Positions 1-64,000 of a stretch of DNA of 64,000 nt are shown here, piece after piece. The DNA lies in NCBI RefSeq assembly GCF_963921235.1, contig NC_086107.1, positions 110,734,001 to 110,798,000 on the forward strand, given 5' to 3'. The DNA comes from Mobula hypostoma (taxonomy: Eukaryota). The notes beneath the pieces are model-generated. The model was not told the DNA's origin, made no database searches, and worked only from the letters and a program-made list of their open reading frames with translations. The position numbers were made by a program, and so were the translations under genes. Each line of letters starts with the position of its first letter. Position 1 is the first letter of the stretch.

Positions 1-75
1 GCAGAATCAAATATTGCTGTGATGATTGTACGTTCTAGTATCAATTGTTTGGCGACAATAGAGTATAAAGTATAA

Positions 76-710
76 ATTAGGAATTAAGAAGGCATGTGGC
101 ATATTTGTTTTTATTGAGAAGGATTTGGAGTTTAAGAATGGGGAGTTCTTGTTACAGTTGTACAGGATATTGTTGAAGTTATACCTGGAATACTGTGCAT
201 AGTTTTGGGCACTCTACCTTAAAAAAATGGAGTCAGTCCAGAGGAGATTCACCAGGCTACATCCTGAGTTAAGAGGATTGTCCTATTAAGAGAGGGTGGA
301 TAGGTTGGGTCTACATTCTGTGGAGGCTAGAAGAATGGGGGGAGGGAAGTAGTGGGGTAATGACCTTATTCAGACATGTAAGGTGAGTTTAACAGAGTAG
401 ATTATGAGATCTTTCCACTTGTGGGAGGATTGTAAGTAAGGGGACATAGTTGCAAAATAGTTAGAACTCAGGTATCTGGTAATTACTTCTCAGACGGTGT
501 GAATCTCTGGAATTCTCTGTCTGAGAAGCTGATGGAAGCTGGATCTTTGGCCATCTTTTAGTTGGAGTTAAGTACTTGAAAGATTGAGCCATCGTGGGGT
601 TATGGGGAACTGACGCAGAAGAGGTGTTGATGCAAGCATAGACCAGCCATGATTGTATTGAGTGGCAGGGCAGACTTGAGGGGCCAATTATAGCTCCTTT
701 TTCCTTCTGT
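76..710 (+). mobile_element. Decayed CR1/HER1-like LINE 3' fragment (RT C-terminus and 3' UTR)
   Basis: Remnant 'PYLEYCA*FWALYLKK...VQRRFTRL' and the CR1 tail motif 'gagggccaattatagctcct'; many stops and frameshifts. Confidence 0.8.
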
Positions 711-2177
711 TGTTTTGTAAAAAATGCATTAGAGGACAAAAAAAGTCAGGAATATATTTGATTTAAATCTTTTCACTGCTAATCAGTCTTGATGAAGCAC
801 CATGAAGCTCTGCTTTTTACTTCTACATGAAAATACAACATTTTAACATATTTTATTGAAAAGTGTGATAAGTATAAATCACACACAGAGCAGGCTGAAG
901 TCACTTTAATTTGTATCGATGGGAATTGCTACTGTGGATAAAATTCATTCTAAGCACATTAATCATGACTCAAAAATAATATTGGATAAACCAAATCATC
1001 ATCAGACCACTGACATTTAGATAAATGGTCACTGCTTTTGCTCTGAGTCAGACAAGCCATTGGAGTTGGTTAGTTCACACTGAAACTGAAGCCCTGTATT
1101 TGCCTTGTCTTTTCATCCTGTGTCAACTCTGTCTTTTTACTGAGATACAGCGCTCAAAAGACAGGGTGCCGCGAACCGAGGCGAGAGCCGATGTCCCTCG
1201 CTCTCCTCCCTCCATGGCTCTGAGGCGACGAAGACTGCCCCGGCTGCTGTGCTCCATGCCCACTAATATGATGAACTGATAATCGAGTCCTTGGGCCTAC
1301 TCCGGGCTGCTCCAGGGTTCGGATCTAAGGACTCAATTTGGTTCAGAATGCTGTCATTCGCGTCAATCGCTCGCATGATTTGTGTGTTTTTTTTCCCTCT
1401 TAACTTGCACATTGTGTATTGGTCTTTTTTTCAAATTGGGTTCTTTTGGGTTTCTTGCTTTGTGGCTGCCTGTAAGCAGACAAATCTCAAGGTTGTACAA
1501 TTTATACATTCTTTGATAATAAATGTACTTTGAATATTTGAAATTGGCCCTTCTGACCATTTGAGCCATGCCACCCTGATTTAACACTAGCCTAATCCCA
1601 GGGCAGTTTACAGTGACCAATTCACTTACCAACCACCACTCTGAGCTACCCACACAAACCTTAGCTGCTCATTTAGCCCTTCTGAAATCCATGAGGCGAG
1701 TGCCCCTCCCTGCACCCCATCCTAACCCAAGTTTATAGGAGCACCGTCGGGAGTGTTCTGACCAGCTGCAGCACCGCCTGGTGCAGGAATTGCGAGGCAC
1801 CTGACCGCAAATCCATACAAAGGATTGCGAGGGCTGCTGAGGGGATCGTTGGGGTCTCTCTTCCACCCATCAGAGATAGTTATCAGGAGCACCTCATACA
1901 CAGGGCAGTGATCCCTCTCATCTGTCCAAGAGTCTCTTCAACACCCCCCCCCCGCCCCACCATCAGGCAGGAGGTATTGTAGCATCAGGACAAGGGCTCT
2001 TAGGATGGGAAACAACTTCCCTCCCCTGGGGCAGGAGTCTACTGAACTCCCTGCCACTACCCAGGTCTCACTATGCATGAAGTGCCAATAGCGTAATACT
2101 GTTTACCTTTGAACTTGTGTAGTATGTGCACATTATTATTTGTTAATTTATGTGCAGTAATATTAGTTCAGTGTTAT

Positions 2178-2194
2178 GTGTGTGTGCGTGTGTG

Positions 2195-2240
<46 letters not shown>

Positions 2241-2251
2241 CGTGTGTGTGC

Positions 2252-2295
<44 letters not shown>

Positions 2296-2301
2296 GTGTG
2301 C

Positions 2302-2343
<42 letters not shown>

Positions 2344-2353
2344 GCGCGTGTGT
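2178..2353. repeat. (TG)n/(CG) microsatellite
   Basis: Seen directly; explains the Cys-Val and His-Thr repeat ORFs. Confidence 0.98.
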
Positions 2354-2361
2354 GAGTTATA

Positions 2362-2680
2362 TCTGGTTGGGTTGAGTTGCTCTCTGACTTTGGCAATCCA
2401 CTTGCAAACGTTTCGTCACCATACCAGGAGACATCGTCAGCACACTGTTCATTTGTGGTGTGTCCTCCCAATGCTTGGCCTTTATATACTTATCAATCAG
2501 TTGACTGGTTGTCGTTACGGAAACTCAGTAGTGACGTAGGGAGGAAATCTCATGGCTGATTGGCTGTGTGGTGAACGTTGAGCATTGTGGTCTGGAATTG
2601 TGCCCTCATTGGCTCATAAATAGGATTGAGGTCTACCTGTCCATTTGCAGAAAACCATGCTTCCAGGAATTTTCATGCAT
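2362..2680 (-). mobile_element. Penelope-like element 3' end (second PLE lineage; GIY-YIG C-terminus plus pLTR)
   Basis: Minus strand reads '..KFLEAWFSANG..DLNPIYEPMRAQ', like the PLE endonuclease end, followed by a hammerhead core. Confidence 0.7.
2403..2444 (-). ncRNA. Degenerate minimal hammerhead ribozyme
   Basis: Minus strand TGTG-CTGACGA-T-GTCTCC-TGGTAT-GGTGAC-GAAA-CGTT-TGCA: CUGANGA and GAAA core boxes with stem II. Confidence 0.65.
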
Positions 2681-3182
2681 GCTGCGTGTTTGCTTATGCC
2701 ATGACTTCCATTGAATTATGGATACTGTGTTGTGCACCTTGGTCTGGGGTGGCATTGTCTCGTTTGGCGGTATACATATGAGTGGTTGAATGTCAATGAA
2801 CTCAACTTGAACCTGAACTTGATTTTACCCTTTTTCTTCAACCCCCGAATTAGCCATTTCTTCAACCTCCCTCTCTTTGGGTAAGGGCAACGCTTCAGAA
2901 TTCCTAACAGAATGTATGAGACAGCTTCATTCGAGATTCAAGTTGACCTACCATGCGCACATGGAAATATACAGTGAAATGTGTCATTTGCGACAGCAAA
3001 CAACACGCCTAAGGTTGTGCCTAAGGCAGCCCGCAAGATTCGCCACACATTCCTGTGCCAACATAGCATACCCATAATGCTTGGCAGAACAAGGCAGAAC
3101 ACAACAAGGGACCAATAACTAGGTTTAAGGCTCTGGTTTTGAACTCTCCTACGTATAGGAGCATCATTTCTCGTCTACAACA

Positions 3183-3480
3183 GTGCACCACGGTGACGTA
3201 GCGATTAGCAGAATGCTGTTACAGCCCGGGGCATCGGAGTTTGAAGTTCAATTCCAACGTCATCTGTAAGGAGGCTGTGCCTCCTCCCTGTGGAATGCGT
3301 GGATTTTCTCCGGGTGTTCCGGTTTCCTCCCACTGTCCAAAGGCATAACGGTTGGTAGGTTAAATGGTCATTGTAAGTTGCCTTGTCATTAGGCTAGGGC
3401 TAAACGGGGGGTTGCTGGGGTGGCGTGGGCTGAGGGCCAGAAAGGCCTATTCTACACCGTGTCTCTAAACAATCAAATAA
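3183..3480 (+). mobile_element. V-SINE (HE1-like)
   Basis: tRNA-like head, V domain 'ctccgggtgttccggtttcctcccactgtccaaag', LINE-like tail. Confidence 0.8.
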
Positions 3481-3581
3481 TAGTTATTTCTGTGGGGTCA
3501 CTACTCCTCAAGATTAAAGAGCCCAAGCCTGTTCAATCAATTCTGACAGTTTTGGGCTCTATTTGTGAAATGTGAAATCTT

Positions 3582-4200
3582 GGGCGCCATGGTGACATAG
3601 TGGCTAGCACAGTGCCAGCAACCTGGGTTCAATTCCCACCACCGCCTGTAAGGAGTATGTACATTCTCCCCGTGACTGCGTGGGTTTCCTCCGGGTGCTC
3701 TGGTTTCCTCCCATAGTCCAAAGATGTACTGATTGATTGGTTGATTGGTCATTGTAAGATTGTCTTGTGGATAGGCTAGGGTTAAACTGAGGGATTGTGT
3801 GGGCACGTGGCCAAGTGGTTAAGGCATTGGACTAGCAACCTGAAGGTTGTGAGTTCGAGCCCCAGCCAAGGCAACGTGTTGTGTCCTTGAGCAAGGCGCT
3901 TAATCACACAGTGCTCTGTGATGACACTGGTGCCAAGCTGTATGGGTCCTAATGCCCTTCCCTTGGACAACATCGGTGTCGTGGAGAGGGGAGATTTGCA
4001 GCATGGGCAACTGCTGCTCTTCCATACAACCTTGCCCAGGCCTGCACCCTGGAGAGTGAAGACTTCCCAGGCGCAGGTCCATGGTCTTGCAAGACTAACG
4101 GATGCCTTTATATTTACTTAAACTGAGGGATTGCTGGGTGGCGCGGCTTGAAGGGCTGAGAGGGCCTATTCTGCACTATATCTCAATAAATAAATAAATA
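3582..4200 (+). mobile_element. V-SINE interrupted by a second SINE
   Basis: V domain at about 3665-3725; tail resumes at 4134 after the insertion. Confidence 0.8.
3798..4117 (+). mobile_element. tRNA-derived SINE with CORE-like domain and RTE-type tail
   Basis: A box 'tggccaagtgg', B box 'gttcgagcc', CORE-like 'gtgtccttgagcaaggcgcttaatc'; 16-bp TSD ttaaactgagggattg at 3782-3797 and 4118-4133. Confidence 0.85.
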
Positions 4201-4329
4201 TCTAACTAAAACCTTGTTGCATCGTGCAGTCAGACATGTAGCTGGAAAACAGCCTGCACCAACCCTCAAGCAGCCATTTTGTTCTCCCCGCACTCTAATC
4301 AACTCCAGTCAGAGTCTCCCACACACACA

Positions 4330-4865
4330 TACACACCAGGAGACAATGTATAGCAGCCAATTAACCTCACGCCTCTGGGATGTGGGAGGAAAGTGAAGCG
4401 TGGAGGAACACCACGTGGTCACAGGGAGAACATGCAAACTCCACACAGACAGCACCCGAGGTCGGATCGAACCCAGGCTGCTGGAGTTGTGAGGCAGCAG
4501 TGCGGCTAGCTGCACCACTTTGTAATGTGCATCACGATTTGATTGATTGTACATTTATTGTTTTATTTCATTTAGAAATGCAATGCAGAACGTGTCCTTC
4601 CAGCCCTTTGAGCCGTGCCGCCCGGCAACCTACGACAATCCCGACTTAACCCTAACCTAATCACGGGACAAATTACAATGACCAATTCACCTGCTAGCCG
4701 GTACGCCTTCAGAATGTGGGAGGAAGCCAGAGCACCCGGAGAAAACCCACACGTTCCATGGGGGGGACGTACAGAGTCTTTACAGATGACATCAGAATTG
4801 AACACTGAACTCTAACAACCCGATCTGTAATAGCGTTGTGCTAACCGCTACGCTACCGTGGCACC
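4330..4865 (-). mobile_element. Two tandem V-SINE copies
   Basis: Reverse-complement V domains ('tgtgggaggaa..gagcacccggagaaaacccac') and tRNA-like heads ending at about 4520 and 4865. Confidence 0.75.
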
Positions 4866-5011
4866 CATGTGTTAGTTTGCATTTTCCGTAGAACTCCACC
4901 ACTCGTTTTAGAATCTACAAAGTTACCACCACCTAAAGTTAAGAGTAGCTTCATCCTTCGCATGTATATCGAAACAACAAAACATAAAATGAAATGTGTC
5001 ATCTGCATCAT

Positions 5012-5294
5012 CTAGAAGAATGGGGGGAGGGAAATAGTGGGGTAATGACCTTATTCAGACATGTAAAGTGAGCTTAACAGAGTAGATTATGAGATCTTTC
5101 CACTTGTGGGAGGATTGTAAGTAAGGGGACATAGTTGCAAAATAGTTAGAACTCAGGTATGTGGTAATTACTTCTCAGACGGTGTGAATCTCTGGAATTC
5201 TCTGCCTGAGAAGCTGATGGAAGCCGGATCTTTGGCCATCTTTTAGTTGGAGTTAAGTACTTGAAAGATTGAGCAATCGTGGGGTTATGGGGAA
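5012..5294 (+). repeat. Near-identical copy of 327-609 inserted into a SINE
   Basis: 283 bp matching 327-609 with about 7 substitutions counted by eye. Confidence 0.95.
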
Positions 5295-5929
5295 GTGTCG
5301 CCGTGCTTCCAGAGCCAACATACTGTAGCATATCCACAGCTTACTAACTCGTACATCTTTGGAACGTGGGAGGAAACCAGAGCACCCAGAGGAAACCCAC
5401 GTGGTCATGGGGAGAGTGTATGAACTCCTGACAGACATCAGCGGGGACTGGACCCCAGCTTCTGGCTCTGTAAAGTTACGCTGCCATGCCACCAGATTTC
5501 GTTAGATATTATAGAACAAGACCTTTAGAAGTTAGTCCAGTGTTTTCCCTTCTGCTTACATGAAGCCAATTGCACACAGTTTGCTTATTATCTCACTCTC
5601 CCTTCTCTGAAATAACAGACCTATATTTGCATGCTTCCAATCTTTGGGAACCATTCTGGAATCTTTGGAATTTCTGGGAATGATGAACAGTGCATCCTCA
5701 ATCACCAAAGTCACCTTTTCCAAAGTCCTGGAATGCGGGTTGACTGGCCCTGAGCATCTTCCATATTTCAGTGCCGGAATTTCCCCCTTCCTTCCTCATG
5801 GCTTATTTCCCTCTTCCCTCTATCCTTTGTGTTCTTCATCTGTTTCCGATGACTTCTTCCTGGAGGCTGACTCAAAATACAATTATGATTTTCTTTAAGT
5901 TCTTAAAGTTTATCAATCCAGTGAGGTGG

Positions 5930-6505
5930 TGGGGTGGGGGGTGGTAGTGGGGGCAAGCTCCTGCTACCTATTAAATGCCCCCAATGGCGTGCATCTTAAA
6001 TAGCCTCTGACAACCAAGTCCAGTTCTTGGCCTTCTTGTGTGGTTTAGCTACTAAGCCCAGTGGAACCATTGCAGCTGACAGGAGAGGGGCCAAGGGAAG
6101 ATTGCTGGTGCCTTAAAATCAGTGGCTCCAGACGGATGGAGCTCATCAGCAGTGATTGGCAGCTCACCGAGGAGAAGAAAAACTCGGATCTCAAACCTCT
6201 GCTGCCTTGCGGCTATACCCACTCATGGGGAAGGCTTCAGGAGTAAACCCCGAGGGAAAAATGCAGAGCTGAAGTCCCTACGGCCGTCCTACGTTGAGAT
6301 CAGCGCTGTCTGATGACTCCCACGACACCGCCGGTGTCAAACTGTATCGGCCTCTGCCGTTCCTTTGGGTTCATCAGCTGCGTGGAGAGGGGGAGTTTGC
6401 TCCATGGGGAAACAGCCTGCTCTCCATATCGTACTGCCCTGGCTTGTGTATCACGTAGACAGCTAGGACACAGTACCCACGCTGACCCTGACCAATGGTT
6501 ACCCA
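5930..6505 (+). mobile_element. Non-autonomous retroposon resembling an RTE 5' UTR (other copies at ~11765-12520 and ~30090-30295)
   Basis: Shared block 'ggagaagaaaaactc..atctcaaacctctgctgccttgcggctatacccactcatggggaaggc' recurs at 11806-11870; no ORF. Confidence 0.6.
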
Positions 6506-6629
6506 ATTACCATAAAGGGACCGAAGTTCATCTTCAGCATTCAAAGGGAGAATATTGCACAGCTGTTTGCTAACCAAGTAGAATATCCCAGACAGCATAC
6601 CTCCAGGGAAATTCACCAGGTTTAACCAG

Positions 6630-7150
6630 AAGTTTAGTTCAAAGATCAAAGTAAATTTATTATCAAAGTACATATATGTCACCATATACAACCCTGAGAT
6701 TCATTTCCTTGTGGGAATACTCAATAAATCCAAGAAACGTAATAGAATCAATGAGATCAACAGGACGGACAAACAACCAATGTGCAAACGACAACAACTG
6801 TGCAAATACAAAAAAAAAGAAATAATAATAGTAAATAAATAAACAATAAATATCAAGAACATGAGATGAAGATCCCTTAAAAGTGAGTCCATAGGTTTTT
6901 GGAACAGTTCAGTGATGGGGCAAGTGAAGTTGAGTGAAGTTTTTCCCTCTGGTTCAAGAGCCTGATGGTTGAGGGGTAATAACTCTTCCTGAACCTGGTG
7001 GTGTGAGTCCTGAGGCTCCTGTACTACCTTCCTGATGACAGCAGCAAGAAGAGAGCATGACCTCTGAGTGACGGGGTTCCTGATGATGGATGCTGCTTTC
7101 CTGCGACAGTGCTCCCTATAGATGTGCTCAATGGTGCGTAGGGCTTTACC
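6630..7150 (-). mobile_element. Rex1-type LINE 3' end
   Basis: 'TIEHIYREHCRRKAASIIRNP' plus a 3' UTR ending aataaatttactttga; family recurs at 15570-16690, 41610-42100, 43740 and 56965. Confidence 0.75.
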
Positions 7151-7445
7151 TGATACGGGCAGAGACAAGGGAAGTGGGTCCAACATCCTTGCTGGGAGAT
7201 TTGCTACTGCCATTGGGAAGGTTTAAACTGAGCTGGCAGAGGAAGGGAACTCGGAGTAGTGGCTCAGATGAAGAAGTGCAAAGATCCAGAGGAGAATTAG
7301 GAGGTACAGCAGGCTGAACGAGCGGGTTGGTGCACATCCTCTTGCTAACGTCAGTGGTGTTAAGTTGAGAGGTTTGGGTGCACAGGTTCCTAGGAGTGAA
7401 CAGCATCGGTAGCCTGTTCTGGTCCAACCATAGCTCAGAAAGCAC

Positions 7446-7865
7446 GTTGACTGCTCAAACTTCTGCTAATGCCCCACCTCCCTCTCATACCCCATGCATT
7501 ATTTATTTATATTCTTTTTCTCTCTCTCCTTTTTCTCCCTCTGTCCCTCTGACTATACCCCTTGCCCATCCTCTGGACTCCCCCTCCCCCCCCTTTTCTT
7601 TCTCCCTGGGCCTCCTGTCCCATGATCCTCTCATATCCCCTTTGCCAATCACCTGTCCAGCTCTTGGCTCCATCTTTCCCTCTCCTGTCTTCTCCTATCA
7701 ATTTGGATCTCCCCCTCCCCCTCCCCCTCCCACTTTCAAATCTCTTACTCACTCTTCCTTCAGTTAGTCCTGACGAAGGGTCTCGGCCTGAAACGTCGAC
7801 TGCACCTCTTCCTGGAGATGCTGCCTGGACCGCTGCGTTCACCAGCATTTTTTGTGTGTGTGTTG
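7446..7865 (+). mobile_element. Penelope-like (Neptune-type) 3' UTR/pLTR
   Basis: Homologous to the region downstream of the GIY-YIG ORF at 9777-10076; polypyrimidine tract plus hammerhead. Confidence 0.85.
7766..7801 (+). ncRNA. Minimal type I hammerhead ribozyme
   Basis: AGTC-CTGACGA-A-GGGT-CTCG-GCCT-GAAA-CGTC-GACT: stem I AGTC/GACT, stem II, palindromic ACGT stem III, GUC cleavage triplet at 7795-7797. Confidence 0.85.
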
Positions 7866-8217
7866 ACAGTAACACCTCTACTTCTTTAGGAAGCTAAAGA
7901 AACTTACCATGTACCCTCTCAAATGTTTGAGATATATCTCAGAAACCATCATTAGTCTGGCAACTACTGGGTACACCATTGCTACGGCAACTACTCTGCC
8001 CAAGACTGGAAGAAACTGCAGCAAGCTGTGAACACAGTTCAGCACTTCACAGAAACTAGCCTTCTCTTCATGTACTTTGTGTAGACTTCTCACTGCCTCG
8101 ATAAAGCATAATCAAAGCTACCCACCCGTCCTGCACATTCCCTCTCCTTCCTGCCATCAGGCAGAAGATGCAAAAGCCTAAATGCATGTACCATCCAGCC
8201 TCTACCCCGCTGTTACA

Positions 8218-9329
8218 CACTCAGCTGCCACTTTACTAGCTACCTCCTATACCTAATAAAGTGGCCACTGAGTGTACGTTCATGGTCTTCTGCTGCTGTA
8301 GCCTGTCCACTTCAAGGTTTGATATGTTGTGCATTCAGAGATGCTCTTCTGCACGCCACTGTTGTAACGTGTGGTTACTTGAGTTACCGTCGCCTTCCTG
8401 TCGGCTTGAACCAGTCTGGCCATTCTCCCCGACCTCTCTCATCAACAAGGCATTTTTGCCCACAGAACTGCTGCTCGCTGGCCTCCTTTCGTTTTTCACA
8501 CCATTCTCTGTAAACTCTAGAGAATGCTGTGCATGAAAATCCCAGAAGATCAGTGGTTTCTGTGATAATCAAACCACCCCAGCTGGCACCGACAATCATT
8601 CCACGGTCAAAGTCACTTTGATCACATTTCTTCCCCATTCTGAAGTCTGGTCTGAACAACAGCAACAACTTAGAATCATAGAACCACAGAACATTACAGC
8701 ACAGAAACAGGCCTTTTGGCCCTTCTTGGCTGTGCCGAACCATTTTTCTGCCTCGTCCCACTGACCTGCACCTGGACCATACCCCTCCATACACCAGAAT
8801 TGCCAGCAGAGTCCACACACCAAGTAAATTGGACCTAGGGATCAAGCTGCCAAAGTTTAAGAGATGTTGAGTGAGTATTTCTGGTCTAGGATCAAATGTT
8901 TGTTTCTGGAGTTCCTCTGGAAGCAATGGCTGTTAATCTGAGGAGAGAACTTCTTCCCCTCTGCCATACGATTCCTAAATGGACATCAAACCTATGAACA
9001 CTACCTTCCCTTTTTTAAAAAAAATATATATAGTTCTGCATTTGCACTATTTTTAATCTATTCAATATACATATACTGTATATATTTAATGTAATCGATT
9101 TATTTATTTATTTTTCTTTCTATATTATCATGTATTGCATTGTACTGCTGCTGCTAAGTTAACAAATTTCACGACATACGCCGGTGATAATCAACCCGAT
9201 TCGGAACTGAGCCTCTTGACCATGTCGGCATGCTTTTGTGCATTGAGTTGCTGCCACATGATTGGCTGATTAGATACTTGCGTTAACGAGCAGGTGTTCA
9301 GGTGTACCTAATAAAGTGGCCACTGAGTG
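8218..9329 (-). mobile_element. Non-autonomous Tc1-like transposon (interrupted)
   Basis: ITR 'tacctaataaagtggccactgagtg'; HTH remnant MGKKCDQSDFDRGMIVGASWGGLIITETTDLLGFSCTAFSRVYREW. Confidence 0.85.
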
Positions 9330-9450
9330 CAAGACACACAAAATGCTGGAAGAACTCAGTCGGCCAGGCAGCATCTACGGAAGAGAGTATTTTCTCTTAA
9401 AAGTTTCTGGTAAACGCAGCAGGCCAGGCAGCATCTCTAGGAAGAGGTAC

Positions 9451-9486
9451 AGTCGACGTTTCAGGCCGAGACCCTTCGTCAGGATT
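9451..9486 (-). ncRNA. Minimal type I hammerhead ribozyme
   Basis: Minus strand AATC-CTGACGA-A-GGGT-CTCG-GCCT-GAAA-CGTC-GACT, same sense as the GIY-YIG ORF. Confidence 0.8.
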
Positions 9487-9776
9487 AACTGAAGGAAGAG
9501 TGAGTAAGGGATTTGAAAGTTGGAGGGGGAGGGGGAGATCCAAAATGATAGGAGAAGACAGGAGGGGGAGGGATGGAGCCAAGAGCTGGACAGGTGATTG
9601 GCAAAAGGGATATGAGAGGATCATGGGACAGGAGGCCCAGGGAGAAGGAAAAGGGGGGGGTCCCAGAGGATGGGCAAGGGGTATATTCAGAGGGACAGAG
9701 GGAGAAAAAGGAGAGTGAGAGAAAGAATGTGTATATATAAATAAATAACAGATGGGTACGAGGGGGAAGTGGGGCA

Positions 9777-10076
9777 TTAGCGGAAGTTTGAGAAGTCAAT
9801 GTTCATGCCATCAGGTTGGAGGCTACCCAGACGGAATATAAGGTGTTGTTTCTCCAACCTGAGTGTGGCTTCATCTTTACAGTAGAGGAGGCCGTGGATA
9901 GACATGTCAGAATGGGAATGGGAATGGGATGTGGAATTAAAATGTGTGGCCACTGGGAGATCCTGCTTTCTCTGGCGGACAGAGCATAGGTGTTCAGCGA
10001 AACAATCTCCCAGTCTGCGTCGGGTCTCGCCAATATGTAGAAGGCCACATCGGGAGCACCGGACGCAGTATATCAC
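9777..10076 (-). pseudogene. PLE GIY-YIG endonuclease domain (5'-truncated)
   Basis: IYCVRCSRCGLLHIGETRRRLGDCFAEH...HFN...H...RLEKQHLIFRLGSLQPDGMN; GIY/YIG-like motifs with the CxxC insert typical of PLEs. Confidence 0.9.
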
Positions 10077-11393
10077 CCCAGCCGACTCACAGGTGAAGTA
10101 TCACCTCACCCGGAAGGGCTGTCTGGGGCCCTGAATGGTGGTGAGGGAGGAAGTGTAAGGGCATGTGTAGCACTTGTTCGCTTACAAGGGTAAGTGCTAG
10201 GAGGGAGATAGGTGGGGAGTTTGCTTGAAATTCCAGCATCTGCAGATTTCCTCGTGTTTGAGTATTTTCCTTTGTTTGTATTGAGTGTAAGAGTATTGAA
10301 TAGTCCCTTTGCTCAATCAGATGGACTCTTGATCTCACGATCTATCTCACCATGGCCTTGTGCCTTTTTATCCGTCAGCATTGTACTTTCTCAGTGACTG
10401 TAATACTTTATTTTGAATTCTGTTATTTTACCTTGTAATACCTTGGTGTAGTGATGTGGATCACTGTACCTCAGTATATGTGGCACTAATAAACCAATTT
10501 ACCAATTTATCAACGGAATTCAAAGCTATTTTTTTCATTTATTTTGGATTCAAAGTTTTAATTAACACAGGAGTCTGCAGTGCTGCTGCCATCATTGAGG
10601 CATGGCTGAATGGTGGCCAGGACTGGCAACTCCCGGCAACCACAGCGTACAGAAATTTCAGGTGAGATTGAGGGTGACTAAAAGAGAAGGAGATATTGCA
10701 CTGTTAGTCAAAGATTGCAAATATTTCAGTATTGAGAGGGAATCTTCGAGAATAAGCGGGGAGGAAGTTTTGCACTGTTAGTCAAAGATTGCAATACTTG
10801 AGTATTAAGGGACAATAGAACATAGAACACAGAAGCTCACAGCACAGGGACAGGCCATTCAGCCCACAATGTTGTGCTGGACAAGCTAAAGAGCAAATCA
10901 AAAACACCAAGCACTAATCTCTCCTACCTACACCATGTCCATATCGCTCCATCTTCCTCGTGTTCACTTGCCTATCTAAACGTCTCTTAAAAGTCCATTG
11001 GATGCATTCCAGGCATCCACCACTCTCTGAGTAAAAAACTTACCCCTCACATCCCCCTTGAACCTACCCCTGCACACCTTCAAAGCAAGCCCCCTGCAAC
11101 CCTGGGAAACAGATACTCCCTGTCTATGCCTTTCATAATCTTATAAACCTCTACCAGATCTTCCCTCCATCTCCAGCACTCCAGAGAAAACAACCCAAGT
11201 TTAACAAGCCTCTCGTGATAGTGCATGGCCTTCTAGGATAGAACGTCCTAGAAGCTTCCTTAAATAAGGCAACATGGGTAGAGAATAGAAACAAAATTGA
11301 TGTCTCTTTGCGGTGGGTGTACGGACCTCCCAACAGTCAAGAGGCAATAAAGGAACAGATAAATAGACAGATATCAGTGAGATACAATTAAAG

Positions 11394-11617
11394 CAACACA
11401 CATAAAAGTTGCTGGTGAACGCAGCAGACCAGACAACATCTCTAGGAAGAGGTACAATCGATGTTTCGGGCCGAGATCTTTTGGACGAAGGGTCTCGGCC
11501 CGAAACGTCGACTGTACCTCTTCTTAGAGATGCTGTCTGGCTGGCCTGCTGCGTTCACCAGCAACTCTTATGTGTGTTGCTTGAAATTCCAGCATCTGCA
11601 GATTTCCTCGTGTTTGC
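11394..11617 (+). mobile_element. Fold-back PLE pLTR insertion
   Basis: Inverted arms centred near 11482 with a one-sided tail of about 37 nt; 15-bp TSD gagatacaattaaag at 11379-11393 and 11618-11632. Confidence 0.9.
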
Positions 11618-12043
11618 GAGATACAATTAAAGTAGGGTTGTTGGAATGGGAGGTTTCAAATTCCCAAGTATTAACTGGGATTGTCCTGGTGTTAAAGGTG
11701 CAGAAAAGATAGTATTTTTGAGGCGTGCCCCAGAGAGATTTTTTGAATCAGTATGAAAATAAAGGGCAAATGGGGCTGATCATCTGTAGTTGGCAGCTCA
11801 TCTAGGGGAAGGAAAACTCTGATCTCAAACCTCCGCTGCCTTGTGGCTACACCCACTCATGGGGAAGGCTTCGGGAGTAAAACCCGAGGGAAAAGTCTGG
11901 AGCTGGAGTCCCTAAGGTAGTCCTACATTGAGCTCAACGCTGACTGGCAACTCCTGTGATGCTGCTGGTGCCAAACTGTATCGGACTCTGCCGTTGCTTT
12001 GGGTTCACTGGCTGCATGGAGAGAGGGAGCTTGCTTCATGGTT

Positions 12044-12423
12044 ATAGTCATAGTCATAGTCCTAGTCATACTTTATTGATCCTGGGGGAAATTGGTTTTC
12101 GTTACAGTTGCACCATAAATAATAAATAGTAGTAAAACCATAAATAGTTAAATAGTAATATGTAAATTATGCCAGGAAATAAGTCCAGGACAAGCCTATT
12201 GGCTCAGGGTGTCTGACCCTCCAAGGGAGGAGTTGTAAAGTTTGATGGCCACAGGCAGGAATGACTTCCTATGACGCTCTGTGTTGCATCTCGGTGGAAT
12301 GAGTCTCTGGCTGAATGTACTCCTGTGCCCACCCAGTCCATTATGTAGTGGATGGGAGACATTGTCCAAGATGGCATGCAACTTGGACAGCATCCTCTTT
12401 TCAGACACCACCGTCAGAGAGTC
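12044..12423 (-). mobile_element. Rex1-type LINE, young family, short 3' end
   Basis: 'SEKRMLSKLHAILDNVSHPLH..ERHRKSFLPVAIKLYNSS' and a (GACTAT)n tail. Confidence 0.9.
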
Positions 12424-12539
12424 ATGGGCAACAGCTTGCTCTCCATATTGTACTGTCTGGATTTGTGTATCCAACAATGTAGATGGGAAGACGCAATATT
12501 CAGAGTTGACCATGCCCAACAGAGGGCCTCATGAAAATA

Positions 12540-13700
12540 GACCAGTGAGGGAAGGACTTTACCTAGACCTTATCTTGCAAAGTGTAGTTGGTCTAGTGGA
12601 AGGAGTGCCAATGAAGGATCAATTTAGAGAAAGTGACCTTAACTCTGTATATTCTAAAGTAGTTATGGGGATGGACCACTAATGAAAGTTCAAGGCCAAT
12701 TTCATTAGCATAAAAGGATCCTACCAACGCTGGATTAGGCACATTTACTTACAGGTATATTTACAAAGGAGAAATAGCAAGATCAGTTTGATTGAATTCT
12801 TTGAAAAGATACCAAAATGTACTGATGAGCGCATGGCTGTAAAAGTGATTTACTTGGACTTTAATAAGTCCTTTGAGAAGCTCCCACATGGGAGACTGAT
12901 CCAAAAGTTTTGGGCCCATGGGATCCAGGGTAAATTGGCAAAATTTGGCTTTGGCAGTAGGAGGTAGGAGGTGATGGTAGAGGGTTGTTTTAGTGACTGG
13001 ACACCTGTGACTAGTAATTCGTGCTGGGACCCTTGCTGTTTGCAATATAGGTGAAAGACTTGGATGTGAATGTGGGAGATCTTGATTGGTATGTATGCAC
13101 ATGACACAAAGATTGGCTGAATTGTTGACCGTGTGGAAGGTAGTCTTAGGTAGTGGAAGGATATCACTATATTGGTGAAATGGTCTGAAAAATGGTAGAT
13201 GGAATATAAACAAAACATGTGACGTATTTTTGGAGGACTAATGAGCCGAGGACATAAACGGTAATATCTGAGAAAGGATTGAGGGACAGAGGGACCTTGA
13301 AGTACAAGTCAATTGATCCATAAAGGTTTCAACACAGGGAGGTAACATGGACAGGACGGCACATGGGATAGTGTACATCATTAGTCGAGGCGTTGAATGC
13401 AGAAGTGCAGAGGCCAGGCTCCAGTTCTTTAAGACCTCAGTCGGACCTCAGCTGGTGTAACATGTACATTTCTGTTCACCATGTTATCGGAAAGGATGTG
13501 ATAGCGCTGGAGTGGACGCAGAGGAGATTCACCAGGGACTTGCCTGAAACGGAACAGTTCAGTATGGGAAGGGACTGGAGAAACTTGGGCTATTCCCACT
13601 GGGAACAGAGGAGATAAAGAGCAGTCATACCTAAGGTCATATAAATAAACAGCAGGGACCTTCACCACATTAGGGGTAGATAAATCTAGAGGGCATAGAT
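12540..13700 (+). mobile_element. Decayed CR1 LINE ORF2 fragments
   Basis: 'YLDFNKSFEKLPHGRLIQK', 'YAHDTKIG' and 'QRRFTRDLP' remnants. Confidence 0.75.
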
Positions 13701-13774
13701 TTGCCTGTTCTTGCAAATGTAGCTGAATTATCAAATTGTATCCACTATTAGAGATATTAGAGATTAGAAAAGGC

Positions 13775-14385
13775 GGGAGGAGAAGATGACGGCATGCCTG
13801 TGTGTGCGCAGCCCTCCGGTGAAAAGTGATATCATATCTGTTAAATAGGGGCTGTGGACAATTCTGATTTTATGGAGAATGGACGTGATAACACAGAGGA
13901 ACATCTGGAGAAATTCTGAAACGCCCGTTCGCTGCTGACGTTACTGTGTGGTCGTGAATCTTTCGGAGGGTAGGCCTCAAAATCCCCGGCCTTGCCTGCT
14001 TTTGGCGACCGAGAAGGAGGTGGAATTGTTCGGACAGAGATGGCGCTCAGTACTCGGTGTCGGAGAGTTGATCAGAACTCGAAGTTTTTGGATGACTCAG
14101 AGTCGGATTGTGGTCGGCTTGGCAGGGAGAGTTTTTCTTCCTTCTCTCGTCTGCGTAAGATGTGGGACATTTGAGAAACTTTGAACTTTACTGTGCTCAC
14201 AGACTTCCTTCATCAAGTTATTGTGCACTGTTGTAACTATATGATATAATTATACGGTTCTGTCAGTTTTTTCAGTCTTGGTCTATCCTGTGCTTTGTGA
14301 TATCACACCGGAGGAAATAATGTATCATTTCTTAATGCATGTATTACCAAATGACAATAAAAGAGGACTACGTGTCTTCATAATC
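13775..14385 (+). mobile_element. Non-coding retroposon family (second copy 22137-22720 on minus; third begins at ~63975)
   Basis: Reverse-complement homology between 13780-14385 and 22137-22720; 3' end 'aataaaagaggactacgtgtcttcataatc'. Confidence 0.8.
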
Positions 14386-15622
14386 CTATTGGACCTCCTA
14401 GGTTTTCTTCTATCTCTCTGCTTATCAATTCCACAAATCATTTTCTTCTTGGTCAATGTCAGACTTATCCATCTCTTCCATGATGACAGGTGAAAATACT
14501 AATTTACATCTGTACTTAACCTCTGCCCCCATGGCTGGTTCATCATGGTCCATCACACCTCCATCTTGAAGAGGCAATGCCTCAGAAAGGTGGCATCCAT
14601 CTATAAGGACCCCCATCATTCAGGACACGCCCTCTTCCCATCGCTACCATCAGGGAGGAGGCACAGAAGTCTGAGGGTACACACTCAACGTTTTAGGAAC
14701 AGTTTCTTCCCCTCCACCATCAGATTTCTGAACGGACAATGAACCAATCCAAATACACTACCTCACTATTTTTGCTGTCTTTCTGCACTACTTATTTACT
14801 TTGGTTTTCAAAAAATAGGTATTTCTTATTGTAATCTATAGTTTTTTTAATGTATTGGTTGTACTGCTGCTGTGAAACAATAAATTTTATGACATATGTC
14901 GGCGATAATAAACCCAATTCAGATTCTGATTTTGTTCGGTGATTGTTTCGGCCTCTGGAAGGAGGCGAGAGGTTGATGACCAGAGGGCGCAGGTTTAAGA
15001 TAATTGGCAGAAGAATCAGAACAGAAAGGAGACTTATTTTTCCACAGGGGTTTACGATCTGGAATGATCTGCCTTGTGGGGAAATAGAAGCCGACTTATA
15101 GTAACCTTCAGAAAGAATTGGATGTATTGAGGAGAAAATAGCTGTATAGACACAGAATGTGTAAGGGGGAGTAGAACTAATTGGATAGCTGTTTCAATTG
15201 GATACAGGATACAAATGGAATGTCTTTCTTCCTCTTTATGCTTCTAGCTGGCAGTGGTGCAGAAATTGTGGTGAGTAATGAACTGGAGACTTTGGCAGGT
15301 TAGTGGCCGAGGCTGGTTCATGGCCAGGATGCAGCAGACTGTGACGTATTGAGGAACTGTAATTGATTAGAAGTTAATGGAAGATGGAAGAAGATGATTT
15401 AGTGTCAGTTATAACCAGCTGAAACCATCAAAACTGGCCCGGATCCACCTGGGAGTCCAGGGCAATCACAAATCACTTTGTATTTTCAGACACAGTCGTG
15501 CAGTGAACAACACTATTGGTAGAATCCAGTCTTTGGCCATGACAGTTCAGTGCTGCACCATTTTGTACCTTCAAAGTTCAAAGTAAATTTATTACCAAAG
15601 TATGCAAATGTCACCATATATG

Positions 15623-15631
15623 TGGTAAACC

Positions 15632-15664
<33 letters not shown>

Positions 15665-15871
15665 AACAGGGTTACCTGTCTGGACACACCCCTCTGCTGA
15701 CCGCCCCTGTGGCTCCTCCCACAGACCCCTGAATAAAGGTGATTTCGCCCTGCTCCTCCCCCTCAGTCCAGGGGCAGACACGCAGCATGCTGGAAGTCAT
15801 ATTTTACTGCGAATAAAAGCCTTTCAGTATTTACCCTACTTCGGTCTTTTGGAATAATTGAAGGTGCTTCA
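15623..15871 (+). mobile_element. Solo LTR
   Basis: TG...CA termini, 5-bp TSD ATATG (15618-15622 and 15872-15876), internal AATAAA motifs; sits inside a LINE 3' UTR. Confidence 0.75.
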
Positions 15872-16005
15872 ATATGCTACCCTGAGATTCATTTTCTTGC
15901 AGGCATTCACGGTAGAACAAAGAAATACAGTAGAGTCAGTGAAAAGCTACACACAGAGACTGAAAAAATAGCCAATGTGCAAAAGGAGACAATCTATGCA
16001 AATGC

Positions 16006-16031
16006 AATAAATAAATAAATAAATAAATAAA

Positions 16032-16079
<48 letters not shown>

Positions 16080-16080
16080 T
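16006..16080. repeat. (AAAT)n(AAGT)n microsatellite
   Basis: Seen directly. Confidence 0.95.
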
Positions 16081-16254
16081 AAAACAAATAATACTGAGAA
16101 TGTGAGTTGTGGTGTCCTTGAAAGAGAGTTCATAGATTGTGTTCAGTGATTAGGTCAATGTTAAAGTGAGCGATACTTGAAGGGGTAAAATCTGTTCTTG
16201 AACTTGGTGGTGTGGGAGATAAGGCTTCTTCCCAAAGGCAGCAACGAGAATAGT

Positions 16255-16435
16255 GCACTCCCCCGCACCTTCTTGCTCTGACCTCTCATCTTTCTTTCCA
16301 GTCCTGATGAAGGGCCTCAGCTCGAAACGCCAACGACTTACTCTTTTCCATGGATGCTGCCTGGCTGGCTGAGTTCCTCCAGCATTTTGTGTGTGTTGCT
16401 GTGGATTCACAGCATCTGCAGATTTTCTTGTGTTT
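16255..16435 (+). mobile_element. Older PLE pLTR with degenerate hammerhead (16300-16338)
   Basis: AGTC-CTGATGA-A-GGGC-CTCA-GCTC-GAAA-CGCC, plus tail 'cagcatctgcagattttcttgtgttt'. Confidence 0.75.
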
Positions 16436-16688
16436 GAGAAGAGAGCATGGCCTGGATGGAGTGGGTCCTTGATGATGGAGACTGCTTTCCTGTGGCAATG
16501 CTCCTTGTGGATGTGTTCAATGGTGGGGGGAGCTTTTGCTAAGCAGGATTGGACTGTGTCCACCATCTTAATTGGCCTTCCTTTTGTTGGGCATTGGTTT
16601 TCCATACTAGGCCATGATACATCCATTCAGGATACTCTATTGTAAACCTACAGAAGTTCGTCAAAGTTTTAGATAACATGCCAACTCT

Positions 16689-17310
16689 CATAGTCATACT
16701 TCATTGATCCCGGGGGAAATTGGTTTTCGTTACAGTTGCACCATAAATGATAAATAGTAATAGAACCATAAATAGTTAAATAGTAATATGTAAATTATGC
16801 CAGTAAATTATGAAATAAGTCCAGGACCAGCCTATTGGCTCAGGGTGTCTGACCCTCCAAGGGAGGAGTTATAAAGTTTGATGGCCACAGGCAGGAATGA
16901 CTTCCTATGACGCTCTGTGTTGCATCTCGGTGGAATGAGTCTCTGGCTGAATGTACTCCTGTGCCCAACCAGTACATTATGTAGTGGATGGGAGACATTG
17001 TCCAAGATGACATGCAACTTGGACAGCATCCTCTTTTCAGACACCACCGTGACAGAGTCCAGTTCCATCCCCACAACATCACTGGCCTTACGAATGAGTT
17101 TGTTGATTCTCTTGGTGTCTGCTACCCTCAGCCTGCTGCCCCAGCACACAACAGCAAACATGATCGCACTGGCCACCACAGACTTGTAGAACATCCTCAG
17201 CAGCGTCCAGCAGATGTTAAAGGACCTCAGTCTCCTCAGGAAACAAACGGCTCTGACCCTTCTTGTAGACAGCCTCAGTGTTCTTTGACCAGTCCAGTTT
17301 ATTGTCAATC
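16689..17310 (-). mobile_element. Rex1-type LINE 3' fragment
   Basis: ORF 16832-17308 nearly identical to the C-terminus of 25058-25972. Confidence 0.9.
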
Positions 17311-17809
17311 TGCGCAGACTTCTAAGAAAGTAGAGGCCACTGCCATGCTTTCTTCGTCACGGTACCTATGTGCTGGTCCTAGAACAGATCCTCGGACATG
17401 ATAACGCTAAGGAATTTAAAGTTACAGATCTCTGGCCAAGTGAACCAATAAGCCTGCCACTGGGCCCTTAGCAACTGCTAGGCACTGATCCCTCAGCCAA
17501 TGCTTTTGGGATACGGGCAACACCAATGAGGCTACAATCCTTTTCTGCGGTCTCAGAACAAAGAAGCATCCTTCTCAAACTGAAATGAGGAAGAATCCCT
17601 TCAGCTGGAAGGCGGTGGCGAATCTCTGGAATTCGTTGCTACAGACACCAAAGCACTGGGTGCATTGAAGGCAGAGATTGATAGAAAAATACTGGAAGGA
17701 GAATTCGATGTTCACCTCACGAGGTTGGAGGCTAACTATTCAGAATATGTGTCGCTCCTTCACCTGTCATCGTGGCAGAAGAGGAGGCCGTGGGCCGTCA
17801 TGCCGGACG

Positions 17810-18250
17810 GTCTCCTAAGTTACAGAGAAAGGTTGAACAAGTTAGGCCTTTATTCTTTGGAGCATAGAAGGTTGAGGGGGGACTTGATAGAGGTATTTAA
17901 AATTATGAGGGGGATTGATAGAGTTGACGTGGATAGGCTTTTTCCATTGAGATTGAGGGAGATTCAAACAAGAGGACATGAGTTGAGAGTTAAAGGGCAA
18001 AAGTTTAGGGGTAACATGAGGGGGAACTTCTTTACTCAGAGAGTGGTAGCTGTGTGGAACGAGCTTCCAGCAGAAGTGGTTGAGGCAGGTTCGATGTTGT
18101 CGTTTAAAGTTAAATTGGATAGCTATATGGACAGGGAAGGAATGGAGGGTTATGGGCTGAGTGCAGGTCGGTGGGACTAGGTGAGAGTAAGAGTTTGGCA
18201 CAGACTAGAAGGGCCAAGGTGGCCTGTTTCCATGCTGTAATTGTTATATG
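17810..18250 (+). mobile_element. CR1 LINE 3' end
   Basis: LSYRERLNKLGLYSLEHRRLRGDLIEVFKIMRGID..TRGH..FFTQRVVAVWNELP; short ttatatgg tail repeats. Confidence 0.9.
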
Positions 18251-18925
18251 GTTATATATATGGGAATGGGGATAGGAATTAAAAAGGCTGGCCACAGGGA
18301 AATTCTGTTTTTTGCGGGTGGGGCTTTAGAGTTTCAGGTAGAAGGCAGGAGAACGGGGCTGGAAAAAAAGCCAGCCATGAATGATAGCTGAGCCAATTTC
18401 ATTGGGGTGAATAACTTAATCATGCCCCTGTATGATATGGTCTTATGGTTCTAATTTGACTTTTCCTCAAGGCATTAAGAATTAACTATGTGATGGAGTA
18501 TCTGAATCACAGCTATCCTTGCCTTCCCTGAGGACACTGGTGACCAACGGATTGTTATAAGACTTGGTAGCTCGCTTCATTGTTTAAGCATTGAAAACTC
18601 TTAGGGGGATGTAGGTCAAATATGGGCAAAGGGCACAGGCTTGGTGGGCACCGTGGGCCGGATGGGCTGAAGGGCCTGTTTCTGTGCTGTGTGACTCCAT
18701 GACTGTGCTTGCGAGACTGTCCAGCAACAGTGCTCAGTCTCGCAAGCTCTGTGTTCCTGTTAGACAATAGACAATAGGTGCAGGAGTAGGCCATTTGGCC
18801 CTTCAGTGAAGCTGAACGAGTACAGTGGGTACAGGATGATCCTGCATGGGATCAGCAAAGGTGAATATCCTGGCTCTTGGCAGCAGGCTCCTTTTGCAAT
18901 CGAAGGAGAAAGGCTGTGTGTTCAG

Positions 18926-19476
18926 GTTGGAGGAACAACACCTTATATTCCGTCTGGGTAGCCTCCAACCTGATGGCATGAACATTGACTTCTCAAACTT
19001 CCGTTAATGCCCCCCTCCCCTTTACACCCCATCCCTTATTTATTTATTTAACATATTTTTTTATTTTATCCCCTCTTTTTTTCTCTCTCTCTTTTTTCTC
19101 CCTCTGTCCCTCTCACTATAATTCCGTGCCTCCTCTCCCTGCTCTGGCCTCCCCTCCCCTCTTCTCTCTCTCCCCAGGTTTCCCGTCCCATTATCTTCTC
19201 CCTTCTCCAGCCTGGTATCCCTTTTGCCAATCAACTTTCCAGCTCTTAGATCCACCCCTCCCCTCCTGTCTTCTCCTATCATTTTGGATCTCCCCCTCTC
19301 CCTCTTACTTTCAAATCTCTTACTATCTCTTCTTTCAGTTAGTCCTGACGAAGGGTCTCGGCCCAAAACGTCGACTGTACCTCTTCCTAGAGATGCTGCC
19401 TGGCCTGCTGCGTTCATCAGCAATTTTTGTGTATGTTGCTTGAATTTCTAGCATCTGCAGATTTCCTCGTGTCTGC
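18926..19476 (+). mobile_element. Penelope-like element 3' end with hammerhead at 19341-19376
   Basis: 'LEEQHLIFRLGSLQPDGMNIDFSNFR*', then pLTR; hammerhead has GAAA>AAAA; TSD gtgttcag at 18918-18925 and 19477-19484. Confidence 0.9.
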
Positions 19477-19592
19477 GTGTTCAGATCTCTCTCTCCTTGC
19501 CTCCAGCTAATTAAGCCTTCACTAGTAATCTACATCCTTTGAAAATGCAATTGAATTCTGGGTTTCTTTAAATTTCTCCAGGTTAAAATAAC

Positions 19593-20095
19593 CAGACATC
19601 CCACCTCTCCCGGAAGTTCCGGGAGTCTCCTGCATATTAATAGTAGCTCCCTGATGCCCGCAAATTATATACAATGTCCCGGAAATCAATTTTTTTTGAG
19701 AGCGAGCGAGAGAGAGTGCGAGAGAGAGAGAGAGAGAGAGAGCGCGCACTATGGGAGAGGGTTCCAAAAAAAGAAAATATAAAACGTACGTCACCCCAGA
19801 CTACACTAAAGTGTACCCCTGCCTAATAGGAGTCAAAAATAATGACAGTGTTGCTCGCTGCACTGTTTGCAACAGTGACTTTTCTATTGCCCAAATAACT
19901 GTAAAAGACATGTTGAGGTGAGTTTAACGGGTGTCATTCGTTTATTAGCATAGCTAATGTTATTTAAACTAGCTGGCTAGCTGCTAAGGAGCTACTCTAT
20001 TGCAGACATCCCACCTCTCCCGGAAGTTCTGGGAGTCTCCCGCAAATTGATGGTGCTACCTCCCTGAAATGAGTTTTTGCAGGGTGGGATGTCTG
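19593..20095. mobile_element. MITE with CAG-initial TIRs (hAT-like)
   Basis: TIR cagacatcccacc / ggtgggatgtctg; left end repeated directly at about 20003; no clean 8-bp TSD seen. Confidence 0.7.
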
Positions 20096-20249
20096 CGTAA
20101 CAAAAGAACATAAGAAATAGGAGCAGGAGTCGGCCTTCTGTCCCGTCGAGCCTGCTCTACCATTTAATAAGATCATGGCTGATCTCCATCTACCTCCCTT
20201 TTCCCCATAATCCACAATTCCCCTGCTATAGAAAAATCCTGCTATTCCC

Positions 20250-20540
20250 CACGCTTACTTTTCCTCACCCGCCTATCACCTCCGCCAGTGCCCCTCCTCC
20301 TTCCCTTTCTCCCATGGACAACTCTCCTCTCCTATCAGATTCCTTCTTCTCCAGCCCTTGACCTTTTCGACCCACCTGGCTTCACCAATCACCTTCCAGC
20401 CAGTCTCCTTCCCCTCCCCCCACCTTTTTATTCTGGCATATTCCCCCTTACTTCTCAGTCTTGATGAAGGGCCTCAGCCTGAAACGTCAATTCATTTCCA
20501 CAGATGCTGCCTGACCTGCTGAGTTCCCCCAGCATTTTGC
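20250..20540 (+). mobile_element. Older PLE pLTR with degenerate hammerhead (~20457-20492)
   Basis: agtc-TTGATGA-A-GGGC-CTCA-GCCT-GAAACGTC. Confidence 0.7.
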
Positions 20541-20989
20541 ATAAGGCATGTGTTTTTAACCTCTGAAGGATCCAACAACTCTACTCCTTTTTCGTGGATT
20601 CTCTTCATCTCTCAGCCTCCCCATTGGCAGATGATCTCCGCATGCTCCGTCATGGTCCAAAGTGTCTCCAAGAAATGTTCTTTCCTCCTTTATGGTCTTA
20701 TTTCTTTGCTGCACGTCTTCTGTGGACCCCAGCAGTAACCCCCCCCCACCCCATTTCATAAAGAGAGAGGTCAGAAGGGTTAGTTTTATTTGTCACAAAA
20801 CATAGTGAAAAATGTCATTTTCGTCAAATCAAATCCGCAAGGATTGTGATGGGCAGCCCACGAGTGTCGCCACACCTCTGGTGCCAACATAGTGTACCTA
20901 GAACTCACTTATCCTAAACATGTATTTTTGGAATGTGGGAGGAAACTGGAGCACCTGGTGGAAACCCAAGCAGTTGTGGGAAGATAAAG

Positions 20990-21138
20990 GTTAACAAACA
21001 CAAAATGCTGGAGGAACTCAACAGGACTGGAAAGGAAGGGAGAAGAAGAAAGAATAAGAGGGTGGGGGGGGGTGTTTGGTGGAGGGGAAGACTGCACACT
21101 GGCTCTGAATTTCCAGTCTCTGCAGAATCTCTTGTCTT
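20990..21138. mobile_element. Short inverted PLE pLTR insertion, older subfamily
   Basis: Minus-strand pLTR arm followed by plus-strand tail; TSD gaagataaag at 20980-20989 and 21139-21148. Confidence 0.7.
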
Positions 21139-21800
21139 GAAGATAAAGATTAGCTTTATTTGTCATGTGTATATCAGATCATCGAAGCATACAGTAAAAT
21201 GCAACACTTGCGTCAAATCAGATCAGTGAGGATCGTGCTGGGGGCAGCCTGCAAGTGTTGCCATGTTTCCGGTGCTAACACAGCGTGCCCACAACTCACT
21301 AACCCCTAACTGTGCGACTTTGGAATGTGGGAGGAAATGGGGCCACTGGGAGGAAACCCACACAGTCACAGGGAGAGCGTAAAAACTCCACACAGACAGC
21401 GACGGAAATTGAATCCTGTTGGTGATCGCCAGTGTTGAAAAAACGATTGTGCTAACCACTACCGTATCGTGCCACCCAATAACAGATACCAGGGTGCCAC
21501 GGTAGCTTAGTGCTTAGCACAACACTAATACGGCTTGGGGTGTTGGAGTTCGGAGTTCTATTCCGGCACCATCTTTAAGGAGTTTGAATGTTCTCACTGT
21601 GACCTCTGGGTGCTCCAGTTTCCTGCTACAGTCCAAAGACGTTAGTAGGATAATTGGACATTGTAATTAGACTAGGGTTAAATAGTAAGTTCCTGGTATA
21701 ATATGTCTTTCCAGTTACCAAATAACGCTTAATACTATTGAAATAATACAAAATACTTTTATTTCTGTTTCCCCACCGTCTTCCTATTTTAACCAACATA

Positions 21801-21870
21801 CAGTACTTGTGCAAAAGTCTTAGGCACCCTAGCTACATATATGCGTGTCCCAGACTTTTGCACAGTGTTG
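21801..21870. mobile_element. 70-bp Tc1-type mini-MITE
   Basis: TA|cagtacttgtgcaaaagtcttaggcac...gtgtcccagacttttgcacagtgttg|TA. Confidence 0.75.
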
Positions 21871-21964
21871 TATTTCTAATTGTGGCTTATAGTTTGTAGG
21901 AGCCGTGTGTCTGTTCTCTATCTGCATTGTATTCTGTATTGCTTGTTTATTATGTTTATGTTTT

Positions 21965-23530
21965 TTCACGATTTGGATGATGGAATTGATGGCTTTGCTG
22001 CAAAGTTCGTAGACGATATGAAGATAGGTGGAGGGGAAGGTAGTTTTGAGGAAGTAGAGAGGCTACAGAAGGACTTAGATTAGGGGAATGGGCAGATGGG
22101 ATACAGTGTTGGGAAGTGTATGGCCATGCACTTTTTAGATTTTGAGACACGCAGTCCTCTTTTATTGTCATTTAGTAATGCATGCATTAAGAAATGATAC
22201 AATATTCCTCTGGTGTGATATCACAAAACACAGGACAGACCAAGACTGAAAAAACTGACAAAACCACATAACTATAACATATAGTTACAACAGTGCAACA
22301 ATACCATAACTTGGTGAAGAACAGTCCATGGCACAGTAAAAAGTTCAAAGTCTCTCAAATGTCCCACATCTCACGCAGACGGGAGAAGGAAGAAAACACT
22401 CCTTGCCATACCCGACCACAGTCCGACTCTGAGTCATCCGAAAACTTCGAGCCTCCGACACTGAGAACCGAGCGCCATCTCTATCTGAACGATTCGACCT
22501 CAATCTCGGTCGCCAGCAGCAGGCAAAGCCGGGGATTTTGAGGCCTTCCCTTCGGAAGATTCTCGATCACGCAGTAACAATAGCAGCGAACTGGCGTTTC
22601 AGAAATTTCTCCAGATGTTCCTCTGTGCTTTCACGTCTGTCTCCATCAAATCAGAATTGTCCACAGCCCCTATTTAACGGAGACAATATCATTTTTACCA
22701 GAAGGCAGCGCGCTGCTCCCTCTCCTCCCTCCATTCTCCTCTCCTTTTGTAGAGGAAATGAAAGGGTTGACTATCTTCTAAATGGAGAGAATATACATAA
22801 AAACTGAGGTGCAAAGGGATTTGGGGAGTCCTTGTGCAGGATTCCCTGAAGGTTAATTTGCAGTTTGAGTCAGTGGTGAGGAAGGCAAATGCAATGTGAG
22901 CATTTATTATAAGAGGACTAGAATGTAAAAACAAATACGTAATGCTGAGGCTTTACTAAGCAGTGGTGAGGTCTCACTTGGAGTATTGTGAGCAGGTTTG
23001 GGCCCATTATGTTAGAAAGGATGTGCTGACACTGGAGATGGTTCAAAGGAGGTTCATGAAAATCATTACTGGATTGAAAGACTTGTCATATGAAGAACGT
23101 TTGATGGCTTTGGCCTGTATTCACTGGAATTCAGAAGAATGAAGGGTGACCTAATTGAAACCTATCGATTGGTGAAAGGCCTTGACAGGGTGGATGTGGA
23201 GAGGATGTTTCCTATAATGGAAGAGTCTAAGACCAGAGGACACAGCCTCAGAATAGAGGGATGTTCTATTAGAACAGAGATAAGGAGGAATTTCATTAGC
23301 CAGAGAGTGGTGAATTTGCAGAACTCTTTGCTACTTGCTGTGGAGGCCAAGTCTTTATGTATATTTAAGGTAGAGGTTGATAGATTCTTGTTTAGTCAGG
23401 GCACGAAGGGATACAAGGAGAAGGCAGGAGATTGGGACTGAGAAGATAATTGGCTCAGCCAAGATGAAATGGCAGAGCAGACTTGATGGACCAAATGGCC
23501 TAATTCTGCTCCTATATGTTATGGTCTTAT
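21965..23530 (+). mobile_element. CR1 LINE RT/3' end split by the 22137-22720 insertion
   Basis: DLDDGIDGFAAKFVDDMKIGG ... MKGDLIETYRLVKGLDRVD..TRGHSLRI. Confidence 0.85.
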
Positions 23531-24532
23531 AGACACAAGAGTGGGGCAAATAAGTCATGTACTTGTCACAGTTTGTGTCGCCGGGGACTGACGGAGGTCA
23601 TATCTTTTGCTGATCACTCAGTAATGCTCAATTATGCTTAGCTTATACTTGGGTATGCTGAAGTTTCATTGCTCCATGATTGTATGTTTGCTAATTGTTA
23701 ATAAAGGATCAAGTGCATAATTTTGACATTTGGAGCAATCATTTTGGAGCGAAGGCGAGTCATAAAAGTATAACAAACCAGCAGGGCTGCTGACAACGGC
23801 AAATGTTTTGGTTTCAGTTTTGACTTGGCTTGGCCGCTACATAGTTCTTAATATAACGCATTGCATTGTATTGCTGCCGCAAAACAACAAATTTCACGCT
23901 ATGTGCCAAGGACATTAAACATGATTTTGATTGTGATTCTCATTTTGAAATTCTAGCCACTATTTGTCTAGCTATCTATCGAGAGTCACAGTCATAGAAC
24001 AGTACAGCACAGGAACAGGCCCTTTGGCCCGTCTAGTCCATGCCAAACTATAATTCTGCCCAGTCCCATCGACCTGCACCTGGACCATAGCCCTCCATGC
24101 TCCTCCCATCCACATTGAAATTGAATCCACGTCCACCTCTTCCACTGGCAGTTCATTCCACTCTCTGAATGAAGAAGTTCCACCTTTTGTTGCCCTTAGC
24201 TACTTCACCTTTCAGCCTTAACCCATGACTTTCAATTCTAGTCTCACCCAACCTCTGTGGAAAAAGCCTGCTTGCATTTACCCTAGCTATACCCCTCATA
24301 CTTTTGTATCCCTCTATCAAATCTCCTCTCAGTCTTCTACGCTCTGGGGAGTAAAGTTCTAACTTATTTCTAGATCTCTTTCCCTATTGATTTTTTTTTC
24401 TCTAGTAAATGCATGTACGTAAGTATGCAGATATTATTTCCACCCATCCTCCTCCCCTGAATAAGGGCCTTTTATATCAATCCTTCTTAACTTTCTTCCA
24501 TTTTTATATAAAAATAGGAATGGATAAAACAA

Positions 24533-26398
24533 TCAGTGGCCACTTTATTAGGTACACCACTACACCGGCTTGCTAAAGCAAATATCTAAACAGCCGATCA
24601 CGTGGCAGCAACTCTATGCATAGCAGAGGTTCAGTTGTTGTTCAGGCCAAACATCAGAATGGCGAAGAAATATGACCTAGGTGGCTTTGACAATGGAGAG
24701 ATTGTTGGTGCCAGATGGGGAGATTTGAATAACTCAGAAACTGCTGATCTCCTGGGATTTTCACACACAATTGGCTTGAGAAACAAAAAATACCCATTGA
24801 GGGGCAGTTCTGAGAGTGAAAATGCCTTGTTAATGAGAGAGGTCAAAGGAGAATAGCCAGATTGGTTCAAGCTGACAGTGACCCAAATAACCATGCATTA
24901 CAACATAGTCATAGTCATAGTCATAGTCATACTTTATTGATCCCGGGGGAGATTGGTTTTCGTTACAGTTGCACCAGAAATAATAAAATAGTAATAAAAC
25001 CATAAATAGTTAATTAGTAATATGTAAATTATGCCAGGAAATAAGTCCAGGACCAGCCTATTGGCTCAGGGTGTCTGACCCTCCAAGGGAGGAGTTGTAA
25101 AGTTTGATGGCCACAGGTAGGAATGACTTCCTATGACGCTCCATGCTGCATCTCGGTGGAATGAGTCTCTGGTTGAATGTACTCCTGTGCCCAACCAGTA
25201 CATTATGTAGTGGATGGGAGACATTGTCCAAGATGGCATGCAACTTAGACAGCATCCTCTTTTCAGACACCACCGTCAGAGAGTCCAGTTCCTTCCCCAC
25301 AACATCACTGGCCTTATGAATGAGTTTGTTGATTCTGTTGGTGTCTGCTACCCTCAGCCTGCTGCCCCAGCATACAACAGCAAACATGATCGCACTGGCC
25401 ACCACAGACTCGTAGAACATCCTCAGCATCGTCCGGCAGATGTTAAAGGACCTCAGTCTCCTTAGGAAATAGGGACGGCTCTGACCCTTCTTGTAGACAG
25501 CCTCAGTGTTCTTTGACCAGTCCAGTTTATTGTCAATTCGTATCCCCAGGTATCTGTAATCCTCCACCATGTCCACACTGACCCCCTGGATGGAAACAGG
25601 GGTCACTGGTACCTTAGCTCTCCTCAGGTCTACCACCAGGTCCTTAGTCTTTTTCACATTAAGCTGCAGATAATTCTGCTCACACCATGTGACAAAGTTT
25701 CCTACTGTAGCCCTGTACTCAGCCACATCTCCTTTGCTGATGCATCCAACTATGGCAGAGTCATCCGAAAACTTCTGAAGGTGACAAGACTCTGTGCAGT
25801 AATTGAAGTCTGAGGTGTAAATGGTGAAGAGAAAGGGAGACAAGACAGTCCCCTGTGGAGCCCCAGTGCTGCTGATCACTCTGTCAGACACACAGTGTTG
25901 CAAGCACACGTACTGTGGTCTGCCAGTCAGGTAATCAAGAATCCATGATACCAGGGAAGCATCCACCTGCATCGCTGTCAGCTTCTACCCCAGCAGAGCA
26001 GGGCCGATGGTGTTGAACGCACTGGAGAAGTCAAAAAACATGACCTTCACAGTGCTCGCTGGCTTGTCCAGGTGGGCGTAGACACGGTTCAGCAGGTAGA
26101 CGATGGCATTCTCAACTCCTAGTCGGGGCTGGTAGGCGAACTGGAGGGGGATCTAAGTGTGGCCTGACCATAGGCCAGAGCAGCTCCAGAACAAGTCTCT
26201 CCAGGGTCTTCATGATGTGGGAGGTCAATGCCACCGGTCTGTAGTCATTGAGGCCATTGTAGTCAACGGCGGTGTGCAGAAGAGCATCTGTGAATGCACA
26301 ACATGTGGAACCTTGAAGTGATGGGCTACAGCAGCGGAAGACTACAAATGTACACCTCGTGAGGTACAAGAGGTACCTAATAAAGTGGCCACTGAGTG
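24533..26398 (+). mobile_element. Non-autonomous Tc1-like element interrupted by a Rex1 LINE
   Basis: ITRs at 24533 (tcagtggccactttattaggtacac) and 26373-26398; HTH remnant MAKKYDLGGFDNGEIVGAR. Confidence 0.85.
24905..26260 (-). mobile_element. Rex1-type LINE, 5'-truncated, with RT domain
   Basis: ORF 25058-25972: GAPQGTVLSPFLFTIYT, KFSDD motif, DUF1891-like C-terminus; (GACTAT)n tail. Confidence 0.92.
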
Positions 26399-26974
26399 TA
26401 CTTCTAAAGAAAAATAAGTCTGATTTGTTGATTCATTTTGCTTAGCCATATCGGGAGGAAAAGTACCAAAGATTTTTCTCAACTGGGGTTCTGTCCAAAT
26501 GCAAATCACTCAATCCACTTTGACAGAGCCAAGCAGAAGCCCAGCAGCCACTTCTCTGAACAGCAGTCTACCCAGCTCCAAATGAAAAGGTCGGTTTATC
26601 TATTGTCAAACCGCGAATCGATGGGAGACCAGGACTTGTGGCCCTGTTATCGGCAGGGGGTGAGTTAAAGCTGCAAAGGCTTCAAAGCTCCAGTACCACA
26701 GAGCCAGCTGTCTCAGTGCTGTGAAACACTTTGACTCGCGTTCCAATCTGAAAGCATATGCCTTGTGAAAGAAGGGTCAGAAAGAAAGGACAGGCATACT
26801 GCCTGGAAAATCACACCTTCTTCCCTTCATTAACACCACAGAGGTTATGAATCCTGAACTATAAACAATATGAGCTGAATGTGAACATTCCTCTCAGTGG
26901 CCACTTTATTAGGTACCTCCTGTACGTAATACAGTGGCCATTGAGTGTTCTGCTGCTATGGCTCAACTGCTTCA

Positions 26975-27690
26975 AGCTTCTCATTATGGGCAATGTGAGA
27001 TCGCTGGGTAATAAAATGGACGAGTTGACGACACTAGCCAGGAGTCAGAGAACATTTCGGAGTGCAGTGTTATGTGTTTCACTGAAACGTGGCTGCATGA
27101 GGACATACCCGACCAAAACGTTTCCATAAAGGGCTTCCAGACTGCTCGGGCTGACTGGAAGTGCACTGAGAGCGGTAAGCGTAAAGGAGGGGGGCTTGCT
27201 GTTCTGATTAGCAACGGATGGTACAATCCTGGTCATATTACGATCAAGGAACGTGTTTGTAGCCCGGATATTGAACTTTTTGCTGTTGGACTCCGGCCAA
27301 ATTATTTGCCAAGGGAAATCTCACATGCAATTGTGGTTGTTGTGTACATCCCTCCCTCTGCCAACCCGACGTCAGGGTGTAACATCATTTACACCGCTGG
27401 GCACAGGAGTACATTCAGCCGGAGACTCATTCCACCGGGATGCAGCGCTGAGCATCATAGGAAGTCATTCCTGCCTGTGGCCATCGAACCTTGCAGCTCC
27501 TCCCTTGAAGGGTCAGACACCCTGGGCCAGTGGGCTGGTCCTGGACTTATTTCCGTCTGGCATGGTTTACATATTATTATTTGATTGTTTGTGATTTTGT
27601 ATTGCTATGTTTGTACTCCGTTCTTGGTTGGTGCAACTGTAACGAAACCCAATTTCCCTCAGGATCAATAAAATATGTCTGTCTATCTAT
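26975..27690 (+). mobile_element. Internally deleted Rex1-type LINE (endonuclease N-terminus fused to 3' end)
   Basis: GNVRSLGNKMDEL..CFTETWL..KGGGLAV..VYIPPSAN joined in frame to GHRSTFSRRLIPP..HRKSFLPVAI. Confidence 0.85.
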
Positions 27691-28044
27691 GACAGCGCAG
27701 GTACAGATTCGTAGTGTGATCTGGTGGATAAGATGTATTCTTGAGCTCACAGTCCGCCTTGTTATGATTTTGCACTTTATGATTTACCTGCACTGCACTT
27801 TCTCTGTAGCTGCTGCACTTTATTCTGCATAGTAATTGTTTTACCTTGTTCTACCTCAATGCACTGTGCTACGGTCAGATCTGTATGAATAGTATGCAAG
27901 GCAAACATTTTACTCAGTACGTGTGACAATAATAAACCATCGAGTAGCACCAGTACCAATGGAGGGAATGTCTGCAGCTAACAAGACATGGTGGCATATA
28001 GGAGGGTGGTAGGGCTACAGTGCCCTGAGCTGTTCAAGGATCAA

Positions 28045-28201
28045 ATATGAAACACAAAAGATTCTGCCAGAGCAACATGCACAGAATGCAGGAGGAACTC
28101 AGGAAGTTAGGTAGCACTCCGATGAAGGGTCGACTGCTTATTCCCCTTCACAGGTGCTGCCTGACTTGCTGAGTTGCTCCAGAATTTTGTCTGTGTTTCA
28201 C
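28045..28201. mobile_element. Fold-back PLE pLTR insertion, older subfamily
   Basis: Inverted arms around the hammerhead remnant 'ccgatgaagggtcgact'; TSD caaggatcaa at 28035-28044 and 28202-28211. Confidence 0.75.
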
Positions 28202-28354
28202 CAAGGATCAAGTGTGATTTCATCTGCTGAAACTGAGCCTACATTTACGATCTTGGGCAGCCTCTGGCTGGGAGCATGAAGATGCGTGAGGGCTCCTCTC
28301 CGAGCCAGGTACTCATGGTAACAAACAAGGTTGATAAGTCTGTATGCAACTCAG

Positions 28355-29147
28355 CATAGCATGGCTCAGTTTGATTGGAATACATTGTGGCTGGTACATT
28401 TTGGTCCAATTAAGCAGCTGCCCCAATTAGCTGAAGTTTCATGGAAATAATTTAAAAAATATAAAAATGACAAAATACCATTTTATATACTTAAATGAAA
28501 TACAGACCAAATTAGAACACTGCCAATAGTACTACAGTACTATAGAGCTGTGTATTAGTTCCTAATAGTTATCGACAGAGGAATTCATCCAGTGTACATA
28601 ATGAACAAAATCAGCACAGACACCAACTGTCTTCTTACAATGACGTCGATGGTTGCAGCCTCCAAATCTTCATTTTCATTCTAACATTCAATTTGATTGT
28701 TGAAACCGTCAAATTCTTCATAGTTTCTAACTTGTTGATGTAGTAAAATCATTTCATTTTCACTCCCAGCTGTTTCTGGCATCTCCAAGCCTGAATGCAT
28801 GAAACCGCAGTGAGCAAAACTGCTCTGAGTTGTCTTGCTGCTTATTTTTCACCAGCTACCAGTGATAAAATTCCCTTCTTTTTGAACACAAAGACGCACA
28901 ACTGACGCTATTTAAAAGCTGTTCGCTCTAAGCACAATGTAGTTTCTAATGGTCACAGAGGAGCACACATCTGACACTAGCTAAAAGCTGTTTGGCAGCA
29001 GTCTCCTGCTCCAGTTAAGCAGCACTGTGTCCCAAATAAACAAAGGGAATCCCAGCGAACTTTTCAATGAGCTTTTGTTCTTTAAGCACTGTCCCAAATA
29101 AGACACTGCCCTGATTAACCGATGGTCCAATTAACCAGAATCCGCTC
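28355..29147. mobile_element. pogo/Tigger-like non-autonomous DNA transposon remnant
   Basis: Terminal 'ggtccaattaaccagaatccgct' and repeated subterminal 'gtcccaaataa' / 'ccaattaa' motifs. Confidence 0.55.
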
Positions 29148-30659
29148 TTATTTGTTTTGTTTGGTGACATTTAATCTGCGCTGTGACCAAGTAGAACAGA
29201 GGATGAACATAGAAGGTGTGTGGCTGGTGCCGAGTGGATTAGGGGAGCCACTCAGAAAAATTCTTCACATAACCCCCCCCCCCGACTTTCTCCTCCAACC
29301 CACTTCCCTCTCACTCAGCCTCCTCCACCTCCACCCTTCTGTGGCATGGACATCCTTTCTTAGATAAGGACACCAAATCTGGAATTAGAATCAGGCTTAT
29401 TATCACTGGCATATGCTGTGAAATTTGTTGTTTTGTGACTGCAGTACAGTGCAATACTGTGTACAAAGCATGATTCTAAATTACAATAATTAATATTAAA
29501 GAAGCAAGCAAAAATAATGAGTTAGTGTTCATGGGTTGAATGTCTGTTCAGAAATTGGATGGCGGAAGGGAAGAAGCTGCTCCTAACAAGTTGAGCATTG
29601 TTCTTCAGGTTCCTGTACCTCCTCCCTGATGGTAATAATGAGAGGGCGTGTTCTGGAGAGCGAGGGTCCTTAATGATGGATGCTGCTTCTCCAGGCATCA
29701 CCTTTTGAAGATGTCCTCCATGCGGGTGAAGCTCGTGCCCGTGATGAAGCTGGCTGTTTACAACCCTCTGCACAACGTTCCAGGTGTGATCTCACCAAGA
29801 CCACACAAGGCTTCCTTCATCCTCTGTTCAAGTCCACTCTTAATAAAGACGAACGTTTGCCCCCTTCATTCCGTGCACGTTGGCTTCTGTACCTTGCGTA
29901 CAGAAACGTCCATGTCTCTCACTACCCAGCCTCTCTCCAGCTAACAAATAGTTCCTTCTTCATGACCTTACTCCTCCTGCCGTGTTCTTGCCACCCACTC
30001 AGTTTGTTCTTTTTACCTGTGACCTACAGGGCATGACAATTAGGGACTTGGGTTATATTCTTCTTTTTGTGTGACTGTATGTTTGAGACCCTCCGTTGAT
30101 TGGGGTCGACCATAGATATTGCGTCCTAACTGTCTACGTGATATGCAAGCCAGGGAAGTACGATATGGAGAGCAAGCTGTTGCCCGTACAGCAGCTCCCC
30201 TTCTCCACAAAGTCGATGAATCCAAGGGAACGGCAGAGATCGGTACATTTTGGGACCAGTGGCTTTGCAGGAGTTGCCAGTCAGTGTTGAACTGCCTTGG
30301 GGACTGGAGTGCAAGACTTTTATCAGATTGGCAGGCTCCTTGCTTTCTGTGATAATGAATGATCGTCTACTCCAGTTCATCACCTCCATTTCCATAAGAC
30401 CATGATTTCTGAGCAGATTTATGCCAGTCCACCCATTGAGTCAGCTCCACCATTCCATCATGACTGATTTATTTTCCCTCTTAGCCCCATTCTCCTGACT
30501 TCTGTCCGTAATCTTTGACACCATTACTAATCAAGAACCTGTCAACCTTCGCTTTAAATATACCCGATGACTTGGCCTCTGCAGCTGTCTGTGGCAATGA
30601 ATTCCACAGATTCACCACCCCCTGGCTGAAGAAATTCCTCCTCATCTCTGTTCTAAAGA

Positions 30660-31075
30660 CTGACTTACCTTCTGTTACACCACAGGCATTTAGGATAGCC
30701 ATAAAAGTCCTCCATCTCTGGCATTGTTCAGGGTTTCCTTCATCGGGTCAGTAGCTTCCTCTCGGCTTTCACCACTGTCAATGATACAAGTCCGAGGTGG
30801 AGACTCAGGAATACCTTCACACTCAGATGCAGAAGGATTCTTCATTGCTGTTTCCATAACAGTTTTGTTTTACCAGTCAGGGTTGTTAGCCCTCAGCTGA
30901 ACTCCTGAACCTGGAGAACTGGTGGACCACTCTCAGTCTGACCTCTACCCTTTGACCTGTTTGGCATGGGTGACCCTACCAACAGCCAAAGCTTAAAGCC
31001 ACGACTCCAGCCAACATAGCTTCCAGCCAGGCGTGCAAGCCTCCAAACCACTACAAGGTTGTGGTCCTCTTGGAA
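30660..31075 (-). mobile_element. Bipartite non-autonomous RTE (Expander/REX3-like 5' UTR plus 3' end); second copy 54495-54835
   Basis: 5' UTR motif 'gggtcacccatgccaaacaggtcaaagggtagagg' joined to an RTE-like 3' end in both copies. Confidence 0.7.
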
Positions 31076-32839
31076 GTATGTTCTAAAGAGATGGCCTTGT
31101 ATCCTGAGGCTGTGCCCCTGGTCCACTACTATAGGAAATACCCTCACCATGTCCACGCTAATAACTCCACTATTATAGGAAATACCCTTACCATGTCCAC
31201 GCTATCTAGGCCTTTCAGTATTCGATAGGTTTCATTGAGGTCTCTCCCCACCCCATATCCTTCTAACTCCAGCAGGTACAGGCCCAGAGCCACCAAATGC
31301 TTCTCATGTGTTAACCCTTTCATTCCCAGGATAATTCTCGTGAACCTCCTCTGCACCCACTCCAATGCCTGCCCATCCTTTCTTAGGTAAGGGGCCCAAA
31401 ACTGCTCACAATACTCTAAGTGTGGTCTGACCAAAGCCTTTTAAAACCTCATCATTAATCCTATGTCCATGGACCCATTTTGTTTATTTATTTATTTAGA
31501 TATACATTGTGGCATAGGCCCCTCCGACCCTTCGAGCCACAATGGCCAGCAGCTCCCAATTTAAACCTAGCCCAATCACAGGACAATTTACAATGACCAA
31601 TTAACCCGCTAATTGGCATGCCTTTGGACTGTGGGAGAAAAGCAGAGCACCCGGAAAAAAACCATGCATTCCGCAGGGTGGGTGTGCAGACGCCTTATGG
31701 AAGACATTGGAATTGAACTCTGAACTCTGACGCCCTGAGCTGTAATTATCATTCGCATTAACCACTACACTACCGTTGATACATACAAGAGCCTGTTGAT
31801 CAAGCTCCTGTGTGGGTCTTTGTGGAACGTCTCATGAAATTCCAAATACACCGCTCCACAAGTTCCCCTTATCTTTTCCAATAATCACTTTGTCGAAGAA
31901 CTCCAGCAGATTAGTTCAACATGATTTTTCTTTTGTTAATCCATGTTGGTTCTGATTAATCCTGCTATTCTTATCATGTGATTTGCTATTACACCCTTCA
32001 TTATAGATTTCATCACTTTTCCTACCGCTGACTAGGTCGTGACCTGTTTTCTCTCTCTTTCACATGTGGGTTGTTGGGATAATTGGCCAGTTGTAATTTG
32101 CTCCTAGTGAAAACACTCGAGTTGACCCGTTCAACGCCAGAGACAAGAAGTTACACACATCACTAGGAAAGCCCGGTAGAGATTGTTCTTCCCACACCAT
32201 CTTAGGAAACTTAACATCTCAGGGCGTATCCTGATGAGTTTTTACTCAACCATCATTGAAAGTGTTGCGACCACCTATATCACCGTTTGGTTTCCCACCA
32301 CCTCCTTCCTCTCCAAGTCCAGGTTACAGCGAGTGGCCCACTCAGCGCAGAAGATTATTGGCTGTCACCTGCCGATATTAAAAGACCGTTTCACTGCCAG
32401 AGCAAAGAAAAGGGCAGAACAAAATCACTGCTTACTTCACCCACCCTAGCAGTCACCCATTCACCAAATTGCCTTCAGGGAGACGCTTACAAGTCTATCA
32501 TCACCAGGATTATACGTCATCTCCAAAGCTTCTTTCCTGTAGCTCTCCAGCTTCTCAACAAAACTCACTCAGGTGTAATACCCTAAATGTCCCTGCTCAA
32601 CATCCGTTAAATGGTCTCTCCTGATCTCCTTGTTCTGTTGATAATTATTGAGTCTGTTCATATGTTCACATTTATTTAAGCTTGTTTAATGACATTTGCA
32701 CATGTAATCGTTCTGCTAATTATTGATTGCTCATGGCTGTTCGCACTGTGGTCTTGTAAATTGTTGGTTGCTATTGTGTTGTCTGTTATGGTATTGTCCT
32801 ACATTTATGCTTGGCACTAGACCACAATCAATTCTGGTA

Positions 32840-34610
32840 TAGACCATAAGACAAAGGAGCAGAAGTCGGCCATTCAGCCCATCGAGTCTGCTCCGCCATT
32901 TTATCATGAGCTGATCTATTCTCCCATTTAGTCCCACTACCCCACCTTCTCACCATAACCTCTGATGCCCTGGCTACTCAGATACCTATCAATCTCTGCC
33001 TTAAATACACCCAATGACTTGACCTCCACTGCTGCCCGTGGCAACAAATTCCACAGATTCACCACCCTCTGGCTAAAAAAATTTCTTCACATCTCTGTTC
33101 TGAATGGGTGCCCTCCGATCCTTAAGTCATGCCCTCTCGTATTAGACTCCCCCACCATGGGAAACAACTTTGCCACATCCACTCTATCCATGCCTTTCAA
33201 CATTCAAAATGTTTCTATGAGGTTCCCCCTCATTCTTCTAAACTCCAAGGAGTACAGTCCAAGGGCGGTCAAACGTTCCTCATATGTTAACCCTCTTATT
33301 CCCGGAATCATTCTAGTGAATCTTCTCTGAACCCGCTCCAACGTCAGCACATCCTTTCTTAAATAAGGAGCCCAAAACTACACACAGTACTCCAAGTGAG
33401 ATCTTACCAGTGCCTTATAGAACCTCAACATCACATCTCTGCTCCTATACTCTATTCCTCTAGAAATGAATGCCAACATTGCATTCGCCTTCTTCACCCC
33501 CGACTCAACCTGGAGGTTAACCTTAAGGGTAACCTGTATGAGGACTCCCAAGTCCCATTGCATCTCAGAACTTTGAATTCACTCCCCATTTAAATAATAG
33601 TCTGCCCGTTTATTTCTTATAGATAATAGACAATAGACAATAGGTGCAGGAGTAGGGCATTCAGCCCTTTGAGCCAGCACCGCCATTTACTGTGATCATG
33701 GCTGATCATCCACAATCAGTATCCTTTTCCTGTCTTCTCCCATTATCCTCTCACTCCGCTATCTTTAAGAGCTCTCTCTAACCCTTTCTTGAAAGAATTC
33801 AGAGAATTGGCCTCCACTGCCTTCTCAGGCAGAGCATTCCACAGAACCACAGCCCTCTGTGTGAAAAAGTTTTTCCTCAACTCCGTTCTAAATGGTCTAC
33901 CCCTTATTCTTAAACTGTGGCCTCTGGTTCTGGACTCTCCCGACATCGGGAACATGTTTCCTGCCTCTAGCGTGTCTAATCCCTTAATAATCTTATATGT
34001 TTCAATCAGATCCCCTCTCATCCTTCTAAATTCCAGTGTATACAAGTCCAGTCGCTCCGATCTTTCAACATATGACAGTCCCACCATCCCGGGAATTAAC
34101 CTCGTGAACCTACGCTGCACTCCCTCAATAGCTAGAATGTCCTTCCTCAAATTTGGAGACCAAAACTGTACACAATATTCCAGGTGTGGTCTCACCAGGG
34201 CCCTGTACAAACTGCAGAAGGACCTCTTTGCTCCTATACTCAATTCCCCTTGTTATGAAGGCCAGCATGCCATTAGCTTTCTTCACTGCCTGCTGTATCT
34301 GCATGCTTGCTTTCAGTGACTGATGTACAAGGACACCTAGATCTCGTTGTACTTCCCCTTTTCCTAACTTGACACCATTCAGATAGTAATCTGCCTTCCT
34401 GTTCTTCCCACCAAAGAGGATAACCTCACATTTATCCACATTAAACTGCATCTGCCTTTCATCTGCCCACTCACCCAGCCTGTCCAAGTCACCCTGCATT
34501 CTCATAACATCCTCCTCGCATTTCACACTGCCACCCAGCTTTGTGTCATCTGCAAAAAGTGTCATCACTTTCTTCTACCAAAGTGCATAACCATACACTT
34601 TCCAACACTG
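32840..34610 (-). mobile_element. Nested CR1 LINE fragments (33620-34560 inserted into another CR1)
   Basis: FADDTKLGG..QFNVDKCEV..LVRPHLEYCVQFWSP..RGDLIETYKI; the host sequence 'tttctt|ctaccaaagtgc' resumes after the insert. Confidence 0.9.
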
Positions 34611-36882
34611 GCAATAAGGCAATTATGATTCTCATTCTGATGTTCTCCCAAGGGCAATTCCCTTCATGGAGAATCACTTTGCATGACTTTGTTTAATGTG
34701 TGAAGGCTGATGCTTGGGCAGCCACTGCATAGTCTTTGACAGATCAGGGCAGGGTCCAATGGTATGGGATGCAAGATGACTGCGGTCTTATCACTGCTGC
34801 AACCTTCCTCTGCCCTCACTTCCATTGAGATGTGTCTGTATCTTCTGCCAGCTCTACTGTTGAGGTCTTGGTTGGACCATTCTTTGTCTGAGACCTCCCC
34901 TTTGACTTTACCACCACAGGTGACCCCTTTCCAGGAGCCAAGCTCTAGATGTCTATACTCTCGGGATCTCTCACAAGCCTCTCCGCCTCAGAGGAGACAT
35001 TTCTCCTGGTGTGTAGAAGATTGGGAGAAGCTGATGAGGAAGTGGAGAGAATGAAGTGGGATTGTAGAATCAGGGTTGTCTTAGACTCAGTGTGCTGTCT
35101 CATGCTGTGACTGACCCCTGGGGGCAGTTCAAAGGCCATTCACTAGTCTTATTAATAAGGGCAGTGTGGTAACGTTGTGGCTAGTGCATCACTTTACAGT
35201 GCCAGTGATCACCGATGGGGGTTCAATTACTGCTGCTGTCTGTAAGGAGTTTGTATGTTCCCCCTGTAACTGCATAGGTTTCCTTCAGGTGCTGCGGTTT
35301 CCTCCCAGGTTCCTAAGACGTAGGGCTAGGAGTGAGTTTTTGACATGCTGTGGTGGCACCAGAACTGTGGCAATACTGTGGCTCATCTTCACTGGTTTGA
35401 TTTGAATCGACACAAACATTGCATTTCACATTTTGATGTTTCAACATACAGGTGACAAATAAAGCTCATCTTAATCTTCATCTAATTCCTGGAATGAGAG
35501 GGTGGTCCTATCAAAGGAGGCTGGACAGTCTGGGTCTGCATTCCCTGGAGGTTAAAAGTATAAGGAATGACCTTATTCACATACATAAGATCCTAAGAAA
35601 GGTTAACAGAGACGTTTTCACTTGTGTGAAAGTCATGAACAACGGCCACAAAAATAAGGGGCCTGTGGTTGAACAGTAAGGTGCAGAGACTATGGAATCT
35701 TTTGAATTCTCTACCCCTGAGGATGCTGGAAGTCAGATCATTATATATATGTATCTAAGATGGACATAAATAAACATTTGAAAGATAGAGGATTGAGGGT
35801 TATGGGGAACTGGCACAGTTGAGTTGAGGCTAGCAGAGATCAGTCAGGAATGGTGGGGCAGGCTTGAGAGGCCTGGTGGCTGACTCCTGCTCTTTCTATC
35901 TGGTGTTTTTTGTGGAGGGTCATTGATAAAGTAGCTGAAGATCGTTGGGCCTAGGCCACTTCTCCAAGGAACTCCTATAGTGAGTTGGATGGTTTTTGTC
36001 TAATGATTACAGCCATCTTCTTATGTCTGAGGTAAACCTCCATCTTCCTTTTATGTGAAGAACCATCTTCCTCCATCCTTTAGTGTGAGGGGCGACTCCA
36101 ACCACTTTCAAGGGCTCTTCATCTTATGCTGTCAATATTTATTGCTTATTAATTAATTATTATTATTATTATTATTTCTTTTTGTATTTGCACAGTTTGT
36201 TGTCTTTCACACACTTGTTGAACACCCAGTTGGTGCAGTCTTCCTTTGATTCTATTATGGCTATTGGATTTTTTGAATATTCCCGCAAGAAAATAAATCT
36301 CAGCTTTGCATATGGTGACATATATGTACTTTGAAAATAAATTTACTTTGAACTTTCAAAGTACATTTATCATCAAAAATTTGTATGCAGTATACAACTC
36401 TGAGATTTGTCTTCTCCAGACAGCCATGAAACAAAGAAAACCATGAAAACCGTTCAAAGAAAACCATCGATACCCTCCATGCACAAGAAAAGAACAAATT
36501 CTGCAAATGGTAACAAGAACATCAGCCCCTCATGTACAAAAAAGAACAAGCAAGTTGTGCAAATGGCAACAAGAAAGAATGAACAAAACCACAGAATGCA
36601 ACTTTTGAGGATTTTCCCCTCGATAACCATTGACTTCAGTTCCATCAGGGCTCCTTGATACAATACTTGGAGTCAAGAGTAGTGATTTTCATCTCCCCTC
36701 TGGAATTCAGCTCTTCGGTCAATGTTTGGACCAAGGCCGGGATGATATCTAGAGAAACCCAAACAAAGCCTAGTAGGTGATTGGTACGTACCAATTAAGG
36801 GCTCTGTCAAAGACGGCTTCCATCATGTTATTGGTGATAGAGGGCAGACAGATTCTGTCCTAAATGACCAGACTGTATTTGT

Positions 36883-37112
36883 AAATGCAAACACGAGGAA
36901 ATCTGCAGATGCTGGAAATTCAAGCAACACACACAAAAATTGCTGGTGAACGCAGCAGGCCAGGCAGCATCCCTAGGAAGAGGTCCAGCCGACGCTTCAG
37001 GTCGTGACCCTTCGAAGGGTCCTGACGAAGGGTCTCGGCCCGAAGCGTCGACTGTACCTCTTCCTATTGATGCTGCCTGGCCTGCTGCGTTCACCAGCAT
37101 TTTTTTGTGTGT
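36883..37112 (-). mobile_element. Fold-back PLE pLTR insertion
   Basis: Inverted arms, central palindrome gacccttcgaagggtc, one-sided tail; 13-bp TSD agactgtatttgt at 36870-36882 and 37113-37125. Confidence 0.9.
37018..37053 (+). ncRNA. Minimal hammerhead ribozyme variant (GAAG instead of GAAA)
   Basis: GGTC-CTGACGA-A-GGGT-CTCG-GCCC-GAAG-CGTC-GACT. Confidence 0.7.
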
Positions 37113-37257
37113 AGACTGTATTTGTCCTGCTTCTTGAAAACAGGATATATCTGCACAATTTTCCACATTATTAGATAGATGCTGTTGTTGTTACCATGAA
37201 GGAACACCTTGGCTAGAGCTGGAGCGCAAGTCCTCAGTGCAACAGTCCTGTGCTATA

Positions 37258-38052
37258 TCAAAGGTTTCAAAGGTACATTTAATATCAGAGAGATGTATAT
37301 AATATACATCCTGAAATGCTTTTTCTTCGCTAACATTCACGAAAACAGATGAGTGCCTCAAAGAATGAATGACAGTTAAATGTTAGAACCCCAAAGCCTC
37401 CTAGCTCCCCTCCCTCCCGCGCATAAGCGGCAGCAAGCAACAATCCCTCCCCCCACCGGCAAAAAAAGCATCAGCACCCACCACTGAGAACTCAAGCGTG
37501 AGCAAAGCAACAGCAAACACACAGACTTGCAGTTACTCCAAAGACTTCACGTTTCATCTGGTATTCGACATACCACAGGCTCTCTCTCTCCCTACTAAGG
37601 GAGAAAGAGGTGTCTGCATTTTCACAGTGAGTGGGGAGGCATAACAAACAACTCGCTGGTTTATGATGTTAAAAGTCCATGACAACACTTTTTTTTTGAG
37701 CTCTGTGTCCAAAGTTCTGGGCACACAGCCGCAGATATTCCAAATCCCCCGACGACACACTGGTCTCCTGCCATGACACTGACCTTCGATCCACCCGTCT
37801 CCAGAGCCCCGAGATCCTAGGCCTCCAAAGCTGAGCCGGACACTTAGGCCGAGCCCTCGGCGTGCTGAACAACAACAGCTGGTTATGAAACCCCAAGAGT
37901 GGGTCCCATTCCTGCAAAGAACCTTAGTCAGCGTGTAACTTCATGTTGGGGTCTTCAAAAGAGCATTGAAAGGGAAAAATAAAGATATTAAAGATGGAAA
38001 TAGAGCTGTTTCCGAAGTTGCAAGCAAAGGAGTCGCCGTTTAGCGTCATCAT
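37258..38052 (-). mobile_element. Non-coding retroposon with (CCTTTGAAA)-like tail
   Basis: Tail 'caaaggtttcaaaggtacatttaat' on plus; CpG-rich body; 5' end reads 'gatgacgctaaacggcgactcc' on minus. Confidence 0.55.
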
Positions 38053-38646
38053 CACTTTGCTCCACCTCTGATCACAATCCAGCGCTCTCAGCCTGTATAG
38101 TTCAGCCAGGATCACGTGGAATCGCAAAGCAGGCTTGAGGGGTCTAGTGGCCAAATCCCTTTCCTGTTCTCTTCTCTCGTGACATTTTCTACCCTCTGTA
38201 TCACAGGAATAATTCCAGATCCTGTAGAACTAATAGAGGGCTATAGGTAATTTCTAAAGTAAGTACATGTTCTTCACAGCATTGTGGGCTGAAGGGCCTG
38301 TATTGTGCTGTAGGTTTTCTATGTTTCTAACTTTGGAAAATGATATCCAAAGTGTCCACCATCTCTAAAGCCACCTCATTCAAAACCATGATGTAGATCA
38401 TCGGGACCTTAGGGTTCCTCACAATTCAAACCCACTAGTTTTTGACCAATAATTAATTCTTTCAGGTTCTCATTCTTATCATCCCTGCGATTCCCTCGGA
38501 TATCTGGCAGGTTTGGATGTTTTCCTCTGTGAAGACAGACACAGGGTGATCTCTTTCTTTCGCCGGTTCCCTCTTCCCCATCATAAATTTTCCTGTCTCC
38601 GTCTGTGAGGGGAGCCACATTAGTCCCTGCTCGTCTTTGCCTTTTA

Positions 38647-39180
38647 CACTCAGAGGCCACGTTATTAGCTACCTCCTGTACCTAATAAGTGGTCACTGAG
38701 CGTATGTTTATCGTCCTCGGCTGCATCAGGGTTCAAAGTGTTAACGCATTCAGCAATCTTCTTCTGCACACCTCAAGTGTGGTCACTTGAGTTGCTGTTG
38801 CCTTCCTGTCAGCTTGAACCAGTCTGGTCATTCCCCTCTGACCTCTCTCATTAACAAGGCGTTTTTGCCCTCACGACTGCCGCTCACTGGATGTTATTTG
38901 TCTTTCTCACCATTCTCTGTAAACTCTGTTGACTATTGTGCTTCAAAATCTCATGAGATCACCAATTTCTGAGATACTCAAACCACCCCATCTGGCTCCA
39001 ACAATTATTCCATGGTCAAAGTCGCTTAGATCACATTCCTTCCCCATTCTGGTGTTTGGTCTGAACAACAATTGAACCTCTTGACCATGTCTGCATGCTT
39101 TTATGCATTGAGTTGCCACATGATTGGCTGATTAATGAGCAGGTGTACAGGTGTACCCAATAAAATGGCTATTGAGTGTA
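38647..39180 (-). mobile_element. Non-autonomous Tc1-like element
   Basis: Same family as 8218-9329; degenerate ITRs at both ends. Confidence 0.85.
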
Positions 39181-41385
39181 TATACTTATAAAAGCAATGT
39201 GGTCCATTTTTTTATGTTCCCTGGCTGTCTACTCTCATATTTATCTCACTTTCCCTTTCTTTGCTAAGTTCTAAAATACTGTGAATCCCCAGGCCTTCTG
39301 CTATTTCTGGAAATTTATAAGCCTCTTCCTTGGATTTAATATTATCTTTAATTTCTCTTGTCAGGCGTGGATGAATCACTGTTCCTGTATGGTTTTTGTC
39401 CCTTAAAGGAACCCTTTACAATTTATACATTCTTTTTTCTTTAAATAAGTACCAACGCACAAGGATATCTACTCATTAATTGCAGCTCAGTATCCTCTTA
39501 TCATTTAGAATTAAGCCCCAGTTTCACATTGAACCACATCACCTTCAGACTCAATATCACATTCCATCAGATTCTGGACACTGTTCCTGAAGACCCATTG
39601 ACAAATCAATTATACATATGCCCTTTCTTACTGCACTGCGCTAAACAAAACGCATCCAAGATGCAGAGGTCTGAAGTAACCAAAAAGTGCTTTGATGTGT
39701 GCTACAAAATGCTGGAGAAACTCAGCAGATCAGGCAGCGTCTATGGAGAGGAGTAAAGAGTTGATGTACTGAGCTGAGATGGTTCACTTTCTGCTCAAAT
39801 GCCTTTGCATAGTCATACTCACAAGAGACCCTGCAGATGCTGGAAATCCAGGGTAACACGTACAAAATGCTGGAGGAACTCAGCAGATCAGGCAGCATCT
39901 ATGGAGAGGAATAAAGAGCTGGTGTTTCAGGCCAAGACCTTCATCAACCCATAGCTCACTTGAACACTTTTATCTCCTTGGCCAAAATAAGACAATTAGA
40001 CCTTAAGATATAGGAGCAGAATTAGGCTATTTGCCCCTTCGAGTCTGCTATGTCATTTCATCATGGCTGATCCAATTTCCCTCTCAGTCTCAGTCTCCTG
40101 CCATCATATCCCCTCATGCCCTGACCAATCAAGAATCTATCAACTTCTGCCCTAAATAAAGACTTGGTCTCCACAGCTGCCTGTGACAATGAATTCCATG
40201 GCTAAATAAATTCCTCCTGATCTCCATTCTAAAAGGATGCCCCTCTATTCTGAGGCTGTGTCCTCTGGTCTTAGACTCCCCGACCGTAGGAGACATCCTC
40301 CCCACATCCACTCTATTGAGGTCTTTCAACATTCGATAGGTATCAATGAGGTCACCCCTCATAACCAATTACGAATACTAACGCTGGAAATGTTTAAGGG
40401 TTTAAATGTTTAATTATGCTTATTACAAGAATTGCAATACTTTCTGTAGTTTCTATAGCTTAAGACTGTAGAGAAAGCATAAAGAATCTGTAGAAAATTG
40501 ATTTCCAAATTGCTGTGGCCTTGTTCCAGGTGTTGAATATACTTAACACCAGAGGTGGAACAGGTCTGATAACTAATTCGCCCACTGCGGCAGATGGCTA
40601 TTGCATTATGGTAATGCTGTGGTGCCTTGAGTGTATTGTGGACCTTTGGATTCTATCACCGACATTAATGTAAACCTGCTATGGTTTGGAACGTGAAGTA
40701 AGCACAAATTTTATTTGTGACGGTTGGCCTTCAAGTGCTCAGCAGGCTTGGAATGAATGATATCACAGGACCTAAGTGTGTGGAAGATATTCTTGAGTGA
40801 GTAACAGTCCAACACATAAGGCAGACCTTCCCTTAACAGCTAGCATGACCCACATTAGAGTTGTAGAACCATAAAGAAGTATAGTCAGAATCAAGCCCTT
40901 CAGCCCATCTAGTCCATGCTGAAGCCATCTAAACTGCCTACTCCCTATTGACGTGCACCAAGACCACAGCCCTCCATTCCCTTACCATCCATGTACCTAT
41001 CCAGACTTCTCTTAGGCATTGAAATCGAGCTCACATGCACCACTTGTGCTGGCAGCTCGTTCTACTCTCTCATGACCCTCGGAGTGAAGAAGTCCCCCCT
41101 CATTTTCCCCGTAAACTTTTCACCTTTCGCCCTTAACCCATGTAGTCCCACCCAACCTCAGTGGAAAAAGCCTGCTTGCACTGCCTGCCCTTAAAATCGA
41201 AAGAAGTGAACAACGCTGCACAAGCAGTAATGGACTTACACAGCAGGTATCTAATACAATAAATCAGCCCAAATTAATTATGAACTTAAATGTCTGATTA
41301 TATTTCAGAAGCATATATACACAAAAGATGGAATACATAGGTAATACCAGTGAACTTGATGAGTATTCACAATTGTTGGCTTGTA

Positions 41386-41535
41386 ACAGAGCAACACACA
41401 CACAGAATACCCAAAGAACTCGGTAGGTCAGGCAGCATCTATGGAGAGGAATAAAGAGCCGATGTTTTGGGCTGAGACCTTCCATCAGCATTTTGTATGT
41501 GTTACTCTGGATTTCCAACAGAATTTCTTGTGCTT
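41386..41535. mobile_element. Short inverted PLE pLTR insertion
   Basis: Minus arm ending in a hammerhead remnant, then plus-strand tail; TSD ttggcttgta at 41376-41385 and 41536-41545. Confidence 0.7.
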
Positions 41536-42954
41536 TTGGCTTGTAGCACACTCTATTCAATTGGATTTGTTTGCAATCAACCATAGCTCTTCTATGCAGG
41601 ACAGATTGAACTCCAAAGTTCAAAGTAAATTTATTTTCAAACTACAAATATGTCACCATATACAACCCTGAGATTCATTTTCTTCAGGACATACTCAATA
41701 AATCTATAGAATAATAACCATAACAGAATCAATGAAAGGCCGCCCAACTTGGGTCTTCAACCGGAGGGCAGAACACAACAAACTGTGCAAATACAAAAAG
41801 AAAGAAATAATAATAATATATCAATGAGCAATAAAAGTCAAGAACATGACCTGAAGAATCCTTGAAAGTAAGTGCATTGGTTGCGGGCAATGATGGGGCA
41901 AGTTAAGTTGAGTGAAGTTGTCCCCTTAGGTTCAATAGCCTGATGGTTGAGGGGTAATAACTGTTCCTGAACCCGGTGGTGTGGGTCCTAAGGCTCCTGT
42001 ACCTTCTTCCTGATGGCAGCAGTGAGAAGAGAGCATGACCTGGGTGGTGTGGTTCCTGATGACGGATATCCTGTGACAGTGTTTCATGTAGATGTGTTAA
42101 TAATCTTATAAACATCTTAGCCTCTGCATAAATGTGCATGAATACATAAATACCAGCATGTATTTACAATGGGGTGCAGAAGGATAATAAATCAGCCATG
42201 ATGGAATAACGGAGTAGACTTGGTGGGCCAAATGGCCAAATTCTACTCGTGTGTCTCACGGTTTGATGGTAAACAGCATTATAAAAAGTGGTTGAAAGAG
42301 TTAGAAGTGAACATGGGTATACTTCCGTCAGATTAAGACAAGGATATTGAAGAACATTGCTTCTTCTGTCTTACAGAGGCTTCTGTTAACGTTCTTCCTG
42401 TCAATGATTTTAGCCAAAATTCCTGAGGAGTGGGTGTGATTTTTTGCAGTTTATGGAGACTCACCTCAGATTGCATTGGGTGGGAAGGGAGGTTGGTGTG
42501 TGAACAGGGAAATGCAACAGCTTGCCGTAACCAGAGCTGTTACTATAGTGATGGTGCCAGCTCAGTGAGATCACAGATGGTTTGAAAAATTGGATTATGT
42601 TTCAAACTTTCCATTTTTTTATTTGCAAAGACTCTGAAGCCCAGAGGAAATGGTGGCCAAGACCCTCGCGATCTTTTTTGCAAATGTCCTGCTCCACTTA
42701 TTTTTAGGAACAACGTGCCAGTAGATATAATGGGAACATTGGCAAGAAGATGAGGTACAAGAGAGATGATGCTTTGATCTCAGTTGGGGATCAATGTTGG
42801 GAGAAAGCCAAGCCCTGAGTTCAATTTGCCCAATTTCTCATTCATCTATTTGAGTGCACAAGAAATGAGACAGCTGCTGTCCATGAACTCCGTAGCATGC
42901 GTTTCTTGTGTTTATCAGTTGCCATGGTACCTGATCATAGTACAGTGTCCTCAT

Positions 42955-43415
42955 TAAGTGAAGTTGTACCAGAGCTGTGTTCTGTCCACACTCTTGTATG
43001 GGTCAGAATGCTGGTGGATGACAGAGGACAACCTCACCAAGCTGTCGTCAATCCACACAACGAGCCTCCGGAAGGTCCTCCGTATTTTCTGGCCAAGAAA
43101 GATCTCCAACCACACCCTACTCCTTATGTCACCAAGAGGACATGGCCACAATCATCATGAGGAAACGTTGGAGGTAGATTGGGGACGTGATGAGAAGAGA
43201 GGCCGACTCCATCATCAAGACAGCACTTCATTGGTCCCCTGAAGGATGGAAGAAACACGGGAGACTAAAGACAACTTAGCGCCGTACCACAGAGGCAGAA
43301 ATGAGGACCCTGAACCTCACCTGGGGCACAATAGAGAAGATGGCTGAGGACAGACAGAAATGGTGGATATTTATTGCTGCCCTAAGCACCAGCGGCGTGA
43401 CAGGCAGAAGTTGGT
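42955..43415 (+). mobile_element. RTE LINE 3' fragment
   Basis: KLYQSCVLSTLLYGSECWWMT..LRKVLRIFWPRKISN. Confidence 0.85.
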
Positions 43416-43739
43416 AGTACCTGATGCAGGAACAGAGATACTTGCTCCAATGCTTGGCCTGCTATTTCTGAGCTAAGTTCCAATATCTTCTAGACAGACT
43501 AAGGGATGTCAGTAGCTAAAATGTTTTCTTTCAGACACCTGAAGAGAATGATTAATACCATAGATATATAAAATCAGAAAGGCAGTGGGCACTTTTATCC
43601 CCACAAGTCCATTAAATAGGAGCATAAATGGGCAGTGAGCCCTTAACATTATGAGAAGTTCAGGCCATTCAAGCCCTTGAGCTTGTTCCGTCAAACAAAC
43701 ACGTCATGGCTCAGCCCCACTCACATCTCTTTTAAGCTT

Positions 43740-46700
43740 AAGGTTCAAAGTAAATCTATTATCCAAGTACATATAGGTCACCATATACAACCCTGAGATT
43801 TACTTTATTGAGGGCGTACTCAACAAATCCAATAACCATAATAAAGTAAACGAAAGACCTCACCAATTTCTTATTCAGCCAGTGTGCAAAAGTCAACAAA
43901 TAGTGAAAGTACAAAAGGATAAAAGCAATAATAAATAAATAAACAATAAATATTGAGGACATGAGATGAAGGGTCCTTGAAAGTGACTCCAAAGGTTGTG
44001 GGAACAGTTCCGTGATGGAGAAAGTGAAGTTATCCCCTCTGGTTCAAGAGCCTGACGGTTGAGGGGTAATAACTATTCCTGAACCTGGTGGTGTGGGACC
44101 TAAGGCTCCTGTACCTTCATCCCGATGGAAGCAGTGAAAAGAGACCATGTACCAGGTGATGGAGGTCCCTAATGATAGATGCTGCTCTCCTGCAACAATG
44201 ATTCGTGTCGATATGCTCAAGGTGGGGAGGGCTTCACCTGTAATTGACTGGGCCGTATCCACTAAATTTTGTAGGATTTTCTGTTCCAGGGCATTGATGT
44301 TTCCATACCAGGCTGTGATGCAGACAGTCTATGTACAGTCTTCTCCACATCTATAGAAGATTGTCAAAGTTTTCGACGTCGTGCCAAGTCTTCGCAAACT
44401 TCTAAGGAAGTAGAGACGCTGCTGTGCTTTCTTTGTAATTGCACTTACTTGCTGGGCCCAGGCCAGGTCCTCTGAAATAATAACACCAAGGAACTTAAAA
44501 TTGTTGACCATCTCCACCTCTGATCCTCTGATGAGGACTGGCTCATGGACCTCTGGTTCCTTCCTCCTGAAGTCAATAATCAGCTATTTGGTCTTGCTGA
44601 GGTTGTTGTTGTGGTACCACTCGGCCAGATTTCCAATCTCCCTCCTATACACTGATTCATCACCACCTTTAATTCAGCCAAAGTCAGTGGTGTCATCAGC
44701 AAACTTGAATATGACATTGGAGCTGTGCTTAACTATACAGTCAAAAGTGTAAAGCGAGTAGAGCAAAGGGTTAAGCACACAGCCTTGTGGTGCACCTGAG
44801 CTGATGAAGATCGTGGAGGAGACGTTGTTGCCAATCTGAATTGACTGAGGTCTGCAAGTGTGGAAACCGAAGATCCAATTGTACAAGGAGGTTTTCAGGC
44901 CAAGATCTTGAAGCTTTTTGATTAGTTTTGAGGGATGATAGTATTGAATATCGAGCTGTAGTCAATAAAGACCATCTTGTTGCATGCACCTTTGGTGTCC
45001 AGGTGTTGTAGGGCTCAGTGAAAAACCAGTGAAGGCATCTACTGTGGACCTGTTGCTGTGGTAGGCAAAATGAAATGGATCCTAGTCGCTTCTCAGGTAG
45101 GAGTTGATATGTTTCATCACCAACCTCTCAAAACACTAGGGGACCGAGGGTCTAGTGAGATGGAGGAACTGAGGGAAATACATGTTAGTAGGGGAGTGGT
45201 GTTATGTAAATTGAAGGGATTAAAGGCAGATAAATCCCCAGGGCCAGAGGGTCTGCATCCCAGAGTGCTTAAGGAAGTAGCCCAAGAAATAGTGGATGCA
45301 TCAGTGATAATTTTTCAAAACTTTAGATTCTGGACTAGTTCCTGAGGATTGGAGGGTGGCTAATGTATCCCCGCCTTTTAAAAAAGGAGGGAGAGAGAAA
45401 CTGGGGAATTATAGACTGGTTAGCCTAACATTGGAGGTGGGGAAAATGCTAGAGTCAGTTATCAAAGATGTGATAACAGCACATTTGGAAAGCAGTGAAA
45501 TCATCGGACAAAGTCAGCATGGATTTGTGAAAGGAAAATCATGTCTGACGAATCTCATAGGATTTTTTGAGGATGTACCTAGTGGAGTGAATAGGGGAGA
45601 ACCAGTGGATGTGGTATATTTGGATCTTCAAAAGGCTTTTGACAAGGTCCCACACAGGAGATTAGTGTGCAAACTTAAAGCACACGGTATTGGGGGTAAG
45701 GTATTGATGTGGATAGAGAATTGGTTAGCAGACAGGAAGCAAAGAGTGGGAATAAACGGGACCTTTTCAGAATGGCAGGCAGTGACTAGTGGGGTACCGC
45801 AAGGCTCAGTGCTGGGACCCCAGTTGTTTACAATATATATTAATGACTTAGACGAGGGAATTAAATGCAGCATCTCCAAGTTTGCGGATGACACGAAGCT
45901 GGGCGGCAGTGTTAGCTGTGAGGAGGATGCTAAGAGGATGCAGGGTGACTTGGATAGGTTAGGTGAGTGGGCAAATTCATGGCAGATGCAATTTAATGTG
46001 GGTAAATGTGAGGTTATTCATTTTGGTGGCAAGAACAGGAAAACAGATTATTGTCTGAATCGTGGCCGATTAGGAAAAGGGGAGGTGCAACAAGACCTGG
46101 GTGTCATTATACACCAGTCATTGAAAGTGGGCATGCAGGTATAGCAGGCGGTGAAAAAGGCGAATGGTATGCTGGCATTCATAGCAAGAGGATTCGAGTA
46201 CAGGAGCAGGGAGGTACTACTGCAGTTGTACAAGGCCTTGGTGAGACCACACCTGGAGTATTGTGTGCAGTTTTGGTCCCCTAATCTGAGGAAAGACATT
46301 CTTGCCATAGAGGGAGTACAAAGAATGTTTACCAGATTGATTCCTGGGATGGCAGGACTTTCATATGATGAAAGACTGGATCGAATGTCGCTTATACTCA
46401 CCAGAATTTAGAAGATTGAGGGGGGATCTTATTGAAATGTAGAAAATCCTAAAGGGATTGGACAGGCTAGATGCAGGAAGATTGTTTCCGATGTTGGGGA
46501 AGTCCAGAACAAAGGGTCATAGTATAAGGATAAAGGGAAAGCCTTTTAGGACCGAGATGAGGAAAAACTTCTTCACACAGAGAGTGGTGAATCTGTGGAA
46601 TTCTCTGCCACAGGAAACAGTTGAGGCCAGTTCATTGGCTATATTTAAGAGGGAGTTAGATATGGCCCTTGTGGCTAAAGGGATCAGGGGGTATGGAGAG

Positions 46701-47205
46701 GAGGCAGGTACAAGGTTCTGAGTTGGATGATCAGCCATGATCATACTGAATGGCGGTGCAGGCTTGAAGGGCCAAATGGCCTACTCCTGCACCTGTTTTC
46801 TATGTTTCTATGTTTCTATCACAGTGGATTGAAGTGCTACCGGACGGTAGTTATTGAGGCAGGGTGACAAGCAACACACATCAAAGTTGCTGGTGAACGC
46901 AGCAGGCCAGGCAGCATCTCTAGGAAGAGGCACGAGACCCTTCGTCAGGACAGGCAGGTTACCATGTTCTTCTCAGGCACCGGTATAATTGAAGCCTGCT
47001 TGAAGCAGGTGGGTACGTCAGACTGTTGAAGCGAGAAGTTAAAGGTCTCAGTGAACACAGCTGACCAACACAGGTATTTAATACTTGGCCAGGCACCTCG
47101 TCTGGGCCGGATGCTTTTCACAGCTTCACCTTTCTGAAGGCTGCTCGCACATTGGCCTCAGAGACTGAAAGTACAGGGTAATCGGGGGCTGTGAGAGTTT
47201 GTGAT
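43740..47205 (-). mobile_element. Decayed Rex1-type LINE hosting a CR1 insertion and a PLE fragment (46870-46951)
   Basis: [45 protein letters not shown]. Confidence 0.85.
45138..46820 (+). mobile_element. CR1/HER1-like LINE, 5'-truncated, with disrupted RT
   Basis: KSPGPEGLHPRVLKE, QHGFVKGKSCLTNL, YLDLQKAFDKVPH, GVPQGSVLGP, SKFADDTKL; premature TAG at 46142-46144; (TTCTATGT)n tail. Confidence 0.95.
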
Positions 47206-47559
47206 GTCACTCAACGTTTCAGTAAAAGCTTCTTCCCTTCCACCATCAGATTTCTGAGCGATCCATGAACAATATATTTTGCTCTCTTTTTACACTATAT
47301 ATTTTAATATATTTGTTTTGTAATTGATAATACTTTTTATGTACTGCACTGTCCAAATTTCACGACAAATGTCAGAGATAATAAACCTGATTCTAATTCT
47401 GATATTTTTAAAAAATGTTTAACCAACAAAGGTCCCTAAAGCTTGAAATCCCCTGTTAGTCTTGCATCCAGGGACTTTTTGGAGTGAGTTTGGTCTACAA
47501 CTGTGCTTTGTGTGAAGAATTGCTTTCTTCTCTATTCCCTTCTCTATTCCCCACTCTGA

Positions 47560-47870
47560 TCTTTTACCTCTTCTCACCTGCCTATCATCTCTCCCCCGGG
47601 TCCCCTCCTCTTTCCCTTTCTCCTACACTCCACTCTCCTCTCCTATCAGGTTCCTTCTTCTCCTGTCCTTGACCTTTCCCACCCACGTGGCTTCACTTAT
47701 CACCTTCCAGCTAGCCTCCTTCACCTCCTCCCCACCTTTTTATTCTGGCATCTTCTCCCCTCCTTTTCAGCCCTGAAAGCGGATCTCGGCCCAAAATGTT
47801 GACTATCTGTTCGTTTCCGTAGATGCTGCCTGGCCTACTGAGTTCCTTCAGCATTTTGTGTGTGTTGCTA
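47560..47870 (+). mobile_element. Older PLE 3' UTR/pLTR with degenerate hammerhead
   Basis: Homologous to 20250-20540. Confidence 0.7.
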
Positions 47871-48249
47871 TCGTCTCATAGTTCTGACCTCTCTTTTATA
47901 ACTCTCCACCAATGTGATCATATCTTTTTCTTGTTAAAAGACCATATTTTTGATCACTGTAGTCTGATGACCCATTAATCTCATACACTGCTGGGAATGC
48001 AAGCCAAGTTCTGCAGGCACCCTCCAAAATTGTTCAATTTTCTGATGACATGTGAGGAGACTGTTCTGCCCATCAAGCCCATGCTGATTTTCAGAGCCAT
48101 CCCATCATTTATGTTCCCCCAACTTGTCTTCCTTTAATGCATCCTCTTTCACGAGCCCATTAACTGCTCCTCGTGACCCTCCTACCACCCAACAGGGGTA
48201 ATTTGCAGCAGGAAATTCATAAACCAACCAGGATGCCCAAGAGAAATAG

Positions 48250-49165
48250 TAATAGTCATAATCATACTTCATTGATCCCGAGGGAAATTTGGTTTCGTTA
48301 CAGTTGCACCAACCAAGAACAGAGTATAAATAAAGCAATATAAAACCATAAATAATTAAATGATAATATGTAAATTATGCCAGGAAATAAGTCCAGGGCC
48401 AGCCTATTGGCTCAGGGTGTCTGACCCTCCAAGGGGGGAGTTGTAAAGTTTGATGGCCACAGGCAGGAATGACTTCCTATGACGCTCTGTGTTGCATCTC
48501 GGTGGAATGAGTCTCTGGCTGAATGTACTCCTGTGCCCAACCAGTACATTATGTAGTGGATGGGAGACATTGTCCAAGATGGCATGCAACTTGGACAGCA
48601 TCCTCTTTTCAGACACCACCGTCAGAGAGTCCAATTCCATTCCCACAACATCACTGGCCTTACGAATGAGTTTGTTGATTCTGTTGGTGTCTGCTACCCT
48701 CAGCCTGCTGCCCCAGCACACAACAGCAAACATGATAGCACTGGCCACCACAGACTCGTAGAACATCCTCAGCATCGTCCGGCAGATGTTAAAGGACCTC
48801 TGTCTCCTCAGGAAATAGAGACGGCTCTGACCCTTCTTGTAGACAGCCTCAGTGTTCTTTGACCAGTCCAGTCTATTGTCAATTCGTATCCCCAGGTATT
48901 TGTAATCCTCCACCATGTCCACACTGACCCCCTGGATGGAAACAGGGGTCACCGGTACCTTAGCTCTCCTCACGTCTACCACCAGCTCCTTAGTCTTTTT
49001 CACGTTAAGCTGCAGATAATTCTGCTCACCCCATGTGACAAAGTTTCCAACCGTAGCCCTGTACTCAGCCTCATCTCCCTTGCTGATGCATCCAACTTTG
49101 GCAGAGTCATCAGAAAACTTCTGAAGATGGCAAGACTCTGTGCAGTAGTTGAAGTCCAAGTAGTT
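48250..49165 (-). mobile_element. Rex1-type LINE 3' fragment
   Basis: ORF nearly identical to 25058-25972 from KFSDD onward. Confidence 0.92.
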
Positions 49166-50340
49166 GAAATCCAGGTGGTCATGGTGAGAGCATGCAAACT
49201 CCACACAGACAGCACTAGGGGCACCTGGAGCTATGAGGCAGCTCTCCCTTCTCATGCCGACTCTGGTGATAGAGCTGGGAATAGGCCCTCCTGACCCTTC
49301 GAGCTGCGTTGCCCAGCAACACTAATTTAACCCTAGCCTAATCACAGGACAATTTACAATGACCAAACAACCTTCTAACTGTTATGAAATTGGACTGTGG
49401 GAGGAAACTGGAGCACCTGGAGGAAACCCACATGCTCACGGGAAGGAACATACAAACTTGCTTACAGAGGATGCCAGATTTGAACTCTGAACCCTGACAC
49501 TCTGAGCTGTAATCATGTCATGCTACCATGGCACCCTATACTGGTCTGTTTTAGGAGCAGACAGATTCTGGAGGTAGGATTATATGTCCAGTCACATTTG
49601 GGCTTGTTCCATTGTTTGAGCGGTGCAACAGAGATGAGGAGGAATTTCCTCAGCCAGAGGGTGGAGAATGTGTGGAATTCTTTGTCACAGTCAGCTGTGG
49701 AGGCCAAGTGGTAGGGTACACTTAAAGTGGAGGTTGATAGGTTCTTGATTAGAAATGGCATCAAAGGTTACGAGGAGAAGGCAAAAGAAGACGGTTGGCA
49801 GGAATAATAAATGGTAGAGCAGTCTTGATGGGATGAATGGCCTAATTCTGCTCCTATGTCTAATGGTTTTATGTTCTAACATCGGCTTCACTTGCCATAG
49901 TCCTGTTCAAGGTTGGCCTTTTGTTCCACTTGAAGTTCAGCTCCAGCAGTTCCAGTTCCTTGGACAGGGTGATGTTAGACCGGGTAACTAGAGTCAAAGA
50001 GTGACACGGCATGGAAGTGACCATGTGACCCACCACACCCATGCCCACCAGCAGGTAGCCATCTGCATTAAGTTCCATCTTCCACCACGTGGCCCATACC
50101 CTTCCAGGACATCTCAACACCGACAATGACTCAGCCTCCACCACTCCCTCTGGCAGTGCATTCCCGCTACCCACCATTCACTGGGTGAAGAGAAGCCCTC
50201 CAGCTCTTTACTGATCCTTGCCCCGTCCTCGAGGTACATTAAGATCTGATTTCTCCAGCTTCTGGCCATCTCTCTTCCCCCCTTCTCTCCTTCCCTCTTT
50301 TTCTATTTTCCATTCCAGTTACCCTGTCACTTCTTTGCTT

Positions 50341-50727
50341 CTCCCCACCTGCCCATCATCTCCCTCTGGTTCCCTTCCTCCTTCCCTTTCCCCCATGGGT
50401 GCCGATCCCTGTGCTCCTGGTGGCTCCCCATTTTAATTCAGCTTCCCATTCCCACACTGACATGGCCTTCTCCCCACCTGCCCATCATCTCCCTCTGGTT
50501 CCCTTCCTCCTTCCCTTTCCCCCATGGGTGCCGATCCCTGTGCTCCTGGTGGCTCCCCATTTTAATTCAGCTTCCCATTCCCACACTGACATGGCCTTCT
50601 CCCCACCTGCCCATCATCTCCCTCTGGTTCCCTTCCTCCTTCCCTTTCCCCCATGGGTGCCGATCCCTGTGCTCCTGGTGGCTCCCCATTTTAATTCAGC
50701 TTCCCATTCCCACACTGACATGGCCTT
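50341..50727 (+). repeat. Three tandem copies of a 129-bp PLE-derived unit
   Basis: Unit starts at 50341, 50470 and 50599; copies look identical. Confidence 0.95.
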
Positions 50728-51230
50728 CTCTACTGCGTTGATGATGGCAAATGAAGGCTGGAGGAGCCACATCTCATATTCCATCCAGGTAGCCTCCAAC
50801 CTGATTGCATGAACGTTGATTCCTCTAACTTCTAGTAATCACGCCCCTCTTTCCCCCCCTCGTTTGTTTTTCCCCATTATGGCGATCCTCTCACCCCCTT
50901 CTCTTCTCCTCATGAGCTGCCTATCACCTCCCTCCACTTCCCCACCTCCTTCCCTTTTCTCCACTTTCCTCTCTCATCAGTTATTAGCCCTTCACCTTGT
51001 CCACATCACCTCCCAGCTTCTTACGTCACTCCCCCTCACCCAGCCCATCCACCTTCCCCCTCACCTAGTCTCACCTCTCACCTTGCACCCCACCCCTCCC
51101 CCAGACTTCTTATCTGGCTTCTTCCCCGTTCCATCCCAGTCCCGACGAAGGGGCTCAACCTGAAATGTTGACGGTCTATCCGTGCTGCATGGCTTGCTAG
51201 TTCCTCCAGCTTTTTGTGCGCCTTGCCCAG
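50728..51230 (+). mobile_element. Decayed PLE GIY-YIG end and pLTR
   Basis: 'LEEPHLIFHPGSLQPDCMNVDSSNF*' and a degenerate hammerhead at about 51138-51175. Confidence 0.75.
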
Positions 51231-51634
51231 GATCCACAAGCCACTGCCGGTCTGGTGGAGACTCGGACTGCTTGCATCTTTGTCCGGAGCCACCTTGAAA
51301 CTTTACCATCAATCGGTGTCAAGATTACTTGCATACTTCTGGATTTGCAGACTGCTGCCTGTTAAGTGCTCTGAAGGATGCCAAGTGTATAATGTCCTCT
51401 GCTCCAAAGGCTTTGGTGCCAAATGGTTAAAGATCTATTATGCAGAATTCTCCTAAATGTGAGTTCTGTCCTTGCAACATGAGCACTTAAAGATTACCTG
51501 AAGAGGAAATGTTTCTGAGATCAGAAAATGAAAGACAAATTAAAAGAGTTAATTTTATTTATTTATTTAGAGATATAGCACAGAACAGGTCCTTGTTCCT
51601 AACAAGTCGCGTTGCCCGGTAACCCACCTATTTT

Positions 51635-52055
51635 GGCATGAACATTGAATTCTCCAATTTCCGGTAATTCCCTCCTCCTCCCTTCCCCCATCCCAGTTTC
51701 ACTCTGCCCCCTCCTCCAGCTGCCTATCACCTCCCTCATGGTTCCACCTACTTCTACTACCCATTGTGCTTCCTTCATTCCTTCTTCACCTTTCCTGCCT
51801 GTCACCTCCCTGCTTCCCCTCCCCCACCCCTTTATCTTTCCCCTTACTGGTTTTTCACCTGGAACCTACCAGCCTTCTCCTTCCCACCCTCCTCTCACCT
51901 TCTTTATAGGGCCCCTGTCTCCTCCCTCTTCAGTCCTGACAAAGGGCCTCGGCCCAAAACGTTGACTGTTCGTTTCCACGGATGCTGACCTACTGAGTTC
52001 CTCCAGCCTGCTGTGCGTGTTGCTTTGACCCCAGCATCTGCAGAGTGTTTTGTGT
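51635..52055 (+). mobile_element. PLE 3' end with degenerate hammerhead (51932-51967)
   Basis: GMNIEFSNFR*, then agtc-CTGACAA-A-GGGC-CTCG-GCCC-AAAACGTT-gact. Confidence 0.8.
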
Positions 52056-52482
52056 CACCTATTTAACTTTAGCCTAATTACAGGTCAACTTACAATGACC
52101 AATTAGCCTACTAACCGGTACCCCTTTGGACTGTGTGAGGGAACCCATGTGCTTCATGAGGAGAATGTGCAAACTCATTACAGACGGCGCTGGAATTGAA
52201 CTCAAAACTCTGGAATGGCCCGAGTAGTAATCATGTTGCACTATCCTCTACGCTACCCAGGTGCTCCAAGTTGACAGGGTGGTTATAGCCTTCATTAGTC
52301 GGGTGACTGACTTCAAGAGTTGTGGGGTAATGCTGCAGCTCTATACAACCCTGTTCAGACCCACACTTGGAATATTGTGTTCAGTTCTGGTTGACTCATT
52401 ATAGGAAGGATGTGGAAACTTTAGAGAAGGTGCAGAAGGGATTTACCAGGATGATGCCTGGACCAGAGAGCATGTCTTATTA

Positions 52483-52827
52483 TAGTCATTGTCATAGTGA
52501 TAGTCATACTTTATTGATCCTGGAGGAAATTGGTTTTCATTACAGTTGCACCATAAATAATAAATAGTAATAGAACCATAAATAGTTAAATAGTAATATG
52601 TAAATTATGCCAGTAGATTATGAAATAAGTCCAGGACCAGCCTATCGGCTCAGGGTGTCTGACCCTCCAAGGGAGGAGTTGTAAAGTTTGATGGCCACAG
52701 GCAGGAGTGACTTCCTATGACGCTCTGTGCTGCATCTCGCTGGAATGAGTCTCTGGCTGAATGTACTCCTGTGCCCAACCAGTACATTATGTAGTGGATG
52801 GGAGACATTGTCCAAGATGGCATGCAT
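52483..52827 (-). mobile_element. Rex1-type LINE short 3' end inside a CR1 fragment (52270-53540)
   Basis: HAILDNVSHPLHNVLVGHRSTFSQRLIP plus tail. Confidence 0.9.
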
Positions 52828-55359
52828 TATGAGGAGAGGTTGAGCGAGCTAGGGTCTTTCCCTTCAGAACAAAGGAGGATGAGAGGTGACTTGATAGTGA
52901 TGTGGAAGAGGAGGCATTGACAAAGTGGAACTTTTTTTCCTAGGGCAGAAATGAATAGATAATACAAGAGGGAATAAATTTAAGGTGATGGAGGAAACTA
53001 TAGGGGGATATCAGAGGTGGATCTTTTTACACAGAGAGTGGTGGGTGTATGGAACACACTGACAGGGGTGGTGTTAGAGGCAGATACTTTAGGGACATTT
53101 AAGACTCTCTTAGAAAGGCACAGGGTTGAAAGAAAAATGGAGGGCTATATGGGAGGGAAGGGTTGGATTGATCACAAGCTGTGGTTTCTTTCTTGGAATG
53201 AAGGAGAATGAAGGAGGATGATAGAGTGGACAGCCAGAGATATTCTTCTGCAAGGTGCAAATGGCTCATACAAAGGGACATGATTTTAAGGTGATTGGAG
53301 GAAAATATGGATGTCGGGCATAACTTTTTTTACATAGAATGGTGGGTGTGTAGAGGTCTCTGCCAGGGTTAGTGGTAAAGGCAGATACCTTAGTGGCATT
53401 TAAGAAACTTCTAGATAGGCACATGGATGATGGAGAACTGGAGGGCTGTGAGTGAAGGAAGGGTTAGATTCATGTTAGATTAGGGTAAAAGGTGGGCACA
53501 ACTTCGTGACCTGCATTGTGCTGGAATGCTCTATGTTCTATGAAAGGGCAGAGTGACAGCAAGACACAAGAGCAGATAAGGCCAGTCAAGAGGAAATAAA
53601 AACCATAGGAGAGGAACTGAAATTAACAGAGAGACAGCAGAAATTGAATGAAAATAAGGTTGCAAGGTAAGGGTTCGATTCCAGCTGCTGCTTGCAAAGG
53701 ATTTGTTCTTCCCGTGACCGTGTGGGTTTCCTCCAGGTTAGTGAGTGGTATAAAGCTAAGTGGGTGCGGGAAGTGTGGCAACACTTTCAGTATGCCCTCC
53801 CTGATCAGCGTCCTCACTGATCTGATTCGACGCAGACGACGCGTTTCACCGTACGTTTTGACGTACGTGTGACAAATAAAGCGAATCTATCTCATAAGCA
53901 AAAAGGGAAATAAAAATAGAAAAATAAAAAGCCGGCTGAGGCAAAAAAAAAGGTTGCTTCAATATGGGAAAAAAGGAAGTCAAACAGAAGAGTCAGAGAG
54001 CCATACAGCATGAAAACAGGCCATTCAGCCCAATTAGTCCATGCTGACCAAGGTGTTTATCTGCGCCAGTCTCATTTGCCTGTGTTTAGTTATTTATTTA
54101 GAGATACAGCGTGGAATGCGCCCTCACGTCCCTCTGCACCACCTAGCAACCCTCGACAACCCCTGATTTAACCCTAACCTAATCACAGGACAACTTACAA
54201 TGACCAATGAACCTGCTAACCAGTACGCCTTTGGACTGCGGGAGGAAACCGGAGCACCCGGAGGAAACCCTCGCATCCACAGGGAGAACATACGGAGACT
54301 CCTTACAGAGGACGCTGGGATTGAACTCTGAACTCCGAACTCCGAACTCCGTCACCCCGGCCTGTAATAGCGAGGCGCTAATTACTGCGCTGCTGTGGCA
54401 TCTCCCTCTAAACCTTTCCTATCCATGCACCTATGGAGATTGAAGGTAGTGAAAGAGGCACGTAATATTTGAGAAAAGAACATTTGAGGTAGCTTAGCTA
54501 CTGCCGGTTACGCTGCTGGCAGTCAGGGCAGCAACGAAGGTCCTCCATCTTTGTCTGTCCATACTGTCACAAACAGATGTAGGATTCTTCATTGCTGCTT
54601 CTGTAACAGTTTTGTTTGACCAGTTAGGGTTGTTAGCCCTGAGCAGAACCCCTGAACCTGGAGCACTCTTGGTCTGGTGGGCCACTCTTGGTCTATCCTC
54701 TATCCTTTGACCTGTTTAGCATGGGTGACCCTCCCAAGAGCCAAAGCATAAAGACCTGACTCCAGCCAACACAGCTCTCTGGGTCACTGAGGCACACAGG
54801 CCTCTAAACCAGGACAAGGTTGTGGGCCTCTTGGAGGATTTGAGGTAAACAGAGGAGGAAAGTCAAGCGGGGGGAGGGGAGGGGAGGAGGATATAGTGAA
54901 AATGGGGGAGGGAAATTAAACAGAAAGCAAGAAAGAAGCAAGGCATGGCAAAGTGGGAGATGAAGAGATAATAGAAGGGAGTCGGGAAAGGGAAAGAAAA
55001 AGACGACCATGCAGATGGAATTGTGAAGGTAGAATACAGTAGTGAGAGACAATAATTTAATTTCGAGATACAACTTGGTAACAGGCCCTTCTGGCCCAAT
55101 GAGCTTCCATATCCAATTACGCCGATGTGACAAACTAAACTACTAACCTGTACATCTTTGGAATTCATTTATTTATTAAAATACAGTGCAGAACAGGCCC
55201 TACCATCCCTTCAGGCCATTCCGCCTAGCCTAATTTAATCTTAGCCTAATGATGGGATAATTTACAGCCACCAATTAACCCACCAACTGCTACACCTTTG
55301 AACTGTGGGAGGACATTGGAGCTCCCAGAGGAAACCCACGCAGTCACGGGGTGAATATA

Positions 55360-56183
55360 CATAGTCATAGTCATAGTCATACTTTATTGATCCAGGGGGA
55401 AATTGGTTTTCATTACAGTTGCACCAGAAATAATTAAATAGTAATAAAACCATAAATAGTTAAATAGTGATATGTAGATTATGCCAGGAAATAAGTCCAG
55501 GACCAGCCTATTGGCTCAGGGTGTCTGACCCTCCAAGGGAGGAGTTGTAAAGTTTGATGGCCACAGGCAGGAATGACTTCCTATGACGCTCTGTGTTGCA
55601 TCTCGGTGGAATGAGTCTCTGGCTGAATGTACTCCTGTGCCCACCCAGTACATTATGTAGTGGATGGGAGACATTGTCCAAGATGGCATGCAACTTGGAC
55701 AGCGTCCTCTTTTCAGACACCACTGTAAGAGAGTCCAGTTCCATCCCCACATCACTGGTCTTACGAATGAGATTGTTGATTCTGTTGGTGTCTGCTACCC
55801 TCAGCCTGCTGCCCCAGCATACAACAGCAAACATGATCGCACTGGCCACCACAGACTCATAGAACATCCTCAGCATCGTCCGACAGATGTTAAACGACCT
55901 CTGTCTCCTCAGGAAATAGAGACGGCTCTGACCCTTCTTGTAGACAGCCTCAGTGTTCTTTGACCAGTCCAGTTTATTGTCAATTCGTATCCCCAGGTAT
56001 TTGTAATCCTCCACCATGTCCACACTGACCCCCTGGATGGAAACAGGGGTCACCGGTACCTTAGCTCTCCTCAGGTCTACCACCAGCTCCTTAGTCTTTT
56101 TCACATTAAGCTGCAGATAATTCTGCTCACACCATGTGACAAAGTTTCCTACCATAGCCCTGTACTCAGCTTCATCTCCCTCA
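55360..56183 (-). mobile_element. Rex1-type LINE 3' fragment inserted in a V-SINE
   Basis: ORF 55508-56188; (GACTAT)n tail; the SINE resumes at about 56184. Confidence 0.92.
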
Positions 56184-57204
56184 TACAACCTCCTTACAGG
56201 CAGTGGCAGGAATCAAACCAGGGTCGCCAGTACTTTAAAGCGTTGTGCTAGCCACCACACTACCATGCCGCTATGCTAATGTGGGAGGAAACCCGAGAAT
56301 GCAAAGGAAACCCAGTTGGTCACGGGGAGAGCGTACAAACTCCTTATAGTATTGAAACCCAGTTGCTGGTGCAGTAAATAGTCTTATGCTATGGTGTCAC
56401 CCAAATGGAACAGACATTGCTGATTGTTCTTCAGCCGTTGGGTTATTAAATTCATGTTGTGTCTGTTTATCCGTTGTATTTACGTTCGATACTCAGCTTC
56501 ACTGATGGGCTTCAAGTTGCGTGGTATCGAACCCCCATCCACAGAGGATTGAGTTGTTTGAAGCTGTGGATTGATTCCTGTGGAGTTCTGTTCTAATCAT
56601 TACTGCTGCCTGGTTCACACTGAGCTGAGGCTATTGTGGGACTGCCTTGCCATTTGGTTTTATTACTGATGTTAAAAGTTGTGAGATTTATATTGTGTAA
56701 CTCTCAGCTGAAGTGCCATAAGTGGCGGGGAGCTGCAAAAGGCTTGTACCACACAGGATATATTTACTGGTGACTCAGGAGTGAAACAGGCACTGGGACT
56801 GAGAAATTCTGGATCCCTTCCAGCAGCAGCTGGATTTGCGCCAACTCAGCCCGCGAACTATCGAAGCATTAGCGAGACTTCAGCTGAGACGGGGAATGAG
56901 AGAGCTGGGGTCCGGTGTCAGCCGACGTTCACTGTCACTGTACTCTCACCTCACGATTTCTTGAAAGTTCAAAGTAAATTTAATATTAAAGTATGTGTCT
57001 GTCACCGTATACTACCCTGGAATTCATTTTCTTGCAGGCACTCACAGCAGAACAAAGAAATATAATAGAATTAATGAAAAACTGCACACAAAGACTAACA
57101 AATAACCAATGTGCAAAAGACAAACTTTGCAAATACAAAAAACAATAATCAATTTTAAAAAGTACATAATAATACTGAGAACATGAGTTCTCACTCCAGT
57201 CCTT

Positions 57205-57755
57205 GTCGAGGGCTCACAAATGGGAAGGGCGAGCAATTTTAAGCTCTTGAGTGTCAATATCTCTGAGGATCTAACCTGGAGCCAAGGTGTCGATGCAGCT
57301 ACAAAGAAGGGACGAGAGCGGCTATATTCCATCAGGAGTTTGAGGAGATTAGCTTTGTCACCAAAAACACTTGTAAATTTCTATAGATGGACCATAGAAA
57401 ACATTCTAACTGAATGCATCACCATTTGGTATGGGGGGGGGGGGGTGTGCAGGCTACTGCACAGGATCGAAATGAGCTGCGGAGAGTTGTAAACTCGGTC
57501 AACTCCATCATGGGCTCTATGGACATGTCCGTAGTGTCCAGGACATCTTCAAGGAGCGATGGCTCAAAAAGGCGACATCCATCATTAAGGACCCCCATCA
57601 CCCAGGTCATGCCTTGTCCTCATTGCTACCATCAGGAAGGAGGTACAGGGGCCTGAAGGTACTCACTGAACATTTTAGAAACAGCTTCCTCCCCTCTACC
57701 ATCAGATTTCTGAATGGGCATTGAAACCACAAACACTACCTCACTACTTTTTTAT
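57205..57755 (+). mobile_element. Decayed Rex1-type LINE 3' fragment
   Basis: NFKLLSVNISEDLTWS..KKGRERLYSIRSLRR..NFYRWTIENILTECITIWYG. Confidence 0.8.
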
Positions 57756-57764
57756 GACGGATAT

Positions 57765-58063
57765 GGGCATCCGTTAGTCTCATGAGACCATGGATTTGCG
57801 CCTTGGAAGGTTTCCAGGGTGCAGGCCTGGGCAAGGTTGTATGGAAGACCAGCAGTTGCCCATGCTGCAAGTCTCCCCTCTCCACGCCACTGATGTTGTT
57901 CAAGGGAAGGGCACTAGGGCCGATACAGCTTGGCACCAGTGTCATTGCAGAGCAATGTGTGGTTAAGTGCCTTGCTCAAGGACACATACGCTGCCTCAGC
58001 CAAGGCTCGAACTAGCGACCTTCAAATCACTAGACGAACGCCTTAACCACTTGGCCACGCCCC
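57765..58063 (-). mobile_element. tRNA/CORE/RTE-tail SINE, second copy
   Basis: Reverse-complement homolog of 3798-4117. Confidence 0.85.
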
Positions 58064-58621
58064 AGCACTATGACATATGCCGATGATATTAAACCTGATT
58101 CTGATTCTGAATTGTAAAATGACTCTACATAGGTTGTGGAATCAGTTTAATGTTGAGGTGAGTGAAGTTACTGACGTTGGTTCAGGAGCCTGATGGTTGA
58201 AGAGTAATAACTGTTCCTGAACCTGGTGGTGTGGAGATGGAACAGTGGGTGACAATAATTTAATTTAATCGAATTTAGAGAAACAGCTTAGTAACAGGCC
58301 TTTTCGGCCCAATTGCGCCCAGGTAACTGTGTCTCCCTCTCCAAGCACAGTGAAAACTCGGTGCAGAACTGACTCCTGCACCTTGCACCCGATGGTAGTG
58401 GCGAGAAGAGAGGGAGACGTGTCAGACATGTCAGACTTATGTAGACCGGACAGGCTCAGGAGCTGGATCCTGGCTGACACGGAAAAGTGCGCTGAACACC
58501 GGTGCGTCCTTCACCCTCGCCCTCGACGCCTTAACCTTCCTAATCTGGCTTGGCGCTTAAATCGGCTGCCGAGCGGATTATTAGGGACCTGAACAGGAGA
58601 CCCTATCTCCCACCCTAACCC

Positions 58622-58935
58622 CAGCGGTACACCTCCACGATAGGGCGGCAGGGAAGCTCAGTGGCTAAACGGTGCTAACTGTTGGATCGGAGTTTGATTC
58701 CTCCTGCCGTCAGGAGTTTGCACGTTCTCCCCACGACCGCGTAGGGTTTGCTCCAGGAGCTTCGGTTTCCTCGCACCCTCCGAGGACAAACGGTTGGGAT
58801 TAGTGAGTTGCGGGCGTGCTACCTTGGCGCAGAACACTTGCGGGCTGCCCCCAGCACAATTGACATGATTTAACAAGAAACTAAGCATTACTTTGTATGT
58901 TTCAACGTACATCTGGCATGTAAAACCAAGCTTTA
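58622..58935 (+). mobile_element. V-SINE with retained CpGs
   Basis: 'gagtttgcacgttctccccacgaccgcgtagggtttgctccaggagcttcggtttcctc'. Confidence 0.75.
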
Positions 58936-59499
58936 TCCATAACTGGGTTCTTAATGGCAGTTCCACGGTTTTGCAGTTACATTTACAACTCCGATCCGCA
59001 CGATCCGCACGAAGCTAATCTTATTCTTCATATCTGTCAGTTGGCACAGTAGGTGTTGGGTCAGTCTGGAGCTGGATGAAGAGATTTGCTGTCAATTCTG
59101 AAGGACTGAAGTGAGCAGCTCCTGGGATCTTCATTGCCCCCCGCTCCCCGCTGCTGAAGGGACGTTGAACCATCTGGTCACAGACAAACACACAACATTC
59201 GAGAAGCATAAGGGAGCGCTGTGGCCAATATTTATCTTTCAAAGAACACCACCAAAGCACTGACACACACATTGTTTAACTACACCACAGTGCATGTGGG
59301 AGTTAATTGTGCACACACTGACTTCTCTAATATTATTAGAAAGGACAGTGATCCCACTGAGTTTCATTCCCAGCAAATAAAACATTGCATTCATGCTCTC
59401 ACTGGCCACTTTATCATATACCTCCTGTACCCAATAAAGTGACCACAGAGTGAATGGTTGTGGTCTTCTTCTGCTACTCGAGTCATGTGTGGGTTTCCC

Positions 59500-60265
59500 A
59501 ACCATTCTGATGTCGTTGTCCAATGCTATTAAGCAAGGAGTCTGTGGACCCAAAGGTTGGGAATGCCTATCCTAAGGGGTCGTCTATTGATGGGTCCTCA
59601 TGTGGCTGTCGAGGCCAATCTGGGATCCACAGATTCTGGTGCAATGTGGGCAAGAGTAAGTGGTGGTTATAGTTCGTGGTTGGGTCTTTTGGTTTTTTCA
59701 GTCTCTTCTTTCGCGGTTGCCACTTGTTCTTTGCGGCCCAGTGGAGGTCATTCTCATGTAACGCAGCTCCCTCTTGAACAGATTTCCCCCAGGTGCATCT
59801 ATTGAGTGAAATCTGTTCCCAGTTTTTTGGTGAAATGCTAAATTTCTTCAGGCTGATTTTATCTTCGAAGCATTACCTTTGCCCACCAGGAGCTCGCTGA
59901 CCATCCTTCAGCTGGGAGTAAAGGATCAGTTCACGTTGGCCTCCTCCAATACACTGGTGTTTGTGCGTCTGAGTCCTAGCTGATCCTCAAAATCTTTTGA
60001 AAGGAACTTTGGTGGTATTGATCCAGTGCTTTCAGAAGCCTACTGTAGGTAGTCCATGATTCAGCTTGGTACACTAAAGGAGAAAGGACAATTGCTCTAT
60101 AGACCAAAAGTTTTGTTTGGACCTGTAGGTCGCTGTCTTCAAAGACTCTTTTCCTTAATCTTGCATAAGCTCCAGGTGACTAAGGCGATAGTGATTTTTG
60201 AGTTGATGTCTGCTTTTGAGGAGAGGATGCTGCCAAGGTAGGGAAAGTAGTCTCCATAGAAGTTG
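59500..60265 (-). mobile_element. Decayed RTE LINE fragment
   Basis: Minus strand 'DYFPYLGSILSSKADINSKI', later 'WTTYSRLLKALDQYHQSSFQKILRIS*'. Confidence 0.65.
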
Positions 60266-61489
60266 AGTCATCCGATAAAATGGGATCATAGTTCTAAAGT
60301 GGGGCTTTTAGCAGTGGTGACCAACCTCTGGGGCAAAGAGTGGAGGGAGGGGTTTGGGACGTGGGGGAGGAGGGAGTGATGGAGGTTTTGGAAGAAGATT
60401 CCTGAGCACAGACCATGCACCAGGCATGTGTGACCAGAGGGAGGAGCTCAGGAGGTGTGCAGGTTGGAGAGTCATAGACATAGAGTGACACAGCGCAGAA
60501 ACAGTCCATTCAGCCCATCACAGCCATTCTAACCCTTCACCCATCTGCATGAATCCCATTTTCCTGCATCAGGACTCCATGTCTTGCCCCATCTGTGAAA
60601 TAACTCTTTAATGCAGTAATTTTAACAGATTTCACTATGTGTGTTCCAGAGATTAACTTTTTAAAACCATTTATTTATAAGTATATTATGGTATAGGCCC
60701 TTTTGTCCCTTTGAGCCACTCCACCACAGCAATCCCCCCGATTTAATCCTAGCCTGATCACGGGACAATTTACAATGACCAATTAATCTATTAATCAGTA
60801 TACCTTTGGACTGTGGGAAGAAACTGGAGCCGCCGGATAAAACATGCATTCCACGGGGAGGACATACGAACTCCTTACGGATGCTGAACTCCAACACCCT
60901 GAGCTGTAATAGTGTTGTGCTACCGTGGCGACCAACTATGTTTAAATTCGATCAGATGCAATGTTGTTTAAGAGAAGACTTTTAAAGAGTCCCCTCTAAA
61001 TCTCCTACCTCTCTTATTTAAAGTTATACCCTCCTGTTTTTATTTATTTTAGAGATAGGCAGGGCATGAAGGGATATGGGGAGAAGTCAGGAGGTTGGGG
61101 CTGAGAGGGGAAATGGATCAGCCATGATGAAATAGTAGAGCAGACTCGATGGGCCAAATGGCAACATTTTGCTCCTATATCTTATGGTCTTAGATAACAT
61201 GTTCATACCCCTGCCAGTCCAATGGGCCCTCGCTGCCCAACTACATCCCTGTGACCAATTAGCTTACTAACCGGTATGTCTTTGGAATGTGGGAGGAAAC
61301 CAGAGCACCTGGAGGAAATCCAAGCGGTCATTAGGAGAATGTATAATCTCTTTACACTCATCAGTGGAATTGATCCCAGGTTGCTGGCATTGTAAAAGCA
61401 TTACACTAACTGCTATGGAAGGGGCCAGCAGCCAGAATCGCCATGAAATTTCCCTTTCATGCACCATTTTTTGAAATCGCCTATATTTG

Positions 61490-62039
61490 TTGTATCAATT
61501 CATAATTGAAGTCAGAATAACTGATGCCAAGGTTAAGGAAGGCATTTTTGTTGGTCCACAAATCAAACAGGTCATCAATGACAAGCAATCTGAAGAACTT
61601 CTAGTGGGACCAGATAAAATTTCATGAGGGCATTCAAGGACGCTGTTGAAAATTCTCTTGACAACTACAGAGCACCAAACTACATGCAGCTGGTTGACAA
61701 CATGCTTCAAGTATACAAAACTATGAAGTGCAACAAGTCACTGAAGATTCATTTTCTGCATTCTCATTTAGACTTCTTCCCTGCAAATCTTGTCGATGTC
61801 AGTGACGAGCATGGTGAAATGTTTCAGGGCAACTGGAATCCATCAATGCTGGCTGATTATTGTTGGACACTGAAGTGAGAAGCCTCAGACACTGAGTACA
61901 AATGAAAATCATCAACAAAACATTTTTTGCTGAGTTGAACTATTGCAAAGCATCAGCACCATTATTTGTTCAAGCAGTCTATCATAAACAAAAAGAATTC
62001 TGTGGAAGCTACACTTTTGAAAAAATTTGTTGTCCGGTG
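61490..62039 (+). mobile_element. Chapaev3-like (CMC) DNA transposase C-terminal remnant with 3' terminus
   Basis: DAKVKEGIFVGPQIK...SLKIHFLHSHLDFFPANLVDVSDEHGE...MLADYCWTLK; terminus 'aaatttgttgtccggtg' (CAC-type end). Confidence 0.7.
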
Positions 62040-62424
62040 TAGTCTACAACATGTCACAGATGCCAAGGTTGTGCTTACCAGGCCTGTCTTGAGCTACATA
62101 CACAAAGTTCCAGCAGGTCAGGCAGCATCAATGGAGGGGAATGAACAGTCAGGCTGAGACCCTTCCTCAGGACTGGAAAGCAATGGGGCAGAAGCCAGAA
62201 TTGGAAGCGTGGGGGACACTTGCGGGCTGCCCCCTGAACATGCTGGTCATTGTGCAGACGATGCATTTCACTGTATGTTTTGATGTTTCCGTGTGCATGT
62301 GATAAATAAAGCTAATCTTAAAGCTGTAATCTTTAAATGTTGTCTTCTTAAGGAAGCTCCTCAGATGGGTAGTATTGATGGTGTGGAGGGATGTGTTGGG
62401 CTGAGCTCGCTACTCTGTGCCAGA

Positions 62425-62760
62425 TAAGCACAAGAGATTCTGTGGCTGTTGGAAATCCGAAGTCACACACACAACGTGCTGGAGGAACTCTGCAGGTCAG
62501 GCAACAACAATGAAGGGGACTAAACAGTTGACAATTCAGGCTGAGACCCTTCTTCAGCACTGGAAAGGAAGAGGTGGGGAAAGGAGAAGGGGAGGAGGAG
62601 AAGTACAAGCTGGCACGTGATGAAGGACCTCAGCCCGTAATGTCCTCGGTTGCACTGTTTATTCCTCTCCATAGGTGCTGCCTGACCTGCTGAGTGACTC
62701 CAGCATTTTGTGCGTGTGTCTATTGCTCATATTTTCGAGCATCTGTCAAATCTCACGTGT
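62425..62760. mobile_element. Inverted-arm PLE pLTR remnant with two degenerate hammerheads
   Basis: Minus arm 62425-62565 and plus arm 62618-62760. Confidence 0.65.
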
Positions 62761-62989
62761 CTGTATCAAAGGCAATAACCATCCCTGGATAACAGACGGC
62801 TTCTGTTTTCACAGATGTCCTTAAGTCAACTTTGTCCATTCAGAAAATACACAAAAGCCACTTGATATGGTAACCACACCTCCACAGTTTTGTGATGAAT
62901 GGATTTAGTGAGAGAGAGAGAGAAAGAGAGAGAGGGAGAGGGAAAAAGGGAAGAGGGATCGAGATGGAGGGGAAAAGAGAGAGAGAGGG

Positions 62990-63925
62990 ACCCTTCATCA
63001 AGACTGGAAAGGAAGGGGGAAGAAGTCAGAATATGAAGGTAGGGGAGGGGAAGGCGCACAAGATGGCAGGTGATAGATGAAACCAGGTGAGAGGGGAAGC
63101 AGATGGGTGGAGGAAGGAGGATGAAATAAGAAGCCAGGTGATGATTGGTGGAAATGGTAAAGGGCTGAAGAAGAGGGAATCTGATAGGAGAGGAGAGTGG
63201 ACCATGGGAGAAAGGGAAGAAGGTGGTGGGCAGGTGAGAAAAAGACAAGGGTTAAGAGTCTGAATGAGGAATGGAGATGGAGAGGAGGGAGAGAAAGCAC
63301 TGGAAAAGAAATAAATGTTCATGCCATCAGGTTTGGAGATAAGCCAGCCGTGAGGTGGTGATCCTCCGACCGAGAGTGGCCTCATTGTGGCAGTGGAGGA
63401 GGCTATGGACTGACATGTTGGAATAGGATTGGGGACTGGAATTAAAATGCCTGGCCGCCGGGAAATCCTACTTGTGTGTCTCAACAATGTGGTCCCCCAA
63501 TCTGGAGTCGGGTCTCACTGATGTGGAGGAGGGCGCACCTCGAACACCGGATGCAACAGGCAACTCCCACGGACTCACAGAGGAAGTGATGCCGCTCCTG
63601 GAAGGATTGCCTGGGGCCCTGAATGTTGGTGAGGGACGAGGTGAGTGGGCAAGTGTAGCACTTCTTCCGCTTGCAGGGATAAGCACTGGGGAGGGGGGAG
63701 ATCAGTGGGGAGGGGTGAACGGGCAGGGAATCATGAGGGAAGCGATCCCTGTGGAAAGCAGAGAGTGGGGTGAGGTGAAGATATGTTTGGGGGTAGGAAC
63801 CCACTGAAGATGGTGGGTGTTGTGGAGAATGATGTGCTGGATGCAGAGGCCCATGAGATGGTAGCTAAGGACAAGAGAAACTCTATCACTGTTAAGGCGT
63901 GGGGAAAATGAGGCAAAGCCATCTT
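62990..63925 (-). mobile_element. Decayed Neptune-type PLE (RT end, Cys linker, GIY-YIG, pLTR)
   Basis: DRVSLVLSYH..IQHIILHN..; YPCKRKKCYTCPLTSSLTNIQGPRQSFQERHHFLCESVGVACCIRCSRCALLHISETR. Confidence 0.85.
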
Positions 63926-64000
63926 CTCTCTCCCATCTTCCCCTCACTGCATAAATTTCCTCCAGGCACTCTGGTTTAGATTAGATTAGATTATGAGGAC

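What the first reader, a model, noticed from the sequence alone, without database searches (positions are those of the whole stretch)
7766..7801. Minimal hammerhead ribozyme family carried by a Penelope-like pLTR, about 15 copies in 64 kb
Seen: a recurrent 36-nt motif, consensus AGTC-CTGACGA-A-GGGT-CTCG-GCCC-GAAA-CGTC-GACT. Copies lie at 7766(+), 9451(-), 11484(+, core broken), 16300(+), 19341(+), 20457(+), 37018(+), ~47769, ~51138 and 51932, with remnants at ~28120, 39920, 41460, 46925, 62150, 62530, 62620 and 62990. It has the CUGANGA and GAAA core boxes, stem I (AGTC/GACT), stem II (GGGU/GCCC, or GGGC/GCCC in some copies) and a GUC cleavage triplet. Stem III has no loop and is only the palindrome ACGU. 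It lies downstream of, and in the same sense as, the GIY-YIG ORF. Established: Penelope-like elements encode minimal type I hammerheads that are thought to cleave as dimers through a palindromic stem III. Inference: this genome holds very many such motifs, and sense copies could affect any host pre-mRNA crossing the locus.
Basis: partly seen in the sequence, partly recalled or inferred. Interest (0 to 1): 0.75.

Follow-up and report, generated by a model that had tools for sequence, protein, structure and literature searches.

The report
Penelope retroelement's known minimal hammerhead motif
The repeat is real: it is an already described kind of tiny hammerhead ribozyme motif that sits in the end repeat of a very abundant Penelope-type jumping gene, and most copies in this stretch have a broken catalytic core and are likely inactive, so it is a new example of a known thing.

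Summary
Confirmed, but a known kind. The window holds 16 copies within 12 mismatches (shuffles 0.03); only 2 keep the catalytic core and 1 (7766-7801) keeps core plus both stems. The motif lies about 295 nt after the stop of a ~1,016-aa RT + GIY-YIG ORF with a Neptune/Nematis-type linker; one genomic copy has it in both pLTRs, 3,516 nt apart. Stems covary across relatives from other animals, not among genomic copies, which decay neutrally. This is the min-HHR of Cervera and De la Pena 2014. Two details: the commonest variant has G10.1-U11.1 in place of the conserved G-C, and copies' 5' ends pile up at the motif's first base (227 versus 15-26 at three other positions), not at the cut site, so integration templates are likely uncut. 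Cleavage is untested; harm to host pre-mRNA is unsupported. The scan has noted this family before, in this genome and at least 22 genomes.

The parts
7766..7801 (+). Minimal type I hammerhead motif, core and both stems intact, G10.1-U11.1 variant; predicted cut after 7797
   Evidence: 32,886 exact genomic copies
7444..7861 (+). 5'-truncated PLE end: pyrimidine-rich 3' region/pLTR, hammerhead, tail to about +96
   Evidence: 84% to the 3' end of long-ORF copy L017
9400..10219 (-). 5'-truncated PLE copy: endonuclease remnant, 3' region, hammerhead, tail
   Evidence: 92% to L017 over 825 nt
9780..10219 (-). GIY-YIG endonuclease remnant with in-frame stops (ORF aa 872-1016)
   Evidence: tblastn 89% over aa 886-1016
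9451..9486 (-). Hammerhead copy, core intact, one stem I mismatch
10221..10263 (+). Inverted tail piece abutting the 5' end of the 9400-10219 copy
11386..11618 (.). Head-to-head fold-back of two PLE ends joined inside the hammerhead; both cores broken
16300..16436 (+). Older-subfamily end; core broken (U16.1 changed)
18891..19478 (+). PLE end with last 37 aa of the ORF and hammerhead at 19341-19376; G12 changed
20371..20538 (+). Older-subfamily end, hammerhead at 20457-20492; C3 changed
28067..28197 (.). Decayed fold-back remnant (tail arms, partial motif)
36884..37123 (.). Head-to-head fold-back; hammerhead at 37018-37053(+) with A15.1 changed and an inverted partner at 36987-37022(-)
39704..39946 (-). 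Two decayed older-subfamily ends
41396..41535 (.). Decayed end, motif at 41457-41492(-), with a short tail piece on the + strand
46868..46952 (-). Young end with the 3' half of the motif deleted
47769..47869 (+). Decayed older-subfamily end
50672..51238 (+). Older PLE end with last 38 aa of an ORF (50719-50832) and motif at 51138-51173; core broken
51932..52055 (+). Older-subfamily end; G8 and G12 changed
62111..62174 (-). Remnant, 3' half of the motif lost
62426..62717 (.). Head-to-head pair: motifs at 62526-62561(-) and 62613-62648(+), both broken
62964..63887 (-). Older PLE copy with linker/endonuclease remnant (63372-63887) and a partial motif near 62990

Best explanation
The 36-nt repeat is the minimal type I hammerhead motif in the terminal repeat (pLTR) of a Neptune-type Penelope-like retrotransposon, scattered as short 5'-truncated ends that are likely inactive, and it would cut RNA only weakly, as a pair or with the element's protein, in transcripts of rare full-length copies. 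Shown: the motif's position about 295 nt after the RT + GIY-YIG ORF and in both pLTRs of a complete copy; stem covariation between lineages; neutral decay after insertion; 3' ends at two sites about +100 and +135 from the motif's first base; a peak of 5' ends at the motif's first base and none at the cut site. Inferred: the element's RNA starts at the motif's first base (an initiator-like YYANWYY context, consensus recalled); the element's protein primes reverse transcription at the two tail sites downstream of the motif, as shown for the anole Poseidon element; priming in the 3' pLTR gives variably truncated long copies, and priming in the 5' pLTR runs off the RNA's 5' end and gives 95-139-nt stubs and fold-backs. 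The integrated templates are therefore mostly uncut, and cleavage is likely an occasional or regulatory event, not a required step.
For: Complete copy L015: pLTR 2801-3129, open frame 3055-6249, pLTR 6317-6645 (98.5% alike), motif at 3029 and 6545. Pfam RVT_1 (E 6e-5) and GIY-YIG (E 6e-4), both below the curated cut-offs; DKG, YIDD, CX4CxxC linker and CxxC inside GIY-YIG, matching the clade traits in PMC8557442 (passages). All 10 of the 10 long-ORF loci taken carry the motif after the ORF. A strict descriptor finds 9 motifs in 80 relative loci (268,790 nt; 8 on the ORF strand, 1 in an inverted repeat) and 0 in 20 shuffles; 9 aligned motifs: 93% of cells paired, 24 two-sided changes versus 7.3 +/- 2.2, slid controls at most 48% paired. 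3' ends: 31 of 37 young copies at +97..+107 or +133..+139 (+139 is the reference's end). 5' ends: 14 of 37 at -10..+26, 0 of 37 at +27..+59; genome-wide 227 at +1 versus 26 at the cut site, 15 at -23 and 17 at +56, about 77 versus 4.9, 3.5 and 3.6 per 1,000 copies; cut site versus control P = 0.07. 10 of the first 20 '+1' loci are solo stubs with unrelated flanks, against 3 of 20 '+33' loci.
Against: No cleavage was measured. Nearest-neighbour folding prefers an inactive rod in which the core pairs with itself (-10.0 kcal/mol, z -0.37); the hammerhead fold has P < 0.001, and an inactive duplex (-30) beats the double hammerhead (-11.5); such models do not score the core, so this is weak. Four of the seven relatives in the covariation alignment were picked by a descriptor that demands stems, which inflates pairing; 13 of 26 relative loci that reach the ORF end showed no core-like motif in up to 450 nt downstream (4 of those 13 had under 250 nt). 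The RNA start is not observed: only contigs were available. Among the 100 listed '+1' flanks the last letter is G in 37 and A in 63 (hand count), so no sign of a copied cap. Clade was assigned by motifs, not by a tree with named references.
Confidence: 0.8

Rival explanations
1. Classical model: paired hammerheads in the two pLTRs cut the transcript to a unit-length 3,516-nt RNA that circularises and is the main template, giving more-than-unit copies.
For: Proposed in PMC4209133 and reviewed in PMC6765202. L015 has two intact motifs one unit apart and is longer than one unit. Core and stems are kept across lineages. A circle would also leave no 5' ends at the cut site.
Against: A circle has no end at +1, so it does not explain the 20-fold peak there. 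3' ends lie 65-105 nt past the cut site. Hammerhead mutants did not affect insertion in vitro for the anole element (PMC11167929).
Confidence: 0.2
2. The motif in the youngest subfamily is a degenerating ribozyme, kept because the same bases serve as RNA start, promoter or protein-binding site.
For: The commonest exact variant has G10.1-U11.1 (32,886 versus 4,891; 10 of 10 long-ORF loci), whereas 12 of 13 relatives' motifs keep G-C and PMC4209133 calls that pair highly conserved. It costs 1.9 kcal/mol per motif. Naiads proliferate without hammerheads (PMC8557442).
Against: All core bases, the extra A, the palindrome and stem I are unchanged in the master lineage. G-U still pairs. The long-ORF loci were found with a query from this subfamily, so 10 of 10 is biased. 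I found no paper with a measured rate for this wobble.
Confidence: 0.25
3. Dispersed sense copies cut host pre-mRNA and act as a genome-wide load or a regulatory layer.
For: An estimated 6e4 (3.6-9.4e4) copies keep core and stems (19 of 116). In whale shark 30% of PLE sequence is intronic (10.1101/443036, passages).
Against: Monomers inactive in vitro; 4 of 100 exact copies with a same-strand exact partner within 5 kb, while 11 of 13 close pairs are on opposite strands; no selection for or against core bases after insertion; strands balanced (16,386/16,500). Strand bias inside introns was not tested.
Confidence: 0.07
4. The short copies are a separate non-autonomous family (SINE-like or retrozyme) with its own master gene.
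For: Many stubs of 95-139 nt begin at one base. Tandem retrozymes derived from pLTRs occur in one sampled chondrichthyan (10.64898/2026.07.22.740005, passages).
Against: Stubs are 85-98% alike to the autonomous element's end and share its two 3' ends; 5' ends otherwise run continuously to -1707; fold-back arms differ from locus to locus. No tandem array was seen in the window.
Confidence: 0.08

Closest known systems
Minimal hammerheads (min-HHR) in pLTRs of metazoan PLEs, including fish Xena, Poseidon and Neptune (Cervera and De la Pena 2014, PMC4209133; parts 1-2 of 4 read)
   Same: Type I core with no loop 3, palindromic 15.2-16.2, 4-5-bp helix I, an extra base between A9 and G10.1, location in both pLTRs, mostly single dispersed copies, nearby pairs on opposite strands.
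   Different: Copy number: 32,886 exact copies of one 36-mer versus about 4,000 (coelacanth) and 9,000 (Xenopus) motifs there, by a different method; a 4-bp helix II; G10.1-U11.1 in the commonest variant. No shark or ray is named in the parts read or in supplement file 2 (file 1 could not be searched).
Neptune (or Nematis) clade EN+ Penelope-like elements (Craig et al. 2021, PMC8557442; passages)
   Same: Single RT + C-terminal GIY-YIG ORF, CX2-5CxxC linker, CxxC inside GIY-YIG, DKG motif, partial tandem pLTR, adjacent inverted 5'-truncated copy, optional 30-40-bp tail.
   Different: Nothing structural seen; Neptune versus Nematis was not separated by a tree.
Poseidon element PAc of the green anole (Frangieh et al. 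2024, PMC11167929; parts 1-2 of 4 read)
   Same: Two reverse-transcription start sites downstream of the hammerhead that match genomic 3' ends; no ends at the cut site.
   Different: There the ORF starts inside stem II and the starts lie in the ORF; here the likely start codon lies about 140 nt after the cut site. Other clade. Activity shown there, untested here.
Non-LTR retrozymes (PMC7229834, listing only; bioRxiv 10.64898/2026.07.22.740005, parts 1-2 of 5 read)
   Same: Type I hammerheads derived from PLE pLTRs.
   Different: Retrozymes are tandem arrays with a motif in each unit; these copies are dispersed single or head-to-head ends of an autonomous element.

Membership tests
min-HHR of metazoan PLEs | Core boxes CUGANGA and GAAA with UH cleavage site | tested here: met
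   7766 and 9451 intact; 38 of 116 sampled copies
min-HHR of metazoan PLEs | No helix III loop; palindromic 15.2-16.2 | tested here: met
   A-C-G-U at 7793-7796; palindromes also in the 9 strict hits in relatives
min-HHR of metazoan PLEs | Helices I and II supported by compensatory change | tested here: met
   Between lineages (selection caveat stated); not among genomic copies
min-HHR of metazoan PLEs | Extra base between A9 and G10.1 | tested here: met
   A in 113 of 116 sampled copies
min-HHR of metazoan PLEs | G10.1-C11.1 pair (described as highly conserved, not as obligatory) | tested here: inconclusive
   Met in the older subfamilies (4,891 exact copies); G-U in the commonest variant (32,886)
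min-HHR of metazoan PLEs | Located in both pLTRs, in sense with the ORF | tested here: met
   L015 3029 and 6545
min-HHR of metazoan PLEs | Self-cleavage as a dimer or with protein | not testable with these tools
   needs an in vitro assay
EN+ PLE, Neptune/Nematis type | One ORF with RT followed by GIY-YIG | tested here: met
   Pfam hits below curated cut-offs; relatives with the same domains
EN+ PLE, Neptune/Nematis type | CX2-5CxxC linker and CxxC between the GIY and YIG boxes | tested here: met
   aa 883 and 923 of the L015 ORF; criterion from PMC8557442
EN+ PLE, Neptune/Nematis type | pLTR, inverted 5' copy, optional 30-40-bp tail | tested here: met
   direct pLTR in 1 of 10 long-ORF loci; inverted 5' copies in L013, L016, L017 among the 5 self-compared; two 3' ends
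Neptune clade proper | RT phylogeny with named Neptune elements | not tested
   no named reference set on hand
Non-LTR retrozyme | Tandem units each with a hammerhead | tested here: not met
   dispersed or head-to-head copies in the window; 2 same-strand close pairs among 100 exact copies
Rfam hammerhead families | Match to a covariance model | tested here: not met
   no hammerhead hit at E <= 1; the models expect a full helix III (recalled)

The most novel reading that the evidence does not exclude
The most successful subfamily of this Penelope element starts its RNA at the first base of its hammerhead, retrotransposes from uncut RNA, and has fixed a G10.1-U11.1 wobble that weakens the ribozyme: the hammerhead acts as a brake (removing the cap in the 5' pLTR or the priming site in the 3' pLTR), and loosening it helped a burst of tens of thousands of copies. 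That would make the open question of what PLE hammerheads are for testable with a natural pair of variants.
Probability: 0.2. Interest if true: 0.55.

Novelty: new member of a known kind. Interest (0 to 1): 0.2.

Why it matters
As a class it is published, so it matters little as a discovery. It is a large natural sample: an estimated 3.7e5 copies, with complete ORF-bearing elements still in the genome, two natural variants at a conserved pair, and sharp 5' and 3' end points. These bear on a question still called unclear in PMC8557442 (what the hammerhead does for the element). The end-point pattern was noted before by other agents of this scan in the same genome; I re-measured it here.

Tried and rejected
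Rfam scan: no hammerhead family; the best hit (MIR9408, below its gathering score) is the 11426-11543 fold-back. Core-box pattern alone: not above chance. Covariation among genomic copies: none useful; changes sit at CpG positions (28% versus 8-9%; 77 of 116 copies used, those with an intact 5' stem strand or at most 3 mismatches). Folding energies: not discriminating. A first pair count had one stem I pair set a column off and was redone; L199, L203 and L210 were left out of that alignment because a 2-nt insert misaligned them, near-duplicates L160 and L204 and the broken L141 were also left out; all are listed in the per-pair table; one row (L143) is still one column off at two pairs. Splice-acceptor reading of the pyrimidine tract plus AG at the motif's start (as for D. 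virilis): the '+1' copies have unrelated flanks, not a shared upstream exon, and contig joints showed no recurrent intron ending there among the 15 of 526 joints listed; not favoured. Cap signature: none (hand count). Expression: no RNA holder listed; 4 runs of guessed kind, contigs only, cover the element with a steep 3' bias and cannot show starts, ends or level. Whether the window lies in a host transcript remains open. Lunse et al. 2017 on dimer cleavage is not held; I saw only its title and its citation in PMC6765202, and it may include shark or ray examples. Repbase and Dfam were not available, so the family may already be catalogued there.

Full report
Observation. Using the 7766-7801 copy as probe, 16 places in the window lie within 12 mismatches (9 on +, 7 on -), against 0.03 per shuffled window; blastn with motif plus tail gives 25 merged pieces. 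The core boxes alone are not enriched (10 versus 7.0 +/- 2.6) and Rfam has no hammerhead match. By standard numbering the copy has stem I (4 bp, a fifth G-U possible), C3-A9, one extra A, a 4-bp stem II with a 4-nt loop, G12-A15.1, C15.2, G16.2, U16.1 and C17 at 7797. Only 7766 and 9451 keep every core base, and only 7766 also keeps both stems.

The element. The 9451 copy follows a GIY-YIG remnant on the same strand. A search of the genome with that remnant gave 181,795 first-look candidates, of which 150 were scored. I took 10 of those with long open frames (722-1,064 aa). All 10 have the motif about 295 nt after the stop; L015 is complete, with direct repeats at 2801-3129 and 6317-6645 and the motif in both, 3,516 nt apart; L013, L016 and L017 have inverted 5' copies. 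The L015 protein (1,016 aa from the likely start codon) matches RVT_1 and GIY-YIG below Pfam's cut-offs and has the DKG motif, the CX4CxxC linker and CxxC inside GIY-YIG, the traits given for Neptune and Nematis in PMC8557442 (passages). Its closest named relatives are from the bamboo shark Chiloscyllium punctatum (71% and 69%), then unnamed or invertebrate proteins at 45-57%, so the host is likely a cartilaginous fish (inference).

Abundance. In 110 evenly spaced 10-kb stretches on 16 large contigs I found 116 copies within 12 mismatches, which scales to 3.7e5 (bootstrap 2.9-4.5e5); 38 of 116 keep the core and 19 of 116 core plus stems (about 6e4). The window is 2.4 times denser than this sample. 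Cervera and De la Pena counted about 4,000 and 9,000 motifs in coelacanth and Xenopus by a descriptor.

Is it a hammerhead? Among genomic copies the changes are decay: 8.1% at non-CpG core positions, 8.7% at other non-CpG positions and 28% at CpG positions (77 of the 116 copies). Between lineages the structure shows. In 80 loci of related elements from metagenome contigs a strict descriptor found 9 motifs, 8 on the ORF strand and 1 in an inverted repeat, and none in 20 shuffles. A relaxed search without a control found a core-like motif after the ORF in 13 of 26 loci that reach its end. For 9 aligned motifs, 93% of cells pair, all 4 stem I pairs and 2 of 4 stem II pairs change on both sides, and slid controls reach at most 48%; part of this is built in by the descriptor. 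Twelve of 13 relatives' motifs keep G10.1-C11.1; the exception has a broken core. Thermodynamic folding prefers an inactive rod and an inactive duplex, in line with the weak activity reported for the class, but these models do not score the core.

How it likely works. Young copies end at two sites, about +100 and +135 from the motif's first base (31 of 37). This is the known 30-40-bp tail, which in the anole element marks two internal starts of reverse transcription (PMC11167929). Both lie downstream of the cut site (+32/+33), so a template cut in the 3' pLTR would lack them (inference). Following a lead from earlier notes of the scan, I measured 5' ends. In the sample, 14 of 37 lie at -10..+26 and 0 of 37 at +27..+59. 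Genome-wide, patterns that demand four non-element letters before a given position gave 227 at +1, 26 at +33, 15 at -23 and 17 at +56. Normalised by sample counts of 15-27 (so +/- 20-25%), this is about 77, 4.9, 3.5 and 3.6 per 1,000 copies, and the cut site is not clearly above control (P = 0.07). Of the first 20 '+1' loci, 10 are solo stubs, 9 have an adjacent inverted partner and 1 is an internal deletion; of the first 20 of the 26 '+33' loci only 3 are solo. The first base sits in a YYANWYY context in the four window copies checked (consensus recalled), and D. virilis Penelope has an internal promoter (PMC2377424, passages). The simplest reading is an RNA that starts at +1 and is copied uncut. 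This is inferred: no raw RNA reads were available and no cap signature was seen.

Host effect. Single motifs did not cleave and dimers cleaved weakly; the anole motif needed protein, and its mutants inserted normally. Among the first 100 exact copies on contig C1, 4 have a same-strand exact partner within 5 kb, and 11 of 13 close pairs are on opposite strands.

Literature seen. PMC4209133: parts 1-2 of 4 and a search of one supplement file. PMC11167929: parts 1-2 of 4. bioRxiv 10.64898/2026.07.22.740005: parts 1-2 of 5 and passages. PMC8557442, PMC6765202, PMC6155905, PMC2377424, PMC3846280 and 10.1101/443036: passages. Lunse et al. 2017: title and citation only. Searches showed no paper on this motif in shark or ray PLEs or on a 5'-end peak at the motif; two searches showed none on the G-U variant (listings only). 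Subscription papers, Repbase, Dfam and bioRxiv supplements were not seen and may cover these points.

Verdict. Real, correctly recognised, and a member of a class published in 2014; most copies here are debris. The scan holds 76 notes on this kind of motif in at least 22 genomes and many in this genome, including the 5'-end peak. New member of a known kind; interest 0.2.

Noticed in passing
window 8213-8279, 9301-9329, 24530-24558, 26373-26398, 26893-26916, 38642-38707; ORF 8384-8932(-): A second repeat family with a shared ~25-nt end, twice as a short palindrome (weak Rfam mir-9256 hits below the gathering score), beside a reading frame that resembles the N-terminus of a Tc1/mariner transposase (recalled resemblance).
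   Followed up: no
window 16832-17356(-), 25058-25984(-), 48404-49321(-), 55508-56212(-), 45311-46144(+), 33743-34574(-): Non-LTR retrotransposon remnants of at least two other families; 45311-46144 matches RVT_1 at E 1.6e-32.
   Followed up: partly
L013 330-1919(-); L021 447-1791: Older, diverged PLE relatives (66-75% DNA identity) lie beside young copies, so several PLE lineages coexist in the genome.
   Followed up: no
L182, L187, L194, about 385 nt after the ORF match: A different hammerhead-like motif without the extra A and with a longer segment after GAAA, in more distant relatives.
   Followed up: no
window 7755-7781: The pyrimidine tract just upstream can pair with the purine run spanning the core and stem II, so a read-through transcript is predicted to fold the motif into an inactive hairpin (stem pair probabilities below 0.02). 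The same complementarity extends alignments at fold-back junctions to about -8.
   Followed up: partly
window 50243-50812: A ~129-nt unit repeated three times in tandem just upstream of an older PLE end (seen as repeated peptides).
   Followed up: no
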